Shown: in pieces, positions 1-64,000 of the stretch | Layout of the letters: each line of letters begins with the position of its first letter | How positions within the stretch are numbered: the stretch's first letter is position 1 | From: an uncultured delta proteobacterium | Lineage (GTDB): Bacteria; Desulfobacterota; BSN033; UBA1163 | Reading direction: 5' to 3' | DNA length: 64,000 bases | Assembly: GCA_963708295.1 (NCBI GenBank) | Contig: CAVPSJ010000004.1 | Span: forward strand, 1-64,000 | The notes under the pieces: generated by a model | What the model was told of the DNA's origin: nothing | Databases searched by the model: none | The model's input: the letters and a program-made list of their open reading frames with translations, nothing else | Program-made: the position numbers and the translations under genes

Positions 1-728
1 AAAAGGAAACGGAACGGCCCCTCCAAAAGCATCAGGGCCGCCCGGTATGCTTCCGTGGTGGAAGTGAGGAGCACGGAGAGATCAATGCCGATCAAGAGGA
101 GGTCTAAGACGATACTCGCAACCAAAAATTTGCCGAGAGCATAAATGAGATCCCGATTGGGTTCCTTGTCTCTCAGGAGAATGAAGTCTTTTATAATCAC
201 GACCAGAATCATTAAAGCAAGTCCTGAAACCATGGCCGAGACAAGGAAAATGGGGGGCATGATGGCCGTATTCCAGAGCACCCTCGCCTTTCCAAGTGCC
301 AGGATGAATCCCGTGTACCCGTGAACCAGGAGTGCCAAAGGAATTCCGATGAGGCCGAAAATCTTCGTCCGCCGGAGGTCTCCTTTAAACATGAAATATC
401 CGTAAACCATACAATTCATCGGATAGAGACTCAGAAGAAATGTCCCCCAGGTGATGGGAGAAGTAATTCTCAGGTAGAGGATGAGGTGCCAGAACCGAAG
501 GGGTTGCTCCAGATCAATCAAGAGGATCATCGGGGCGATCATCAAGAGACAGGTAGCCATGACGACCCCTATCTTCCCCAGCGGTTTAAACTTGATCATT
601 CCGAATCCATAGGCCATGGTGGAGATGATAAAAGATCCTGCGCTCAACCCGGTCAGGTAGAAGTAGGTCGCGATCGGGATACCGAGAGGCATTTCATGCT
701 CGACGTTGTAGATAATATTTACGTCCAT
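1..728 (-). CDS. NrfD/PsrC-family polysulfide reductase membrane subunit (3' end outside the window)
   Basis: Hand translation from ATG 728: MDVNIIYNVEHEMPLGIPIATYFYLTGLSAGSFIIS...DLEQPLRFWHL...VHGYTGFIL...LWNTA. These are NrfD hallmarks. Overlaps the stop of the upstream 4Fe-4S gene. Confidence 0.9.
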   Translation of the reverse strand, partial: MDVNIIYNVEHEMPLGIPIATYFYLTGLSAGSFIISTMAYGFGMIKFKPLGKIGVVMATCLLMIAPMILLIDLEQPLRFWHLILYLRITSPITWGTFLLSLYPMNCMVYGYFMFKGDLRRTKIFGLIGIPLALLVHGYTGFILALGKARVLWNTAIMPPIFLVSAMVSGLALMILVVIIKDFILLRDKEPNRDLIYALGKFLVASIVLDLLLIGIDLSVLLTSTTEAYRAALMLLEGPFRFL

Positions 729-1327
729 TCTTCCCTCCCGGCAAAAGGATCCATCGCATCCAGATCGGCAGCGATATAGTAGACCTTCGGAAAAGTCCCC
801 ATCTCGGGCTTGAGCACCTGAAAGGGATGTTTTGAGATGAGTTTAGTGACCTCCTCTTCAGGATTGTTCAGATCGCCAAAAATCCTGGCTCTGGCAGGAC
901 AGGCCTCGACGCACGCGGGGTCAAGGCCTGCCTGGACCCGGTGATGACAGAAGTAGCACTTCTGGACGATAGGAATCAGGGGGTTGATATACCTCGCATT
1001 GTAAGGACAGGAGGCAAGGCAATACTTGCAGCCGATGCATCGGTGCTCGTCAATGATAACGATCCCATCTTCGCGTTTCCAAGTCGCCTGGACAGGACAG
1101 TTGATGACACACGGGGGGTGATCACATTGATTACACAGATTGGGGAGAAAGTGACGCGTCACATTGGGATACTTTCCTTTTTCGATCATCTTCACCCAAG
1201 AGCGATAGACTCCTATGGGAACGCGGTTCTCGGCCTTACAGGCGACCGAGCAGGTGTGGCAGCCGATGCAGCGCCGGAGATCGATCACCATCCCATACCT
1301 TTTCTGTTTGATCTCGCTCTTTTTCAT
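719..1327 (-). CDS. 4Fe-4S dicluster electron-transfer subunit (NrfC/PsrB/DmsB-like)
   Basis: YGMVIDLRRCIGCHTCSVAC, CNQCDHPPCVINCP, CIGCKYCLASCPY and KCYFC..PACVEACP motifs. Confidence 0.95.
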   Translation of the reverse strand: MKKSEIKQKRYGMVIDLRRCIGCHTCSVACKAENRVPIGVYRSWVKMIEKGKYPNVTRHFLPNLCNQCDHPPCVINCPVQATWKREDGIVIIDEHRCIGCKYCLASCPYNARYINPLIPIVQKCYFCHHRVQAGLDPACVEACPARARIFGDLNNPEEEVTKLISKHPFQVLKPEMGTFPKVYYIAADLDAMDPFAGREEWT

Positions 1328-1581
1328 CTCTTTTCGGGCTCAGTTTATTGATTTCAGGGTGTCTTGTCTATCGGCGAATTCACCTATATTTGAAAAGAAA
1401 TTTCCCTATTTTTGTGCGGCGTTTTACCTAAAGCGGCATCAGACCATTGGTGAACACACCCCTTTGCCCCTCCATCCTCTCCCCCGTCATACGGAAGACG
1501 AGTGCGCAGGGTCATTTTGTAGATTTTGGACTGGGTTTAAGGTTTGCTGGGCGATGAGAGGGGTTCAGGATATGTGTCATT

Positions 1582-2234
1582 TCAGAGTTTCGTGAGTCCG
1601 GATCGGATGGCATATTTGATGAGCCCCACCTTATCGTGGATATTCAGTTTCTCCATGATGTGGGTCTTGTGGGCTTCGACGGTCTTCTTGCTGATACAAA
1701 GGAGGTTGGAGATCTGAGGGACGGAGTTTCCTTCGGCGATCAATTGTAAAATCTCTCTCTCTCGACCGGAGAGGAGACCCTCAACCCCTTTTTCTCTCCT
1801 ACTTCTGCCTTCCGAATGTATTCTTCAATCACCATTTTCGAGATCGAGGGACTGAGGTAAGAATCGCCCTGGTAGACGGCCCGAAGGGCAGAGGTGAGAT
1901 CGTTCATGGCTGAATCTTTGATCAGGTAGCCGGAAGCGCCCGCTTTCAAGATCTGAAAAATCCACTCCTCATTGTCATACATCGTGAGGACGAGAATCTT
2001 CATGGAGGGGAATCGTCTTTTGATCTCACGGGTGGTTTCGAGTCCGTTGAGTTGCGGCATCCCGATATCCATTAAGATCACGTCGGGGCCGAGTTTCTTT
2101 GCCAATTCGATGGCCTCCAATCCATTGGAGGCTTCTCCGACCACCTCGATATCGCTTTCAGTCCCCAGGAGCGCAGCGATCCCCTGACGGACGATGGTGT
2201 GGTCCTCAGCCAGTAGCACTCGCATCTTTTTCAT
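1582..2234 (-). CDS. NarL/LuxR-family response regulator (apparent frameshift near 1785-1792)
   Basis: Receiver domain RVLLAEDH..DVILMDIGMP. The HTH continues in another frame as LSGREREILQLIAEGNSVPQISNLLCISKKTVEAHKTHIMEKL..., ending at TGA 1582-1584. The shift lies at a CCCC/TTTTTT run. Confidence 0.9.
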
Positions 2235-3693
2235 CTCCCTCTGCCATGCTTTCGTATGGAATCTCGATAGAAATGAGGGTTCCGAAACCGGGCCTTGATT
2301 GTATCTCCAACTGCCCTCCCAGGAGAGAGACCCTCTCCTGAATTCCCACAATGCCAAAGCCCCTTTCCGGGGTCTCCGGGTGCAACACCTTCTCCAGATC
2401 GAAACCCTTGCCATTGTCTTGAATGGAAGCGTAGATTCTCGAATCTCTCTTTACTAAGGAGACCTCAACCCGATCGGCCTGTGCATGTTTTGCAATATTG
2501 TTCAAGGCCTCTTGAACGATCCGGTAGAACGCCGTTTCAATTTGTGGTGAGAGCTTCTCCTCCAGCCCTATGGCCTCGAAGTTGGAGCAAACGTCGAGTC
2601 GGTTTGAAAAATTCTGGATATACCATCTCAATGTGGGGACCAAACCCAGGTCGTCCAGCATGGTGGGCCTGAGGTCCAGCGATAGCTGGCGCATGGCCGT
2701 GAGGATCTGACTCGACAAGGACTTAGCCTCCCCCAATCTCCCCCGGAGGAGGGAAGTTTGTTCGGGGAGGTCTTTATCGATCATTTCTAGGTTGAATTTG
2801 ATCGCATAAAGGGCCTGACCGATTTCGTCGTGAAGTTCCCGTGAAATTCGTCTCCGTTCGTTCTCCTGAGCCTCTATAATTTGGGAGAGATATTTCCGCT
2901 CCGACCTCATCTTTTCCGTCAGGGCCTTAGCCATCTGGTTAAAGGAGTCCGCTAACTGCGTAAATTCGTCGTCACTCTTGAAGCTGATCCTGCTCTTAAA
3001 ATCGCCTCGGCCGAAGAGAGAAGCAGCCTCGATGAAATGTTGGAGTTTCTTGATCACCAACTGATTCAACGCAATGCCAATGACGAAGGTGGAAACCCCG
3101 ATAGCAAAAAACAGAAGGAGCATGTTTTCCTTGAATTCCGCCTGGAGTTGACTTTCGATATTACTGAGGGTGAAATCGGTGACAAGGACTCCGGCAACTT
3201 TCTCTCCCGGGGGATGGCAGGAGAAGCATTCTTTCCGATTATAAATGGGATTAACGTTACGGAAGATTTTTTCTCCTTGGAGAGAAGAGTAAATCACGGT
3301 CTTATTGAGAGCCTTTGTCGTTCCATGGTGGCAAACCTGGCAGGTAGGATCACGGATATCGATAACTCTCCCCACATCCTTGTCATTGATGGAAACGACA
3401 ATCCGGCCGGTTCGGTTGAGGATGAAGATATTCTTCACATCCGGATATTGGCGCACCGCTTCAAGAATAGACTTCATCTCCTCCTTGTTTTTGGATAGCA
3501 TCGAACTTTTCAGAACGTCATTGACGATTTGAGTCAGGTGGGGGCTGACATTTTCCTGGAGATTCGTGATCATTTTTTTCCGGTGGTGAAAGTACTGGAC
3601 GACGAGGAGGATGGCCATGGTGAGCGTAAGCAGACCAATGAGCCCGAGAATGATCTTGAAGCGGAGGCCTTTATAAAACTTCACTTGTCCCAT
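2206..3693 (-). CDS. Membrane sensor histidine kinase (HisKA_3/NarX type) with two periplasmic CxxCH heme motifs and a HAMP domain
   Basis: Two TM segments; CQVCH and CFSCH; HAMP (DEFTQLADSFNQM); ERRRISRELHDEIGQ; DNGKGF. Confidence 0.92.
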   Translation of the reverse strand: MGQVKFYKGLRFKIILGLIGLLTLTMAILLVVQYFHHRKKMITNLQENVSPHLTQIVNDVLKSSMLSKNKEEMKSILEAVRQYPDVKNIFILNRTGRIVVSINDKDVGRVIDIRDPTCQVCHHGTTKALNKTVIYSSLQGEKIFRNVNPIYNRKECFSCHPPGEKVAGVLVTDFTLSNIESQLQAEFKENMLLLFFAIGVSTFVIGIALNQLVIKKLQHFIEAASLFGRGDFKSRISFKSDDEFTQLADSFNQMAKALTEKMRSERKYLSQIIEAQENERRRISRELHDEIGQALYAIKFNLEMIDKDLPEQTSLLRGRLGEAKSLSSQILTAMRQLSLDLRPTMLDDLGLVPTLRWYIQNFSNRLDVCSNFEAIGLEEKLSPQIETAFYRIVQEALNNIAKHAQADRVEVSLVKRDSRIYASIQDNGKGFDLEKVLHPETPERGFGIVGIQERVSLLGGQLEIQSRPGFGTLISIEIPYESMAEGDEKDASATG

Positions 3694-4113
3694 GGACTAT
3701 CCCATCTTTCTCGACCCGAGAAAGAAAAGAATAAGGAGACGAAACGGACTTTAGATATCCGCAATATGAAATTTTTGATGGAAGTCCAGCAGACAATTAT
3801 TCATCTATCCTGGAAGCGTTTCTCCCAGGATCACTCGGAATTCCCCCCTTCTTAAGATCGGTTGAATTCACGAGTCGTGTGGGCAAACCCCTTTCCCCGG
3901 GGACTTTTTAACCCAATGGACATCCTGTGTCAAGAAACAGCGGCTTCCTGTGAAAAACTTCTCGCCGCCCTGCGGTATGTCTCGCAGTGAGATGCGCAAA
4001 TAATCTCCTCCCGGCTCTGCAAGAAATGGCCTAACGGCCCATTTTTCATTTGATTAATTTGTTTTTATAAGCTATTAAATTATTCATTACATACATAAAA
4101 GGGAGACATTTTG

Positions 4114-4728
4114 ATGAAAAAAGAGACTGTCATTCTGATCGTGGTGATTGCATTTCTTGTTGGATTTATCGCGGGGGCAACCGTTGCAATCCTTAGAGGG
4201 ACAAAAGGAGCAGAAAAGGCTGCCATGGTCCAAAAACCCCAAATGGCACCGCCGGGCGCTCCGGCATCTGCTCCTCCTGCCCGGGATTCTTTGGCGGCAG
4301 CTTCTGAGATTCAGACGCTGAAGGAGGTCGTCAAGAAAGATCCGAAAAACCTTCCGGCCTGGGTGGAATTAGGAAATCTATATTTCGACACGGACCAGCC
4401 CAAAGAGGCCATTGACGCCTATAGCCATTATCTCGCCGTTAAACCCGATAACCCGGATGTGCGGACCGACCTGGGGATCATGTACAGAAAATTAGGACAA
4501 TTTGATAAGGCTCTCGATGAGTTCAGGAAGGCGGCCCAAAGCGATCCAAAGCATGTCAACAGCCGGTATAACATCGGCCTCGTCCTTCTTCATGACAAAC
4601 AAGATATTCAGGGAGCTGTCAAAGCATGGGAAGAATACTTGAAAGTGGATCCGAACAGTGAAAGGGGCAAACGAATAAGAGCTCAAATCGAGAAGATGAA
4701 ATCAATGCCTGCACCGCCGGCAAAATAA
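4114..4728 (+). CDS. Membrane-anchored TPR protein (cytochrome c biogenesis factor-like)
   Basis: N-terminal TM, Pro/Ala linker, TPR repeats (AWVELGNLYFD, VRTDLGIMY, SRYNIGLVLL). Confidence 0.85.
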   Translation: MKKETVILIVVIAFLVGFIAGATVAILRGTKGAEKAAMVQKPQMAPPGAPASAPPARDSLAAASEIQTLKEVVKKDPKNLPAWVELGNLYFDTDQPKEAIDAYSHYLAVKPDNPDVRTDLGIMYRKLGQFDKALDEFRKAAQSDPKHVNSRYNIGLVLLHDKQDIQGAVKAWEEYLKVDPNSERGKRIRAQIEKMKSMPAPPAK

Positions 4729-4770
4729 ATTTCCTCTACGGGGAGAGGTGGGACGCAGGATGGTAGCGTG

Positions 4771-4926
4771 ATGGAAGCCGAGAAAGAAGATGACCTCCAA
4801 GAAGTGAAGGAATTGTTTAAGGAAGGTCTAAAAAAGATCCTCCAGGCTACCCAAAAGGCTTCTGAGAAGGTTGTCGAAGGTTTCCGAGAAGGGTATGCGG
4901 AAGACGTCACCAAGAAAGAGAAATAG
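4771..4926 (+). CDS. Small hypothetical helical protein (51 aa)
   Basis: MEAEKEDDLQEVKELFKEGLKKILQATQKASEKVVEGFREGYAEDVTKKEK*, below the ORF-track cutoff. Confidence 0.55.
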   Translation: MEAEKEDDLQEVKELFKEGLKKILQATQKASEKVVEGFREGYAEDVTKKEK

Positions 4927-5117
4927 ACGCTGCTCTTTCCAAACTTCCAGATAAGAGTCAGATTCCGATCTCTCTCATGATGAAACCATCATCCCAAAGC
5001 AAAAAGCTGCGCGAAGCCCGCTTTGCAGGACGGAGGCAGGGACTTTTTTGATCAGTCTGAAAAAAATGAGTCTTTAACAGGCTCTGAAGATGTCATCCCA
5101 AGAGCGTCTTCATATTC

Positions 5118-6770
5118 ATGAAGGGGTCCCCTGTGAATGAAGAAACAATAGAAACGGATGTCTTGTGTGTCGGTGGAGGAATCGCGGGTCTCATGGCAGC
5201 CATACGAGCCAGAGAGGTGGGGGCGAACGTGGTCCTCGTCGATAAGGCGAATACTCTGCGCAGCGGTTCTGCGGGAACCGGTGTCGACCACTTCCGTGCC
5301 TACATACCGGAATTTCATGGCCCAGACATAGAGCCCGTGGTCCAGGAGGTATGGCATTCACAGGCAGGCTGGACTAGGCCAAAGGAATTCGTGCGCACCT
5401 GGATGGAGAGGTCCTTTGAGATTGCCAAACTGTGGGAGGACTGGGGGATTCCCATGAAGTACAAAGGAAAATGGGAATTTGCAGGGCACACCTTCCCCGG
5501 ACGGCCTTTCACCGGTTTGAAGTTCTCCGGACAGAATCTGAAGCCGATTCTCACCCGGGAAGCCCGAAAAAGAGGCGTGGAGATTATCAATCGAACGATG
5601 GTTTTCGATCTTCTTCGAAAAGGGGGGATCGCCGGGGCGATCGGTGTGGATACCCGCGCGGACCGTTTGACCACCTTTTTGGCGAAGAGCGTTGTTCTGG
5701 GAACTGGCGGGTGCGTGAGACTCTATTCCGCAACCACGCCGGGTTGGATGTTCAATCGTGCAGACTCTCCACATACGACCGGAGACGGCAGGGCCATGGC
5801 TTACCGGGCAGGAGCGGAACTGGTCAATATGGAGGTCCCCATGCGGTGGGCCGGTCCTAAATACTTCGCCAGATGCGGGAAGGGAACTTGGGTGGGTGTT
5901 CTTCGAGATCCTGAAGACAGACCCGTGGGTCCCTTTGTGAAAAAACCGAATCGACGATATGGGGATCCTATTTCGGATTCGTATAAGTCTCTTTTTGAAG
6001 ACTACACCCGATCGGGCAAGGGTCCCGTTTACATGGACTGCAGGTCCATTTTGCCCGAGGATTATCAGTATATGATGTATTGGATGAGCCATGAGGGAAA
6101 TACAGGCTTATTGGGTCATCTGAAGGAGCAAGGGATCGACCTCCGAAAGAATCCGGTCGAATTCATGACGTATGAAATGACCACCCGGGGAGGAATCTAC
6201 TTCAACCATCAGGCAGAAACCTCCTTAAAAGGACTTTATGCCGCGGGGGATGAGTATTTTGGGGGTGCTTCTTGTGCAGCGACGTTCGGCTGGATTGCTG
6301 GTGAGAACGCTGCTCATTATGCCAAAAATGTCAAAGGCCGCACGATTCGCCAAGGGGAGGGTGTGGCGAAGAAGAAGGCCTTCCTGGATGAGATCCGAGG
6401 GCGTGAGACAGGAGAAACCTGGCAAGAGGTGAATATTGCCCTCAATCAAACCATGGTCGACTATGCAGGATCAACCCGGTATGAAAGCCTGCTGGAGGCA
6501 GGGAGCAGTCACTTACAGAGACTGAAAAAGAAGGCCCGTGGGAACCTGACGGCAAGGAACCAACACGAGCTGATGCATTGTCTGGAAGTTTTGAACCTGC
6601 TCGACCTCGGCGAAGTCATCTTTGCGGCTGTTCGCCAGAGAGAGGAAACAAGGGAAAAATATGCCCGTCTGGATTATCCCTTCACGAACCCCATGTTCGA
6701 CGGGAAAATTCTGATCTGTAAGAAAAAGGGGAGCAAGCTGGTCACCGAGTGGAGAGAGGTAAAGGGATAG
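5118..6770 (+). CDS. FAD-dependent oxidoreductase, AprA/SdhA/NadB superfamily (AprA-like)
   Basis: DVLCVGGGIAG, KANTLRSGS, TGDGRAMAYRAGAELVNME, GLYAAGD, REETR..RLDYP. Confidence 0.9.
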   Translation: MKGSPVNEETIETDVLCVGGGIAGLMAAIRAREVGANVVLVDKANTLRSGSAGTGVDHFRAYIPEFHGPDIEPVVQEVWHSQAGWTRPKEFVRTWMERSFEIAKLWEDWGIPMKYKGKWEFAGHTFPGRPFTGLKFSGQNLKPILTREARKRGVEIINRTMVFDLLRKGGIAGAIGVDTRADRLTTFLAKSVVLGTGGCVRLYSATTPGWMFNRADSPHTTGDGRAMAYRAGAELVNMEVPMRWAGPKYFARCGKGTWVGVLRDPEDRPVGPFVKKPNRRYGDPISDSYKSLFEDYTRSGKGPVYMDCRSILPEDYQYMMYWMSHEGNTGLLGHLKEQGIDLRKNPVEFMTYEMTTRGGIYFNHQAETSLKGLYAAGDEYFGGASCAATFGWIAGENAAHYAKNVKGRTIRQGEGVAKKKAFLDEIRGRETGETWQEVNIALNQTMVDYAGSTRYESLLEAGSSHLQRLKKKARGNLTARNQHELMHCLEVLNLLDLGEVIFAAVRQREETREKYARLDYPFTNPMFDGKILICKKKGSKLVTEWREVKG

Positions 6771-6783
6771 AGGGAGAAAGACG

Positions 6784-6999
6784 ATGCCTCCGATCATTGA
6801 CAAGAATCGATGCATTGCTTGTGGGGTCTGTGCTAACATTTGTCCTCAGGATGTATTCTTTGGCTCGAAGAGGAATACGGTGCCCAGGGTCACGTATCCC
6901 GAAGAGTGCTGGCATTGCAATGCCTGCGTGATGGACTGTCCCAAAGAAGGTGCCATCCGGCTAAGAATTCCAACACCCATGTTCATTTGTCATAAATAA
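6784..6999 (+). CDS. AprB-like 2x[4Fe-4S] ferredoxin
   Basis: CIACGVCANICP and YPEECWHCNACVMDCP; lies directly after the flavoprotein. Confidence 0.92.
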   Translation: MPPIIDKNRCIACGVCANICPQDVFFGSKRNTVPRVTYPEECWHCNACVMDCPKEGAIRLRIPTPMFICHK

Positions 7000-7123
7000 C
7001 CTAAGATCGCATTGAATTCGGCGGTTGGGTGTGCTTCCCAACCTTTACCAAGCATCCCAGCGCACCCAACTGTTTTGAAACTTTATACCAGACAAAGAAA
7101 CGATTTTGCGGAGGTGAGAAAGC

Positions 7124-8128
7124 ATGGCTGATTTTATCGTCGATACCCATCATCATTTTCTTCCTTCAGAGGCCGTCAAGTATGCAAAAAAGACGGACGA
7201 TGGAGATTACACATTCATTCTTAAACGATTTTCCGCAGCTTCCACGTTGATGCAGGACGTCGAAAAGACATTAGCTTATATGGAGGCCTGTGGGATCCAC
7301 ATGGCTCTTCTGAGCATGGGTGCCTGGATCCCGAATGGTCTGGAGACGTGCCGGGCGATTAACGACGGTTACGCCAAGATTCAGAAGGAGCACCCCGGCA
7401 AGTTTATTACCTGCGCGCATGTTCCTGTCCACCAGGGGGCCGAGGCCATGGACGAGTTGAAAAGATCGATGGAGGTTCTCGGGCTCCAGGGTGTTGCCCT
7501 GATCACGTCTTATTCTCACATGACGATTGACGCTGATGAAATGATGCCGTTCTACGAAAGAATCAGTGCTTACCCGGTCCCTCTCGTGGTTCATCCGACC
7601 TTAAGGCGGCCCCTCTGGGGAGGTGTGAAATATGACCTGTCGACCACTCTCTCCAGAGAATATGAGATCGCAAAGTGCGTGGTGGAAATCCTCTATGGAG
7701 TCATTCCCAGGTACCCTGATTTGAAATTCCTCGTCTCCCACTTCGGAGGAGGGATGCCTTTTCTAAAATGGAGGCTCCTGTCTTCCCATCAGCCCGAGGG
7801 ATGGAATCTTCCGGAAGGGTTGAAAGGCCATGGTCTCACGCCTAGAGAGTTGAAGGAATGGGGATTGTGGGATGACTTTCATAGCCGGTTTGATAAGATC
7901 TATTTTGATTCGGCAGGATTCGGAGGCTCCACGGTGGTCCTGCGAGCCTCCATCGATGGAACCAGACGAGACCGCGTTACCTTTGGTACCGATTATCCCT
8001 ATGAATTCCGGGACTCCAGGGATACCCGAGAGTACATTGCCGGAGTGAAGTCTTTGGACATTCCTGAAGAAGAGAAAAGGAATATTCTTGGTGAAAATGT
8101 GTTGAGACTTTTCAAAATGAAGAAATGA
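7124..8128 (+). CDS. Amidohydrolase-2 family (ACMSD/decarboxylase-like)
   Basis: VDTHHH, VHP, SHFGGG and FGTDYP motifs. Confidence 0.9.
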   Translation: MADFIVDTHHHFLPSEAVKYAKKTDDGDYTFILKRFSAASTLMQDVEKTLAYMEACGIHMALLSMGAWIPNGLETCRAINDGYAKIQKEHPGKFITCAHVPVHQGAEAMDELKRSMEVLGLQGVALITSYSHMTIDADEMMPFYERISAYPVPLVVHPTLRRPLWGGVKYDLSTTLSREYEIAKCVVEILYGVIPRYPDLKFLVSHFGGGMPFLKWRLLSSHQPEGWNLPEGLKGHGLTPRELKEWGLWDDFHSRFDKIYFDSAGFGGSTVVLRASIDGTRRDRVTFGTDYPYEFRDSRDTREYIAGVKSLDIPEEEKRNILGENVLRLFKMKK

Positions 8129-8153
8129 CGTAAAGCAAAAGGAGGAGGGCCCT

Positions 8154-9131
8154 ATGAAAAAGATTACCGCACGTTTGTTGGCGGGATGGATCATTCTCGG
8201 TTTTTCAACGATCCTCGTTTCCTCATCTTATGCCCAGACTTTTCCCAGCCAGCCCGTTCATATGGTGATCACCTTGGCTCCCGGGGACACACTCGACTTA
8301 ACGGGCAGGGCGATCAGCGCAGAAATGTCCAAAATTCTGGCCACCCCGGTTATTCCGGTGAACAAGACCGGGGGAGCGGGAACGGTAGGTGCGGATTTTG
8401 TGGCAAAAGGGAAGAAGGACGGCTACACCATTCTTTATATCAATTCCAACATTATTTACTCATATGCATCGAATCCGGAAAACGTTCCGTACAATCCCTT
8501 TCAGGATTTGGAACCCTTATGCCTGGCGGTCTCCGTCCCGCTGCTCCTTGCCGTACAGCCCGAATCTCCCTGGAAGTCTTTTCAGGAGCTGGTCAGCTAC
8601 ATGAAGCAAAACCCGGGAAAGATCCGGGGGAGTTCGACGGGGGTGGGCTCGGTAGGCCACTTCGGCTATGAGGTCATTCGAGCGGAGACGGGGGCGGAGA
8701 TCAATATGATCCCTTACAAAGGGGCCTCTCCGGGGTTAACAGCCCTTTTAGGCGGACATGTGGAGGTGGCCATTCCTTCTTTTGCATTGGTTCAACCGCA
8801 GCTTCAGGCCGGCAAAGTCCGCATTCTCCTGACCTCCAAGAAAATTCCCGACTATCCCCAGATTCCAACACTGACCCAGCTAGGATACAAACGTGACATG
8901 TCCTCGGTCTGGTTCGGATTCTTTGTTCCCGCCGGGGTTCCCGATTCTGTGAAGAATCTTCTGATCTCGGCGCTGGAGAAATCGATTAAGTCCAATGACG
9001 TGGCCAAAACCGTCAAGACTCTTGGAGCTTTGGAGGATTACAAACCGACGGGGGAGTTCAAGAAGGCGATGAGGGAAGAGTACGACATCGTCAAGAATCT
9101 TCTTCAGGCCGCCACTTCTCCCGCGAAGTAG
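8154..9131 (+). CDS. Bug/TctC tripartite tricarboxylate transporter substrate-binding protein
   Basis: Signal peptide, FPSQPV, NKTGGAGTVG, DGYTI, IPYKGASP, LLGGHV. Confidence 0.92.
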   Translation: MKKITARLLAGWIILGFSTILVSSSYAQTFPSQPVHMVITLAPGDTLDLTGRAISAEMSKILATPVIPVNKTGGAGTVGADFVAKGKKDGYTILYINSNIIYSYASNPENVPYNPFQDLEPLCLAVSVPLLLAVQPESPWKSFQELVSYMKQNPGKIRGSSTGVGSVGHFGYEVIRAETGAEINMIPYKGASPGLTALLGGHVEVAIPSFALVQPQLQAGKVRILLTSKKIPDYPQIPTLTQLGYKRDMSSVWFGFFVPAGVPDSVKNLLISALEKSIKSNDVAKTVKTLGALEDYKPTGEFKKAMREEYDIVKNLLQAATSPAK

Positions 9132-9134
9132 CCT

Positions 9135-10577
9135 TTATTTCATCAGTCCCACCTGCACGTTCCTAAACCTGGCGGGGGCTGCACCGTGTCCTACATGGGC
9201 CACCTGCCCGGGCTCTCCTTTTCCACAGTTTGGGGTCCCCCACATCTGCCAGTGATCTTTATCCGCAATGGCATCACAAGAATTCCAAAAATTGGGGGTG
9301 ATTCCCGTATAGGTAGGGTTTTTGATCATCTCACCCAGTTTACCGTTCTTGATTTCCCAGCCGACTTCAGTTCCAAACTGGAAATTAATCCTCTTGTCAT
9401 CGATCGACCAACTTCGATTAGTCGTTAAGAAAAGCCCCTCTTCCGTATCGGCGATCATCTGATCGAACGTCCATTCACCGGGTTCCAGATTGATGTTCGT
9501 CATCCGGATCAAGGGAATTCGATTCCAGCCATCCCCTCTCATTGTCCCATTGCTTTCTCCTCCCAGGTGGTGAGCCGTCTCCCTCGACGTCAAGAGGTTT
9601 ACCAACATCCCCCGGGAAATAATGGGAACTCGCTGAGCCCTGATCCCTTCGTCGTCATAACCGAAAGTCCCCAACCCGCCGGGATAAGTGGCATCGGCAA
9701 CGATATTCACCCGCTCTGAGCCATATTTAAAATGTCCCACCATCTCCGGTTTTAAGAAACTGGTGCCCGCATAACTGGCTTCGGTCCCGAGAATTCGATC
9801 GAGCTCAATGGGATGGCCGATCGATTCATGAATCTGAAGGGCCAGCTGTGAACTATCTAATATCAACGTGGTGGTCTTCGAAGGGCAAGGTTTTGCTTTG
9901 AGAAGGTGCGAGGCCTCCTCCGCCACCTTCTCTGCTCGGTCGGCAAGGGCCAGCCTTTCAATCCACTCATACCCCCGCGTCGCAAAATTCCCTCGAAAAG
10001 AGTTGGGGTAGGAACGGACCTGAACTTCATCCCCATCAATGGCAGTCGCCGCGATCCCTGCCCCGCATTCAACAATCTCCTGCTCGATATAGGACCCGTC
10101 CGTAGACGCGAAGGTCTTCTCTATTTTGTAAGAGCCCATAAAAGTCTCTGAGATCTTTACCTGCTTATTTCTCCGGAGAATCTCATCGGCTTGAAGAAGA
10201 AGATTTATTTTCGTTTCCGGTGCAACCTGAAATGGATCGATAGAAATCGGGGTCCTATAACGATCCGTTACCGGAGGGGTAGATGGGAATAGAACATCCT
10301 TCCCCTTGGCCTTTGAGCTGGCCCTGGCAATCTTCAGCGCTTTCCCGAAAACGGCTTCCATCTCCCTCCGGGTCACTTTCGAGCTGCAGGCGAATCCCCA
10401 GCTCCCTTGGGAGAGAACCCTGATTCCGAAGCCGAAATCCTCGTCGTGGATCAAAGCCTCTACCTTCCCATTCTTCACTTCAATCTCCTCGCTTTGACGA
10501 CGAACGATTCGAATGTCCGCGTATGGAACCTTTTTCAACTTCGCCATATCAAGAATATTCCGGATAAGTTCTTTCAT
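9135..10577 (-). CDS. tldD: TldD metalloprotease
   Basis: HESIGHPIELD metal motif, YDDEG, RMTN, CGKGEPGQ. Confidence 0.93.
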   Translation of the reverse strand: MKELIRNILDMAKLKKVPYADIRIVRRQSEEIEVKNGKVEALIHDEDFGFGIRVLSQGSWGFACSSKVTRREMEAVFGKALKIARASSKAKGKDVLFPSTPPVTDRYRTPISIDPFQVAPETKINLLLQADEILRRNKQVKISETFMGSYKIEKTFASTDGSYIEQEIVECGAGIAATAIDGDEVQVRSYPNSFRGNFATRGYEWIERLALADRAEKVAEEASHLLKAKPCPSKTTTLILDSSQLALQIHESIGHPIELDRILGTEASYAGTSFLKPEMVGHFKYGSERVNIVADATYPGGLGTFGYDDEGIRAQRVPIISRGMLVNLLTSRETAHHLGGESNGTMRGDGWNRIPLIRMTNINLEPGEWTFDQMIADTEEGLFLTTNRSWSIDDKRINFQFGTEVGWEIKNGKLGEMIKNPTYTGITPNFWNSCDAIADKDHWQMWGTPNCGKGEPGQVAHVGHGAAPARFRNVQVGLMK

Positions 10578-10707
10578 GCCTAACCTCTTTAGAGTGACTA
10601 ACGTTATCTCTTGTTCATAGAAGTAAAGATTGCTAACAATTCACCGCATTCATCCTATTTGGGGTTCAATCTTTCCCAAGACAACCAGCCCGTTCACTTC
10701 CGCCCAC

Positions 10708-12062
10708 TTATAAGGCGGATACTCCCGAAAAATTGAATCCGTCAATTTTGATAGCAGGAACGACCGTGCCCGTGATAAAACGCCTTGAATAGACCGTTCC
10801 CTCCGAGCAAATCTTTCTATCTTTTGAGACAGCGCTTACCCGAGACAGAGCCTTCAGGACGGATTCCGTAAACCTGAGGTTCTTGACCGGTCTTGTCATC
10901 TCCCCTTCTTCAATCAAGAACGTCCCATCCCGGGTCATCCCGGTGATCACGGCTTTCATGGGTTCGACGACATTGGTATAATGAAATCGGGTTACATAAA
11001 TTCCTCTTCGAACCGACTGAATCATCTTTTCCAGGGAGGATCCCCCCCCTTCATAAAGAGGTTGATGGGAATGGGGCCAGATGTGTTGGGTGCGATCAAA
11101 CCATGTCCCGTAGATTTCTTTCCTTCTCGCCCGGCCGTGAAGGAGTCATAAGTCACCTCTTTCGCCACCCCTCCTTCAAAAAAGGTGACCTTCTTCTTCG
11201 GAACCCCTTCGAAATCGAAAGGAACCTGTAACCCTTCCGGGTCAAAACCGTCATCATAAATCGTCACCTTTTCATCCACCATTTTTTCTCCGAATCGATT
11301 GGAAAAAAAACTTCGGCCCTCTTGTACCGCCAGGGCATGGAAACCCAGATAGCCCAGAAAGGATAAGAGCTCACTTACCGCGTAGGGTTCTAGAATGACC
11401 TCATACTCGCCCGGTTCTACCTGAATCGCCTCTTCCTTGGACGTCTTTCCGATCGCCTCTTCAGCTAAAGAATCGATATCTAATCGATCAGGGTCCCTGG
11501 CAACGAAACTCGCATAACTCGAATTCTTTTCATTTTCCACGATCAGATGGAGGAACAGGTCAGAAAATTCCTGATAGGCTTCCACGCCGAGCGAATTGAC
11601 CACTGCCAGCTCGACCCCCCCATTCGAAAAGGCACCGGAAGCCTTGCATCCCTTTTCTCCTACCCGTCTCAAGAGGTTTTGAACCATCTTTACTTTCTGA
11701 CGGGGGGTAAGACGACTGATATTTCTGGAGAAGGTCTCGATCTCCGGAATGGGTTTCGGCCCTGGCAACGTGATAAATTCGTCATTGGGTTGCTGAACCC
11801 TGGCAAGAGACAGGGCTTTCTGAAGAGATTGCCTCAGCGAGGACGGCTGAAATAGGTTGGTCGTGACCACCGCAATCTTTTTCCCCAAAACCACCCGGAG
11901 GACGATCGTCTGGTTTCTCTCCGCCACATGCTGGTGAACGGCAGAGCCGGCAAACCGGGTCAGCGAGGAGTCTTCTGTTAAGAGGATCGCTTCTGTCTGA
12001 TCGGCAGGGGATTCTTGGACCAACTTTCTTAATACACGGAGAGCAGACTCTTTCTGGATCAA
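10708..12062 (-). CDS. tldE: TldE/PmbA (apparent frameshift near the C8 run at 11042-11049)
   Basis: TRFAGSAVHQ, GEYEVILEP, FDFEGVPK, STGH, then GIYVTRFHY..TGMTRDG in the next frame. Confidence 0.88.
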
Positions 12063-12066
12063 TGGA

Positions 12067-12456
12067 TCACCCCCGTTTTCTTTTCTGATAATCCGCCACA
12101 GCCGCACGGATCGCTTTCTCTGCCAGGACAGAGCAATGGACCTTCGAGGGCGGAAGTCCACCCAGGGCATCGGCGATCATCTGATCCGAAACCAGAAGGG
12201 CCTCGTCCGTCGTTTTTCCTTTGATCATCTCCGTGGTCATGCTCGAGGAAGCGATGGCCGCACCACACCCGAAAGTCAGAAACTTCGCATCAAGAATCCG
12301 ACCCGTCTCCACTTTGATAAAAAGCCGCATCGTATCACCGCAAACAGGATTCTGAGCTTCTCCGAGTCCATCCGGGTTCTCCATTTCGCCCATATTTCTC
12401 GGATGCTTCAGATGGTCCATCACCAATCGATTATAAGAACTTGTCTCTTCGGCCAC
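12067..12456 (-). CDS. iscU: IscU/NifU Fe-S scaffold protein
   Basis: PRNMG, NPVCGD, FGCGAAIAS, LPPSKVHCSVLA. Confidence 0.93.
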   Translation of the reverse strand: MAEETSSYNRLVMDHLKHPRNMGEMENPDGLGEAQNPVCGDTMRLFIKVETGRILDAKFLTFGCGAAIASSSMTTEMIKGKTTDEALLVSDQMIADALGGLPPSKVHCSVLAEKAIRAAVADYQKRKRG

Positions 12457-12475
12457 GTTGGGATCCTTAACTCAG

Positions 12476-12524
12476 CCCTGCTCCCTTCCCCTCTCCCCCT
12501 GGGAGAGAGAGCGGCGTGAGGGGG
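12476..12524. repeat. REP-like intergenic palindrome (CCCTCTCCC...GGGAGAG family)
   Basis: ccctctccccctgggagagagagcggcgtgagggg; related copies at about 39813-39875, 44419-44459 and 48478-48546. Confidence 0.65.
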
Positions 12525-12536
12525 CAACGGTATGCG

Positions 12537-13721
12537 CTAGGCTTCTCTTATCTTACGAGCAAACTCTCTTCCAAATTGGATCGCACTTTTCAATTCTTCC
12601 GGATCCGGAACAAATTGGACAGGGAGCTCCCTTTCCCAAATCTCAAATTTCTCCTGTTCGAGGACCTTTCTCATTTCTTTGATCGCTCCTCCTCCCCATC
12701 CATACGACCCAAAGAGACCGAAAACCTTTCCCTTGGGTCTCAGCCCTTTCGTATAAGTTAAAATATCTCCCATCGTGGGAAACATCCCGTTATTCAAGGT
12801 GGGAGAGCCCAAAAGAATACCTTTAGCTTCCAGCATCTCTTCAATGACGTCACTCCGATGATTGGATCGGAGATGGAGCAGTCTCGTATCGACTCCCTCC
12901 TCAATCAAGCCTTTGAGGATGGCCTTGGCCATGCTTTCCGTACTTCCCCACATCGTATCGTAGATGACAAGGATTTTATTTCCGGCTTTTCCCTGGCTCC
13001 AGTTCACGTAGGCCTCAATGATGCGGCCGGGATTCTTTCTCCAGATGAGACCGTGGCTGGGGGCAATCATATCGATGGGGATTCCCATCTTCACCACTTC
13101 GTCCACTTTTTTCAAAATGAGCGGCGCCAGAGGCCAGAGGATATTGGCATAATATTTTGCGGCGTGCCTCATCACCTCGTCGCCCACCTCATCCTCGAAC
13201 CTCTGAGAAGAGGCGACGTGCTGGCCGAAAGCATCATTCGGCAAAAGAAGCTGATCTTCTTTGATATAAGTGAACATGCTGTCCGGCCAGTGAAGCATGG
13301 GGGCTTCCACAAAGGTGAGGGTCCGATGACCGATGGGAACCGCTTCTCCGCTCTTCACGATCTTGAATCTCAACGGTTTCTTATAGTGTTTTGTCAGGCC
13401 TTTTTGCCCCCTCTCTGAAGTGATCACAGTCGGATCTCCAATCCGTTCGACCATCTGAGTGAGTGAACCGGAGTGATCCATCTCCACATGATTCGAAACA
13501 ATCACATCAATTTTTGATGGATCGATGATCTCTGATATCCGCCCCAGCATCTCGAGATAGAAAGGAGCCTTCACCGTATCCACAAGAACATTCTTCTCGT
13601 CCAGGATCAAATAGGCGTTGTAAGTTGTCCCATAAGGAGTGGAATAGCCATGAAAATCTCTTATGTTCCAATCAATCGCTCCGACCCAATAAATCCCTTT
13701 CTTCAGTTCCACCTTCCCCAT
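12537..13721 (-). CDS. fprA: FprA flavodiiron protein (O2/NO reductase)
   Basis: GTTYNAY, NHVEMDHSG, HWPDSM, NDAFGQH, APSHG and a flavodoxin domain. Confidence 0.95.
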   Translation of the reverse strand: MGKVELKKGIYWVGAIDWNIRDFHGYSTPYGTTYNAYLILDEKNVLVDTVKAPFYLEMLGRISEIIDPSKIDVIVSNHVEMDHSGSLTQMVERIGDPTVITSERGQKGLTKHYKKPLRFKIVKSGEAVPIGHRTLTFVEAPMLHWPDSMFTYIKEDQLLLPNDAFGQHVASSQRFEDEVGDEVMRHAAKYYANILWPLAPLILKKVDEVVKMGIPIDMIAPSHGLIWRKNPGRIIEAYVNWSQGKAGNKILVIYDTMWGSTESMAKAILKGLIEEGVDTRLLHLRSNHRSDVIEEMLEAKGILLGSPTLNNGMFPTMGDILTYTKGLRPKGKVFGLFGSYGWGGGAIKEMRKVLEQEKFEIWERELPVQFVPDPEELKSAIQFGREFARKIREA

Positions 13722-13768
13722 AAGCTCCCTCCGTCTTATCTTGATATCTCATTAGAAACCATGAATTC

Positions 13769-13809
13769 CAAAAAATCAAGGCCCTTCAAACAATGATGTT
13801 TGAAGGGCC
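13769..13809 (-). terminator. Intrinsic terminator after the Cys-rich gene
   Basis: 13-bp perfect stem ggcccttcaaaca/tgtttgaagggcc, followed by a U-rich tract on the minus strand. Confidence 0.7.
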
Positions 13810-13871
13810 ATTAAAGATTGACTCTTCGTTAGTAAATAAGCGACCGATCCCTAAATTTGAAGCTCCTCAAC

Positions 13872-14123
13872 CTAACTCTTTATTTTCTTCGGTTGGCACA
13901 CTTCCTCTTTGCCCACTGCCACCCGGCCGCAGGCATCACAGACATAGTTTAGTTTTGTGACCTTCGGCTTGCAGACATGCCTTGGATCACTAACGGTGAT
14001 GCCGCAATACTCACAGGTATAAGCTTTCTTAACCTCCTTAGGGCTACACAGATGGCCTTTCTCAGTGGTTACCAGCCCGCAAGTTTTACACTTATAAACT
14101 TTTGCCGTTGATTTTGTTGCCAT
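13872..14123 (-). CDS. Small Cys-rich protein with three CxxCG-x8-(H/E)xCxP repeats (putative Zn/Fe finger)
   Basis: YKCKTCG..HLCSP, YTCEYCG..HVCKP, YVCDACG..EVCQP; AAAGGAG RBS. Confidence 0.85.
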   Translation of the reverse strand: MATKSTAKVYKCKTCGLVTTEKGHLCSPKEVKKAYTCEYCGITVSDPRHVCKPKVTKLNYVCDACGRVAVGKEEVCQPKKIKS

Positions 14124-14408
14124 TTTTCATTTCTCCTTTCTTCCCCTATTTCACTTCTTTGAAATCACCTCAAGAGAATCGAGTATTTTCTTTAAATCCT
14201 CACGGTCGTTTTTGACTTCCTTCCCCAAATTTGCCCCCACTAAAATTTTAGCCGGCTCACCTTAAGAATGATCCCTTAACCTTATTATTACAAATAATAA
14301 TCATCAAGTTCTGGAAAGTAAATAAGGGTAACTATGTATTTTAGTATTAGAAAGGGTATCGTTGGAAATTGAATCTCGACGGTGAGCATGCCAAGGGATG
14401 GATTTCTT

Positions 14409-15149
14409 TTATCTAACATGGCCTACCGCTCCAAGATAGACGGAAATTTCATTCTTCCCATCCACACCTATCACACGGTCCACCTCTTCATCGAAGAAGG
14501 CTCCCACCGTGCAGCAACCAAGGTCCAATGCCGTAGCGGCCAAATAGAGCGTTTGACCGATATGCCCTACATCCATGTAGATGTAACGATAAGCCCTCTC
14601 TCGATATTTCCACTTCGACCGTTCGACAATAGCTGTCCAGACGAAGACGCAAGCCGCCTCTGCAAGCATCCCTTGACCCAATCCGGCTTGAGAAAGCTCA
14701 GGGCCAAAATGGCCTTCCTTCAAAAGAGTGAGTTGGGTCTCCCTCACATCGTAGTGATAGAGCCCCCGTGGAATTTCTTCGACCCGGTTCGCGACGAGAT
14801 AAGTCTCAATCGGATAGAGGGCACCGGCAGAGGGCGAAGCCCTAAAATCAAACCCTCGCGTCTTCGAGGTAATCCCTTGAGTGGCCCAGATCAATTGAGA
14901 AAGTTCACCAAGGGTAAGGGATTGATCGGAAAAATCCCGGACGGATCGTCTCTGAGCAACCGCTTCCCAGAGGGACTTTCCACCTTTTGGATCCAGAGGG
15001 CGAATAGGGAAACGGATTACTGCATGGGCAATTTCTTTATAGGGCGGGGGTTGATGGGTCCAGTCGAGTCTTCCTCGCGGCATGGATTCTCTTCGATATT
15101 TTGTCTCCTGATGATACAGATCGCCGATCCCCTCTTTTCTTCCGTCCAT
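14409..15149 (-). CDS. SagB/ThcOx-family nitroreductase-like dehydrogenase
   Basis: RRSVRDF, RASPSAGALYP, KYRERAYRY. Start placed at ATG 15149 (GGAGG RBS). Confidence 0.9.
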   Translation of the reverse strand: MDGRKEGIGDLYHQETKYRRESMPRGRLDWTHQPPPYKEIAHAVIRFPIRPLDPKGGKSLWEAVAQRRSVRDFSDQSLTLGELSQLIWATQGITSKTRGFDFRASPSAGALYPIETYLVANRVEEIPRGLYHYDVRETQLTLLKEGHFGPELSQAGLGQGMLAEAACVFVWTAIVERSKWKYRERAYRYIYMDVGHIGQTLYLAATALDLGCCTVGAFFDEEVDRVIGVDGKNEISVYLGAVGHVR

Positions 15150-15346
15150 GGTGCACCTCCTGAGAATTTTACTACCAAAAATTCGCTTAAATAGCAATTG
15201 GGGATGATGGGGAAAGAGGTTCTCTTTTTTTCTTTCGCTTGACAATCCGGGGCATGATTCGGACTTTAACCGGAGTTGAAACGAAAGGATACTATGGCTT
15301 GCAACCCCGCTGGAGCGAAGAGGAGTGAACAGAAAAGATAGGCTGC

Positions 15347-15375
15347 CTCAGGGCAGGCATTCAGCCTGCCCTGAG
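15347..15375. repeat. Perfect 12-bp intergenic inverted repeat
   Basis: ctcagggcaggc-attca-gcctgccctgag. Confidence 0.7.
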
Positions 15376-15498
15376 TATTCTTGATGCCTCACAGAAGAAT
15401 TGTCGCAAATTTGTCAAAATTTGGCACAAAACGCTGCTTCATTGATCCTTCTTCTCTAGAATTCTCTTAAGTTTCAATATATTGCAATCCATTTGGCT

Positions 15499-15514
15499 TG
15501 GCACGACAATTGCT
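15499..15514 (+). promoter_or_regulatory. Sigma-54 (-24/-12) promoter
   Basis: TGGCAC-GACAA-TTGCT matches the TGGCAC-N5-TTGC consensus, about 90 nt upstream of the HTH gene. Confidence 0.75.
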
Positions 15515-15606
15515 TATTTTCAGATTAGTTTTTTCTGGCTAGCATCTATGTTTGTGAGACACCAAAGAAACAAATAGCAATTAGGATTTTCTTCGGCATC
15601 GCAATT

Positions 15607-15936
15607 ATGGAGTCTCTGGGGAAATTCTTAAGGAAGGAAAGGGAGACACGAAACATCTCGTTGGAGCAAGTCTCTAAGTTCACCAAGATAAAGCAGCACC
15701 ATCTCAAAGCCATCGAAGAAGGAAGGCCTGAGCTTCTCCCTCCCACCCCTTACGTAAAAGGATACCTCAACGTTTACGCCAAGTATCTCACCCTCGATCC
15801 GAAAACCATCATTCTTCGGTACGAAGAGTATTTGAAGAGTCTTATTCCTCCAGAACCCGTTCAGTTGCAGCATCAAGCTTTACACAAGAAAAAAAGTGCC
15901 CGACCGTGGTATTCCTTATCTTTCATCTTTTCGTAG
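15607..15936 (+). CDS. Stand-alone RodZ-like helix-turn-helix protein (HTH_25)
   Basis: SLGKFLRKERETRNISLEQVSKFTKIK..AIEEG..YVKGYL. Confidence 0.85.
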   Translation: MESLGKFLRKERETRNISLEQVSKFTKIKQHHLKAIEEGRPELLPPTPYVKGYLNVYAKYLTLDPKTIILRYEEYLKSLIPPEPVQLQHQALHKKKSARPWYSLSFIFS

Positions 15937-16010
15937 ACCATTTCACACCGATAAATTGCCTCCGTATCACAGCCTCTTCTTGGCGGAAGACCACCTACTC
16001 CGCCCATCAG

Positions 16011-16361
16011 CTAACAACAGTTTGAACCGCTCGCCTCTTGAGAGCATTCCGTCCGGTTGTTTGGCTTTTCCTCGGAGTCTAGCGTACAGCAACAGGAAGA
16101 TTTTTTTCGGCCCAGCATGGAGTTGATGACTGCAGCGGCGCACCCTACCCCTGAGCGGACACCCAGAGCTCCGAAGGGGCAATTTTGGGCACAGGCACCG
16201 CATTCCATGCAAGCGTCCCTGTTCACAATTTCAATCTTACCGTTTGTCAGACTCAAGACTGCATGGGGGCAGACCAAGAGACACGTTCCGCACCCGACAC
16301 ATTTTTTCTGATCAAGTTCTAAGGTGACCACATCCTTTAGATAGATGAACGGGCTTGTCAT
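16011..16361 (-). CDS. hgcB: Mercury methylation ferredoxin HgcB
   Basis: CVGCGTCLLVCPH, CMECGACAQNCP, GVGCA and a C-terminal CCC...CC; directly downstream of hgcA. Confidence 0.95.
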   Translation of the reverse strand: MTSPFIYLKDVVTLELDQKKCVGCGTCLLVCPHAVLSLTNGKIEIVNRDACMECGACAQNCPFGALGVRSGVGCAAAVINSMLGRKKSSCCCTLDSEEKPNNRTECSQEASGSNCC

Positions 16362-16370
16362 TTGAACTCC

Positions 16371-17519
16371 TCACGCGATAAATTGTGATCCAACCCAGAG
16401 AATCATCCCCGCAATCCCGGCACCGATCTCCAGTGGCAAAGCCCACCGCATTTCTTTTCTCACTCCGGAGAGAGATGTATAGGTGGAGGCTCCCGTGAAG
16501 TTCATTGCCAGATAGGCTGAAAGGGCCGGTATAAGAAGTACCCAGGCCAATATCTCGAAGCCGCCCGCCTTGGTGATCCAGCCACCCCAAAGACAACTGG
16601 CACCCATAAGAGCGAAGACGGCTCCAAGACCTAGGCCCTTGACTGAAAAGGCCCTGCCCGGCAGCCATGGGAGGAGAAGAGGGGTTAAGACCGCACCCGC
16701 CAGAATAGCAGCCAGCAGGGCAAAGACAGCAAATAGACCGTGGCTTAAAGCATTCGTCCAGCCCTCTCTTGATCTCCCGAATAACGCCAGGAGAAAGAAG
16801 AGGAGAATAACCAGGGCGCCGGGTTTTAGGGCTCCCACGAGTTCCATGGGTACCAGTTCCAAGCGCTCCCAAGTCGTAAAAGTCTTCAGCCTCATTTCAG
16901 ACGTCGCCTTCAGTCCGGCATCCAAAAAGACGGGGATATCCTTTGAACGGATGGGACCATAAGTCACCTTGAACCCGGATGATTTCTTAACCAGGTGGGC
17001 CGCCACTCCCGGACCCGACAATTGAGGCAGTATGAGTTCCCGATGTGAAACGATTTGCGCCAGCCTGACTGATTCCATTCGACCGATGAGTTCATTCGTT
17101 CCGAAGGTCCCCTTGCCCGAAGCGCACCAGACATTGATCCCTTGCGTATTCAGAACCAGGATCCACACATCCCGGCTGGGCAACGCTTCCCGGAGTTTGT
17201 CAAAGCTCATCTTATAATTCGCCGTCACTAAGACCGGGGATTTCTGATCAGGTTCACCCAATGCATAAAGGCCGGGATCGACCGTGTAATGCATTCGACC
17301 TATCCCCCAGCGAGCCTTAAACGCTCCCAACCCATCCGCCCAAACAAGGGAGGACGAAACCTGAGGGACAGGGCCAATCGGAGTTTGGATGGAGCCGATG
17401 ATAAAAGGTTGTCTTAGACTCGGAAGGCCCACCTGGGCCCCGCCGCTGCTGGGTCAGCAATTCTTGGGCGCAGATTGACCCTCCTGACCATCCACCCCGC
17501 AATCATCTGTCTCTTTCAT
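16371..17519 (-). CDS. hgcA: Mercury methylation corrinoid protein HgcA, predicted selenoprotein (Sec at codon 22, TGA 17454-17456)
   Basis: Cap helix GINVWCASGKGTFG, PGLYALG, VLVTANYK and C-terminal TMs with NFTGASTYTSLSGV. In-frame extension MKETDDCGVDGQEGQSAPKNC(U)PSSGGAQ from ATG 17519, with a GGGAG RBS. Confidence 0.93.
17421..17445 (-). promoter_or_regulatory. SECIS-like hairpin in hgcA
   Basis: CGG-C-GGGGCCC-AGGT-GGGCCTT-CCG; the G-containing loop begins 19 nt after the UGA. Confidence 0.75.
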
Positions 17520-17546
17520 ATGGTTCTCCCTGCTCCAAAAAAATGA

Positions 17547-17676
17547 TTAACCGGCCATCTCTTCCATCACCCTCTGCCCTCTTTGATCGATACTGATGAT
17601 GGACTCGACCTTACAGAAGCTCGTCTTCTCAGTCACTGGCCTGCATAAAGGCACCTTTTGGACTCTTCTTGGGCAT
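17547..17676 (-). pseudogene. Remnant of an HgcAB-associated HgcC/AbrB-like gene
   Basis: MPKKSPKGA/CRPVTEKTSFCKVESIISIDQRGQ-RVMEEMAG*. Resembles the C-K-V-E-x-x-x-S-x-D-x-R-G-Q start of the AbrB-fold hgc-associated protein, but is frameshifted and lacks the middle. Confidence 0.6.
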
Positions 17677-17700
17677 CCGGTTGTCTCTTTTAAGATTTCA

Positions 17701-17768
17701 TTGATAAGATAGAATAATCAGAATTATCAAACAATGCTGATATTAAAGTATTGGAGAGATGTTGTCAA
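17701..17768 (-). promoter_or_regulatory. Sigma-70 promoter and repeat operator of the hgc locus
   Basis: TTGACA (17763-17768), N17, TAATAT (17740-17745). Downstream are a TTGATAA/TTATCAA inverted repeat (17701-17730) and ATCAG/CTGAT repeats. Confidence 0.65.
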
Positions 17769-17977
17769 GGAAAAAAGAGGAATTCAGATGCGCATCGAAA
17801 AGCGGATGATCTTTTCGAGCATGCCGCAAAGTCGGCTGAAACCAAACTTGAAAGCATCAAGGAGATTCTGGGCCGTCCTTGACCCTTGATCCCCAGGCAA
17901 AACAGTGAGGAGGTTTGCTATCCCCCAGAGGTCAAAAACATATTTTCTTCCGACCGCGCTCTGTCAATGCTCCGGCC

Positions 17978-19255
17978 TCAGACCTCCATAAGAATGAGAT
18001 CTGGATCTTCGAGGCGCGCAATTACGGTCTGAAGGAAGCGGGCTGCTTCTGCGCCGTCCACTACCCGGTGATCGAAAGAGAGAGACAAGGGAAGGATTCT
18101 TCGAATAGCCACTTTTCCGTCCCTGACGACCGGTTTCTCTTCAATCCTCCCGACGCCAAGGATAGCCACCTCGGGATGATTAATGATCGGGGTCCCATAG
18201 ATGCCGCGGACCGTTCCATAGTTGGTGATGGTAAAGGTTCCGCCTTTCAGGTCAGCCAGGTCAATGGTTCTGTTTCTTGCCTTTTCTGCCAATTGAGCCG
18301 ATTCCTGTGCCAGATCGAAGATGGATTTCTCTTTTGCAAGTTTCACCACCGGGACCATCAGCCCTTCCGGAGTATCCGTCGCAAGGCCAATATTGAAATA
18401 TTTCTTGAGGATGATTTCTTCACTCTCATCATCCAGCGTTGCATTGAGATAAGGATGTTCGGTCAGGCCGGCGATGACGGCCTTGATGACGAATGGAAGG
18501 ATGGTCAATTTAATCCCCTTGCTCTCCGCAATCTTTTTCTCCTTTTCCCTGATTTGCCAAAGCTCGGTGACATCCGCTTCATCCATCGCCGAGACGTGGG
18601 GCGCGGTATATTTGGATTTGACCATGGCTTTGGCAATGGACCGCCTGACCCCTCTCAAAGGAATACGTTCTACATACCCATACAGGTCATACTTTTTGGC
18701 CTTCGCAGGCTTCTTGACTTCTTCAACGGGTTTTACCTTGCCTTCTGCAACCTGCCTCACATCTTTTTCCAACACCCGACCCTCAGCCCCGCTCCCCCGC
18801 ACCTGATTGATGTTAACCCCTAACTCTCTCGCCAGAGCCCGAACTGCCGGCGTCGCCAGCGCATGTTCACTGACGAGAACCGGTTTCAACGATGAAACCT
18901 TGACTGCCACTGGAGCGGCTTCTTCAGGGGCCTCTTCCAACTCACCTACGACGCCAACGGATTTAGGCTTAGGCGATGGCGCGGAAGCCCCGGGAGGTGG
19001 GGCGGCCACGGCTTCTCCTTTCTCTCCGATCACGACAATCACCTGACCGACCTTCACAACCTCCTTCTCCTTGGCCATGATCTTCAGAATGACGCCCGTC
19101 CTCGGTGAGGGAATCTCCGCAAGAGCCTTATCAGTCTCTACTTCGACAAGGGGTTGTCCCTCTTTGATCCCGTCCCCTTCTTTAACTAACCAGCGGACAA
19201 TCTCGCCTTCGGTTAATCCTTCTCCGATATCAGGGAATTTGAATTCGAATGCCAT
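17978..19255 (-). CDS. pdhC: 2-oxoacid (pyruvate) dehydrogenase E2 dihydrolipoamide acyltransferase
   Basis: Lipoyl motif EVETDKA, E3-binding ATPAVRALA, catalytic FDHRVVDGA. Confidence 0.93.
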   Translation of the reverse strand: MAFEFKFPDIGEGLTEGEIVRWLVKEGDGIKEGQPLVEVETDKALAEIPSPRTGVILKIMAKEKEVVKVGQVIVVIGEKGEAVAAPPPGASAPSPKPKSVGVVGELEEAPEEAAPVAVKVSSLKPVLVSEHALATPAVRALARELGVNINQVRGSGAEGRVLEKDVRQVAEGKVKPVEEVKKPAKAKKYDLYGYVERIPLRGVRRSIAKAMVKSKYTAPHVSAMDEADVTELWQIREKEKKIAESKGIKLTILPFVIKAVIAGLTEHPYLNATLDDESEEIILKKYFNIGLATDTPEGLMVPVVKLAKEKSIFDLAQESAQLAEKARNRTIDLADLKGGTFTITNYGTVRGIYGTPIINHPEVAILGVGRIEEKPVVRDGKVAIRRILPLSLSFDHRVVDGAEAARFLQTVIARLEDPDLILMEV

Positions 19256-19279
19256 AAAACCCTCCGGTTAAGTCTTATC

Positions 19280-19386
19280 GGAATATTGGAACAATGAGAG
19301 GAAGAATTTAAACAAGAAAGCAACAGAGATTAGGCTCTTTATTTTTGAACCCATCATTCCATTATTCCGGTGTTCCCCTATTCCAT
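19280..19386. repeat. Intergenic element with ggaata/tattcc short-unit inverted ends
   Basis: ggaatattggaacaatg...ccatcattccattattccggtgttcccctattcc; a related copy lies at 21551-21654. Confidence 0.6.
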
Positions 19387-20364
19387 TTAGAAACTCATCA
19401 CCTTCTTCACAGCCATCACAATTCTTTTAGGATTAGGAAGGTAGTAGTGCTCCGTCTTCATCAGAGGCACAGGGATATCAAACCCCGTGACCCGCTCAAT
19501 GGGTGCTTGGAGTGAGAGAAAAGCCTTCTCGTTGATGAGGGCGATGATCTCTGCGCCCAAGCCACAGGTCTTTGGCGCTTCATGAACGATGACTCCCCTT
19601 CCTGTTTTTCGTATGGAAGTGATGATGGTTTCGGCATCGATGGGGGAAATGGTTCGGAGATCGATGATTTCCAGATCAATCTTATCTCCCTTTAATTGCT
19701 CCGCGGCATTTAACGCTTCCCGAACCATTGCCCCCCAAGCCACTACGGTTACATCCTTGCCTTCCTGAACGAGCCTGGCTTTTCCAAGTGGAATAGTATA
19801 ATCCCCTTCTGGAACTTCTTCCCGTATGGCGCGATAGATTCGCTTCGGTTCCATGAAGATCACAGGATCTGGATCTCGAATCGAAGAGAGCACGAGGCCC
19901 TTGGCTTCATAAGGAGTCGCGGGGATGACGACCTTGATCCCGGGAATATGAGCTAAGATGGCTTCCGGGCTATCGGAATGATGCTCCGGTGCGTGGATGC
20001 CACCTCCGTAAGGGACCCTGATGACAAGGGGGCACGTAAATCTTCCTCTCGACCGGTTTCGAATTCGACCGAGATGATTGTTGATTTGATCGAGGCAGGG
20101 ATAGAGGAAACCTTCAAATTGAATCTCTGCAATCGGACGGATCCCGTAGACCGCCATGCCGAAAGCCACCGCCACGATCCCCAGCTCCGCCAGCGGTGTA
20201 TCCACCACCCGGTCCCCGCCGAATTTTTGCTGCAACCCGTCGGTGACACGAAAGACGCCGCCTTCTTTTCCCACGTCTTCACCAAGGATCACAACTCGGC
20301 CGTCCCTTTCCAATTCCTCCCGAAGAGCCAAATTGATTGCTTCAACCATATTCAGTTTGGGCAT
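19387..20364 (-). CDS. pdhB: Pyruvate/2-oxoacid dehydrogenase E1 beta
   Basis: GEDVGKEGGVFRVT, DTPLAE, EIQF, EHHS. Confidence 0.93.
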   Translation of the reverse strand: MPKLNMVEAINLALREELERDGRVVILGEDVGKEGGVFRVTDGLQQKFGGDRVVDTPLAELGIVAVAFGMAVYGIRPIAEIQFEGFLYPCLDQINNHLGRIRNRSRGRFTCPLVIRVPYGGGIHAPEHHSDSPEAILAHIPGIKVVIPATPYEAKGLVLSSIRDPDPVIFMEPKRIYRAIREEVPEGDYTIPLGKARLVQEGKDVTVVAWGAMVREALNAAEQLKGDKIDLEIIDLRTISPIDAETIITSIRKTGRGVIVHEAPKTCGLGAEIIALINEKAFLSLQAPIERVTGFDIPVPLMKTEHYYLPNPKRIVMAVKKVMSF

Positions 20365-20459
20365 GCCTACCCTCCTTCAGAACTTATCCACTCCCTGTTC
20401 GGTGAGTCAACCAGGTTCATTCTAAATCCGAAATCCGAATCTCGTCTTTCGGATTTAGA

Positions 20460-21530
20460 CTACAACGTCGATTTCAAATACTCCATTTGTTCTTTCAATG
20501 GCGGCGTCATCTCCGCAAAAACGTACTCAAAGATTTCTCTTGGCTCCGGCGCGGGAACAGCTTCCGCATCCTTGACCGCTTGGTCGACCTCCTTCTGGGC
20601 GTCCTCGGTCATTCGGGTCTCAACCTCTTCGGTCCACGGCCCTTTAGCCTTCAAATAGGATTTCAGCCTGATCATTGGATCTAATGGTTTCCAACGCTCA
20701 ATCTCTTCATCCGTCCGGTACTTGGTCGGATCGTCTGCGGTGGTGTGGGGTCCGAATCGAAAGGTAACCCCCTCGATCAACGTAGGCCCCCCTCCGGAGC
20801 GCGCCTTGTCCACAGCTTCTTTCGTTGCCGCGATCACGGCAAAAAGATCATTTCCGTCGACTTGAATTCCGCCAATGCCGTAGGCAATCGCCTTTTGAGC
20901 AATCGTTGCTGATGCGGTTTGCCTTGATCTTGGAACGGATATGGCAAATTGGTTATTCTGGCAGAAGAAAACGGTTGGCGTCTTGAAGACTCCTGCAAAA
21001 TTCATTGCCTCATGGAAATCGCCTTTGGATGTGGCTCCATCCCCGAAGTATGCCACGGCAACGATTTTATCCCCCCTGAGTTTCGCTGCCCAGGCTGTCC
21101 CTACGGCCTGAGGGATGTGGGTTCCGACAGGGATGGAAACCGGCATCATATTGATTCCCTCGGGCGCACGGCTTCCCATCTCATTTCCCATCCAGTAAAG
21201 CATAAAATCCTTAAGGGCAACCCCCATCATCAGCGTGGCCCCTATCTCTCTAAAGGCCGGAAAGACCCAATCTCCCTTCTGAAGGACATAGGCGCTGCCA
21301 ATCTGACAGGCCTCCTGCCCCCAGATGGGCGCATACGTTCCGAATCTCCCCTGGCGTTGAAGAAGCAGTCCCCGCTGGTCAGCCAACCGGACGAAGACCA
21401 TCTTCTGATAAAGGGTCAACGCTTCCTTATCATCAATGGGAGGCTTAAGACCGGGTTGAAGCGTCCCATCCGGTTTAAGGATCTGAAACATCTTCCCCTT
21501 GAGTGGATCATAATCTTCAAGCAAACCCAT
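20460..21530 (-). CDS. pdhA: Pyruvate/2-oxoacid dehydrogenase E1 alpha
   Basis: QRQGR, TPP motif GDGATS..NNQFAIS, HTTADDP. Confidence 0.93.
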   Translation of the reverse strand: MGLLEDYDPLKGKMFQILKPDGTLQPGLKPPIDDKEALTLYQKMVFVRLADQRGLLLQRQGRFGTYAPIWGQEACQIGSAYVLQKGDWVFPAFREIGATLMMGVALKDFMLYWMGNEMGSRAPEGINMMPVSIPVGTHIPQAVGTAWAAKLRGDKIVAVAYFGDGATSKGDFHEAMNFAGVFKTPTVFFCQNNQFAISVPRSRQTASATIAQKAIAYGIGGIQVDGNDLFAVIAATKEAVDKARSGGGPTLIEGVTFRFGPHTTADDPTKYRTDEEIERWKPLDPMIRLKSYLKAKGPWTEEVETRMTEDAQKEVDQAVKDAEAVPAPEPREIFEYVFAEMTPPLKEQMEYLKSTL

Positions 21531-21550
21531 CAGAACCTCCTCCCTAATCG

Positions 21551-21654
21551 AATGGTGGAATATTGAAATGTCGGAATAATGGACTAGAGGGAGTTTATCA
21601 TCTTTCCATCTTAGTTAAGCTAATACCCCAGCCTTCCATTATTCCAGTCTCCCA
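21551..21654. repeat. Second copy of the ggaata/tattcc intergenic element
   Basis: ggaatattgaaatgtcggaataatgg...ccttccattattccagtctccc. Confidence 0.55.
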
Positions 21655-21660
21655 TGGGTA

Positions 21661-21930
21661 TTATTCGAGTGCCCACTTCTTCAGTCGTTCGTAGTCTGCC
21701 TCTCCGCAGATCCATTTTCCCGTCTTCTGATTGAAAAAAAATGGGACTCCGCCACAATAACCCTTGTCATATTCTTTCATTCGTTTCGCATTGGCTTCGT
21801 TATGCCATACTTCGAGTTTCGCGATGTTGACGTGCTCTTCTTCCTCTAACCTCTCCACGAGAGGAGCCATCTTATGGCAGTGTGGTCACTCTGCCCCGGT
21901 AAATTCAAACAAATAGAATTCTTTTTCCAC
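21661..21930 (-). CDS. Thioredoxin/glutaredoxin-like selenoprotein (UPHC, Sec TGA 21886-21888)
   Basis: GGAGG RBS, GTG start, then EKEFYLFEFTGAE(U)PHCHKMAPLV...GVPFF. The TGA occupies the first Cys of the CxxC. Confidence 0.88.
21850..21864 (-). promoter_or_regulatory. SECIS-like hairpin in the thioredoxin-like gene
   Basis: CCTCTC-GTG-GAGAGG; the loop starts with G, 27 nt after the UGA. Confidence 0.6.
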
Positions 21931-21950
21931 TCTTTTTCCTCCTTTCAATT

Positions 21951-22997
21951 CTAAACGGTTGCCGTCTCTACCTGAGCGCCTCCCCTTGAAAACACCGCTC
22001 TGGCAATCAGCCTGGCCACGGGAATATAAAGAATGATCAAAACGATTATCGGCAGGAAGGAAGGAATCAATGCGTCCGGCCTAAACCCTTCAATAAAGTA
22101 AGCGAGAGCGAGCAAGATGGCAGTAAAATTATGGATGCAGATCATTCCCAGATTCGCAGGAGCCATCTTCCTGGGTTCCCGATAATAAGTTTTTAATATG
22201 GAAATCGTCTTGTAAGCAATGGGAAACGTCAGCAAAGAGATCAGCCCCAGAACGGGGATTCTCCCCAAGACCACTCCGACTAAGATCACGACATAAGCCG
22301 ATAGAACGCTCACTATAAATAACCGGACCCCTGTCTCTCTGCCAAAACGAACGACCAAATTGAGCTTCCCTCCCCTCTGGTCTTCAAAATAATCTGGAAT
22401 CTCATTGATGGTAATCATTGCGAAGAGCATGATCCCAAAGGGAAGGGTTCCCCAGAAGGCCTCCCAGGAAATCCTTTGGGCCTGGACAAAGTAGGCCCCC
22501 ATGCCAATGCCTGGACCAAAACAGATAAGCTGCGCCAATTCGCCAAAGCCTCTATAACCGAATCGAATGGGGGGGGCCGTATAAAAATAGGCACAGAAAA
22601 AACCAATGGCAAGGAGGAGGAGAATAAACGGTCCTCTCATCACTCCGAGAAAGACACCGATGCCGATGGCGATGAGGTAGAAGGTGATAAACACCTGCCG
22701 CATCCTTTGAGGTTGGATCAACCCCGAAGAGAGGAGACCGCTTCCACCTGTATAAGGATTCTTAGCATCGGTGGCAAAAACATCCACCAGATGACGGAAG
22801 TCATAGTAGTCATCCGTCATGTTTAGAGCCATGTGGTTTAGGATCAGGCCGAGCATCACCAGAAGGAAGTATCCTGGGTGGAATTTTCCATCTGCGGTCC
22901 AAGCAATCATCCCGCCAAGGATTCCCGGCATGAAACTGGCCGAGGTGTAGTGGAACCGAAAGGCCTTCCACCAGACTTCTAAGCGATTCACACTCAT
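21951..22997 (-). CDS. MenA-like UbiA-family prenyltransferase
   Basis: NMTDDYYDF, YTAPP, NEIPDYFEDQRGGK and multiple TMs. Confidence 0.88.
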   Translation of the reverse strand: MSVNRLEVWWKAFRFHYTSASFMPGILGGMIAWTADGKFHPGYFLLVMLGLILNHMALNMTDDYYDFRHLVDVFATDAKNPYTGGSGLLSSGLIQPQRMRQVFITFYLIAIGIGVFLGVMRGPFILLLLAIGFFCAYFYTAPPIRFGYRGFGELAQLICFGPGIGMGAYFVQAQRISWEAFWGTLPFGIMLFAMITINEIPDYFEDQRGGKLNLVVRFGRETGVRLFIVSVLSAYVVILVGVVLGRIPVLGLISLLTFPIAYKTISILKTYYREPRKMAPANLGMICIHNFTAILLALAYFIEGFRPDALIPSFLPIIVLIILYIPVARLIARAVFSRGGAQVETATV

Positions 22998-22998
22998 C

Positions 22999-23403
22999 CT
23001 ATTTCTTTTTGTTCCTTAAAAGGCTATCCAGACTGAAGCGGCCCGCCCCCGAAGCGAGAAGGACCAGACATCCTCCAAACATGCTCACATTCTTCATAAA
23101 GGGAATCGTCATTTTCGGATCGACAAATATGTTATGAAAAAAAAACGTAGTAGGAATCAGAAAAATGAGAAGCAGCAGTGCCCCAAACCGTGTAAAATAT
23201 CCCAGGATCACCGTGGCGCTGCCAACGAGTTCAAAAAAGATGGCGCCCACGAGAAAAAAATTAGTATAGGGCGTGATGCCATGACTGGCCATATACTGTG
23301 CCGTTCCTCCGAAATCTTGAATCTTCACGATACCGGACTGAAGGAAAATGAGAACGAGAAGAATTCTTCCGAACAACATGGGAAAAGCCTTTAACCATTC
23401 CAT
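22999..23403 (-). CDS. DoxX family membrane protein
   Basis: GRILL.LIF.SG..K, FMKNVSMFGG, GAGRFSLD. Confidence 0.9.
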   Translation of the reverse strand: MEWLKAFPMLFGRILLVLIFLQSGIVKIQDFGGTAQYMASHGITPYTNFFLVGAIFFELVGSATVILGYFTRFGALLLLIFLIPTTFFFHNIFVDPKMTIPFMKNVSMFGGCLVLLASGAGRFSLDSLLRNKKK

Positions 23404-23555
23404 GGAAAACCTCCTGATGTGGATTCCTCCGGCCTTTCAACCGGAGGTGCCCCTGAAAGGGCAAATCATTATTTTTATACCACAAATCCCCTTCCCATTC
23501 ATTGATTTTTTGAAAGATCATTATTAAATTTGAAATGGTGGAAGGAGGTGTTCCT

Positions 23556-23855
23556 ATGGACGAAAAGATAAAAGTGATGCCGTGTGCCTGTTTTTCTCAT
23601 GACGATCAAGGAGGTCGCCTCAGGATCGATATGGAAATGCCCGGTGTCGAGAAAAAAGATATCGCTCTGGAGATGAGAAAAGATAGTTTTTGCGTTTCAG
23701 CCCCCAAAGGACAGGATACAGAGTATGCTGGATGTTTTAGGCTGGCCCATGAGATCGTCCCTGAAAAAACAGAAGCTCAGTACGAAAGTGGACTTCTCAA
23801 GATCTTCGCCCCGATCAAGGACTGGGATCACAGGGTAAATGTGACGGTCCGATGA
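23556..23855 (+). CDS. Hsp20/alpha-crystallin family protein
   Basis: EMPGVEKKDI, AQYESGLLKIFAP; GGAGGTG RBS. Confidence 0.88.
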   Translation: MDEKIKVMPCACFSHDDQGGRLRIDMEMPGVEKKDIALEMRKDSFCVSAPKGQDTEYAGCFRLAHEIVPEKTEAQYESGLLKIFAPIKDWDHRVNVTVR

Positions 23856-24215
23856 TGGGTCTTTCTTTTGACCAAGTGCCTCCGGAGAGACGGCTTCTTC
23901 ATGCTCGGCCCGGTTTGGCGTCAGTGCCTATATTCTAACGGGTAGCCTCCCCTAGGGCTTCGAAGTCCTCCATTCCGCTACACACACTCCCATCATAAGG
24001 AAACCCAGTATAAAGTATATGGGGTAAGCCTTGTATTTTGTCAGAAGAAACACCGTATTTTCTGGCGACGGAGGAGATTCTTCGAATACAGCCTTTTCCT
24101 TTGAAAAATACAGTCGTACCTTTATTGACTTTTCCATCTATTTTGGTATTGATAGAGGGTGTATGCCGCAGCCCATTTTTAACCAGGCCAATTCATGAGG
24201 AAAGGAGGTGGTAAG

Positions 24216-24323
24216 ATGAAGACCAAGAAGAAGGTCTCTTTGAACGAGCTTGCCAGACGGCAAGAAGCAAAGTTCTGGGCGATGATGCGGGCTGCTGACC
24301 CTGGCAAGCGATGCCTCAAGTGA
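24216..24323 (+). CDS. Short peptide upstream of radical SAM/SPASM enzyme (candidate RiPP precursor; C-terminal frame uncertain)
   Basis: AAAGGAGGTG RBS at 24201-24210. As read: MKTKKKVSLNELARRQEAKFWAMMRAADPGKRCLK*. With one extra A at 24269-24271 it reads ...QEAKVLGDDAGC-TGA. Confidence 0.6.
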   Translation: MKTKKKVSLNELARRQEAKFWAMMRAADPGKRCLK

Positions 24324-25411
24324 AAAAGCTGAAAGAGCACATGATTGCCGGTCCGGCAATAAAAGATTTCCAATTTTTCATTCAATGGCATCTCACGGAA
24401 CGATGCAACCTCCGATGTCGTCACTGTTATCAAGGAGGGGGTGAAGTTCACGAGATGTCCGTCGGTGAAGTCAAACGTGAGATCGACGGGGCGACCCAGA
24501 TGTTTCAGGCCTGGGAGGAAGAGCACGGCATAAGGGTTTCCCCGTCGATTCACTTTACCGGCGGCGAGCCCTTCCTCTATCGAGGGTTATCGGACGTTAT
24601 CGCCTTCGCCAAGGCAAAGGGTTACGGGGTAGCCATGATGACGAACGGTTGCCTCGCCACAAAAGAAAAAGCCAAAAAAGTATCCCATCTTGGAATATCT
24701 GACATTCAGGTCAGCCTGGAGGGCCCCCCGGAGCTTCATGCTTCGATTCGGGGAAGAGGAAGCTTCCATTCTGCAGCCAAAGGGGTAGAACATCTTACTG
24801 CGGCAGGCTGCCGGGTGAGCGCGAATGTCACTCTCTCCCGCCTCAATTTCGATAAAATAGAAGAAACAGTCGAGGTCGCAAAGGCAATCGGTTTTTATCG
24901 CATTGGGTTCTCGCGAATGGTTCCCTGCGGAAGGGGGAAAGCCTTGCTCACTCAGTTTCTTACCCCCCAAGAGCTCAAATCTGCCTATCAAGGAATCCTC
25001 TCGGCGAACACACCCACTTTTGAGGTGGTTTCAGGAGATCCTTTGGCTGGAACGCTCTCTGAAACGCCCCCCTCCTCTGGTTGTAACCTGACCCTCTCCG
25101 GGTGCAGCGCGGGTTTTTCAGGGGTCACCCTCATCAGTGACGGTTCCGTAATGCCTTGCAGGAGAATCGGCCTGGTTGCTGGAAATCTGAAGAAGAAATC
25201 TCTCCGGGCCATCTGGGCTTCTTCGAGACTCCTCTGGCAGTTAAGGAGAAGGGAGAGTTACAAGGGGAAATGTGGCCGATGTTCTCTCTGGCCCTCGTGC
25301 CGTGGCTGTCGGGCGGTAGCTTATGCCCATTCGTCTGCCCAAGGAAAACCCGATCTTTTTGCCGATGATCCGCAATGCTGGATATCCGATCAACCCCGTT
25401 CAGATTCTTAA
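24311..25411 (+). CDS. Radical SAM/SPASM domain protein (peptide maturase-like)
   Basis: QWHLTERCNLRCRHCYQ, FTGGEP, and SPASM GCSAG..MPC..KCGRC..CRGCRA..DPQCW. Start could be 24311, 24341 or further upstream. Confidence 0.92.
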   Translation: MPQVKKLKEHMIAGPAIKDFQFFIQWHLTERCNLRCRHCYQGGGEVHEMSVGEVKREIDGATQMFQAWEEEHGIRVSPSIHFTGGEPFLYRGLSDVIAFAKAKGYGVAMMTNGCLATKEKAKKVSHLGISDIQVSLEGPPELHASIRGRGSFHSAAKGVEHLTAAGCRVSANVTLSRLNFDKIEETVEVAKAIGFYRIGFSRMVPCGRGKALLTQFLTPQELKSAYQGILSANTPTFEVVSGDPLAGTLSETPPSSGCNLTLSGCSAGFSGVTLISDGSVMPCRRIGLVAGNLKKKSLRAIWASSRLLWQLRRRESYKGKCGRCSLWPSCRGCRAVAYAHSSAQGKPDLFADDPQCWISDQPRSDS

Positions 25412-25477
25412 GGCTTGAAACTGGCTTGCCCTGTCCCGGGGAGACCCGCCATTCAATCACTCAACAGGGGAGAAAAT

Positions 25478-26488
25478 ATGCTCAAAGAAGCGATGCTTTA
25501 TGAGAAAAAGGAAAACGATAAGGTTTCCTGTTTCTTGTGCAGCCACCATTGCCTGATCTCCGATGGAAAATTTGGCATCTGCAACGTCAGGGAGAACAGA
25601 AGAGGTGTTCTGTTTACTCACGCCTATGGAAAACCCATTGCTCAGAGCATTGACCCCATCGAAAAAAAACCTCTCTACCACTTTCTCCCTGGTTCAAAAT
25701 CATTTTCCATCGCCGCCATCGGTTGCAATTTCCAATGCGGTTTCTGCCAGAATTGGCAAATTTCTCAGGTGAAAGAAGCGGCGGTGTTGGGTCTCGACTC
25801 TGAAGAAGTGAAACCTGAGGACGTGGTAAAGCAGGCAAAACAAACGGGTTCAAGAAGTATTTCTTATACCTACTCCGAACCCACTATTTTTTTTGAATAT
25901 GCTTATGAAATTAGTCAATTGGCCAAAAAGGAAGGGCTCTTCAATGTCTTTGTGACCAATGGCTACATGACGAAGGAGATGGTCCAGACGATCTCTCCTT
26001 ACCTTGATGCGGCAAACGTTGACCTGAAATCCTTCCGTGATAATTATTATAGAAAGGTGTGTGGGGGAAGATTGGCTCCGGTACTGAAAAGCATCGAGCA
26101 GATGAAAAAACTGAACATCTGGATCGAGGTCACGACGCTGGTTGTGCCCGGACAAAATGATTCCGAAGAAGAGTTGAAAAAGATCGCCGGTTTCCTCGCT
26201 GGATTGGATCCCTCGATCCCCTGGCATATCAGCCGGTTTTATCCTCAGTATAAGATGGAAGATTTGGAGAGCACCCCCATCGAGACATTAAACCAAGCTT
26301 ACGACATCGGCAAAGACGCCGGGTTACGTTATGTTTATCTGGGTAATGTGGAAAAAGGGAACAATACCTACTGTGATCAATGCCACCAATTGTTGATCGA
26401 GAGATCGGGCTTCTCAATCGAGACCTATCACCTCAAGGAAGGTCGATGTCCTGATTGTAATCGTTCTGTCGATGGAGTGGGAATGTGA
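25478..26488 (+). CDS. amrS: AmmeMemoRadiSam system radical SAM enzyme
   Basis: CFLCSHHC..GICNVR, DPIEKKPLYHF, GCNFQCGFCQNWQISQ, YVYLGNV. Confidence 0.92.
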   Translation: MLKEAMLYEKKENDKVSCFLCSHHCLISDGKFGICNVRENRRGVLFTHAYGKPIAQSIDPIEKKPLYHFLPGSKSFSIAAIGCNFQCGFCQNWQISQVKEAAVLGLDSEEVKPEDVVKQAKQTGSRSISYTYSEPTIFFEYAYEISQLAKKEGLFNVFVTNGYMTKEMVQTISPYLDAANVDLKSFRDNYYRKVCGGRLAPVLKSIEQMKKLNIWIEVTTLVVPGQNDSEEELKKIAGFLAGLDPSIPWHISRFYPQYKMEDLESTPIETLNQAYDIGKDAGLRYVYLGNVEKGNNTYCDQCHQLLIERSGFSIETYHLKEGRCPDCNRSVDGVGM

Positions 26489-26826
26489 ATGGTAAAACCG
26501 AGAGCAACGGCTCGATGGTTTTAACGCGAAAAAATTCCGCGGAGCTGAATAGATTCATAGGTTCAAGGAAGCTCTCCTCTCCCCGACGCGATCGGTCTTG
26601 AAATCTCCCGCCTGGGCGCCGATCCGATCATCCATCCCACCTGCAAGGATAAGGGTTTTTGGACAAGGGGAGCCTATCTGACGTTGATAAGGCTTACCCT
26701 GAAAGTAATAATAATAGTAAGAGGCTAAAATGGCTTGGCGCGGTCCTTGTAAAAAGAGGACCCAATAATCATTTATATATCAAGGGGAGTTTTTCTTCAT
26801 TGCCCTGAAGAAGGGAGGAACATGAC

Positions 26827-27267
26827 ATGAAGAACATAATGATTGCCACGGCGCTGGTTTTGGCGTTTATCTTCGGGTACGCAGTGGCTGAGTCTATGGC
26901 GCACGAAATGACGTCAAAGGGTAGAGAGCCATCCGAGGTCAGCAAGCTGTCCGGGGCGATGGTTAAGAACCCCCAGGGCGAAGATCTTGGGACAATTATC
27001 GATGTCGTGACCGGTCCCGAAGGCCGTGCCGCCTTTGTGGTTCTCAGCTATTGGATATCTGACGACACACAAAAGCGCATCGGTGTTCCCTTTGGCGCGC
27101 TTTCTTGCGAGAAACAAACCTGTGTCCTTCATGCCAGCAAAGATACACTGGACTCCGCACCCCCTTTTGTTTCAGAGGGTGACCTGGCGGAACGGAAACT
27201 GGCTAGAGACATCTACAGGTACTTTGGCGTACAACCCTACTGGGCAGAGGAAAGGAGAGAGAAATAA
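26827..27267 (+). CDS. PRC-barrel domain exported protein
   Basis: Signal peptide, VKNPQGEDLGTI.DV, VPFGAL, IYRYFGVQPYW. Confidence 0.85.
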   Translation: MKNIMIATALVLAFIFGYAVAESMAHEMTSKGREPSEVSKLSGAMVKNPQGEDLGTIIDVVTGPEGRAAFVVLSYWISDDTQKRIGVPFGALSCEKQTCVLHASKDTLDSAPPFVSEGDLAERKLARDIYRYFGVQPYWAEERREK

Positions 27268-27285
27268 AAGAGGGAGGTTCAGAAA

Positions 27286-27474
27286 ATGAAGGTCCGGGTA
27301 GACGAGGAAGCCTGCGTCGGAGACGAAACATGCGTGGAGATCTGCCCTGAAATCTTTGAAATGCAGGGGGATCTAGCGGTGGCTAAGATGGAAGAGGTGC
27401 CTGAAGAGCTCGAAGGTGCCTGCAAGGAAGCTGCGGAATCGTGCCCTGTGGATGCCATACTCATCGAAGAATAG
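27286..27474 (+). CDS. Monocluster ferredoxin
   Basis: CVGDETCVEICP...AAESCPVDAI; the second Cys is replaced by Asp. Confidence 0.92.
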   Translation: MKVRVDEEACVGDETCVEICPEIFEMQGDLAVAKMEEVPEELEGACKEAAESCPVDAILIEE

Positions 27475-27615
27475 AACGAAATATTCCATAGGCCACCGGC
27501 GAGCTTTCACAGAAGATAAAAGGTTCAAAGAAGATCTACTCTAAATCAGCCGCTTTGACTGCAACAGAGGACGGTCCTGCAATGGAAGTAAAAGAGAAGA
27601 ACGTAGGAAGTTAAG

Positions 27616-28284
27616 ATGGAAACGATGATTTTCAAAGACCGACGGGAGGGGGGTCGCCAGCTTGCTAGGGCGCTTACCGGGCGGGGTTACCAGGGACAAA
27701 ACACACTGGTCCTTGGCATCCCACGAGGAGGTTTCGTAGTAGCCGAAGAAGTCGCCCAAGCTCTCGGGGCAGCCCTAGACGTCATCATCGCACGAAAACT
27801 CAGGGCCCCCTATCGACCGGAACTTGGCATTGGGGCCGTCGTGAACGGAGACCATGTTACCGTTAACGAAGATCTGTCTCGTGCCGTGGGCGCAACCCGA
27901 GACTATATGAACCGCGAAATTGCCTATCAGAAGGAGGAGATTGAGCGCCGGTTACGATTTTATCGGGGGGAGCACCCGGCGGCTGAGATCTCCGGGAAGA
28001 CGGTTATTGTCGTGGATGATGGCATCGCAACAGGGTACACCTTTCGCGCTGCTCTGGAGAGTCTCCGCCAACGTCATCCTGATCGATTGGTGGCAGCAGC
28101 GCCGGTCGCTGCTCTTGACAGCGCAGAGATGTTAAAGACCTTTGCAGACGAGGTGGTGTGCCTTCATACCCCTGCCTCCTTCTTTGCCGTGGGCGCCTGG
28201 TACCAAAATTTCGATCAGGTAAGTGACGAGGAAGCTGCCAGGATTTTGCACCGCAACTGGTCCCGGTGGTCTCAGGCTGCATGA
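27616..28284 (+). CDS. Phosphoribosyltransferase family protein
   Basis: FKDRREGG, GIPRGG, VVDDGIATG, FAVGAWY. Confidence 0.9.
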   Translation: METMIFKDRREGGRQLARALTGRGYQGQNTLVLGIPRGGFVVAEEVAQALGAALDVIIARKLRAPYRPELGIGAVVNGDHVTVNEDLSRAVGATRDYMNREIAYQKEEIERRLRFYRGEHPAAEISGKTVIVVDDGIATGYTFRAALESLRQRHPDRLVAAAPVAALDSAEMLKTFADEVVCLHTPASFFAVGAWYQNFDQVSDEEAARILHRNWSRWSQAA

Positions 28285-28469
28285 GGGCACGGTTCACCCT
28301 TTTCCGCGCGGGGAATAAGAACGGGATATGGAAATTGGACCTCCCGTTGATGCCCGGGAGGTATGAATATCGGTTTCTGACGGATGGGAACTGGGAAAAT
28401 GATCGTTCTTGTTCCGGCTGTGTCCCCAACGATTTCGGAAGCCTGAATTGTGTAAGGATCGTGGAGTGA
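28281..28469 (+). CDS. CBM48/AMPK-beta-like glycogen-binding domain (N-terminally truncated)
   Basis: GIWKLDLPLMPGRYEYRFLTDGNWEND..NDFGSLN. Confidence 0.65.
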   Translation: MRARFTLFRAGNKNGIWKLDLPLMPGRYEYRFLTDGNWENDRSCSGCVPNDFGSLNCVRIVE

Positions 28470-28518
28470 CGTCAATCGATCAGGTCAAGCACCTGACTTT
28501 TCGACGGAGAGTGCAAAG

Positions 28519-28807
28519 ATGAACACTTATATTATACTCAGCCGTTTTTCACCAGAGGCTTTTGATAATCCGAAACATTTTCTTGAATTAGCCGAGCAGG
28601 TTTCCAAGAAGATCAGGGAGGAATGTCCCGGGATCAGATGGAAGGATAGTTATGCGACCCTCGGGACGATTCGATGTCGTCGATGTCGTGGAAGCACCCG
28701 ACGCGAAAGATATCGAGAAGGCAGCCATGATTATTCGAGCCTATGGCAATTCGACTACGGAAACATTACTGGCTACACCCTGGAAGGAGTTCCTTTCGGG
28801 GCTGTGA
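28519..28807 (+). CDS. GYD domain protein (+1 frameshift near 28665)
   Basis: YATLG/RFDVVDVVEAPD..TETLLATPW, ending at TGA 28805-28807. Confidence 0.8.
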
Positions 28808-28978
28808 CCGGGCTAAACGTTTAGCTTCCCGTTCTCGAATCGTTAAAGACAGGCGACCCTGCTTGAATTGGCGTTTTTTTCGGCCAACAGAGGGGTCGAG
28901 CTTGAATTTTCAAAGCGAACGCGGCGCAATCCTGCGGGACATCGTTGTCAAGGCAATTGACAGGAAAGGAGAAAAGAG

Positions 28979-29482
28979 ATGGTTCCGCAAATCAAGAAAA
29001 TCCTTTATGCTACCGATCTTAGCAAGAACTCTTCTTACGCTTTCTTTTACGCAACCGATCTGGCAAAAAGACATGATGCAAAGATTGTCATTTTGCATGT
29101 GATTGAACCTTTTCCTGCTTATGGAGACGCGTATGCGGGCATTACGGTTCATGTAGAACAAAAAGAGCAGGGGGAGATCGTCGAGGAAATCAAAGGGCAC
29201 CTCCAGGAATTCTGCAGAAAAGCAGAGGCTCAAATTGGTCCTCCATGCGTTTCACTGGTATCCAAAATTCTCGTCCCTCGTGGCCATCCCCCGGAAGAAA
29301 TCTTGAATGCTGCGGATGAAGAAGGTTGCGATGTGATTGTCCTTGGAACCCACGGAAAGGGATTTTTGGCCCACACCTTTCTTGGCAGTGTATCGAGTGC
29401 GGTATTGCATCGAACCCGAAAACCAGTTTTTATCATACCGTTGCCATCTGAAAAAGCAAGTGCCGACTGGGATGGAATCTGA
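28979..29482 (+). CDS. Universal stress protein
   Basis: KKILYATDLS, ILHVIEP, IVLGTHGKG..FLGSVS. Confidence 0.93.
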   Translation: MVPQIKKILYATDLSKNSSYAFFYATDLAKRHDAKIVILHVIEPFPAYGDAYAGITVHVEQKEQGEIVEEIKGHLQEFCRKAEAQIGPPCVSLVSKILVPRGHPPEEILNAADEEGCDVIVLGTHGKGFLAHTFLGSVSSAVLHRTRKPVFIIPLPSEKASADWDGI

Positions 29483-29632
29483 TGAGACTGGTTTCCTTTG
29501 CCATTCTCATCATGAGGCTTCATCGCCGCCGGGAGTTGTTCGGTTTCTGTGCTCTTGATCGGCGCTCTTATCCATATGCGGGAAACGATGGAAACAGGCA
29601 AACCGGCATGATGGGCCATCATTTCTCCATCA

Positions 29633-30118
29633 ATGGTCAACCCTATGGGAAGAATCGTTGACTTGCAGGAATTAGAAAGGTTTTTTCCGGGAAAGAGTGA
29701 GGGCAAGATTGTTCTTACCGGGGGATGCTTTGATATTCTCCATATCGGTCATGTGAAGTTTCTATCCGGAGCAAAAGGAGCGGGAGATTACCTGATCATC
29801 CTCTTGGAAAGTGACCAGAAGGTGAAGAAACTTAAGGGAAGGAATAGGCCTGTCTTCAATCAAAGAGAAAGAGCAGAAATGCTCTCTGCCCTCGCAAGTG
29901 TAGACCTAATCGTGCTCCTTCCGATGATGGAAGATGACGGCGATTATTTGAATCTTGTGACGAAAATCAAACCCGACATTATCGCGGTTACAGAGAATGA
30001 TCCTCAGATTGAGAATAGAAGGCGGCAGGCAAAGGGAGTCGGAAGCGAGTTGAAGATAATTCCCCTTACAAAAACATTTTCCACGTCAAAACTGGCCGAG
30101 ATTCTAGGGGTGGCATGA
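29633..30118 (+). CDS. Cytidylyltransferase family (RfaE/HldE-II-like)
   Basis: GGCFDILHIGH, KGRNRP, ER..L, STSK. Confidence 0.9.
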   Translation: MVNPMGRIVDLQELERFFPGKSEGKIVLTGGCFDILHIGHVKFLSGAKGAGDYLIILLESDQKVKKLKGRNRPVFNQRERAEMLSALASVDLIVLLPMMEDDGDYLNLVTKIKPDIIAVTENDPQIENRRRQAKGVGSELKIIPLTKTFSTSKLAEILGVA

Positions 30119-30235
30119 TAGAGACCGATGCCTCGGTTAAGGGCCGGCGGTCATCCATTCTTATCATTTTATCTCAACCATTCTTCCATAATTTTCTTAA
30201 GAGACTGTACGACTCGTCGGGTTAGTTGGGGCTTT

Positions 30236-30759
30236 CTACGAATCCGGCGGGAATAAAACGACAGGGGAAGGTTTGATGATCTGTCTATGTTCTATAAAGT
30301 AAGTGCGGTCCTCAGGCCTTTTCCCCCAACGGCCACAGGACTCGAAGCCTATCGAAGAACTCGGAGGGACTGCAGTACTCTCCTCCCAGCTAATCTGTTT
30401 GGCCTGATTCATACCGATGGCGAGATGGATAACTTCCATATGGGTGCAGTAGACCTTAATGATTCCTTGAGCGAGAGGTAAATTGGATTTAAAAACTCTT
30501 GTTATAGCCGCCTTTGCCAAATCTCGCACAAATACATCCCTTCCCCAGCGGTCTCCTATGTTAAAGGTCAGCTCGATGACAAATCGGTCCTTTTCGACCG
30601 GGGTAATTCTGACTTGTGGAATTAATTCAGATTGTTCAAAAAGCTTGATGACCTCTCTTTCCGCATCCTCGGCAGACATAGAAAAACCCGTGGATGCTGA
30701 ACAGAGAAGGAAAGAAACCGAAAAACAAGGATGAAAAAAATGTTTCTCCTACGTACCAT
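30236..30759 (-). CDS. Hypothetical exported protein (frameshifted)
   Basis: Signal-like MVRRRNIFFILVF.. joins the 30679 ORF after a frameshift. Confidence 0.45.
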
Positions 30760-30799
30760 CAATTTTATTATCCTTTTATAATTAAATAAAGGAAGATAG

Positions 30800-31627
30800 A
30801 TGAAAAAGTCAAGCGCTATTTACATATATCGTTATTCTGGTTTTTGCCGTTTTGTTGTCCGGATGCAGTTCTCGTCACGAGTAAAGCATCTTTTCGTCAC
30901 TATGAGAACTCTCCCATTCATATTGATCCAAAGAAAAAAGAACTTGACTTCATTGCATCCAATGTATTTCGAATCCAGACTTTCTTAAAATTTAAACTGG
31001 AAGAGTTGACCCCGACTGTGAGTGCCATCGGATTGGCCACTTCGCTCGACCAGTATCATCTTCTGACCACCAGGCATGTGGTTAAGATTAAATCCTTTCA
31101 GGCGATCACTCCCTTAGGACCTATTGAATTTCAGATTCCGGATGATCAAAAATTGGAGGAAGAAACCTTCATTATTCTTGATGATGGTTCCCGAATTAAG
31201 TCTACAGGTGGTCTATTCCGATGAGGAAAACGATTTTGCCCTTCTGAGGGCGGAGAAGAAAATCCATCATTTCCCTTTCGCTATCGGTAATTCAGACGAC
31301 TTCAAGATAGGGAACTTCGTTTTTCTCTTTGGCAATTTTCAGACCGGATTGAATATTCGTACCGGATATGTCACCCAGCTAAATTTCGTTCGTTACGGTG
31401 CCGAAGGAGAAGTCTCGAACATCAACGAGAGCCTCTTTGGTATTTCCGCGGTTACTGTCGAAGGGGACAGTGGAGCACCTATCTTTCTTCTCAGGGATGG
31501 GAGATTTGAGTTAGGTGGAATCGTTACCTTTCTTGTACCTCAGGCAAGAGGATTAGGGTTTGGAGTCAAGATCAACTACATCATGGCTCAAATTGATAGG
31601 TATCTGAAAGAAAATATATCCAAGTAG
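30800..31627 (+). pseudogene. Trypsin-like (HtrA-type) serine protease lipoprotein, several frameshifts
   Basis: LLSGC lipobox, LLTTRHVV (His), NDFALL (Asp) and GDSGAP (Ser), spread over different frames. Confidence 0.75.
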
Positions 31628-31876
31628 AAAAACTTAAGCTCACCTTCGGTCGCTTCGACAGAAGAAGCTTTCATCCACCTTGGATAAAGCAGGCACAGCA
31701 TGCACTGTCGAGGAATGCGTAACTCGGGATAGTAATTCTCCGGTGATCGTTTCAGCTTAGACTCAGGAGACCCCCCAGAATGAATCTCTCGCCAGAAAGG
31801 AATGAAACCGAAGCCGATTCGTCGGGCACATAACAAGTCTCCTTTATTTTATAATTATGGCTAGGGAGAAGAAAAA

Positions 31877-32074
31877 ATGGAGAAAAGGTTGGATTGCAAG
31901 GATGTCGAGCTCAATTGTGACGATATGATGTGCCCCCTACCGGGGGAAGAGGTGATCCACAAAATGGAGGGGTCCATTCTCCTTGAGAAAAGACCAGAGA
32001 ACATACGGAGGGAACACGACGATGACATGTGCCTATTGCGGCAAATACATCACCGAAGAAGAAATAAGAAGTGA
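31877..32074 (+). CDS. DUF1059-like small metal-binding protein, possibly degenerate
   Basis: MEKRLDCKDVELNCDDMMC...EEVI pattern. Confidence 0.45.
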   Translation: MEKRLDCKDVELNCDDMMCPLPGEEVIHKMEGSILLEKRPENIRREHDDDMCLLRQIHHRRRNKK

Positions 32075-32222
32075 AACCTTCGTTTGGATTCGTGAATTTA
32101 AGTATGGCAAGAAGAACGAGATGAAATGGATCGAGAGGGGCCTTTCCATCATCATTCACAAAAGATGCTTTGTGCCTTCTCATGTTGAGGAGCATCCTTG
32201 TAAGCAAGGATTAGTAGAATAA
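32022..32222 (+). CDS. Small putative zinc-finger protein
   Basis: MTCAYCGKYI...HKRC; GGAGG RBS. Confidence 0.5.
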   Translation: MTCAYCGKYITEEEIRSETFVWIREFKYGKKNEMKWIERGLSIIIHKRCFVPSHVEEHPCKQGLVE

Positions 32223-32465
32223 TGTCAATTTCAGCCGGTTGTTACCAATCATTTCATATCCCGCGCGACTCCATCAGGTCTTCTCTCTCCGAGAGAATGA
32301 TCTTAAACATCTGATCTTTCTTCTTTGTCAGACAAACCGTCATGCGTCTGTGCAATTCTAATACGACGTTGGTCGAACAAGATACGGCGATAAATGAGGT
32401 CTCGGGGCAAAGAGAATGTTGAAAAGGCGTACTTTGAAGATTATAATTTTAATAGGAGGCATAAA

Positions 32466-33080
32466 ATGGCTCGTTACATTGGTTCGACATGTAAAATATG
32501 CCGGAAACTTAACTTTTCCGTGTGTGGGTCCGATCGCTGTGCCCTTTCACGAAGGAATACTCCTCCAGGAATGCACCCGAATCTTAGGAGGAAGATGAGT
32601 GATTATAAGAAGCGCCTCTTGGAGAAGCAGAAACTGAGGTTCTCCTACTGGGTTTCTGAAAAGCAGTTCAGAAATTATGTGAAAGAGGCTTTTAAGAATC
32701 CGGGGATCCCGGGCGAAACACTCGTCAGTCTTCTTGAACGTAGACTGGACAACGTTGTTTATCGCCTTGGGTTTGCTCCGACTCCTCTGGCTGCAAGACA
32801 GTTGGTTGTTCACGGACACGTTCTGGTAAATGGCCGAAAGGTCGATCGTCCTTCTTACACCCTGAGACCCGGAGAGACACTCTCGCTCAAAGAAAAATCG
32901 AGGAGAATGCCCCTCGTGGAGGAGGGATTGGCAAGGAGTCCTGCCAGACCCGTGCTTCCTTATATCCAGGTGGACAAGGAGAATTTCAAAGGGATGCTGA
33001 CCTCCATTCCTGAAAGGAATCAGATTCCTTTGGAGGTCAACGAAGCCCTGGTCATGGAACACTATACAAGATATATCTGA
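32466..33080 (+). CDS. rpsD: 30S ribosomal protein S4 (stand-alone copy)
   Basis: MARYIG, PPGMH, LLEKQKLR, LERRLDNVVYRLGFA, ARQLVVHGHVLVNG; AGGAGG RBS. Confidence 0.93.
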   Translation: MARYIGSTCKICRKLNFSVCGSDRCALSRRNTPPGMHPNLRRKMSDYKKRLLEKQKLRFSYWVSEKQFRNYVKEAFKNPGIPGETLVSLLERRLDNVVYRLGFAPTPLAARQLVVHGHVLVNGRKVDRPSYTLRPGETLSLKEKSRRMPLVEEGLARSPARPVLPYIQVDKENFKGMLTSIPERNQIPLEVNEALVMEHYTRYI

Positions 33081-33352
33081 GGCCCCCCCACCCCTTCGAG
33101 TTTGTCAAAAACGGACCAAGGCTCGGAGGCCCAAGTCATCTTAAATATTTGGCAAACCCTACTCCAGATGTACAGATAATCCATTCCCAAGTAAAAAATT
33201 GTGTTAATTGTTAGCCTGAAATCAACAAGGAGCCAATTTAGAAAAGCATGTTCGATGTCAGTTGGTAGTCGATAGGTGGTTATTATCAAAGGCTCGCGGG
33301 AAATGACTCCGCCTTCTTATGTGCATTTCTATCATTCATTGTTTTCATTGAT

Positions 33353-34333
33353 TCATTCCTCGCCGGGGATAAAGGCAACTTCGGCTTTTTCAGTATCGAA
33401 ATCATTCTTCGGAAATATCAACGAAGTGACGATCGCCAATACAAGCAGTCCGAACACTACACCCAGGGCCAGCTCGATCTGAATCTTATAGAAATCCTGG
33501 ATGAGCATCTTGACGCCAATAAATCCAAGAATGATCGCCAGTGCGTACTTGAGGTAGTGGAACAACTGCATCACACCCGCAAGGGCAAAGTACAATGCCC
33601 GCAACCCCAGAATCGCAAATACGTTAGATGTGTAAACGATGAACAAATCCTGCGATATACCCAGTACCGCCGGGATCGAGTCGAGTGCAAAGACCAGATC
33701 GGTGCTTTCTATCACGACAAGAGTCGCAAGTAACGGTGTCGCGTAAAGCACACCATTGATTCGCACAAGAAACTTTTCTTTATGCAATTCAGTCGAGAGC
33801 GGGAGGTAACGCGACACGAATTTCAGCGCTGGGTTCTTGCCCGGATCAATCTTTCCTTCGATGCCCTTGATCAGCCGGTATGCAGTAAGGATTAGGATCG
33901 CGCCAAAAATGTAGAGCATCCATTTAAAGCCGTGTACCAATTCAATGCCAATGACGATGAGGATCGCTCGCATCACAATTGCGCCGAAAATGCCCCATCG
34001 CAGGACGCGCGGCTGATACATCGGATGGATACCGAAGTAACCGAATACTACCAGAAAAACGAACAGGTTGTCTACGCTGAGCGACTTTTCAACGACATAA
34101 GCGGTGAGATACATCAATGCTTTCTCAGAGCCCAGTTGGTAATACACGAACACATTAAAGAGCAGGGCCGTACCGATCCAGATTGAACTCCAGATTAGCG
34201 CGGATTTGATTGTGACGATACGCGCCTTGCGGTTGACTAAGTAAAGATCAATATAGAGCATAAGGCCAACGGCGACGCTGAAGCCGGCAAACATCATTAA
34301 TTGGTGTGAGGCAGTATCTCCCAATCCAAACAT
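33353..34333 (-). CDS. TerC/Alx family metal (Mn) homeostasis membrane protein
   Basis: EKSLSVDNLFVF, DLVFALDSIPAV, TSNVFAILGLRALYF. Confidence 0.93.
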   Translation of the reverse strand: MFGLGDTASHQLMMFAGFSVAVGLMLYIDLYLVNRKARIVTIKSALIWSSIWIGTALLFNVFVYYQLGSEKALMYLTAYVVEKSLSVDNLFVFLVVFGYFGIHPMYQPRVLRWGIFGAIVMRAILIVIGIELVHGFKWMLYIFGAILILTAYRLIKGIEGKIDPGKNPALKFVSRYLPLSTELHKEKFLVRINGVLYATPLLATLVVIESTDLVFALDSIPAVLGISQDLFIVYTSNVFAILGLRALYFALAGVMQLFHYLKYALAIILGFIGVKMLIQDFYKIQIELALGVVFGLLVLAIVTSLIFPKNDFDTEKAEVAFIPGEE

Positions 34334-34505
34334 AACCTGTCTCTCCTTTTCAAAGTGAAATCAGGGTCCATGGTGAGACTCGATGAGATACTTGAAGCTT
34401 GTTCGGACCATTTCTGGTTAGGCACCCATCGACCTCATACACTTCTGATACCCCAAAGAAGACCCTAAATTACGACGGATTTCATTGAGAGTCCGCATAA
34501 CGTTT

Positions 34506-35313
34506 CTAGATAGGTTTTGTTAGTTTGTCTATCAAATCATCCAACGGCTTTAAGGAAACATCCTCGGTCGAGTCCGACTCATAATAAGCAAAAGGGTTAT
34601 CCAAGTCTCTAATGAGCAAAATTAGAAAAGTCAGTAGGAACGTGATTACTCCGACGAAAAAAAGCGACTCGTAGAACGGATCTATTTTGGAAAAAATGAG
34701 GCCAAGAGTGAGAAGAACCGTCGTTATTTCAGCAATCATATACCCCGATGACACAAAAGAGGTTTCGCGAACTGTATGGATACGCACCAGTATACGCCGG
34801 ATGTTGGTTTGTTCCTGTTTTAACCGTGCGATAAAGGTCGCCTGAGTCAGAGGTTCAAAGGCCGCAAAAGAAGTCACTCAGACCACTCAGTCTTTCCATT
34901 GTATCCTTTGTGCGTTCCTTTTTGTAAAACCAATTCTTTACAGCAATCGTAAATTGATGAAGGTATGTTAAACATTCTTTTGCTACTGGGGCGTTCTTGT
35001 TTTTGTAAATCGTCAGGGCCTCCTCAACGATTGATTCAATGCTGGTTGTCAACTCCCCAGGAAGCCTCTCACTTTCTTTATAATCGGTTAGAATCCCAGA
35101 CAGAAGAAAGCCCATTAGAAACACATTGGCTGCAACGATGCCTGACAAAAGAGGATTCAAAGAGATAATCTCCCATCCAAACCAATGGGCAATAAGCTTA
35201 AAAAAAATAACAACCCCTACGATCAGAGTGACCTGAAGAGCTAATCGGTATTTTTTGTGAATTTTCCTGGGCATCTTTGTTCCCTTTCTCTCTGTAAGAT
35301 TCACTCTTTGCAC
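34506..35313 (-). CDS. DUF4239-like membrane protein (frameshift near 34870)
   Basis: TMs, DYKESERLPG and C-terminal LIRDLDNPF across two overlapping ORFs. Confidence 0.65.
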
Positions 35314-35960
35314 CTTCTTTTCTTATTCATAAGAACAACTCCATAGATTAACAACAGGAGCAGTAACAAGCCTCCAATTGCCACTGGCGGTGTCCAGAAA
35401 TCCTTAGGAGAGGCGCTATAAATACCAAGGACGCCAAAAATAATAAAGACTAATGCGGCGAACCACTTAACAACACGTTCGGGTATTTTCTTTCCCAGAA
35501 CGATGCCAACAATGATGCCTAATGCGTCCGCAATCACCATGCCACACGTTGTACCAAGCCATATTTGAATGATGCTGTCAAATCGGGTGGCTAATGCAAC
35601 GGTCGCAAGTTGGGTCTTATCTCCCATCTCGGCAATGAAAAAGGCAATGGCAACTGTCCAGAAGGGGCTGTACTTAAACTTTTTATCTTCATCCTTGAGT
35701 TCATCCCCTCGTAGGGTCCAAAGGCCAAACAAGATGAAAGATGCGGCCCCCGCGATTTGTATGTATTGGAGAGGCACAATATTTGTGAGGACACTTCCTG
35801 CGGCTACGGCGAGGAGATGGTTAAGAAGTGTTGCTACAAAAACTGCAAACATCACGGTTTGCCAACGGTATCTGGATGCAAAGGCCATGGCGAGTAATTG
35901 GGTCTTATCACCCATTTCAGCCAAAACCACGAATACCAGGGACGTAATATATGCCGTCAT
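35301..35960 (-). CDS. TMEM165/GDT1 (UPF0016) Mn2+/Ca2+ transporter
   Basis: Two EMGDKTQL motifs. Confidence 0.95.
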   Translation of the reverse strand: MTAYITSLVFVVLAEMGDKTQLLAMAFASRYRWQTVMFAVFVATLLNHLLAVAAGSVLTNIVPLQYIQIAGAASFILFGLWTLRGDELKDEDKKFKYSPFWTVAIAFFIAEMGDKTQLATVALATRFDSIIQIWLGTTCGMVIADALGIIVGIVLGKKIPERVVKWFAALVFIIFGVLGIYSASPKDFWTPPVAIGGLLLLLLLIYGVVLMNKKRRCKE

Positions 35961-35977
35961 ACCCTATCCTCCCTCCA

Positions 35978-36112
35978 AATAAAAAGCGAGACGCTTTAGC
36001 ACAGACGGGTAAGGTCTACACTAAAGGTCTCGCTAATTGGCTTCAACCAACGGTAAGGCCAGGCAACCTGCGCCGGTATGTTGACCTTACCTCGTTAGCT
36101 ACTCCCCTTCAG
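35978..36112 (-). ncRNA. yybP-ykoY manganese riboswitch with terminator expression platform
   Basis: Minus strand: AAGGGGAGTAGC...GTCAACATAC...AGCGAGACCTT. Overlapping terminator GCGAGACCTTTAG/CTAAAGCGTCTCGC followed by TTTTTATTT. Confidence 0.9.
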
Positions 36113-36218
36113 GATAGCTTGGTTTATAAGATAATAATCTCTGAAGTTCAAGTTTTTCTTTGCCCGAAGCTCCTTCCCGATTCCTTCGTCTGGAGGGAGT
36201 CCGGTTTAGTCTGTGCTG

Positions 36219-36449
36219 TTACCGGTTGGACAAAAATAACATATCTCTGTTTCCTACCCCTCTTCGTGTGATCAGGGTGAGAGAAAGATCGGTGTATTTG
36301 CTGATTAGTTCCTCATAATCATTAAATTCAACGAGGCAGAATACTCTGTCTTTTGAACGGAAGAGATCGACGATCTCTTTCTCATTTTCAATTTCCAAAA
36401 TGATGAGCCGTCTGATCTGTTGAACGGTTTTGGATGTGAATGCAGTCAT
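36219..36449 (-). CDS. Hypothetical protein
   Basis: ORF only, co-oriented with its neighbours. Confidence 0.35.
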   Translation of the reverse strand: MTAFTSKTVQQIRRLIILEIENEKEIVDLFRSKDRVFCLVEFNDYEELISKYTDLSLTLITRRGVGNRDMLFLSNR

Positions 36450-36487
36450 ACATTAATCTCGTTCTAAGCCATTCTCGGTTCTCTAAA

Positions 36488-37136
36488 TCAAATTGGTTTC
36501 TTCTTCCTGAGCTTATAATAAAGGTACGCCAGGACTCCTACCATCCCGATCAGCATCAATATCGAAACAAATGTCTCCGCCGAATTCAAACGGGTCGCTG
36601 CCTTTTCATACGTGGCTCCAATCCACCATCCGACGAAGGCCAGGGAAAAACATCGGAACATTGAACCAAGAAATGTATAAGACTGTGAAGGGTTTAAGAG
36701 GGACACGCAGAAGTCCCGCGAAGATCGAGACGAGAGAGATGGGAAAGACCGGTATGGCCCTGGAGAAGAAAATGGCTATGGCCTCCTTTTTTCCCTGAAA
36801 CCGTTTCTCCAAATTTTCTATCTCTTCCCAATCGACGCCCAGAAAGCGCTGGAAACGAAGGACCAAGGCCTTCCCTCCGTAGTAACTGATTATATATCCG
36901 ATATACGAACCTAATGTAGAAGCAATGGACCCGGGGAGAACGATGGTCCAGAAGATCCGGAGAAAAGCATTGGGAATAGAAAGTTCGGGTGAAATAAGGA
37001 TTGCTCCCGCCCCCATGATGATCAACGGAGATGGGATGGGTACAACGATTTGTTCGATCATCACCCCGATGAAGACCGAGAGCTGACCATTCGCCCTCAT
37101 CAACTCCATAATCCAGTTCGTGATTTCTGAAATCAT
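36488..37136 (-). CDS. DedA family membrane protein (frameshift near 36680)
   Basis: EQIVVPIPS, YYGG, SRAIP, AGLLR, then YTFLGS..R in the next frame. Confidence 0.85.
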
Positions 37137-37190
37137 AGGTATTCCACCACTTCCTTTACGATGCGCTAGCCGCCTACGGCTACCTGCCGA

Positions 37191-37604
37191 TTAGCGATCT
37201 TTGTGTGAATGAGTTTTCCTTATAAAGTAGTATCCAAACAACAGGGCAAAAATGACAGCTGCAATTCCAACAAGAGTGGGGCCAGCAAGATCCTTAGGAT
37301 CAAGAATAATCACTTTCCGACCGATTGCAATCAGTGCAGCCATGAGCACTACTTCTACGTGGAGTTCGTTTTCCGTAAGATAGGTCTTAAGTGTATATAC
37401 CAGCTCAATGCCGACCAAGACCAATAGGAAAAGACCGAAAATATCCAGCAGCTCCTTTGGTTCGGCTGTAAAGAAAGGCGGCGTGATTATCTCCTTGATA
37501 ATAAGCCACCCCAATTCAATGGTAACGAGAACGATCGTTATAGCCATCATCACGATAAGGGATGTGATAATGATACGTTCAAATATTTTTAGATAGTTCG
37601 ACAT
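37191..37604 (-). CDS. PsiE-family phosphate-starvation-inducible membrane protein
   Basis: LLVLVGIELV..Y, ALIAIGRKVIILD. Confidence 0.88.
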   Translation of the reverse strand: MSNYLKIFERIIITSLIVMMAITIVLVTIELGWLIIKEIITPPFFTAEPKELLDIFGLFLLVLVGIELVYTLKTYLTENELHVEVVLMAALIAIGRKVIILDPKDLAGPTLVGIAAVIFALLFGYYFIRKTHSHKDR

Positions 37605-37726
37605 TCCCTAATCCTTGCAGGTCAACAGTCCGGGGACGTAGTCCACAGTTGTTTTCTAAAACGAATGCATCCACGAAACGAATCAGGCCATGCCATTACG
37701 ATAATAAAGCTGTAAAGCTTGCAGCT

Positions 37727-38738
37727 TTAGGGCTGTTGAATCGCGGATAGCTTCCAAGGGTGATTTCCAACCGGACGAGTGAAGGTCCAGTACTCTTCGA
37801 ATTTGACCGGATCGATCTTGCTGCCGGAAATTACCTGCCCCGTTGATTCATCAACCGTGTAATCCAGAATGTTAGCCAGAAATCTAACGGTAATGTAGTC
37901 CGATCCTGACTCCTGCCAAACCTCGACCAGATCGACCGATCTCACGGCAATATTATCAAGGCGATTGACTTTTTTCTCCCGCCTCAATTCATCCACATCT
38001 GTTTTGAGGGTCGAAAAGACTTCAGAGGTCAACAATCCCTTGACAGGCTCCAGGTCCCTGTTAGCCCATCCCGCCTGGATCTTGAAGAAGATGTCCGAAC
38101 TGGTCTCCCTAAAAACAGCTTCATCAAACGTAGGGTCCATTTGACGGATGTGCTGGAGGCCGAGATCGACATCTGATCTCTGAGAGGGAGGCAACGGGGC
38201 CTTCAGTGCCCGGCATCTGGGTGGGTCCCGCGGCATACGACTCATAGGTAGGACTCCCGTAACAATACTGTGTCCCTGCATTGGACTCATTTCGAGCCAA
38301 CGCGACTCTCCGCCTGCTTTTAAAGTACCAGTAGACTCCAAACAGGAGGGCCGCTCCCAGGAGGATCTCAAAGAGTCCGATACCGCCACCGAAACCACCC
38401 CCTGTGCCTGCAAACCCTAGACCCCTGAAGAGCATGGATCCCAGGAGGCCGCCCATAAGCCCTCCGGCCAGTCCTCGCAGGAATCCTCCTGAAGAAGGCT
38501 GCTGAAACGGACCAGGCTGGGGATTGGTGGGTCTCGTCTGTGCGCCATAGGATCCGGGATCGCTCTTCGGTTGCGACGGTGAGCTATAGCTTCGGCTTGG
38601 CCCGGAGGGCCGAGACCCTCGGCTTCCCGAAGACCTCCCGCCTCCTGCACGGGCGAAGGCATCCAGTTCTAAGACCCCGAAGAATAGATAGATAAACGCC
38701 GCGAAAAAAACCAGGCCTTTTCTGAATCCTTTTTTCAT
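37727..38738 (-). CDS. Tim44-domain protein (frameshift near 38180)
   Basis: ARAGGGRSSGSRG, Gly-rich TM, then DPTFD..FFKIQAGW..FEEYWTF..WKLSAIQQ. Confidence 0.85.
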
Positions 38739-38811
38739 TCTTTTATTCCTCCTTTTCTCTCAACATAAGAATCTATACTGATGTATCCAGTTTGGCAATT
38801 TACCTCACCCA

Positions 38812-39222
38812 TTACGTCATCCTCTTTGACTCCAATAACTGTTTGGCCAAAATGATGCTTCTCCTTCCTGACTTCTTCACTAACTTACCGATTTCTCTGA
38901 GGGACCTTCCTTTTCGATAACTTGAAAGGGTTAACAACATAGGCATGTTTACCCCAGTCACCAATTCAACCTTCTCATTCTCCAAAAAGGATAGGCTGAG
39001 GTTGGTGGCTGTTCCCCCCAGAACATCCGTTAAGATTACAACTCCATCTCCATCATTCACTTTTACAATTTCTTGTCGAATCCTATCTTTAATCTCTTTC
39101 TCCCGATCTTTAGGCCAAATCGAAACTCCTCTTATCTTTTGCTGTTTTCCCACGAGAAACTGAAGCGATGAGATTAAAGCTTCCGCAAATCCTCCATGAG
39201 ATACAATTAGAACTCCGACCAT
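38812..39222 (-). CDS. PTS mannose/fructose-type EIIA
   Basis: MVGVLIVSHG, LTDVLGGT, TGVNMPML. Confidence 0.9.
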   Translation of the reverse strand: MVGVLIVSHGGFAEALISSLQFLVGKQQKIRGVSIWPKDREKEIKDRIRQEIVKVNDGDGVVILTDVLGGTATNLSLSFLENEKVELVTGVNMPMLLTLSSYRKGRSLREIGKLVKKSGRRSIILAKQLLESKRMT

Positions 39223-39425
39223 TTTCCCCTCCTCTAATTTCTTTCTTAAAAAAATCATTCTATGGATCAATTTTCTTAATTCTCGGATGCAGAACGATTT
39301 CTCCAAGCAGACAGTGGCTCTCAGGCATTGAACTCCTTTGCCTCCATAGGCAGTTAACACGATAATAGGAATCCAGGTTGAAATTTGCCGTTAGGATAGA
39401 GAAGGTTCTTGGGCTGATAACAAAT

Positions 39426-39746
39426 TTAAAGGATGGATGTAGGTGGGCGGAATATTGACTTTACAACCCCCTGATCAAGTAGAACCTCGAGGGCTATCGG
39501 GATTAAAGGTGAAACAGCCTTCAGCTGATAAATTTCCGTATCCTCATGGATAAATGGATCGATGGAGTCTTCTAAAGATACGCAATTGGGGCATTCGGGC
39601 GTCCTAGGATCACATTGGTTTGTATCACAGGGACTTTGGGATCCAGAGCCGGGAGTATTTCCCAATGGGGAAAAGTCATGCGCCCCTAAGAGGGAGGGGA
39701 TAATGACAAGAACAACCAGGATACTGCTAATCAATCTCCATAGCAT
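39426..39746 (-). CDS. DUF2946/CzcI-like Cys-rich leader protein with C-terminal RPP
   Basis: Signal/TM, then CDTNQC..CPNC, ending SIFRPPTSIL. Confidence 0.6.
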   Translation of the reverse strand: MLWRLISSILVVLVIIPSLLGAHDFSPLGNTPGSGSQSPCDTNQCDPRTPECPNCVSLEDSIDPFIHEDTEIYQLKAVSPLIPIALEVLLDQGVVKSIFRPPTSIL

Positions 39747-40160
39747 AGTGAGAAACATTTAACATGGTTACATGTACCTGTCAAGAGACTCCCAACAACA
39801 ACCTCACAACAACCTTTCCCTCTCCCAGTGTTTATGGCCACTTTGCTTGGCGCAAATGGAGTTGTGGGCGAGGGAGAAGAAGACCTTCAGCAGCAGCCTC
39901 CCAAATTATTTTCAGTAGCAAGACGATGGCCCGTTCGACCCATGAAGATGGGTGAGAATTAGCATCGCAAGGGTTACGACTTCTGCCATGTCTCCTCTGT
40001 TTTCAAATCATTTAAAATGCTTGCTTATCTCCGACCCCTGAAGCATGCTTTTGTTGAAGACAGGTCGAAGCATCGATTGATGCTTGACCTCCCCGTATTT
40101 GGCCAAATGCAATTTGCAGTGGGTCTATCCCTGCTTAAGACTCTCGACCTTAAATTTCCA

Positions 40161-40718
40161 TCAATAATCGATCCCCGGTTGGGGCTCGATCCCTTTTCTG
40201 TAAGCATGCTTAATTTCATTAATTTCGCTCACCGTATCCGCAAGTTCGATGACTTGAGGATGAGCGTCTCTTCCAGTTAAAACGAGATGCATCGCGGCAG
40301 GTTTTTGCCGGATGACCTCCAATACCTGCTCCAGGTCCACCAGGTGCAAGGAAAGGGCATTATTGATTTCGTCAAGGATAAGGATATCAAACTGTCCCGA
40401 CTCCATCTTCTGGCGGGCTAATCGGATTGCCTCCTGGGCGTTTTCCCGATGCTCTTTATAGGGGTAGGGATTCCCTTGAATACCGCAAAACCCTTTCCCC
40501 GTTGAAATCAGCTCGACCTGACAGTTCATCTTCTTAATGCCGTCCCATTCACCCGCATAGATGTCGCCCTTCATAAATTGAATCATTGAAGTCTTTAAAT
40601 TGTGGCCGCAGGCCCGTACCATAATCCCGAGAGCAGTCGTCGTCTTCCCCTTTCCGCTGCCGGTGATGACTACCACCAATCCCTTCGGAACTTTAGGAAT
40701 CAATCTTGTTATCTCCAC
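40161..40718 (-). CDS. cobO: Cob(I)yrinic acid a,c-diamide adenosyltransferase
   Basis: TGSGKGKTTTALG, QFMKG, LDEIN, LTGR, GIDY. Confidence 0.93.
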   Translation of the reverse strand: MEITRLIPKVPKGLVVVITGSGKGKTTTALGIMVRACGHNLKTSMIQFMKGDIYAGEWDGIKKMNCQVELISTGKGFCGIQGNPYPYKEHRENAQEAIRLARQKMESGQFDILILDEINNALSLHLVDLEQVLEVIRQKPAAMHLVLTGRDAHPQVIELADTVSEINEIKHAYRKGIEPQPGIDY

Positions 40719-40977
40719 CGCTTCACCCTCCTCTCATTTAAGAATAGCCCAGTTTGATTGCCTTTTCACGCGATTTCTTAGACGAACCATCTCCTCGCCT
40801 TCTTATTTCTTTCCTCTTCGGACAGGCGGGTTACATTCCTTCTTGTTGATCTCTTGGCCGGGCGACCCTCCGAGGCCGGCTTCATTTTCGACCGTTCGGG
40901 TGTTGTTGAGTTAAAGAGCACCGGGGCCTCGAACAAAAACTTATTTACAATTTAAATTTCCTCTCCGCTGCTGTAGA

Positions 40978-41586
40978 ATGAATAGATCAACCCAAGCCAT
41001 GGAGGGCGTTTTGAAAACCGACCAGAAAAGGTGGGACAAACGATTCGGGAGGAAAGAATTCGCTCTCGGGAGAAAACCGAACCCTTTTCTGAAAAGAGTT
41101 ATCCACCTCCTTCCCAAGGGAAAAGCGCTCGATATGGCGACGGGCGAAGGAAGAAATGCAGTCTTTCTGGCTCAACATGGGTTTGAGGTGGATGCCGTGG
41201 ATATCTCTGAGAAGGGGCTGAAGAAAGCCGGAAAATTAGCTCGAGAAACAGGAGTCAAGGTGAACGCCCTTCTCGTTGACCTCGATGATTATCAGATTGA
41301 AAAAGACCGGTACGATCTCATTGCTAACTTCTATTTTCTCAAGCGCCGTCTCATCCCAAGAATCAAAAAAGGACTTAAGAAAGGAGGAAAGGTCATTTTT
41401 GAGACTTACCTCCTTGAACACAGAAAGCTGGCCGCAGGAGGGCCCAGGCAAGCGAAATATTTCTTAAAACCGAACGAACTTCTCAGGTTCTTTAAAGACT
41501 TCCGAATCCTGTTTTATCGCGAAGGAGTCTTCAGGGAGGGTGGAAGAAGAAAAGCGGTGGCAAGTCTGATTGCTGAAAAAATCTAA
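40978..41586 (+). CDS. Class I SAM-dependent methyltransferase (TehB-like)
   Basis: ALDMATGEGRNAVFLA, AVDIS, LKPNELL. Confidence 0.9.
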   Translation: MNRSTQAMEGVLKTDQKRWDKRFGRKEFALGRKPNPFLKRVIHLLPKGKALDMATGEGRNAVFLAQHGFEVDAVDISEKGLKKAGKLARETGVKVNALLVDLDDYQIEKDRYDLIANFYFLKRRLIPRIKKGLKKGGKVIFETYLLEHRKLAAGGPRQAKYFLKPNELLRFFKDFRILFYREGVFREGGRRKAVASLIAEKI

Positions 41587-41590
41587 AAAA

Positions 41591-41692
41591 GGGCTCGAGG
41601 ACTCGAAGGTTCACGGCCCTCGTAAGAAAATCAGGATTGACCTCTGATTGAGTTATTCCCCTTCATCCCCTAAACCTTGGCCCCTTGATCCC
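41591..41692. repeat. Intergenic 7-8-mer inverted-unit element between convergent genes
   Basis: gggctcgaggactcgaaggttc...ccctaaaccttggccccttgatccc; similar units at 17878-17894. Confidence 0.45.
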
Positions 41693-42010
41693 TCAGCTGA
41701 TAAATCCCAATCCCCAGTAAACCAGCATTCCTAAGATCACCGACGCCCAAAGACGCTTTACCTTCCAGGAAAAGATAAAGACAGAAACGGCAGAAACAAG
41801 ATAAAGAGGCTGAATGGCAACCTTCGCTCCTTCATTGAAGAATAGGATTGGGAAAACGATTGCGCTCAAGATGGCCGTCGGGAGATAACCTAATCCCATC
41901 TTAACCTTTTCTGGGATAACCCATCGGGTCAACAAAGCCATCGGCAGGAAACGGGGTAAAAAGGTTACGACTGCCATTCCAAAAATAATCGCCAACATCT
42001 CTTCTCTCAT
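41693..42010 (-). CDS. azlD: AzlD family protein
   Basis: GMAVVTFLPRFLP, YLPTAILSA. Confidence 0.88.
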   Translation of the reverse strand: MREEMLAIIFGMAVVTFLPRFLPMALLTRWVIPEKVKMGLGYLPTAILSAIVFPILFFNEGAKVAIQPLYLVSAVSVFIFSWKVKRLWASVILGMLVYWGLGFIS

Positions 42011-42101
42011 ATATCCATCCTGTTTCTAATGATCTTCCTTTGGACTTCGAACTCTTATTATTTTCTTATGGTTTTTCTTTGAGCTTTGAGCTTGCTTTCC
42101 A

Positions 42102-42818
42102 TCACCTCCTTACTGTCGGGCCCTTTTTTTCCTTTTCGTTTAAGATCTCAATCACCATGCCCACTCCTCCGGCAAGAAGAGCAGCCAAAAAGATGTACCA
42201 GTTGCCCTGCAACGCCCATTTGAAGAAAAGAGAGGAAACTCCCGCAACGACCATGATCCCGAAATGACGAACGCTCTTGAGTTGAAACACCAGAAGGCAG
42301 ATGAAGAGGGACGGAAGGGCAAAAGCAAGACCATATTGCGAAATTTTGATGAAAGGACCAAATAGAGCGCCCCCGATAGATCCGATCACCCAGGCGAGAT
42401 GAGAAGTGATTTGGAGCCCGAAGAGGTAAAATGGATTATTTCTCACCTTGGGGAGATTGGAAATGGCCACAGCAAAGGACTCATCTGTCAATTGTGCTGA
42501 AAGGAAGCCCAGGAGAGAAAGACGAGTGTTCTTAAAATAAAGGGAGAGGTTAGAACTCATGAGAAGATGTCTTAAGTTTACAAAAAAGGTAGCCCATACG
42601 ATGGGAAGCCAGGTCATCCCCTTGAAAATCATTTCGATGGCAAGAAATTGACTTGCTCCAGCGTAGACGAGGAGACTCATCAAGCCGGCTTCGGATGGAG
42701 TCATGCCGGCATTTCGAGCCAATAAGCCAAAAGCCACCCCTACCGGGAGGTATCCTAAAACCACGGGGAGGGCATCTTGCACCCCTTCTCTGAATCGGCC
42801 GTTATTCGTCATGAACAA
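42102..42818 (-). CDS. azlC: AzlC branched-chain amino acid exporter
   Basis: YAGASQF, NLRHLLM, LTDESFA. Confidence 0.92.
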   Translation of the reverse strand: MFMTNNGRFREGVQDALPVVLGYLPVGVAFGLLARNAGMTPSEAGLMSLLVYAGASQFLAIEMIFKGMTWLPIVWATFFVNLRHLLMSSNLSLYFKNTRLSLLGFLSAQLTDESFAVAISNLPKVRNNPFYLFGLQITSHLAWVIGSIGGALFGPFIKISQYGLAFALPSLFICLLVFQLKSVRHFGIMVVAGVSSLFFKWALQGNWYIFLAALLAGGVGMVIEILNEKEKKGPTVRR

Positions 42819-42836
42819 ACCCTGATTCCTTACGAA

Positions 42837-44189
42837 TCAACCTGATGGCTTCGGGGGATTAAAGTTCTCTCTGGTCCGGTTGAAATAGCCAAATTGGAGG
42901 GAAGGAAATTCCTTTTTGAGAACATCGACCATCTTAGCGATACCCATTCCTTCGCCTCTTCCCATGGTCTTGAGATAGAGGTCTGGATCAATATTGAGGT
43001 TTCGCATTTGGATGAGGTCAAGGTTTGTTTCCCTAATCAGCCCTATCAATCCTTCCACTTCATCCTCTCTGTCTGTGAACCCTGGGAACACAAGGAGATT
43101 AATCGAGGTATAAATCCTTTTTTCTTTCGCCAGGACCAGGGAACCCATCACTTCCTCAAAGGAATACCCCTTCGGTCTGTGATAGCGCTTGTAAAACTTC
43201 ATATGAGGACTGTTGAGCGTGACACGAACGCTGTCGAGCCCCGCTTCGCAAAGCTTTGCCAGCCGTTTTGGAAAACTCCCATTCGTATTGAGGTTGATCG
43301 TTCCCCGGTCCGTTCTTTCTCGAAGGAGAAGGATCGTATCTTCCAAAAGCCTCCATTGGGTCAATGGTTCTCCTTCACAACCCTGACCAAAACTGACAAT
43401 TGCATCCTTCGCTTTATCCAGATGGGAAAAGGCAACGCCTAGAACTTCGCCCACGGTTGGAACAAACCGAATCCTCTCTTGCGAGGCTGGGCAGCATTCC
43501 GAAGGCTGTAAGGAAATACATCCCAAACAATCTGCGTTGCACGAAGGGGAGGTCGGCAACGGGCATTCCCAACGTCGAAAAAAAACATTTTTTGCCGCAA
43601 AACAGTGATATTCCAAAGCACATCTGGAAAGTTGTCGAAGAAGGCGATTTCTCGGATCCTTTCTCAGAAAAATGCGAACCTTTCTTTTTAAAAGGGAGTC
43701 GTTCTGAAAATATTTCGGATCCCAATGAGGATTGCGGTCAATGAATAATCCTGTTGCCCAAAATTTTCCGTCCATCCAGCCCACCGCACTATAAGCCCAG
43801 AGCGGAAGCGTGGGCGCTTTTGGTTTCAGTTGGGTGGCAGGGAGGAGGGTCCGGATATATCCGGGCGGGAGGAAAGCCGCCACCGCTGTACACGCGACTT
43901 CTTCCTCCCCCAATCTGACTTTTCTCGAAGAGACAAAAGATCTTTTCTCTTCATCCCACCCGATTGGAATTCTTCCGGGTAAGGTAAAGAGTTGACTCCC
44001 TTGAGGCAGAGGGACTAATTCGGATCGAGGGGGTAGGAGAAACCGATTTCCGGATCGACCTGAAAGCTTGAGAGACGGATGATCAAAGATATTCCCTTCA
44101 GGGTCTGATAAGATGAGCCTGGGGTATTCAAAATCGGCCATCGTGGGTTTGCTGCAAACGAAATTTGAAAATTCGTGAGTGATGGTCAC
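42837..44189 (-). CDS. Radical SAM protein (start may be 44141)
   Basis: CNADCLGC, SFGQGCEGEP, NLNTNGS. Confidence 0.88.
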   Translation of the reverse strand: MTITHEFSNFVCSKPTMADFEYPRLILSDPEGNIFDHPSLKLSGRSGNRFLLPPRSELVPLPQGSQLFTLPGRIPIGWDEEKRSFVSSRKVRLGEEEVACTAVAAFLPPGYIRTLLPATQLKPKAPTLPLWAYSAVGWMDGKFWATGLFIDRNPHWDPKYFQNDSLLKRKVRIFLRKDPRNRLLRQLSRCALEYHCFAAKNVFFRRWECPLPTSPSCNADCLGCISLQPSECCPASQERIRFVPTVGEVLGVAFSHLDKAKDAIVSFGQGCEGEPLTQWRLLEDTILLLRERTDRGTINLNTNGSFPKRLAKLCEAGLDSVRVTLNSPHMKFYKRYHRPKGYSFEEVMGSLVLAKEKRIYTSINLLVFPGFTDREDEVEGLIGLIRETNLDLIQMRNLNIDPDLYLKTMGRGEGMGIAKMVDVLKKEFPSLQFGYFNRTRENFNPPKPSG

Positions 44190-44296
44190 GAACCACGGCT
44201 GTGCGCCCTGCTTTCATCCCGCAAGGCGGGGCTTCGCGCAGGCAGGCAAGGCGCCACAGCGTGCACGCACGGACACGAGTCACGTTACTATTTTGG

Positions 44297-44401
44297 TCAG
44301 GTTGGATATTTTCTTTCTCCTTTAGACTTACTCAAGGAATGCTTAACATTTTTCCGTTTCAAAGCTGCCTTCAAACGATTGGTTTTCTTCCGTCTCTTCA
44401 T
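44297..44401 (-). CDS. Small highly basic protein (34 aa)
   Basis: GGAGGAG RBS; MKRRKKTNRLKAALKRKNVKHSLSKSKGERKYPT*. Confidence 0.55.
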   Translation of the reverse strand: MKRRKKTNRLKAALKRKNVKHSLSKSKGERKYPT

Positions 44402-44462
44402 GTTCTCCTCCACCCGTGCCCTCACCCTCCCTCTCCCACAACGGGAAAGGGGGCGGGGGAAT

Positions 44463-44874
44463 TATTTGACCAGCCAGATTCCCGAGACAATCAGTGCCGT
44501 GTCGACCACTCTGGGAAGGGTAACCCCTTCCTTGAGAACCAGAACGCTTAGAAGGGCGGTGACCAGAGGGTAGCAGGCTGCGATAGGAACAATGTTGGAG
44601 GTGCCTCCATTTTCAAGGCGCCATAATAAGTCGACATGCCAAGAAAGCCGGCCATCACGCCGCTTGCGCCGAAGAGTAAAATACTCCTCCCGTCTGATTC
44701 AATCAAGGCCTCTCCTTTTCCCGACAGAAAGGTGACCAAAAGAAGGCCCATCATAACGACCGCGCTCCGAATGGTAACGCCGATCAACGGGTCTACTTTT
44801 GCCAAATCTATTTTTCCAAAAATAGGGGTCGCCCCCCATAGCAACGTTGTGACGATCAACAAAAAGACGACCAG
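44463..44874 (-). CDS. EamA-family small transporter (frameshift near 44600; start codon unclear)
   Basis: LLWGATPIFGK..YYGALK, then YPLVTALLSVLVLKEGVT..GTALIVSGIWLVK*. Confidence 0.75.
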
Positions 44875-44878
44875 ATTC

Positions 44879-45748
44879 TTATCCCCCCGATTGAGGCCGA
44901 TTTCGAAGAGCCTTAATATCTTCTACGATGGAGTATGGAAGTTTCATTTCTCCCCTCCCTACCCCGATATCCAACTCGTTTTTTTCGATTCCATGATAAT
45001 CCGTCCCCCCTGTCGCCAGGAGCTTGTATCGGTCGGCAAGGGTTTTATACTGGACCACTTCCGTCGAAGAATGCTCGGGATAGTAGACCTCAATCCCCTG
45101 AAGTCCCTCGTCGACGAGTTGAGCGATGACTTTCTCCAATTCGGAGGACCTGCCCACTCCGAGAGTATTGGGATGGGCGAGGACCGCCACCCCTCGAGCT
45201 TCACGAATGAAATGCAGAGCCTCTTTCGATGTAAACCTGAATTTGTCCACATAAGCTGGGGCCCCCTTTTTCAGAAAGCGATCAAAAGCTTCTTGGAAGC
45301 TCTTGATAACCTTCTTTTCCAAAAGCACATTGGCAAAATGAGGTCGCCCAACCTGTCCCCCTCCAGAAGCTTTCAGCACCTCTTCGTAAGTAATCCTGAT
45401 TCCTAACTGATTTAGTTTCGCAACCATCTTCGGATTTCTCTCCGCCCTCGCCTTTTGAAGATACTCCAATCTCTCGTTGAGGAGAGGATGATGTATATCA
45501 AGACAAAAACCAAGGATATGCATGGAACCGGGTGAATATTCAGCGCTAATTTCGATTCCTGGGATCACTTCGAAACCGATTCGCCCTCCTTCTAATAACC
45601 CTTCCTCACATCCGTCAATAGTATCATGGTCCGTGATGGCAATGGCCTGAAGCCCTTTCGCTTTCGCATATCTCACGATCTCAGCCGGGCCCAGCACTCC
45701 GTCGGATGCTGTTGTATGAAGGTGCAAATCCACGTATCCCATAATCAT
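44879..45748 (-). CDS. PHP-domain phosphoesterase (TrpH/YciV-like)
   Basis: DLHLHTTASDG, ITDHDT, GRPH, LAHP, GGTDYHG. Confidence 0.93.
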   Translation of the reverse strand: MIMGYVDLHLHTTASDGVLGPAEIVRYAKAKGLQAIAITDHDTIDGCEEGLLEGGRIGFEVIPGIEISAEYSPGSMHILGFCLDIHHPLLNERLEYLQKARAERNPKMVAKLNQLGIRITYEEVLKASGGGQVGRPHFANVLLEKKVIKSFQEAFDRFLKKGAPAYVDKFRFTSKEALHFIREARGVAVLAHPNTLGVGRSSELEKVIAQLVDEGLQGIEVYYPEHSSTEVVQYKTLADRYKLLATGGTDYHGIEKNELDIGVGRGEMKLPYSIVEDIKALRNRPQSGG

Positions 45749-46110
45749 CCTTTCAATGCTCTGTAAAGAAAGGGAAAAAGAGGAATGATCTACATCTAAA
45801 TTTTATAAGAGATGCTCCCCCCAAAGTCAACCCTTCCATGTACTGCCCTATAGAGCGAAACTTGATCAGGGTTGCCCTTAAGCGGCACCTCCTTGTTCCC
45901 CCTTTGTAGTGAAGGCGGACGCCGCGGAATAGCCAGAATCAAAAGGTTTTACTCCTGTTTTCTTACATTGCCCGGTCTTATGAATCACTCTTAATGAACT
46001 TACTTTTCTTCACGTAAGGGCTTAGAATTAATCCTATATGAATACAGGTGTATTTAGGTATTTATTTATAACTATGCGAAATAAAACTACAATTTAATGA
46101 AAAATAATGC

Positions 46111-46139
46111 TTGACAAAGCCTGATCGTTTTAATATATT
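46111..46139 (+). promoter_or_regulatory. Sigma-70 promoter of the sigma factor gene
   Basis: TTGACA-N17-TATATT, with an AT-rich upstream element. Confidence 0.7.
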
Positions 46140-46223
46140 AGTATAAGAGATACGAAAAATAAAGCAAGTTGGGGGTCCATTCGGCAGCCAGGGTCTTTGG
46201 GTAAAACAAGAATGAATAAATTC

Positions 46224-46259
46224 ACCCTTTCCATGGACAAAGAATGGAGAGGGTTTTTT
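46224..46259 (+). terminator. Intrinsic terminator inside the 5' leader of the sigma factor gene
   Basis: ACCCTTTCCAT-N9-ATGGAGAGGGT followed by TTTTT, about 28 nt before the GTG start. Confidence 0.65.
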
Positions 46260-46286
46260 GTTAAGATAAGAAAGGGGTAAACGTCT

Positions 46287-47591
46287 GTGAAAAATAATAA
46301 GGCAATAAACAAAAGCAGGGAGGATTTAGTCCTTGAGCCTATTCGATCGTCACCTCTTTTTACTGAACCCCCAACCTCTATTCCACCCATTCAATCCACG
46401 CCCTACATAGAGGCTGAAGTAGAAGGAGCCGCAGAGGATTTTGATCTCCAAGCAGACGAGGCGGAATTAGCGGCTGAGGAAGAGGAAGAAATTGCACCTG
46501 AGCCGGTTGCCCAGGAAGAGACCATCTTTCAACCTCAGGATATCACATGGGAATACTTAAAAGGTCTCGAGAAAATATCTCTTCTTACGCCGGAGAAAGA
46601 AGTCGAACTGGCAAAGAGGATCAAGGAGGGCGAGCGTCAGGTCAAGATTCTGGAGGCGAAGGCTAGTCGACTAAAAGCCCAGCTATACCCCCTTCCGATC
46701 CCAAGAAATGGAAGTAAACGGGCTCAACCCCATACCCGGCAAGGATATAAATTGAGGGGAAAGAACGGAAAGAATGGAAAAAAAATAAAACCTAATCCTT
46801 CTGAGATGAGAGAGAAGCAACTTACTTACAAGAAGATGCTGAATCAATATCAACGGGCAGTTCTCGATCTTCAGCAGGCAAAGAATGAATTGATCCAGGC
46901 CAATCTCCGCCTGGTCGTCAGCATCGCAAAACGCTATGCGAATCGGGGGCTCTCGTTTCTGGATTTGATCCAGGAGGGAAACCTTGGTTTGATCCAGGCT
47001 ATGGTCAAGTTCGATTATACGAAGGGCTTCAAGTTCAGCACTTATGCTTCCTGGTGGATCAGGGCGGCTATTTTGCGGGCTTTTGCGGAGAAATCGAGAA
47101 CGATCCGAATTCCCAACTATCTTTTTGAGATCAAAGGAAAGTTGATGAAATCTTTTAAAGATCTCGTCAAAAAACTGGGGCGCGAACCCACTTCCCAGGA
47201 ATTATCAAAGGATAGCGGAATTCCCTTGCACGATGTCGAGAAGATTCTGAATCTGATCGAAGAACCGATCTCCCTCGATATGTCTATTGGGGAAGAGGAT
47301 AGTACACTGGAAGACCTGATCCCCGATGAAAAGAGCCTCTCGCCCAGTGACTCTCTGTTGGAAAAGGATTTGACTCATCAAATCCAGAAGCTTCTATCCG
47401 GCCTTTCTCCGAGAGAAGAGAAGATTCTCCGACTCCGTTTCGGCATCGGAGAGGATGGGGAATGTACCCTTGAAGAAATCGGTAGGCAGTTTGGCCTCAG
47501 TCGAGAGAGAATTCGACAGATCGAAGCCAAAGCACTCGATCGTTTGAGGGATCCCAAACGCTATAAGGAAATCAAGGAATATTTCGAGTGA
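46287..47591 (+). CDS. RpoD/RpoS-family (group 2-like) sigma-70 factor
   Basis: ANLRLVVSIAKRY, DLIQEGNLGL, KFSTYASWWIR, TLEEIG..SRERIRQIE; no region 1.1. Confidence 0.93.
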   Translation: MKNNKAINKSREDLVLEPIRSSPLFTEPPTSIPPIQSTPYIEAEVEGAAEDFDLQADEAELAAEEEEEIAPEPVAQEETIFQPQDITWEYLKGLEKISLLTPEKEVELAKRIKEGERQVKILEAKASRLKAQLYPLPIPRNGSKRAQPHTRQGYKLRGKNGKNGKKIKPNPSEMREKQLTYKKMLNQYQRAVLDLQQAKNELIQANLRLVVSIAKRYANRGLSFLDLIQEGNLGLIQAMVKFDYTKGFKFSTYASWWIRAAILRAFAEKSRTIRIPNYLFEIKGKLMKSFKDLVKKLGREPTSQELSKDSGIPLHDVEKILNLIEEPISLDMSIGEEDSTLEDLIPDEKSLSPSDSLLEKDLTHQIQKLLSGLSPREEKILRLRFGIGEDGECTLEEIGRQFGLSRERIRQIEAKALDRLRDPKRYKEIKEYFE

Positions 47592-47612
47592 TTCTTTGAA
47601 TAGGATACAAAG

Positions 47613-47649
47613 AAAGGGCGCTTCTTGTTTGACAGAAGCGCCCTTTTTT
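47613..47649. terminator. Bidirectional terminator between the sigma factor and ferredoxin genes
   Basis: aaagggcgcttct/agaagcgcccttt stem with a T tract. Confidence 0.8.
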
Positions 47650-47667
47650 GTTCGTGTTTCCGGAGAT

Positions 47668-47856
47668 TCATTCCTCTATCTGGATGGCTTCTACCGGACA
47701 ATTTTCAGCAGCCTCTTTACATGTCTCCAGGGCGCTCTCAGGTACCTCGCTCACCTTCACCTGAGCCTTATCATCATTCATTTCAAAAACTTCCGGACAA
47801 GTTTCTGCACAAAGTCCACACCCAATACAGGTTTCTTCATCTACCGTTGCTCTCAT
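47668..47856 (-). CDS. Monocluster ferredoxin
   Basis: CIGCGLCAETCP..AAENCPVEAI. Confidence 0.92.
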   Translation of the reverse strand: MRATVDEETCIGCGLCAETCPEVFEMNDDKAQVKVSEVPESALETCKEAAENCPVEAIQIEE

Positions 47857-48144
47857 GAACACTTCTCCTTTCCTTTTCTTCCTTCACTCTATTATTCATA
47901 ATCACTTTCTTGAAATCAAGTCATTTTTCTAAATTTATCGTAGAGATATCCAAAAAGCAAGATCATTCCCATCCATTTGACGATAGGGACAATCACCTTT
48001 GCCCAACTGATGCGGCGGCTGCTTTTTCGTAAGTGGCTCCAAATCCGCCGCCGAAAGACGGGAATCGCTCGGGAGAGAAAGGCATTATTTACAGTGTCAC
48101 CCGCCCAAGAAGTTGGTACGATTCAACAGTATAAAGGGGAATTT

Positions 48145-48438
48145 ATGAAAACGGAAATCAGCCTCCTTGACCTGGATGATGAAGAGATGGACGGAAATAT
48201 CTCGGTCATCCTTTACGGGAGAACCTCTGATCATAAGAGGGTAGTCGTGGTAGATCCGACTTACGAGCCTTATTTTTACGTCCTTCCCAAGAATCCGAAC
48301 CAGGCCAGAAAAGAAGTTGCGGCTACCCTTAAAAAGAGCAACATGAAGGTCAAAAGGATTGAAGGGGTAAAGAAAATACTTCTCGGGGAGGAGAGAGAAC
48401 AAACCTCTTCCCGGGAAAACCCCGCGCAACTACAGTGA
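48145..48438 (+). pseudogene. N-terminal fragment of an archaeal-type family B DNA polymerase
   Basis: LLDLD..DG..VILYGRT..KRVVVVDPTYEPYFYVLP..IEGVKK..LG, followed by an abrupt end. Confidence 0.6.
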
Positions 48439-48477
48439 CATCAGCGTACGCAATATCATAGAGACAACCAACCACTA

Positions 48478-48546
48478 AATCCCGTCCCCCCTTTACAAAA
48501 GGGAGCAATTACCCCCTCTTTGGCAAAGAGGGGCGAGGGGAGATTT
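48478..48546. repeat. REP-like double hairpin
   Basis: ccccctttacaaaaggga and cccctctttggcaaagagggg-cgaggggagattt. Confidence 0.65.
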
Positions 48547-48612
48547 CCTGAAACATATGTCTTCTTTATTTATGGACTCCCCGGTAGTCTCAGAACGAAA
48601 TATCCCCTGGAG

Positions 48613-48975
48613 CTAAGGCACCTTCATATCGAATTGATGACATTCGTTACAGAAATTCGCAGAGGCCTTGTGAGCGTGGTGACACTTTCCGCAATCAACC
48701 TCCCCCAAATGCGAGTCATGAGGATTCGGGTCGAGTTTATTTGTTTTATCCGCCACCTTCGGGTAATCTCCATGACACCCCAGGCAGACCGCCCTAGGAA
48801 CATCTTGCTTCGGCGGGCTTTCCATGTGGCAGCCTGAACAGTCCGTTCCCCTGTTCTTGTGTTTTTCTGCCAGGAAAAGGCCCTCGGCGGCCGAGGTCGG
48901 ACAGGAAGGCGAGAAGACGGAAGCCCCCGAGAACCATAAGAAAGCCATCGAATACATCAAAGTCCTCAATTTCAT
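48613..48975 (-). CDS. Tetraheme cytochrome c subunit of flavocytochrome c
   Basis: Signal peptide; CSGCH, CLGCH, CGKCH, CNECH; NPHDSH. Confidence 0.93.
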   Translation of the reverse strand: MKLRTLMYSMAFLWFSGASVFSPSCPTSAAEGLFLAEKHKNRGTDCSGCHMESPPKQDVPRAVCLGCHGDYPKVADKTNKLDPNPHDSHLGEVDCGKCHHAHKASANFCNECHQFDMKVP

Positions 48976-49157
48976 TTGAATTTCAATGTGACAAAAAAAC
49001 CGCCATGACTCGGCGGGACGCTGGAGAAAACCTTCGCTTTAAGAGTACTTCAACCGGCAAATCCGGAATCTTACCCGGCTGTTGGCCGGGCGCCTCTGAA
49101 GAGAAGGCGGGCTGGGGTAACCAGCCCGCCCGTACTCCATCTCATCCAGGAGCGATG

Positions 49158-50828
49158 TCACGCTAATGGTTTTTCCGCGGCGGCATTTTTGCCCGCAATG
49201 CGGCCGAAGACAACGCATGTGGTCCAGCCGCAGCCCCCGTCTCGTTCCCATCCCTGGAGGTTTCCGATCATCTCGCCCGCGGAGTAAAGCCGCGGGATGA
49301 CCTGATCATGCCGATCCAGGACCTGCGAGTTGACGTTGATGCGCACCCCGCCGAGACTGGCATGCCGGTAATAAGTCTTGGGCATGGCATAGAAAGGCCC
49401 TGCCTCGATCCTCTGTTTCAAAAATCTCTTGAACTGGCCGAAATCCGCGTCATAGCCCTGGTCCACAAACTTGTTGTAGCGATCCACGGCGGCAACGAGG
49501 TTCGCGGCAGGGGTCTTAATGATTTCCGCAAGCTGCGGCAGGGTGTCCGCTGCGATGGCGCTTTTGGTCTCGAGGGCGCCCTTGAGATGAACCTTGTTGG
49601 CGGCGGTGGAATCGCAGATGCCCCACCATTGGTAGATCCCCTTCTCATGCAAAATGGTGAGCCGGGCTTGGCGGTAGACGCTCTGGTCGCCGCCTTCCAT
49701 CCAGAAGCGATTGCCCACGTTGTCGACGTCGATGTAGGTTCCGTCCTTGTCCGCGATGAGCGCGGACCCGGGACCGCTGAAGGCGATCGCCGATCCCTGC
49801 ATCCGGAGCTGCTGCATATTCAGGAGCGCGGCATCGGCACCGGCGTCCATAGCGGCCAGAAGAACCTCTCCGGTACATCCGGCCCCGGGCTTGCCGGTCG
49901 CCTGGCAGGAGGCCCGAACTGCCGGGTTCAAACGGGGGTCGTAGCGGTTACACAGCTTGCCATTGGCGGTAAAACCGCCCGCGGCGAGGACCACGGCCCG
50001 TTTGGCGCGGACGAAGATCTCTTTGTTCGCCGCGATGTCCTTGACCCTTACGCCGAGCACATCCCCCGATAGGCTGCCCTTCCGGATGATCTCCAACACT
50101 TCCATCTGGTTCAGGATCTCTGCCCCGCGTTTCTTGGCATGATCAGACAGACACATGATCCCTGCCTCTCCATTGAGGTAGTCCAGGTATTTTCCCCCGG
50201 TGTGCTGTCTGCCCTTGGTGTAAACTCCCTGCCACGCGCCGTCGACGAAGGGGGTGTTCCAAAGCATGTTCATACGCATCGATTGGGGACTCTCAGGCAT
50301 TGGATTGGGACCAAGGCTGTGGTAAACCGCGATGCCGTTATGTGTGAATCCGAGGTTAGTCAGCCAATTGTATGCATCGAATGACTGCTCGACGAAGATG
50401 CGCACAAGCGCCGCATCGTTCAGGTACCCGCCCAGCAATAACTTTTCCCTGATGAAAAGATCCGTGGAATCGTTGCCATACCAATAGGGATCCTTCTCTG
50501 CGCCCTTCCGCTGCTCGGGCGAGTTGAGCGTACCGTAGTTTCCAAAGCTCATTCTGGAGGTGCCGCCGATGGCTGGCAATTTTTCGAGAACGATCACCTT
50601 CGCTTTGCTGCCTGCGGCCTCAACGGCTGCCGACAATCCTGACGCTCCCGATCCGACAATGACCACATCGGTTTCCCGGTCCCATTTCTTCCTTCCAGAT
50701 CCGGGGGTAGTCTTTGATTCCACCGTCCTGCCCAGCATGGCCACGCCTGCAAGAGCTCCCCCGGCGACGGTGGCGCCCTTCATGAAGCCTCTCCGTGTAA
50801 TTCCTTTTTGACCCCTTGTCTGTCTCAT
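49158..50828 (-). CDS. Tat-exported flavocytochrome c flavin subunit (FccA-family reductase, substrate unknown)
   Basis: TRRGFMK Tat signal, DVVIVGSGASG, VVLAAGGF, GPFYA, LYSAGE. Confidence 0.92.
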   Translation of the reverse strand: MRQTRGQKGITRRGFMKGATVAGGALAGVAMLGRTVESKTTPGSGRKKWDRETDVVIVGSGASGLSAAVEAAGSKAKVIVLEKLPAIGGTSRMSFGNYGTLNSPEQRKGAEKDPYWYGNDSTDLFIREKLLLGGYLNDAALVRIFVEQSFDAYNWLTNLGFTHNGIAVYHSLGPNPMPESPQSMRMNMLWNTPFVDGAWQGVYTKGRQHTGGKYLDYLNGEAGIMCLSDHAKKRGAEILNQMEVLEIIRKGSLSGDVLGVRVKDIAANKEIFVRAKRAVVLAAGGFTANGKLCNRYDPRLNPAVRASCQATGKPGAGCTGEVLLAAMDAGADAALLNMQQLRMQGSAIAFSGPGSALIADKDGTYIDVDNVGNRFWMEGGDQSVYRQARLTILHEKGIYQWWGICDSTAANKVHLKGALETKSAIAADTLPQLAEIIKTPAANLVAAVDRYNKFVDQGYDADFGQFKRFLKQRIEAGPFYAMPKTYYRHASLGGVRINVNSQVLDRHDQVIPRLYSAGEMIGNLQGWERDGGCGWTTCVVFGRIAGKNAAAEKPLA

Positions 50829-51120
50829 GCTTTCCTCCTTTCCATTTCAACGGCTTGTTATGGTTTCCAGGTTTGCGTTCTTCAAGCTCTTATGGGTACC
50901 CTCATCAATTATGTTTGTTTGTAATATACACCTTCTTAAGAAATTAATTAAGGGAAAATTTCAAGGCAGTAAAAGGGGATTGAGAATAGCGACTTATATA
51001 TTCAACGGCGAGATGATCTGGAAGTTGACGATTACCGGAGGAAACAAACAAAAACCGCAGCGCCATTTCTGACACTGCCTTAACCGTTTAAGGGTTGAAT
51101 ATTTGCCTATTCGTTCATTC

Positions 51121-51357
51121 TCAGTCGGTTATTATTGAGAGGATATCAATCCAAAGGATTCTACCTGAAAGATTGTCTATGGCCACCCTCTTGAAAAACA
51201 TGTTCGTGTAATCCACACTGTCGCCTAAGAGCGATTTCCCCCAATTCAGAACGGAGTCTTTCGTTGCCCTCGTTGGGTTCTTTCTTCTTTCCGGGAGAAC
51301 CCCGATGAACTCATATCCTTTTTTCTCGTTGAAAGTGTATAGCTCGTAAGCCAGCAT
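51121..51357 (-). CDS. Small hypothetical protein (IGVLPERRKNP motif)
   Basis: 78-aa ORF preceded by a sigma-54-like promoter. Confidence 0.65.
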   Translation of the reverse strand: MLAYELYTFNEKKGYEFIGVLPERRKNPTRATKDSVLNWGKSLLGDSVDYTNMFFKRVAIDNLSGRILWIDILSIITD

Positions 51358-51426
51358 AGGCGAACAGGGGGCTAAAACGGTTATTCCCCGGATTCAGTTC
51401 CAAGATTTCTTCTACATTCTAGTGTG

Positions 51427-51443
51427 TGCATTTTCGATGCCGA
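51427..51443 (-). promoter_or_regulatory. Sigma-54-like promoter
   Basis: Minus strand TCGGCATCGAAAATGCA (GG-N10-GC). Confidence 0.5.
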
Positions 51444-51762
51444 GTCTCGGCTATCATCATAAGTTCTCATAACCATTCTGTCTTTCCGAAGCCTCAATAT
51501 TTCTAACGAAGCGCAAGAGAGAAAGAGGTTTACACAAAAGTCTCGAATTATTTCCCTAAAAATGTGAAAAAAGGTTCCTGATTTCTATCGGAGATTTGTG
51601 GAGTCTATCAGGAGGTTATGAAAAAGTTGCAAATTGTTTGGACGATTTGCGAAATGGGCGGCACGAAGTCCGTTTCTCTAACCTGCTTGTGAAAAGATTG
51701 CGGCGGATTCACAACTGATACCAACTGCAGAATTCTTTTACCAACAAGGTTCAATATTTAAT

Positions 51763-52346
51763 TTAGCCATTTGTTTGGGGGCAGATGGGATTTCCATTCA
51801 ACAAAACCCCGAGTCTGTTGACTCCATGTGAAAAATCTTTATGCCCTGTTATGCATTCTCCGTAGAATGGCTTAAATTCAAGCACATAGGATTGACCTTC
51901 CTCCATCGTGACATCGAATTTTACAAAAGTGTCTTCTTCCGGAAGACCGAAAAAAATCTTGTGCAAGCCGGCAGAGAGCGTCAGTTTCCTCTCAAGAATA
52001 TACCTTAATCCCTCCCCATGCTCGGGCCTTGTTTTTTCATTCTCATCTTTTTGCCCACCGACTCGCCATGTGGCCGCTTGTCCATCAATATTTATAAGGA
52101 ATGGGTAACTGGGTCCAAGAATGCCACCTCTTGCCCCGGAAGAAATTGTCTTTCAAGTTTCGTTTTAATAGATGTCCTGATGCGCAACTCCGCCATCCCT
52201 GAGGGGATCGGTTCTTTAGGTGACTCGCTAAAAACGTCCCTTCTTTCGCTTCGAGATTTTACTCTTATCTCCTTTGATGCTGCTGTACAACCCAGAAGAA
52301 TAATTCCACATAACACCAATGCTGAATATCTTGCCAAAGTACTCAT
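51763..52346 (-). CDS. Lipoprotein downstream of the RND pump (frameshift near 52150)
   Basis: LLGC lipobox; continues YPFLINIDGQA..GEGLRYILERKL..GLHKIFFGLPEE. Confidence 0.7.
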
Positions 52347-52441
52347 ATTGATGTTCCTTTCTATAGGACGGGAACTATTATTTCGTGAACGCATAATGCC
52401 GCTATTTCGTATCTCATTTTCTCCTGCCCTCCAGCGTAGTT

Positions 52442-55400
52442 TTATATCCCCGCCTCCGTTTGCTTCTTTTCAAACCAGCCATAAATCGAAGGGATGAGCA
52501 ACAGCGTTAGAAGCGTGGAGGTTATCAATCCCCCGACTACGACAGTTGCAAGGGGTTTCTGTATTTCAGAACCCGCTCCACTGGCGTAAAGCATCGGTAT
52601 CAAGCTGAATATGGCTATTGATGCAGTCATGATCACCGGACGCAATCTGTCAGCACTCCCTTTGAGAATGGCCTGTGTGAGGTCTAACCCTTCCTCACTG
52701 CGCAATTGGGAAATGCGGGATACCAGAACGACTCCGTTTAACACGGCCACTCCGAAGAGTACGATAAACCCGACTGAAGCCGGAACCGACAGGTACAAGC
52801 CGGAAATCCAAAGCGAGAACACGCCACCGATCAAAGCGAAAGGCAGGTTGCAAATTACCAGGAGGGCCAGTTTTATCGATCGGAACGTTGCAAAGAGAAG
52901 AAGCAGAATCAATCCGATTGCGATGGGTCCGATGATCATCATTTTAGCCATCGCCCGTTGCTGGTTTTCAAACTGCCCTCCCCAGGTGACGTAATACCCC
53001 GAGGGCAGCTTCACGTTTTCTGCTATCTTCCGTTTCGCTTCTGCGACAAAACCGCCGATGTCTCTTCCTTCTAGGTTGAGCTCGATTCCAATCCTTCGTA
53101 AACCGTCCTCCCTGCTTATCTGTGCCGGTCCTTCCGTGAGAGAGATCTTCGCCAGTTGACTGAGGGGGACGTTCGGACCCCCATCTGTAGGTGCCAGGAT
53201 GTTCCCGATCGTCTCCACTGAATTCCTGTTTTCCTCCGGCAGACGAACCGTAATATCAAAACTCCTGTTCTCTTCATAGAATTTGGATGCGGACTTGCCC
53301 CCTATCGCAATTTCCACGATGTTTTGAATATCGCTTATGTTCAATCCGTAGCGCGCGATTTTGGCCCTGTCTATTTCGATGGTGAGATACGGCTGCCCGG
53401 TCACCTTTTCCGTAAGCAAGTCGGTTGCGCCTTCAATTTTGGCGAGCACCCGAGCGATTTCATCGGATTTCGATTTCAACATCCCCATGTCCTCGCCAAA
53501 AAGTCTCAAAATGATCTGGGCCCGGGTTCCAGCCACGAGCTCATCGATTCTGCACTGAACGGGCTGGCTAAACCCGAATCCTATTCCCGGAATCGTTTCG
53601 ATGGCATCTCTCATCCTGGCCGTCAATTCCTCCCGGTCCAGGCCGTTTTTCCATTCCTTTTTCGGCTTCAACACACCAACGTATCCGGTTTTATCAACAC
53701 CCCGCGTGTCCAGGGCTACCCCGGTTTGTCCTGTTCGCGAGACCACCGTGTCCAATTCCGGGAACGCCTTCAGTTTTTCACCTATGAGTTTGTTTATCTC
53801 CATCGCCTTATCCAGGGAAACACCGGGCAGAAGAGATACGTCCATATCAAAAGCGCCTTCATCCATGGTTGGTATGAATTCCGTTCCCAGCCGCGAGATA
53901 ATGATGAGAGACAAGGCAAGGAAAAGACCCGCAGCGGCAAGGACCAGTTTTCTCTTTTTCATGCTCTTCATGAGCACGGGCAAATACAGATTCTTTAGAC
54001 CTCTCATGATGAAGCTTTCTTTTTCCGGCTGAGGTTTTAGTATGATTGAACACAAGACCGGAATAACGAAAATGGACAATACCAGGGATGAGAGAAGGGC
54101 AATGGCGACCGTCGTCGCAAGCGGTCCGAACATCTTTCCTTCAATCCCTTCCAGGGCAAGAATGGGAATGAACGTAATCGCTATGATCAGCTCACCGAGA
54201 ATGCTCGGCTTTCTTACTTCAAGGACTGCCTTCAGCACGGTAGCAAGGGTTTTAGCCCCATGCCCGCCCTCACTGAGGTGCCTCTGTACGTTCTCCACCT
54301 GAATGATGGTTGCGTCTATGATCATACCGATTGAAATGGCCAACCCGCCAAGAGACATCAAGTTGGCGCTCAATCCGCCGATTCTCATGACAATGAATGT
54401 GGACAGCAAAGAGAGCGGAAGCGCAATCAACACGACAAAGGAAGCCCTGAAGCTTCTGAGCAGGAGATAAAGAACGATCAGCACAAGAAAGGCGCCTTCG
54501 AGCAGCGCTTTGGTGACTGTGGCAACGCTTGCATTCACGATGTCTGAACGATCGTAATAGGGGACGATCCGGATCCCCTTCGGCAGAATATTGTTCTCGT
54601 TTATTTCCTTGACCTTTTTCTTGACCCGTTCGACGACTTCGCGGCTGTTCTCTCCTCGAAGCATCATCACAATTCCGCCGACCGCCTCGTCCTTTCCGTT
54701 GATCAGGGCTGCGCCCTGCCGTACGGCTTGGCCGATCCTTACTTGAGCGACATCCTTCAGGTATGTCGGCGTTCCTCCGTGGGATTTTAGAACGATATTC
54801 TCGATGTCGGCCGTATCCTTAATCAGTCCAACTCCTCGAACGATATACTGGTCCGAGTGTTTTTCCATCACATTTCCTCCGGCATTCTGGTTATTCCTCT
54901 CGATCGCAGCGTATACCTGGTCGACAGAAATGTTATGCCTCAAGAGCCTTTGCGGGAAAACAACGACTTGATATTCTTTGAAATAGCCGCCGTAGGAATT
55001 TACTTCATTGACTCCCGGAACGTTTTTTAGCAACGGGTTGATGGTCCATTCCTGAATCGTCCTCAGATCCGTCAAATACGCTATTCGCTCCTGCGGGTCA
55101 TCGGGCATTCTGCCATCAAGGTTGAACTGATAGATCTCCCCCATTGCTGTCGCGATGGGTCCCATGGTGACCTCTGCGCCTTTGGGAACGTTCTCCTTCG
55201 CTTCGGCAAGTCTCTCAAACACAAGTTGCCGGGCAAAGTAGATATCGACATTGTCTTCAAAGACAATGGTCACCAGGGAAAGGCCGAACTTGGTGACCGA
55301 GCGCATCTGCTTAACCTTGGGCAGCCCGCGCATGGCCATTTCAATGGGATAGGTTACTGAACGCTCAATTTCTATCGCAGAAAGCCCGCTCGCACGGCCT

Positions 55401-55549
55401 ACGACTTCCACCTGGATGTTCGTTACGTCGGGAAAGGCGTCGATGGGGAGCTTCATATAGGAGTAGACTCCAAATACGACCAGGAGAAGCGAGAAAACGA
55501 TAACCGTCCCTTTCTGCCTGAGCACCGATGCAATGATCCTTTCCAACAT
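52442..55549 (-). CDS. czcA: CzcA/CusA heavy-metal efflux RND permease
   Basis: LPIDAFPDVTNIQV, ANLMSLGGLAISIGMIIDA, RLRPVIMTA. Confidence 0.93.
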   Translation of the reverse strand: MLERIIASVLRQKGTVIVFSLLLVVFGVYSYMKLPIDAFPDVTNIQVEVVGRASGLSAIEIERSVTYPIEMAMRGLPKVKQMRSVTKFGLSLVTIVFEDNVDIYFARQLVFERLAEAKENVPKGAEVTMGPIATAMGEIYQFNLDGRMPDDPQERIAYLTDLRTIQEWTINPLLKNVPGVNEVNSYGGYFKEYQVVVFPQRLLRHNISVDQVYAAIERNNQNAGGNVMEKHSDQYIVRGVGLIKDTADIENIVLKSHGGTPTYLKDVAQVRIGQAVRQGAALINGKDEAVGGIVMMLRGENSREVVERVKKKVKEINENNILPKGIRIVPYYDRSDIVNASVATVTKALLEGAFLVLIVLYLLLRSFRASFVVLIALPLSLLSTFIVMRIGGLSANLMSLGGLAISIGMIIDATIIQVENVQRHLSEGGHGAKTLATVLKAVLEVRKPSILGELIIAITFIPILALEGIEGKMFGPLATTVAIALLSSLVLSIFVIPVLCSIILKPQPEKESFIMRGLKNLYLPVLMKSMKKRKLVLAAAGLFLALSLIIISRLGTEFIPTMDEGAFDMDVSLLPGVSLDKAMEINKLIGEKLKAFPELDTVVSRTGQTGVALDTRGVDKTGYVGVLKPKKEWKNGLDREELTARMRDAIETIPGIGFGFSQPVQCRIDELVAGTRAQIILRLFGEDMGMLKSKSDEIARVLAKIEGATDLLTEKVTGQPYLTIEIDRAKIARYGLNISDIQNIVEIAIGGKSASKFYEENRSFDITVRLPEENRNSVETIGNILAPTDGGPNVPLSQLAKISLTEGPAQISREDGLRRIGIELNLEGRDIGGFVAEAKRKIAENVKLPSGYYVTWGGQFENQQRAMAKMMIIGPIAIGLILLLLFATFRSIKLALLVICNLPFALIGGVFSLWISGLYLSVPASVGFIVLFGVAVLNGVVLVSRISQLRSEEGLDLTQAILKGSADRLRPVIMTASIAIFSLIPMLYASGAGSEIQKPLATVVVGGLITSTLLTLLLIPSIYGWFEKKQTEAGI

Positions 55550-55680
55550 AACTATTCCCTCTATCTAATCCTCCCCTTTGGCGATTCTGATTTTCTTTGG
55601 GTCAACAGAAAGTACCCGGCCGCCGCTCGAAGTTCTTCTATTGATGCCCGATCGTTGTAATTGGCTGCATGCCGTACTTT

Positions 55681-56913
55681 CTACTCAGCCTGGAGCGTCT
55701 CCTTCTTGAGCTCCGATTTGAGCGTGAAAACACCCTGGGTGATCACCGCCTCTCCTGCTTTCAGCCCTTCCTTAATCTCGATCCTTTGGCCCGAGGCAGG
55801 GCCCACGGAAACTCGTCGCGCAACGAACCTTTCATCTCCTTCTTGAACAAAGACGTACCTTTCCGAGCCGTCAAGAAAGACCGCCTCTTCGGGAACGGCA
55901 ATGACTTTTCGAGCGCCGGAGTCTTTGCCGGGGTCTATCGAAGCCGTTGCAAACATCCCCAGCTTCAAAAGCCCGCTTGAATTGTCGACTGTCACCCTTG
56001 CCTTTGCCGTGCGGGTCTTTTCGTTGATCATATCTCCCGTATAAGAAATTTTTCCTCTAAAGGCTCTTCCCGGAAACGCGGTGACCGAGACGGTCGCGGC
56101 CATGCCAGATCGTATAGAACCTACGTCTTTTTCAAGTATGTCAATGACTACCCAGACGGTTGACAGATCGGCAACGACAAAGAGGATCTTGTCAGGGCTG
56201 ACAATCTCACCCTGGGAGACGTTTTTTTCTATAACAACGCCGGCTATGGGTGAAGAGATGGGAACGAGGGGGTCCTCGCCGTTCGTTTTTTTCTCCTCAA
56301 ACTGCGATATATTGATGCCGAGAATACGAAACTTCTCCTTCGCAAGGTTGAGGTCTGCTTCAGTCTCTTTTAATTCCTGCCTTGCCTTGAGAACATCCTT
56401 CTCGGGGCACACCCTTTTATCAAAGAGCGTCTCCTCCCGTTTCAGGTTTGTCTGGGCAAGATCGAGCCTGCTCTTTGTCTTTAAGTAATCTGCCCATGCC
56501 ATATCGATCTCCGGGCTGTCAAAATAGGCAAGCGGCTGATGGGATCCCACCCTGTCACCCTGAGAGCCATTGACTTTTACAATCTTGCCTGACATTCTTG
56601 GGCTGATCTTCGAGATTCGGTCGGCATTCAACTCGATAACCGCCGTTGCGAAAATAGGAATTGACAGCTCCTCAGGACTGGCTTTTGCGGTCTTTACGCC
56701 GAATTCTTTCTGCTTTTCCTGAGAAAGAGTGACGACGCCTTCTTCCTTCCTTTTTTTCTCTTCCTTTCCTGCTTTTTCCTCTTTTTGTATTTCTGCGGGT
56801 GAGGCTCTTTTTGTGTCCTTCACATCAAACCCCTTGCCGCCTAAGAAAATGACCCCTGATAAGATCATTATCCCGGCCATGACGATTGGAAAACCTTTTC
56901 GTACCGTTTTCAT
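55681..56913 (-). CDS. CzcB-like membrane fusion protein
   Basis: SPIAGVV, VADLSTVWV, TRTAKARV, GLKAGE. Confidence 0.92.
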   Translation of the reverse strand: MKTVRKGFPIVMAGIMILSGVIFLGGKGFDVKDTKRASPAEIQKEEKAGKEEKKRKEEGVVTLSQEKQKEFGVKTAKASPEELSIPIFATAVIELNADRISKISPRMSGKIVKVNGSQGDRVGSHQPLAYFDSPEIDMAWADYLKTKSRLDLAQTNLKREETLFDKRVCPEKDVLKARQELKETEADLNLAKEKFRILGINISQFEEKKTNGEDPLVPISSPIAGVVIEKNVSQGEIVSPDKILFVVADLSTVWVVIDILEKDVGSIRSGMAATVSVTAFPGRAFRGKISYTGDMINEKTRTAKARVTVDNSSGLLKLGMFATASIDPGKDSGARKVIAVPEEAVFLDGSERYVFVQEGDERFVARRVSVGPASGQRIEIKEGLKAGEAVITQGVFTLKSELKKETLQAE

Positions 56914-58148
56914 CTCAGGTCACCTCCAATTATTCTCTTTATTCCATTGATAGAAGACTGTGCCCTAAGCAGGGCGTCTACGTATGCGAACTGGATATCC
57001 AGGGCATCTTTTTGAGCCAGCCTGACGTCATAGAAACCGACCTTTCCTTCCCTGAAGGCCAGGTTGAGTAAGTCAAGATTCTCGAGCGCTTTGTTGAGCA
57101 TCTCCTTCTTGTAGAGCTCCACTTCTTTATAGGAGGAAACCAGGTTAGCGTAGCCCTCCTCTATTTCCCTTTCGACGATTCTCTTAACGTTTGGATATCT
57201 TATGGTTGCCTGTTCCGATCTGATTTTGGCTATTTTCCTTTCCGCCTGCTTTTGGTCAATGAGCGGAAGAGGTATCGAAACGATCAGCCCTCCTGTATTC
57301 CTCAGTTCGTCCCTCTGATAAAACGCCGAAACTGTGACGTTTGGAATAGCTTCCTTCTTTGCCAGGTGGATTGCCGAACGGGTCTTTTCTTCCTCGATTT
57401 GCGAAGCCTTGAGGTCGGGTCGGTTGGCAAGAGCGCTTTCTTTGAGTCCTTCCTTATCCCGCAACCCGAGCACCTCACTTAATATCTCTCCCTCGATTTT
57501 GAAATCGACATCAGGCTTGTGGCCCATGATATCCTGGAGAATTAAGATAGATTCTTTGTATTCCCTCTCAGCTGAAAGAAGTTCTGTTCTTGCCTTGCCC
57601 AATTCCAGCTCAGCGATGTTGATTTCAAGGCCTGATACGTCGCCAGCCTTGAGCTTTATCCTGGTGAATTCGAGAAGTTCTTCCTTTAACCTCACCGCCT
57701 CTTTTCTCAATTCCACTCTTCGCTTTGAAGCGAGCGCCCTTGCAAAAGCGTTTCTGGCTTCAGAAGTGATAATCCTTTCCTTGTCTCTTATCTCAAGGCT
57801 AACTCTCTGGATCTCTTTTCCAGCTACGTCGATCCTGAAACCTCTCTGCCCTGCGATCTCGAACTCCTGGGAAAGCGTTACCCCGTAGTCCGTAAAGGTA
57901 TGCTGAACGTCACCCCCTTTGCCTTTTGCGACGACATTACTTTCCACTGTGGGGTTTGCAATCAAAGGGAGCCTCGCTTTCTGCAGCTGGGCCTTCGCAA
58001 TTTCTTCCTCAAGTCTTAGCGACCTAAGATCCGGATTTTGTCGAAGGGTGTACTCGACGATTTCATCCAGGGTCGCCGATTGAGTTACGGAGGAAAAACA
58101 AACATAGAAAACGATAACTAATAGAAAAATGAACGCACTTCTCATCAT
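56910..58148 (-). CDS. CzcC/TolC outer membrane factor
   Basis: NPDL, SQEFEIAGQR, RPDL, SIPLPL. Confidence 0.9.
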   Translation of the reverse strand: MMRSAFIFLLVIVFYVCFSSVTQSATLDEIVEYTLRQNPDLRSLRLEEEIAKAQLQKARLPLIANPTVESNVVAKGKGGDVQHTFTDYGVTLSQEFEIAGQRGFRIDVAGKEIQRVSLEIRDKERIITSEARNAFARALASKRRVELRKEAVRLKEELLEFTRIKLKAGDVSGLEINIAELELGKARTELLSAEREYKESILILQDIMGHKPDVDFKIEGEILSEVLGLRDKEGLKESALANRPDLKASQIEEEKTRSAIHLAKKEAIPNVTVSAFYQRDELRNTGGLIVSIPLPLIDQKQAERKIAKIRSEQATIRYPNVKRIVEREIEEGYANLVSSYKEVELYKKEMLNKALENLDLLNLAFREGKVGFYDVRLAQKDALDIQFAYVDALLRAQSSINGIKRIIGGDLR

Positions 58149-58305
58149 CAGCTCCTTAGACAGACTTTTGAAAATAATTCTACTGTCAAAGACTCAAGTC
58201 TCCATATCCATCCTTCTCCCCTGCAATCGTCACATCATACGGTGCAGCTGGAGTGATGGCGAATCGGCGTATGTAAAATCAGTTGTAACTTCTGAGCGAA
58301 GGGAG

Positions 58306-58590
58306 TTAATTCTGTGGCGGTTTATAGATGGGAAAAGACGGGCCGGAAAAGGTCGACAGGGTCGTGTCAATCTTTATAAGGGAAGATAAGAAAGGAATGT
58401 TGGAGATATGATAACTAATCATGCCGGCAGTGTTAAAACAATAAGAACAAAGGTGTTCCGGAGAGGACTTACCCTGAATGAGGGTCGAGCAGTCGCTGCA
58501 AGCAATGAGATCGAGTGAAGGGGCGAAAACAAACAAGACAAGCGGAAATAATAAAACAAACCATTTTGAGACTACGACAGATTTCCCCAT
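58306..58590 (-). CDS. CzcI/DUF2946-like Cys-rich leader protein with C-terminal KPP
   Basis: TM, CSDC, HLCSYC, ending PIYKPPQN; first gene of the czcCBA-like operon. Confidence 0.7.
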   Translation of the reverse strand: MGKSVVVSKWFVLLFPLVLFVFAPSLDLIACSDCSTLIQGKSSPEHLCSYCFNTAGMISYHISNIPFLSSLIKIDTTLSTFSGPSFPIYKPPQN

Positions 58591-58925
58591 GACGCACGAT
58601 CTCCGCACCTCAATACCTTCCTCTCACATTTGTGCAAATTTCAGCCTTGTTCAGGTTTTCTACTGCCACTACTAAAAAGTATGTAACATTAAATCATCCC
58701 CTGTCAAGAAGTAAACGGGGTGAAAAATGTATTTTCTTGAATGGGACACCTTATTTCTGTTGAATCGAGGCCGACCAGCTCGTAATGGAACTAAAATCAG
58801 CGGGTCATATGGAAGCGTAATTCTAAAAAGCGAGGATTTCAGAAACTACTCTTGCGCGGGTACTCTGGTAAAATCGGGGGATTCAATGCTTTTCCACTGT
58901 TGATTTTAATGCCGGTTTTTCCCTC

Positions 58926-59210
58926 TCAAGAATTCGAGATCAGAAGCTCGGTCACGGGCTTAGATTTCCGAGTCCAGAACCCACCCGTGTACATGTCTTC
59001 ACTTTCACGATTTTGAATCCTTTGAAGATCTCGCGGGGCTGTGGATGGTCGTTGATCGAGACAGTGAATTTTCCTTGTAGGGTCTTAAGAATACCGTTTA
59101 ATTTCGGGAATCCTCCCTCGGGAAGATCCCGTGGCCGTAACAGTTCAACAGGCCATCATACGGAGGATCGAGAGAGACGAACGCTTCCGTCTTTTCGATG
59201 TAGACCGTCA
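58926..59210 (-). pseudogene. C-terminal remnant of a Dam-like (D12 class) N6-adenine DNA methyltransferase
   Basis: EAFVSLDPPYDG..YGHGIFPRED / LKTLQGKFTVSINDHP..REIFKGFKI / KPVTELLISNS*, in three frames. Confidence 0.7.
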
Positions 59211-59265
59211 AATCCTCACCGCGTTTGCTTTCGGCAAACTCCCGGAAAAAGGCCTTCGCGTGAGG

Positions 59266-59862
59266 TTATTTCCGAGTCTTTTCCCGGAGTGTCTTCAGAA
59301 GATCCTCAGGGGTCTTGTTCATCAGAATCTCCCTGAACTGGGTGCGATAGTTCTGTACCAGGCTGACGCCCTCGATCACCACATCGTAGACCTTCCACTC
59401 TCCGTTCACTAAGATCATTCGATAATGGATCGGAATGGATTTCGATGGTTGAATCACCTCGCTCTGGACTTCAGCGGCTTTATCCGAGAGGTTGGTGGTT
59501 TTGCCAAAAACCACTTTCTCGTCTTTATACGCGATGATCCTGTCCATGTAAACGGTGCCGAGGAGTTTCCCGAAAAGGCTTATAAATTCCTTCTGTTGAT
59601 CCGGGGAGAGCTTTTTCCAGTTTTGGGCCAATGTCCGTTTCGAAAGCTCGGCATAATCAAAGACATTGTCGAGGATCTCCCAGATCTTCTTTTCTTTGGC
59701 GGCCTTGGCGGATTCGGCCTTCAGAGCAGGATCCCGCAACACCTCCAGCGCCCGGTCGACCTGGGGTTTAATGGTTTCCAGAGGAGAAACTGCAGAGGCG
59801 GAAACTGGCGAGAGATTGAGAACAACAAGAACACCGATCAATACAGCGAGTGATTTTCTCAT
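59266..59862 (-). CDS. mlaC: MlaC/Ttg2D phospholipid-binding protein
   Basis: WKVYDVVIEGVSLVQNYRTQF. Confidence 0.92.
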   Translation of the reverse strand: MRKSLAVLIGVLVVLNLSPVSASAVSPLETIKPQVDRALEVLRDPALKAESAKAAKEKKIWEILDNVFDYAELSKRTLAQNWKKLSPDQQKEFISLFGKLLGTVYMDRIIAYKDEKVVFGKTTNLSDKAAEVQSEVIQPSKSIPIHYRMILVNGEWKVYDVVIEGVSLVQNYRTQFREILMNKTPEDLLKTLREKTRK

Positions 59863-59864
59863 GC

Positions 59865-60335
59865 TTATTTCTTCTCCTTCCCTTCTTTTCCGATATCGCC
59901 AAATGCATATTTTCCAATGAGGTCCGAGAGGTCGGGTGGCGATTCAGTCTGTGTGATAACCCCTCCCGACTTTAAGATCAAGCCTGCTCCTCCCGCGTCG
60001 AGGCTGACGTATCGGTCCCCGATGAGGCCCGATGTCTTAATGGAGGCAATCGCATCTTCATACACCTTGATGCCCTCTCTTATTTTGAATTCCACCATGA
60101 CCACTTGCTTTTCTTGATCGAGCTTGAAACCCGCGACCTCTCCGATTTGAATCCCCAGCATCTCCACGGGGTTACCGGTTCTCAACCCGGACACCGAATT
60201 GAAGCGGGCAAAGAGAGGATACGAATCGTCGCCCAGAAGTTTAACCTTTCCGAGCTTCACGGTCATATATCCCACGCATACCAGCCCGACCAGCACAAAG
60301 ATTCCGGCCACTGTCTCATAACGATATTTCTTCAT
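59865..60335 (-). CDS. mlaD: MlaD MCE-domain protein
   Basis: SVSGLR.G..V...GIQIGEV, IKTSGLIGDRYV. Confidence 0.93.
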   Translation of the reverse strand: MKKYRYETVAGIFVLVGLVCVGYMTVKLGKVKLLGDDSYPLFARFNSVSGLRTGNPVEMLGIQIGEVAGFKLDQEKQVVMVEFKIREGIKVYEDAIASIKTSGLIGDRYVSLDAGGAGLILKSGGVITQTESPPDLSDLIGKYAFGDIGKEGKEKK

Positions 60336-60341
60336 TCCTGA

Positions 60342-61583
60342 TTACCTCCGTATTTCACAGTAAACCCTGGCAATTTCTCTCTGCTTCGTCTCGGCTTGCT
60401 TAAAAACGAGATCGATCTCCTCACCCCCTGCTTTGCTCTCAGCAAAACCCGCGAAAATGGCGAATGGGAAACAGATGTCCTGAGAAATATGAGCCTGTGC
60501 CTGGATCGTGCGCAATCCTTCTTTTTGAAGATCCAGCGCAAATGTTTTCAGAATCCGCTCCGCCTCGTCGAGGGTCGAAAAAGGGAGAAAAGTGGTAAAT
60601 TGATTCTTGCTCTGACGCGCAGAGAATCCCCCCACTGCGCCGAAATGCTTGTTCAGGTATGCCCCCATGGCATTGAGAACTTCTTGCCCTCGGGTGTGCC
60701 CGAGATGCTCACAGAGTTGATCAAATTCCTGCAGCGTAAATAGGGCCACGACATAGCTATCCTGAGGACTCTTCCGCCTGAGGCCTAACTGATTCCGAAC
60801 CCTGAACTGCCGCTTGGATTGAATTCCGGTAAGATGTTCCTGGAAATCCTCAAGGCTCTGGACGAATTCGTCGACCAGAGGATGCTCGAAATCGTCGAAC
60901 TGTCTCGGGGTTCCCTGGAAAACAATCTTTCCGTCACTCAGAGCCAGAATACGGTTGGAGATGAAAAAAACATCCGGGACGTCATGACTGATCAGGACGG
61001 CCGTGAAGCCGAACTTCCGCTGGTATTGAGCAATCATGCTCAGGATCGCATTCCTGCGAATGACATCCTGGCCCGTCGTGGGTTCATCAAAAAGCACGAT
61101 CTTGGGATCGATCACCAGGGCTCGACTCAGCGCCACTCGCTTCTGCATCCCCCCCGAGAGCTCCGATGGATAGCTCTGGCCCACGTCCGCAAGTTCCATC
61201 TGCTCCATTCTGGCCTTGACCCGCTCTTCTATGGTCTTCTCGTTGAGAGGAGTGGTCTGCCGAAGCGGCAGGGCAATATTTTCGAAAACGGTCATCGAAT
61301 CGAAGAGGGCATTATTCTGAAACATGTAACTGATTTGACCGAAGGTCCGATCCCGTTCATTCTTGCTCATCTTCTGAACAGGCTGACCGCGGAACAGGAT
61401 GGTACCTTCATCAGGGGTTAGCAACCCGATAATGTGTTTGAGCAAAACGCTCTTGCCGCTGCCACTCTTTCCGATGATGGTCGTAATCTCTCCCTCATAG
61501 ATCGTCAGGTCAACCTGATCGAGGATCCTATGGTTGTTAAATCGCTTGCTCACTTTTTGAAATTCAACCAATGGTGTCTTCAT
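60342..61583 (-). CDS. mlaF: MlaF ABC ATPase fused to a degenerate GGDEF-like domain
   Basis: GKSGSGKS, LSGGMQKR and DEPTTG; C-terminal HLTGI..FDQL...LGH..GQEVL..ARQSKNQF. Confidence 0.88.
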   Translation of the reverse strand: MKTPLVEFQKVSKRFNNHRILDQVDLTIYEGEITTIIGKSGSGKSVLLKHIIGLLTPDEGTILFRGQPVQKMSKNERDRTFGQISYMFQNNALFDSMTVFENIALPLRQTTPLNEKTIEERVKARMEQMELADVGQSYPSELSGGMQKRVALSRALVIDPKIVLFDEPTTGQDVIRRNAILSMIAQYQRKFGFTAVLISHDVPDVFFISNRILALSDGKIVFQGTPRQFDDFEHPLVDEFVQSLEDFQEHLTGIQSKRQFRVRNQLGLRRKSPQDSYVVALFTLQEFDQLCEHLGHTRGQEVLNAMGAYLNKHFGAVGGFSARQSKNQFTTFLPFSTLDEAERILKTFALDLQKEGLRTIQAQAHISQDICFPFAIFAGFAESKAGGEEIDLVFKQAETKQREIARVYCEIRR

Positions 61584-61589
61584 CGATTC

Positions 61590-62390
61590 CTACAGCAGGA
61601 GAGAAGTGACCACATAATCCGCAACGAGGATGAGGACGCATGATACGACGACTGCGGACGTAGTGGAAAGTCCCACGGCCTTCGCACCGTAGCTATCCCT
61701 TCGCAGATGGGTATAATAACCTTGAAAGCAGCAGATCGTCGAGACCAGGGCCGCGAACACCACCGCCTTGACAAAGCCTCCCGTGATATCCTGCATCTCC
61801 ACGCCGACCCGCGCGTGGTGAAAGTAGGTGCCCGCGTTGAGGCCCATCAGCATCACCCCGGTGATAAATCCGCCGAGGATGCCGATAAGATCAAAAAAGG
61901 CCGTCAGTAAGGGGAAGCTGATGATGGAAGCCGCGATCCTGGGGCTGACCAGATACCGGAGCGGATCGATCCTCATGGTGTCAAGAGCGTCGATCTGCTC
62001 CGAGATGCGTTGGATACCGATCTCTGCAGCCATGGAGGAGCCTGCTCGGGCCGTGATCATGATGGCCGTGAGCACGGGGCCGAGTTCCCTGACCAACGAC
62101 AGCGCAACCGCTGTGCCCAAAACGCCCGCCGACCCGAATTTCACCAGGGTATAAAAAAGCTGGAGTCCCAAAACCATGCCGGTGAACAGGCCGACAAACA
62201 TCACGATCACTGCAGACCTGGCTCCGATGGCATAGACCTGCTGAACGATGGCAGGGAACTGCTTGGGATGAAAGATCATTAGAGCGGCTCTGACAAAAAA
62301 GAGGACCATCGCGCCGAGTTCATTGACCCACCGAAGTGCGATCCTGCCCAGGGAGGTCACAGGGGATATCAAAAACGGTTGTTTATCCAT
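61590..62390 (-). CDS. mlaE: MlaE permease (start may be up to 62426)
   Basis: RELGPVLTA, EQIDAL, GAKAVGLSTT. Confidence 0.93.
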   Translation of the reverse strand: MDKQPFLISPVTSLGRIALRWVNELGAMVLFFVRAALMIFHPKQFPAIVQQVYAIGARSAVIVMFVGLFTGMVLGLQLFYTLVKFGSAGVLGTAVALSLVRELGPVLTAIMITARAGSSMAAEIGIQRISEQIDALDTMRIDPLRYLVSPRIAASIISFPLLTAFFDLIGILGGFITGVMLMGLNAGTYFHHARVGVEMQDITGGFVKAVVFAALVSTICCFQGYYTHLRRDSYGAKAVGLSTTSAVVVSCVLILVADYVVTSLLL

Positions 62391-62698
62391 TGAATCCACT
62401 TCCCTTCCATAAGATTCCATGCGCATTTCACGTCAGTTTTCCCGGGATCAGGCCCAAGGGTTAATCGGCCTTGTGCAGTTCTCCACGGGGGCATCATTGT
62501 ATGGCTCTATTATATCCAACTTGACGACCGCCCCGTCAAGGTTTTTCGCTTGCATAACAAGTCTGTCAATTATAGCATTATAGATTGGCCCGGAAGGAGG
62601 CCAAATCCCCGCAGGCCCTGGATTGATTTCAACAATCTATTGCTACAAATTGGAGAAAAGGTTACCTTTAGTCCTAAGAATTCCGAAAGGGGCTTTAC

Positions 62699-63697
62699 AT
62701 GCATCACGTTGGAATTATTGGAACGGGCTCTTATATTCCGGAGAAGATCCTTTCAAATTATGATCTGGAAAAGATGGTGGACACCAGCGACCGGTGGATT
62801 TTGGAGAGGACAGGCATCCATGAGCGAAGGATTGCGGCAGAAGAAGAAACCAACGTGACCATGGGCCGACTCGCCCTTGAAAGGGCTATCGAAAACGCGC
62901 GGATCGACCCCAAAGAGATCGAGATGCTCGTCATGGGTACCAACACCACGGAACCGGTATGGCCCTCCGCGTCGGGCCACATCGCCCATCTCCTCAATCT
63001 CCATGAGACGATGCCTTTCTTTGACGTGCAGGCAGGGTGTACCGGTTTCAATTATTCGCTGGCCTTGGCAGAGCAATTTGTAAAATCGGGGCAGTACAAA
63101 ACGGTCGCCGTGGTCGGATCGGACAAACTTTCAGCCATCACCAATTATAAGGATAGAAACACATGCGTCCTCTTTGGAGACGGAGCAGGAGCCGTGATCT
63201 TGAGGCGGAGAGCTAAAGAAGGCATCATCCGATCCTATTTGGGCGGCGAATACAAATTGCGGGATACCCTTGTGCTTCGCAAGTATGGAGGCGATAGCCG
63301 TCGATTCATGTGGATGAACGGGAATCGGGTCTATGCTTTCGCCAAGGGCGCAATGGCGGAAAGTTGCCTGCGCGTTCTTGACCCTGATCGGACGGCAGGC
63401 AAGAAAGAACTCCGTGCCTTGTTCAATCAAGTGGATCGAATCGTTCCCCATCAGGCCAATGAAAGGATCATCAACAGCGCTGCAGAGCATCTTGAATCCA
63501 AACTCGACCTTCCTGACGGGGCAGTCAAGAATAAGATGATCGTGACGATTCATAAGTATGGGAACAACTCCACCGCTTCCATTCCTCTCGCTCTCGACGA
63601 GTCCATTCGAGAGGGGAAGCTCAAGACGGGAGACCTCATCATTCTTGTCGGCTTCGGAGCCGGCCTGACTTACGCTGCCAATCTGGTCAGGCTGTAA
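62699..63697 (+). CDS. fabH: 3-oxoacyl-ACP synthase III
   Basis: AGCTGF, LFGDGAGA, PHQAN, YGNNS, GFGAGLT. Confidence 0.95.
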   Translation: MHHVGIIGTGSYIPEKILSNYDLEKMVDTSDRWILERTGIHERRIAAEEETNVTMGRLALERAIENARIDPKEIEMLVMGTNTTEPVWPSASGHIAHLLNLHETMPFFDVQAGCTGFNYSLALAEQFVKSGQYKTVAVVGSDKLSAITNYKDRNTCVLFGDGAGAVILRRRAKEGIIRSYLGGEYKLRDTLVLRKYGGDSRRFMWMNGNRVYAFAKGAMAESCLRVLDPDRTAGKKELRALFNQVDRIVPHQANERIINSAAEHLESKLDLPDGAVKNKMIVTIHKYGNNSTASIPLALDESIREGKLKTGDLIILVGFGAGLTYAANLVRL

Positions 63698-63782
63698 AAC
63701 AGACGCATCCCATTTATTTTCTCTTTCCTTCAAGAATGGGATGTGCCCCCACCTAAAACGATTGCCGCTTCCGCTTTTCCTC

Positions 63783-64000
63783 TCAATAATTGGACGCAGC
63801 CCTCACCGCATTGGCAAACGCTGGAATTTCATCCCACGTTCTGCCTTCAAGCTTCCGTCCAGTCTTCTTCCTGTTTGGACCACCCCATTGCTTAAAGAAG
63901 AATGATACTTTCTCCTTCTGACATTTGTTGCGGATATCCACAGCCCACGAAGCATCCATCGGTCTCGCCTGAGGCCCAGATTCTCCTCCTACAATGACCC
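63783..64000 (-). CDS. DUF5131 / phage Gp37-Gp68 family protein, C-terminal part
   Basis: [39 protein letters not shown]. Confidence 0.85.

Follow-up and report, generated by a model that had tools for sequence, protein, structure and literature searches.

An hgcAB gene pair lies on the reverse strand of the 64,000-nucleotide stretch of DNA analysed here (the window, 64 kb in all), and the best explanation of the whole locus is a functional operon whose hgcA gene is translated into a 382-residue HgcA through decoding of an in-frame UGA as selenocysteine (Sec, U). We put the probability of this reading at about 0.88, as we do that of the narrower claim that the UGA of this hgcA encodes Sec, a claim founded on the profile scores of the two families, comparison with related genomes, homologues that have Cys at the site, and a SECIS-like hairpin that covaries. 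The Sec form of HgcA is already published and is within NCBI annotation rules: according to the available text of the preprint by Haft and Gwadz (10.1101/2022.07.06.499078), most HgcA proteins are selenoproteins with an N-terminal CU, and the first-pass annotation of this DNA was right to credit these authors with the CU and CC extensions of HgcA. What we add to the published claim is the covarying hairpin, which is lost together with the UGA, and a clade-specific C-U-P motif; this evidence does not define a new kind of system. The available preprint text contains no mention that we could find of a hairpin or of covariation, and the C-U-P variant may already be shown in its supplementary alignment or in the J Bacteriol 2023 version.

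The hgcAB gene pair and its products

All features described here are on the reverse strand. Read with TGA as U, hgcA (16371..17519) encodes 382 residues, with U at position 22, and the TGA at codon 22 is the sole interruption of the frame between the ATG at 17519..17517 and the TGA stop at 16373..16371. A Shine-Dalgarno sequence, GGGAG (17526..17530), lies 6 nt 5' of this ATG. The ORF caller had instead started the gene at GTG 17432, which is 29 codons downstream of the ATG and falls inside the hairpin loop described below. The first-pass annotation had proposed the upstream ATG with its ribosome-binding site at 17519, 29 codons before the GTG, and a Cys-TGA pair at codons 21-22, and the coordinates of both proved correct: TGC stands at codon 21 (17459..17457) and TGA at codon 22 (17456..17454), so that positions 17454..17459 would specify Cys21-Sec22 in the local motif N-C-U-P-S. 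An additional Cys of the N-terminal tail, Cys7, is encoded at 17499..17501. Further upstream, about 220 nt 5' of the hgcA ATG, a consensus scan picked out a promoter-like site, TTGACA-17 nt-TAATAT (17740..17768), purely as a pattern match of 10 out of 12 consensus positions; the region 5' of hgcA contained 3 such sites against 1.4 expected.

Judged by their sequences, the two genes are an hgcAB pair and both products are full members of their families. In NCBIfam profile searches HgcA scored 453.9 bits against NF040863 (cut-off 275) and HgcB 119.1 bits against NF040864 (cut-off 99), which bears out the hgcAB identity put forward in the first-pass annotation. The alignment to NF040863 runs from profile position 1 to 324 of 325, including the C-terminal membrane part, and covers HgcA residues 51-380; Pfam recognized a CdhD-type corrinoid domain and Fer4 domains in the hgcA and hgcB products and nothing else. 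Residues 79-199 match structures of the large (gamma) subunit of CFeSP, the corrinoid iron-sulfur protein in the Wood-Ljungdahl pathway (PDB 2h9a, 4c1n, 4djd; E = 1.7e-6), with which HgcA shares a homologous corrinoid-binding domain. CFeSP differs in having no cap-helix Cys, membrane domain or Sec tail, and the HgcA of the window reaches only 65.7 bits against the CFeSP gamma family, for which the cut-off is 306.

The cap helix NVWCASGK (residues 129-136; 17112..17135) is among the six motifs accepted in the high-stringency Hg-MATE definition, as given in the available part of PMC10087281, and its Cys132 corresponds to Cys93 in ND132 numbering. Relatives were collected by a scan of one genome per species, which turned up 599 matches; confirmation left 585 loci, and the best 80 of these were kept. 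The earlier remark that ASGK is the less common form of the cap helix stands for these best 80 of 585 loci (ASGK in 11, AAGK in 63) and fails among the nearest protein clusters, where ASGK is present in 92 of 120.

The downstream gene, hgcB (16011..16361), starts 9 nt after the hgcA stop and encodes 116 residues with two 4Fe-4S motifs (Pfam Fer4), the sequence CMECGA and a C-terminal Cys-Cys (...NCC; 16019..16014). A C(M/I)ECGA motif and the presence of hgcA on the same contig are the marks by which HgcB is recognized in the same source (PMC10087281, available part), and both are found here along with the family score and the C-terminal Cys. The GVGC site of HgcB holds Cys (16142..16140) and not Sec, as does the homologous GVGx site of every relative that could be aligned there (74 of 74); occasional Sec at this site is reported in the available text of Haft and Gwadz (10.1101/2022.07.06.499078). 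Read-through of the terminal hgcA TGA into the in-frame hgcB was considered and rejected, the stops of relatives being TAA in 43, TGA in 17 and TAG in 16 of 76.

The host is best explained as a Syntrophaceae-like Thermodesulfobacteriota bacterium. By title, the best 80 of the 585 loci come from delta-proteobacterial or Desulfobacterota-type MAGs, with the exception of L011, L064 and L047. The PDH E2 gene that flanks the pair recurs in 10 of these 80 and a small HTH gene in 11, in both cases only in the nearest relatives. A quick, unrooted maximum-likelihood tree of 80 HgcA cores (L052 was too short and was left out) grouped the window with L003 and L006 (SH-aLRT 100), and this group is nested in a 19-row clade (SH-aLRT 96) with TGA in every member.

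Conservation of the in-frame UGA and of the hairpin behind it

The site of the TGA was located in relatives by an in-frame walk upstream from the conserved QPF motif. Conservation of C or U at this site, on which the first-pass annotation had staked its proposal, was pronounced among the best 80 of the 585 loci: 71 have TGA at the homologous position, 68 of them with identical spacing and 3 one codon off, and the preceding residue is Cys in 63 and another residue in 8. The nine remaining loci include five with Cys-Cys at or adjoining the site, three with Cys-Arg and one, L056, without the motif. Homologues with CC at this position, for which the annotation had suggested looking, are thus present in 5 of these 80 loci and also in P0061, one of the nearest 120 protein clusters. 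In that protein set 118 clusters begin after the TGA, and the two full-length ones are P0061, which is Cys-Cys and aligns from residue 1, and P0069, which has Cys-Ser at the site.

The tblastn matches in relatives extend from residue 1 of the window's HgcA onward and across the TGA. In all 71 TGA loci among the best 80 of 585, the frame 5' of the TGA runs without a stop over 22 codons or more (median 37); of the other two frames, 37% stay open for 20 codons. An in-frame upstream ATG is present in 68 of these 71 loci, with GGAG, GAGG or AGGA ahead of it in 53 of the 68. The ATG lies exactly 21 codons 5' of the TGA in 18 relatives, as it does in the window, with a conserved GGAG-type site ahead of it (an aGGAGa motif 7-9 nt before the homologous ATG in the listed rows of relatives sharing it), and the HgcA of these 18 begins with M-D/K/N-E. 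The 20 codons 5' of the TGA show no third-position excess (0.481, 0.432 and 0.471), so the case for coding there is built on the openness of the frame, the ribosome-binding site with its ATG, and the Cys forms that read through.

The locus shares with the HgcA described in the available text of Haft and Gwadz (10.1101/2022.07.06.499078) an N-terminal extension with its own start, a single in-frame UGA after Cys, occasional Cys-Cys homologues and database entries cut at the UGA. It differs in the surrounding peptide: that text gives PCUGP in 20 of 20 sampled HgcA sequences, whereas the window has N-C-U-P-S, the clade around it mostly [S/G/N/T]-C-U-P, and U-G-P occurs in L020 alone among the best 80 of 585 loci. 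PCUGP describes that sample and is no curated definition of the family: in the part of PMC13188914 available to us, NF040863 is listed with the selenoprotein motif CU only. Besides the Cys-U pair, at least one further tail Cys is found in 29 of 68 relatives, and within the first 9 residues in 16 of 68.

The UGA is followed by a SECIS-like hairpin (17421..17445; MFE -16.5 kcal/mol) with one bulged C. The first-pass annotation had pointed to a hairpin, GGGGCCC-AGGU-GGGCCUU, at SECIS-like spacing; it maps to 17441..17424 as proposed, and proves to be covarying and in keeping with the bSECIS values quoted below. Its conserved core consists of five base pairs (17439..17435 with 17430..17426) closed by the loop AGGU (17434..17431), to which the window adds two G-U pairs and three pairs beyond the bulged C. 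The core begins 14 nt after the TGA, and the distance from UGA to loop is 19 nt.

Covariation was assessed in an alignment of the TGA and the following 63 nt from the window and the 71 TGA loci (72 rows, 69 distinct). The consensus is GGCUC-AG[G/U]U-GAGCC, at columns 18-22 and 27-31, and RNAalifold predicts exactly that stem. Pairing is retained in 99.7% of core cells of the 72 rows, with compensatory change at four of the five core pairs (11 cells), for example C-G in place of U-A in seven rows (the window among them), A-U in place of G-C, and U-A in place of C-G; the GGCCC/GGGCC of the window itself belongs to these compensated forms. In 500 column shuffles, not one reached any of the five measures, and pairing fell to 31-61% in controls with slid partner columns. 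All 72 rows have G as the second base of the loop. An extended, seven-pair conserved stem was tried and dropped: it is paired in 89% of cells, and since no more than 43 of 69 rows form its two outer pairs, just five pairs are conserved. The stem also encodes a peptide, A-Q-[V/L]-S, that is conserved and fades in the Cys forms; since the covariation couples a synonymous change of the Ala codon to a Ser/Gly replacement, a constraint on the protein is hard to invoke.

The hairpin is kept where the UGA is kept. All five pairs form in 68 of 69 TGA rows at the fixed spacing, against none of the 9 non-TGA rows at the homologous place, where 2-4 pairs are formed; when shifts of up to 9 nt either way are allowed, two of the nine non-TGA loci (L019 and L057) reach five pairs elsewhere. 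In the tree of 80 sequences the nine non-TGA rows require seven changes by parsimony, of which well-supported branches make at least four unavoidable. These rows stand singly and scattered over the tree, which, together with the half-decayed hairpin of L018 and L019, suggests that the change runs from TGA to its replacement.

The bSECIS model, as given in the Fig. 2 legend and other available parts of PMC13188914, specifies an apical loop of 3-9 nt, an upper stem of 4-16 bp, a G within the first two loop positions, a UGA-to-loop distance of 16-37 nt and an MFE of at most -7.5 kcal/mol. The corresponding values in the window are a loop of 4 nt, a stem of 7 bp (5 of them conserved), 19 nt and -16.5 kcal/mol, and the hairpin resembles the bSECIS consensus in that source in being an intragenic stem-loop after the UGA, with G at loop position 2 followed by G or U. 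It is accordingly a candidate SECIS, and we propose that it recruits SelB. Taken by itself, the single-sequence fold of the window is weak evidence: z was -0.70 for 66 nt (49 of 200 shuffles folded as well), -1.79 for 30 nt (12 of 200) and -2.15 for 18 nt (1 of 200). Rfam returned no match at gathering score in the whole 64-kb window and none around the UGA at E values up to 10, the hairpin having no Rfam family, and gave chance-level matches only on the hgcA 5' region.

Sec decoding and alternative readings of the UGA

Among the 43 family-supported ORFs of the window TGA is the most frequent regular stop, with 19, so UGA recoding would have to be site-specific. A check of the 50 ORFs of 150 or more residues in the 64-kb window turned up no selA, selB or selD, and no tRNA (ARAGORN) or tRNA-Sec (Rfam) was found in the same stretch. 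A second candidate selenoprotein, separate from hgcAB, argues for Sec decoding in this genome. It emerged from a read-through screen of 110 ORFs spanning one TGA, of which 107 were scanned against Pfam (the two hgcA/hgcB ORFs and the gene pair 42105-44189 were left out of the screen). Just one of the 107 has a domain across the TGA, a thioredoxin-fold ORF (21661..21930; Pfam Thioredoxin) of 89 residues with U15 in a putative U-P-H-C (TGA at 21888..21886). Its hairpin, CCUCUC-GUG-GAGAGG (21864..21850; MFE -7.6 kcal/mol), has 6 bp and the loop GUG, at a distance of 27 nt downstream of the UGA. Of the 120 clusters nearest to this protein, 58 exceed 75 residues, and a pattern match shows CxxC at the site in 47 of these 58; the remaining 62 are truncated forms of at most 75 residues that start at a Met six residues past the TGA. 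Thioredoxin with UxxC is a listed selenoprotein type.

Two further ideas were discarded. A 'GCUP' just 5' of the radical SAM gene at 24311 lies in a frame without a start, and another frame there holds a 35-residue ORF with a ribosome-binding site; a likeness of the 153-residue ORF at 47977-48438 to a polymerase fragment found no support in Pfam or NCBIfam. Elsewhere in the window a response regulator gene is frameshifted, so the assembly or the genome is not flawless.

The TGA could instead be a true stop, with HgcA translated from GTG 17432 and the 5' frame a 21-codon leader peptide whose hairpin is regulatory or couples translation. This would agree with the 118 of 120 nearest database proteins annotated from after the TGA, with a loop codon that is GTG, TTG or ATG in 58 of 68 loci, with the missing third-position excess 5' of the TGA and with the activity in vitro of a presumably short HgcA from ND132. 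Yet the TGA lies in the hgcA frame in 71 of 71 TGA loci, although a separate leader could drift out of frame; the Cys-Cys forms join the tail to the core in five loci and in P0061; and the hairpin vanishes where the TGA is replaced. The codon homologous to GTG 17432 also makes a poor start, being TTG in 30 of 68 loci, GTG in 27, ATG in 1 and unable to start in 10, with a core Shine-Dalgarno motif before it in 27 of 68 loci versus 53 of 68 before the upstream ATG, and with none before GTG 17432 in the window. The non-start codons and the difference in Shine-Dalgarno motifs favour reading the short gene models as an annotation artefact, which is also how the available text of Haft and Gwadz (10.1101/2022.07.06.499078) treats database HgcA entries cut at the UGA. 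We regard a true stop as very improbable.

Slightly less so, but still improbable, is a gene that makes both forms: full Sec-HgcA with selenium and, without it, a short HgcA from the GTG or TTG of an opened loop. The same 58 of 68 start-capable loop codons and the apparent catalytic competence of short HgcA speak for it. Against this, the bSECIS model (PMC13188914, available parts) itself demands G[G/U]U in the loop, which explains the loop codon without any start function; moreover, the window lacks a Shine-Dalgarno sequence ahead of its GTG, and 10 of 68 loci have no start codon in the loop at all. To two other ideas we give almost no credence. One is that the TGA stands by an error of sequencing or assembly where the genome has TGC or TGT, or that a recent nonsense mutation left a 5' pseudo-extension: a single base separates TGA from TGC and the window does contain a frameshifted response regulator, but the same TGA recurs in 71 of the best 80 (of 585) loci, each from an independent species-level genome, the whole 19-row clade of the window has it, and the window's hairpin is intact. 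The other is that the whole genome reads UGA as an ordinary amino acid, in the manner of codes 4 or 25, for which the two in-frame TGAs are the sole argument; 19 of the 43 ORFs with family support stop at TGA and are of normal length, and hgcA itself stops at TGA, 9 nt before hgcB.

Mercury, selenium and the HgcA tail

Under the Sec reading, translation of hgcA would begin at ATG 17519, and the UGA at codon 22 would be decoded as Sec by SelB and tRNA-Sec, both brought in by the hairpin 14-19 nt downstream. Four parts would make up the product: a short N-terminal tail with Cys7 and Cys21-Sec22, the corrinoid-binding domain, the Cys-on cap helix and the membrane domain. The tail is presumed to be cytosolic like the adjoining corrinoid domain. 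HgcB, probably a dicluster ferredoxin translationally coupled to hgcA, would contribute its own C-terminal Cys-Cys. As described in the available parts of PMC7305189 and PMC11588087, the cap-helix Cys is the axial ligand of the cobalamin bound by HgcA, this cofactor is reduced by HgcB, SAM is reported as methyl donor, and the two Cys on HgcB's flexible tail are a proposed carrier of Hg(II) or methylmercury.

By analogy, the Cys-Sec tail of HgcA may be a high-affinity mercury-binding arm, its pair on a flexible segment binding Hg(II) or methylmercury and exchanging it with the methyl-corrinoid; a mercury-binding role for this tail is also suggested in the available text of Haft and Gwadz (10.1101/2022.07.06.499078). 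A vicinal thiol-thiol or thiol-selenol pair on a terminal segment is likewise found in the HgcB Cys-Cys tail and as CU or CC in the SAO proteins SaoL, SaoB and SaoC and in MerT-type selenoproteins, all of which handle mercury or organometallic compounds. Unlike these, the putative pair of HgcA sits at the N-terminus of the corrinoid protein itself.

On the Sec reading, full-length HgcA would need selenium, and selenium supply might then control methylmercury formation. This last step is weakened by ND132 HgcA made in E. coli, which, in the available account, is active in lysates; its 37 kDa and C93 numbering indicate that the active protein is presumably the short form without the tail. The site itself tolerates Cys-Arg (three loci), Cys-Ser (P0069) and loss of the motif (L056), and eight loci have no Cys before U. 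The tolerance of Arg and Ser, together with the active ND132 protein, counts against a strict need for the tail. Full-text literature searches found no report of an experimental demonstration of Sec in any HgcA.

A bolder proposal, which we consider possible but doubtful, is that selenium acts as a gate on methylmercury production across a large clade, with the Sec tail as Hg(II) acceptor. Without Sec-tRNA the ribosome would stop after a 21-residue peptide, giving no HgcA and no coupled HgcB; with selenium, the tail bearing Cys7 and Cys21-Sec22 would be the actual Hg(II) acceptor feeding the methyl-corrinoid; and repeated Sec-to-Cys or Sec-to-Arg replacement with decay of the hairpin would mark lineages freed from selenium.

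Methylmercury production has hgcA as its marker gene, and the version still kept in most databases is cut at the UGA. Expression constructs depend on the right gene models, and the purified ND132 enzyme was apparently without the tail. Should the tail be required in vivo, the availability of selenium would be a hitherto overlooked control on methylmercury formation.

The hgcA-hgcB junction and its gene neighbourhood

The mercury-methylation genes hgcA (16371..17519, minus) and hgcB (16361..16011, minus) lie 9 nt apart in the window. A gap of 9 nt separates the hgcA stop from the hgcB start in 36 of 76 related loci (16362..16373 being the counterpart in the window), and hgcB is in frame with hgcA in 48 of the 76, a spacing and phasing that fit tight translational coupling. 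Across these 76 loci TGA is not favoured as the terminal stop of hgcA.

Three genes downstream of hgcB, an 83-residue Cys-rich protein (13872..14123, minus) carries three repeats of a CxxC...C-P-K unit, for which Pfam returned only zinc-ribbon-like matches below threshold. This gene is conserved beside hgcAB in none of 80 related loci (the best of 585 confirmed, one genome per species). Metal-handling genes are found elsewhere in the window, at 33353..35960 and 52442..58148, and encode a TerC/Alx family protein, a GDT1-type cation antiporter and a CzcCBA-type heavy-metal RND efflux system.

On the plus strand, at 24216..26488, a 35-residue ORF with a strong ribosome-binding site runs into the beginning of a radical SAM/SPASM gene (24311..25411). 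A second radical SAM gene, of the AmmeMemoRadiSam type, comes next (25415..26488), and together they have the look of a peptide-modification cassette. The string 'GCUP', in another frame just upstream of the gene at 24311, is a chance match.

Interrupted frames and a second selenoprotein candidate

In a NarL/LuxR-type response regulator (1585..2414, minus), the receiver and GerE HTH domains occupy different frames, with the shift near an A5G4 run (~1795-1775); the cause is either a frameshifting mutation in the genome or a fault in the assembly. At 44465..44680 (minus), an EamA transporter domain can be read in its C-terminal part only, the upstream stretch of the frame does not resemble protein, and this gene may be truncated or frameshifted. 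At 47977..48939 (plus), a 153-residue ORF belonging to no Pfam or NCBIfam family ends at an in-frame TGA, and the 132 codons beyond it do not resemble protein.

A small thioredoxin-fold gene (21661..21930, minus) contains an in-frame TGA within U-P-H-C (U, selenocysteine) and a hairpin downstream. In the databases its closest homologues are annotated in a truncated form of 69 residues; longer homologues have CxxC. This gene is likely a second selenoprotein of the window, of a known type.

Variation at the probable selenocysteine site of hgcA

Two sister loci, L018 (position 3058) and L019 (1667), carry AGA (Arg) where their relatives have TGA, and their SECIS-like hairpins retain 4 of the 5 core base pairs, suggesting that the selenocysteine codon was lost recently and that the SECIS element is decaying. 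Eight other relatives (L015, L016, L020, L031, L037, L041, L046 and L011) possess the in-frame TGA and the hairpin without a Cys directly preceding the TGA, the site reading R-U, S-U, Q-U, L-U, G-U or C-G-U. Since these eight keep both elements without it, the vicinal Cys before U is not obligatory.

Follow-up and report, generated by a model that had tools for sequence, protein, structure and literature searches.

What is encoded by the short stretch preceding a radical SAM/SPASM gene on contig CAVPSJ010000004.1 of an uncultured delta proteobacterium, and do the UGA codons found there stand for selenocysteine (Sec)? In the window, by which we mean the whole 64,000-nt stretch of DNA that was analysed, an earlier note had proposed that a hidden peptide, and perhaps a selenopeptide, is encoded before this enzyme. 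That proposal has held, but the Sec codon it named has not, and two other TGAs (24321 and 24330) fit instead. The product of the small gene is most likely a peptide of 42 residues that contains two selenocysteines and ends ...KRCLK-U-KS-U-KST. We base this reading on a recurring TGA motif with its hairpin, the fixed TGAs, wobble at the adjoining Lys codons, Cys variants and the Sec machinery of the genome. It seems to represent a family, not described so far, in which peptides containing selenium are paired with a modifying enzyme. In the literature searched, most subscription journals and supplements lying outside that search, no C-x-x-U-K-x-U-K peptide was found to be described.

The peptide gene and its reading frame

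All features of the cassette lie on the forward strand. A Shine-Dalgarno sequence, AAAGGAGGTG, is seen at 24201-24210, ahead of an ATG at 24216-24218 from which the ORF (table 11) yields MKTKKKVSLNELARRQEAKFWAMMRAADPGKRCLK and stops at TGA 24321-24323. The strong ribosome-binding site and short ORF previously placed before the enzyme are therefore both present, with the start at 24216 rather than the implied 24217. With both UGAs read through, the gene extends over 24216-24344 and comprises 42 codons, MKTKKKVSLNELARRQEAKFWAMMRAADPGKRCLK-U-KS-U-KST, plus a stop TGA at 24342-24344. Cys33 (TGC, 24312-24314) lies three codons 5' of the first in-frame UGA (24321-24323, read as Sec36), at which database gene calls stop, while the second in-frame UGA, read as Sec39, occupies 24330-24332. 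After the first UGA the frame continues AAA-AGC-TGA-AAG-AGC-ACA-TGA and then enters the hairpin at 24344-24360. The 35-residue peptide ending KRCLK, one of three readings offered earlier, thus had the right frame and start but was too short.

Of 31 peptide genes scored, 27 match AAGGAGGT over 5-8 nt at 3-11 nt 5' of the chosen start, and three match it over 4 nt; the scoring exceptions were L044, where the script settled on an ATG further upstream, and L007, which is cut by a contig end. Residues M1, E17, W21, C33, U36, K37, U39 and K40 are invariant across the peptide alignment (A1).

The stretch KVLGDDAGC-TGA-PWQA-MPQ, on which the earlier Sec assignment rested, can indeed be read upstream in the frame of ATG 24311, with TGC-TGA-CCC at 24293-24301 and AAA at 24269-24271. 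It is also correct that the second TGCTGACCC of the window (17451-17459, minus strand) encodes Cys-Sec-Pro in an N-terminal extension of HgcA. However, this 9-mer matches twice in the window against 0.34 expected, and at least two matches occur in 5 of 100 shuffles; its recurrence is not above chance. In the peptide frame the same nucleotides encode Ala26-Ala27-Asp28-Pro29 (gcT-GCT-GAC-CCt) and contain no Sec site.

Neither the 35-residue nor the read-through peptide matched a family in NCBIfam or Pfam, NCBIfam giving no family at E<=10 for the read-through forms from the window and from the distant locus L010, and an ESM Atlas search returned only unnamed clusters. A search for the motif elsewhere in the genome gave only a chance match at contig C7, lacking leader and hairpin. 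Rfam at E<=10 gave only chance-level matches and nothing in 23900-24700. A promoter and terminator scan of 23950-25600 returned no sites, and we accordingly claim no promoter. RNA-library contigs span 24217-24402 (X15) and 24200-24492 (X18), and read depth is high over 24185-24530 in the RNA runs. Since the DNA run has the same depth pattern, and contig depth cannot rank regions, we draw no conclusion on expression.

The double-UGA motif, its hairpin and the selenocysteine machinery

Orthologues of the enzyme in three phyla are adjoined by one motif, TGY-N6-TGA-AAR-N3-TGA-AAR-N3-(0-2 codons)-stop plus a hairpin, that is, Cys-x-x-TGA-Lys-x-TGA-Lys-x. It lies beside the enzyme at 34 of 35 loci in related genomes (L025 is cut by a contig end, yet begins with the stop and hairpin), at 21 of the 25 loci that a scan of all GTDB species gave at 40% identity or more, and at 78 of 80 metagenome loci. 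The GTDB loci with the motif include, by record title, Nitrospirota and Chloroflexota. Across these lineages the short peptide gene is the sole conserved neighbour of the enzyme, although none was found within 3 kb of three Nitrospirota orthologues (L055, L059, L069), and one locus (L202) is aberrant. The earlier note had suggested that homologues be inspected for a conserved upstream peptide and for TGA/TGC alternation; the as-read peptide is conserved, and the alternation occurs at the first UGA (the 24321 site).

Both internal codons are TGA in all 52 distinct genome sequences, while the terminal stop varies (TAA in 23, TGA in 18, TAG in 11). The Lys codons that follow the UGAs are AAG and AAA in 45 and 7 of these sequences at the first site and in 27 and 25 at the second; such swaps are silent in the peptide frame and give K/E changes in the other. 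Position 33 is a Cys codon in every genome locus carrying the motif, and TAT takes its place in one (L198) of 52 distinct metagenome tails. Two of these 52 tails, representing four contigs of four records (L133, and the identical L141, L142 and L143), carry TGC (Cys) at the first site, and the database protein P0039, a Cys variant, ends CLK-C-KS where it is cut at the second UGA. At the second site Cys forms were not seen, and one metagenome lineage (L135 and L136, identical) has TAA, so that not every lineage has the second Sec. Conservation of the stretch after the first TGA extends to L010 and other distant loci, even though this stretch lies outside the enzyme gene there. Taken as features of selenoprotein genes, an in-frame UGA that is conserved together with the coding sequence following it is found at both sites, Sec/Cys alternation at the first, and a SECIS-type hairpin shortly 3' of the UGA.

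Of the 119 database representatives of the peptide that were fetched, 117 (111 by another count) end after Cys-x-x, directly before the first UGA, one has Trp at the UGAs and one is the Cys variant stopping at the second UGA; annotation pipelines would consequently miss a putative functional tail. One seemingly full-length match, P0018, was rejected as a Cys variant, TGA having been read as Trp at the UGAs.

The SECIS-like hairpin, ATTGCCG-GTC-CGGCAAT, lies at 24344-24360, 11 nt 3' of the second UGA and within codons 2-7 of the enzyme. It folds at the same place in all 33 loci compared, 9-14 nt after the second UGA. Pairing on the corresponding alignment (A2) amounts to 93.1% of cells, as compared with 83.9% in shuffles, none of 500 shuffles reaching the observed value; compensatory changes occur at three of the seven pairs, and slid controls pair at 17-58%. 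We take the loop to resemble that of E. coli fdhF (GGUC), and the size, G-rich loop and position of the hairpin to be those of bacterial SECIS elements. Comparison with the SECIS regions of the two selD genes of the genome revealed no simple shared hairpin. The first UGA lies 18-23 nt 5' of the hairpin and the UGAs are 9 nt apart. One hairpin would have to serve both, an arrangement for which we know of no tested precedent. A different hairpin remarked on earlier, GGCA..TGCC, has arms that vary among orthologues and plays no role in the two-Sec reading.

The genome encodes tRNA-Sec, SelA (625 bits), SelB (2e-105) and SelD, the last by two genes, each with an in-frame TGA. SelB occurs in 26 of 27 carriers of the cassette as against 372 of 401 genomes of the phylum, and in four of five Chloroflexota carriers as against 51 of 81 genomes of their class. 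Being too common in these groups, it was rejected as a discriminator of carriers. The two carriers in which SelB was not found, G141 (85% complete) and G431 (1.4 Mb, with no completeness figure), look like incomplete genomes.

The enzyme, a proposed mechanism and its rivals

The enzyme (24341-25411, 356 aa) starts at ATG 24341, and this start and the peptide stop overlap in the sequence ATGA. The listed ORF start, 24311, was rejected, as in L021-L023 the enzyme frame has TAA directly before the equivalent of ATG 24341; annotation calls the start 30 nt too early in the window's lineage. In L002 the equivalent codon is GTG, and in distant loci 70-640 nt separate the enzyme gene from the peptide gene. 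Membership of the radical SAM/SPASM superfamily is indicated by the invariant cysteines, a CX3CX2C motif (C22, C26, C29) and seven in the SPASM region (C255, C273, C311, C314, C320, C323, C346), and by both Pfam models (Radical_SAM, PF04055, 73.4 bits, cut-off 29.5; SPASM, PF13186, 37.8 bits, cut-off 21.5). In Pfam, which gives only Radical_SAM, SPASM and Fer4_12, no RRE/PqqD-like domain was found. Among the hallmarks of a RiPP precursor-maturase pair, the conserved short gene beside the enzyme is present and the RRE/PqqD-like element was not found. The neighbourhoods of orthologous loci held no conserved third gene, protease or exporter. An AmmeMemoRadiSam gene was rejected as part of the cassette and treated as a neighbour, since it adjoins only in the close group (six loci, on either side).

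The enzyme passes no curated NCBIfam cut-off. The best score is that of AhbD (TIGR04545, 174.1 bits against a cut-off of 500), followed by NirJ2 (142 bits) and by the peptide-maturase models ACGX (TIGR04340, 138 against 400), SbtM (136), GeoRSP (135) and MftC (130), with PapB (78 of 340), StsB (96 of 625) and SkfB (67 of 300) lower still. Grouping with AhbD or NirJ was one of the outcomes that the earlier note had named as telling against its proposal; AhbD does score best, yet far below its cut-off, and elsewhere the genome encodes a true AhbD (C17:443245-444249, 606.5 bits). The closest solved relatives by sequence are the peptide and protein modifiers SkfB, PqqE, CteB and anSME.

A complex predicted from the enzyme, the 35-residue peptide, SAM and three 4Fe-4S clusters scored 0.90, as against 0.13 for the best of three controls; of 80 solved complexes 58 reach that mark, as do 2 of 110 mismatched pairs. 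Agreement between runs is at least 46% of contacts, with a partner pLDDT of at least 67. In the model, E17, F20 and W21 of the peptide contact W58, R289, W292 and R302 of the enzyme, which are invariant in its family, and peptide residues 23-35 contact enzyme residues 254-256, 273-275 and 323 in the SPASM cysteine region. The model, silent on the Sec positions because the truncated peptide was used, supports direct binding of the peptide by the enzyme.

We consider it probable that the locus is a two-gene cassette, in which a 42-residue, two-Sec peptide decoded by means of the hairpin is modified in its tail by the radical SAM/SPASM enzyme. What we observe is a pattern of conservation, a hairpin in the RNA, Sec machinery in the genome and a binding model with support; selenium insertion, modification and function we infer. 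SelB, directed by the hairpin at 24344-24360 beyond the true stop, would decode the UGAs at 24321 and 24330 as selenocysteine, giving a basic peptide with a C-terminal Cys-x-x-Sec-Lys-x-Sec-Lys motif. The enzyme, with its seven-cysteine SPASM domain and no separate peptide-recognition domain, would grip the conserved E-A-x-F-W helix of the peptide and thread the Cys/Sec tail to an auxiliary iron-sulfur cluster. It would then use the 5'-deoxyadenosyl radical to modify the tail, the likeliest products being selenoether or thioether cross-links or an oxidised Sec heterocycle. A chemical precedent is provided by PapB and Tte1186, which bind peptides substituted with Sec by an Se-Fe contact and make selenoethers of them (PMC10177961). 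As no conserved protease or exporter was found, the full-length peptide, once modified, probably has an intracellular role.

Three accounts of the tail compete with two-Sec decoding. We reject as refuted the proposals that would join the peptide to the enzyme frame, either by an assembly frameshift (one more A, giving a peptide ending DDAGC) or by Sec at 24296 in a fusion or extension, for which the local coincidence of TGC-TGA-CCC is the sole argument. The as-read frame is retained in all eight close orthologous loci, where GCG/GCA-type changes are synonymous; orthologues read GCG-AAG at the 24267-24272 site, in the same frame and with no A-run; and contigs of four runs (one DNA, three RNA-library) covering the bin 24242-24298 have no indel at 24267-24272. 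As for Sec at 24296, that frame offers no ATG, GTG or TTG between the upstream stop and the TGA, it has TAA just before the real enzyme start in three genomes, and in distant loci the two genes are well apart. It is improbable, though less so, that the peptide ends at the first TGA with 35 residues and that TGA-AAR-N3-TGA-AAR and the hairpin form an untranslated RNA element for stability, attenuation or coupling. Database gene calls do all stop at the first TGA (yet with one Trp-read and one Cys-variant representative among the 119), a second hairpin with a T-run follows in distant loci, as at attenuators, and one lineage has TAA at the second site. However, the third position of both AAR triplets varies between A and G only, an in-frame stop of varying kind follows 1-3 codons past the second Lys codon in 52 of 52 sequences, two lineages have TGC instead of the first TGA without loss of the frame, and the internal TGAs of the 52 sequences are never TAA or TAG, whereas 34 of their terminal stops are. 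The hairpin might also stimulate near-cognate decoding of the UGAs, for example as Trp or Cys. The spacing between hairpin and first UGA, which in E. coli fdhF is reportedly shorter, and the failure to find SelB in G141 and G431 speak for such decoding. We nonetheless rate it slightly lower than the RNA element, given the complete Sec machinery of the genome, the natural replacement by Cys, the usual counterpart of Sec, a hairpin that is SECIS-like in size, G-rich loop and position, and the incomplete look of the two carriers.

A rival that accepts both selenocysteines is somewhat stronger, if still unlikely. The peptide may be a genuine two-Sec selenoprotein that serves as a partner subunit (donor of a ligand, electrons or selenium) to an enzyme which, like AhbD or NirJ, acts on a small molecule such as a tetrapyrrole. 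The two best NCBIfam scores, the RRE domain, protease and exporter not found in Pfam and in the neighbourhoods, and a Cys-x-x-Sec-x-x-Sec motif that resembles, by analogy, metal- or cluster-binding motifs all suit this rival, and the binding model would fit a subunit as well as a substrate. Against it, all scores lie far under their cut-offs, those of the ACGX, SbtM, GeoRSP and MftC models being almost as high, the genome has its own AhbD, and the closest solved relatives modify peptides or proteins. Moreover, with seven SPASM cysteines rather than eight, one of the cluster irons would be available to a chalcogen of the substrate, as we presume from CteB, and the modelled tail enters the SPASM cysteine region.

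Within the favoured two-gene cassette, a bolder reading is possible which we hold tentatively and do not yet favour, namely that it represents a second, independent natural class of Sec-containing RiPPs, used by anaerobes of at least three phyla. A minimal radical SAM/SPASM enzyme would cross-link or cyclise the Cys-x-x-Sec-x-x-Sec tail of a 40-residue peptide, so as to yield a selenium cofactor or a metal-binding module that works inside the cell, and in the window's lineage enzyme synthesis would be tied to successful double Sec decoding, because the SECIS lies within the first codons of the enzyme and the genes overlap at ATGA. SbtM is, in the parts of the sources at hand, the only natural Sec-containing RiPP system characterised (PMC9204691; PMC13188914). 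A second such family, if real, would differ in its peptide, have a smaller enzyme and extend over more taxa. Radical SAM enzymology would gain a natural Sec substrate from it, and the prokaryotic selenoproteome a two-Sec family. One hairpin for two UGAs three codons apart would be an unusual decoding arrangement, and the locus a compact test case for one SECIS serving two neighbouring UGAs.

Comparison with known systems

AhbD and NirJ resemble the enzyme as its best-scoring NCBIfam models, in length class and in the lack of extra domains. AhbD differs in the shortfall in score, in the true copy elsewhere in the genome and in the partner peptide, present only here; to our knowledge no AhbD has one. 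The SCIFF/ranthipeptide and sactipeptide maturases (CteB/Tte1186, PapB, SkfB) share with the cassette a peptide of about 40 residues, its leader rich in Lys and its C-terminal core in chalcogens, and a SPASM enzyme whose auxiliary cluster binds substrate Cys or Sec (PMC10177961 for PapB and Tte1186). The enzyme here scores far under their cut-offs. These maturases carry an N-terminal RRE-type domain, which was not found in the enzyme here, and we know of no natural Sec in their substrates.

C-terminal 'star' selenoproteins and CU-motif proteins (KCU-star, UXX-star and the N-terminal CU of HgcA) are described in the Haft preprint 10.1101/2022.07.06.499078 and in PMC13188914. Like the peptide, they carry Sec next to Cys, a few residues from a terminus, and are systematically truncated in databases, and one such HgcA lies in the window. 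They belong to other sequence families with no radical SAM partner described for them, whereas here two Sec are arranged as U-x-x-U after C-x-x.

The closest known system is SbtM/selenobacteriocin (TIGR04082 enzyme, TIGR04081 peptide), which is reported as a thio(seleno)oxazole RiPP from Geobacter and Desulfobacteria (PMC9204691; PMC13188914). Both systems combine a short ribosomal peptide with two UGA-encoded selenocysteines, a SECIS and an adjoining radical SAM/SPASM enzyme, both occur in anaerobic Thermodesulfobacteriota-type bacteria, and the peptides of both were first annotated too short. The present cassette nevertheless falls outside that system. Its enzyme scores 136 bits against the TIGR04082 cut-off of 350 (distant members L010 and L063 score 129 and 146) and aligns only to model positions 199-503, the N-terminal part of about 200 residues (1-198) being missing from a protein of 356 aa in which CX3CX2C starts at residue 22. 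The peptide, even when read through, matches neither TIGR04081 nor any other NCBIfam model. Its Sec context is K-U-K-x-U-K at the extreme C-terminus, after Cys, rather than SGUG or GGUG; its hairpin lies past the stop codon; and its range includes Nitrospirota and Chloroflexota.

Reading frame of the small peptide gene

The local features named in the earlier note are present in the sequence as claimed: AAAGGAGGTG at 24201–24210; a short ORF running from the ATG at 24216 to the TGA at 24321–24323, which under translation table 11 encodes the 35-aa peptide MKTKKKVSLNELARRQEAKFWAMMRAADPGKRCLK; a radical SAM/SPASM ORF listed as starting at 24311; and, in the frame of the latter, TGC-TGA-CCC at 24293–24301. 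A search of 40 relatives yielded enzyme orthologues in eight genomes at 78–85% identity and in one more at 43%. In each of the eight close loci the peptide frame is uninterrupted as read and keeps its length; homologues do carry a conserved upstream peptide. The proposal of a 35-aa peptide holds as to its frame and falls as to its end at the first TGA, beyond which lies a conserved in-frame continuation.

Two other readings of the same stretch, by frameshift and by fusion, fail. The former supposed that an A is missing at 24269–24271; the close loci keep the peptide frame, in which changes such as GCG/GCA and AAG/AGA alter no residue or exchange similar ones, and several orthologues have GCG-AAG for the window's GCA-AAG, so that the frame is independent of the A-run. 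No indel is present there in contigs that cover the questioned site, which come from one run of DNA and three of RNA libraries. The latter supposed selenocysteine (Sec) at 24296, within an extension of the enzyme. The 9-mer concerned, TGCTGACCC, does have two copies in the window, where 0.34 are expected (5 of 100 shuffles have two or more), and at 24293–24301 it encodes Ala-Ala-Asp-Pro in the peptide frame; 5' of the ATG, the enzyme frame is interrupted by a TGA in each locus and offers no start codon.

The second copy of the 9-mer (17451–17459, − strand) concerns HgcA (16380–17369, − strand; 454 bits, above the cut-off), which has the NVWCAS cap-helix Cys and an N-terminal extension, ...APKNC-U-PSSGG, with hgcB directly 3' of the hgcA stop. 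It is a known CU-type HgcA selenoprotein (Haft preprint, 10.1101/2022.07.06.499078).

A tail with two internal TGA codons

Past the first stop, the peptide frame reads TGA-AAA-AGC-TGA-AAG-AGC-ACA-TGA, its second internal TGA at 24330–24332. In L010, the locus at 43% identity, a similar small ORF is followed by CHK-TGA-KS-TGA-KS-TAA; there the stretch is separate from the enzyme gene, which begins some 120 nt further downstream. Among 401 sampled genomes of the phylum, enzyme orthologues (E≤1e-60) were found in 27 genomes of 19 genera, and TGY-N6-TGA-AAR-N3-TGA-AAR-N3-(0–2 codons)-stop lay near the enzyme in 33 of 35 loci. In L041 (genome G164) the motif is 640 nt upstream of the enzyme, past an intervening YceI-like gene (810–1489), while L025 is cut by a contig end and begins with the stop and hairpin. 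When the enzyme alignment was run against every GTDB species, 25 loci had at least 40% identity and the next matches no more than 33%; their record titles name Thermodesulfobacteriota/Syntrophales, Geobacter, Syntrophobacterales, Nitrospirota and Chloroflexota/Dehalococcoidia. The motif is present in 21 of these, one locus is cut, and in three Nitrospirota loci it was not found within 3 kb of the enzyme.

Pooling 52 distinct sequences from genome loci, both internal sites are TGA in 52/52, followed by Lys codons (AAG 45 and AAA 7 after the first; AAG 27 and AAA 25 after the second), and the terminal stop is TAA in 23, TGA in 18 and TAG in 11. Ordinary stop codons would be expected to switch between the three kinds, as happens at the terminal position, and an untranslated stretch would be under no constraint to keep Lys-x-stop in frame. 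This codon pattern indicates that the peptide is continued past the first TGA.

Metagenomes scanned with a related enzyme as query gave 80 loci, 78 of them with tail and hairpin. Among 52 distinct tails, 49 have TGA at both sites, including L198, in which TAT replaces the Cys33 codon (TGC, 24312–24314) and would give Tyr. Two have TGC at the first site (L133, and the identical L141, L142 and L143; four contigs in four records), forms that, judged from their codons, are classical Sec/Cys alternation. One (L135, identical to L136) has TAA at the second site, a form showing that loss of the second Sec is possible; this peptide would end CLK-U-KS. L202 keeps both TGAs but lacks an early stop and any recognisable leader.

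In protein databases, a profile of the read-through peptide matched 120 representatives (E≤0.001) among 1.84 billion proteins. The C-x-[KS] ending was found by pattern in 111 of 119 fetched, and six more share it without the F/Y/L/W-Trp pair that the pattern requires. The UGAs of P0018 are read as Trp, P0039 is the Cys form and stops at the second UGA, and P0093 and P0119 appear to be weak or unrelated matches. None of the 13 closer relatives bears a name other than "hypothetical protein".

Downstream hairpin and selenocysteine machinery

Directly 3' of the terminal stop, a hairpin of 6–9 bp folds in 33/33 loci, starting 9–14 nt past the second UGA and closed by G-rich loops (GTC, GGTC, GTT, TGGAT or GTG); that of the window, ATTGCCG-GTC-CGGCAAT (24344–24360), starts 11 nt past it. 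In a 28-sequence alignment, paired cells make up 93.1%, compared with 83.9% after shuffling (none of 500 shuffles came up to the observed value) and 17–58% in slid controls. Three of seven pairs show two-sided changes (CG/AU/UA; GC 17 / AU 9; CG 13 / UA 10). No Rfam match to the hairpin was found; its loop presumably resembles the E. coli fdhF SECIS loop. Downstream of this hairpin, between the peptide and enzyme genes, the lineages at 43–47% identity (L010, L026–L045, L051–L061) have a second hairpin that is longer, GC-rich and often trailed by a T-run; it looks attenuator-like and by analogy would control the ratio of peptide to enzyme. In the window's lineage the overlapping ATGA arrangement stands in its place.

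The window's genome encodes tRNA-Sec, SelA, SelB and two SelD genes (G000:C17:66608-67531 and G000:C4:371872-372792). Each selD has one in-frame TGA (contexts GU-AAK), and SelD is therefore itself a selenoprotein there. SelB occurs in 26/27 carriers versus 372/401 genomes of the phylum, and in 4/5 Chloroflexota carriers versus 51/81 genomes of their class; it was rejected as a discriminator of carriers, being too common in the groups sampled.

The enzyme, its surroundings and its predicted partner

Three genomes (G360, G336, G429) have an in-frame TAA directly 5' of the ATG equivalent to 24341, and L002 has GTG for that codon; this places the start of the enzyme at 24341 (MIAGPAIKDF..., 356 aa). 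This start overlaps the peptide stop as ATGA, placing the hairpin within enzyme codons 2–7. Pfam Radical_SAM and SPASM match, and CX3CX2C plus seven SPASM cysteines are common to sixteen family members, none of which reaches a curated NCBIfam cut-off. The window's enzyme likewise passes none, scoring best with AhbD (174 bits, cut-off 500), NirJ2 (142), ACGX (138) and SbtM (136); a true AhbD elsewhere in the genome scores 606.5 bits. Judged by sequence, the enzyme is nearest to the solved structures of SkfB, PqqE, CteB and anSME.

Besides the peptide gene, no conserved neighbour was found around the enzyme. An AmmeMemoRadiSam system radical SAM gene (25475–26488, + strand; 354.5 bits, cut-off 220) lies directly 3' of the cassette; in five close relatives (L002, L003, L004, L006, L008) the C-terminus of such a gene lies directly 5', and in distant lineages none adjoins. 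In one family of the phylum (L026–L030, L035, L045), six loci have a B12-binding-type radical SAM gene upstream of the peptide, which may be a lineage-specific extra tailoring enzyme. As in L041, a YceI-like gene precedes the enzyme in L069, where no peptide lies within 3 kb. About 800 nt upstream of the cassette, a divergently oriented DoxX-family membrane protein gene (23002–23403, − strand), not conserved with it, weakly matches HvfX (37.9 bits, cut-off 80), a family of Cu-binding RiPP maturation proteins.

Structure prediction supports, short of demonstrating, binding of the peptide by the enzyme. Modelled from alignments of the enzyme and of the 35-aa table-11 peptide (Sec tail left out), together with SAM and three 4Fe-4S clusters, the complex scored 0.90 in three runs versus 0.13 for the best control, with contact agreement of at least 46% and partner pLDDT of at least 67; 58/80 solved complexes and 2/110 mismatched pairs reach 0.90, counts that are only roughly valid here given our own alignments and small molecules. 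Invariant peptide residues E17, F20 and W21 are modelled in contact with invariant enzyme residues W58, R289, W292 and R302, and peptide residues 23–35 against enzyme residues 254–256, 273–275 and 323, which belong to the cysteine region of SPASM.

What the analysis establishes is a genetic pattern, an RNA structure, the Sec machinery and a model-supported interface. In the mechanism we propose, SelB would insert two Sec residues (Sec36 and Sec39), the enzyme would bind the leader helix, a tail chalcogen would bind to an auxiliary cluster at its open iron, and the peptide would undergo radical modification. According to one report (PMC10177961), PapB and Tte1186 convert Sec-substituted peptides to selenoethers through an Se-Fe intermediate; another (PMC9204691) has SbtM converting Gly-Sec to selenooxazole. 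No C-x-x-U-x-x-U or K-U-K peptide was found in a term search of the selenoprotein table of a 2026 review (PMC13188914), nor a description of one in literature whose coverage largely lacks subscription journals and supplements. The nearest known kind is the SbtM/selenobacteriocin system, a thio(seleno)oxazole RiPP system from which the cassette differs in all three membership features tested.
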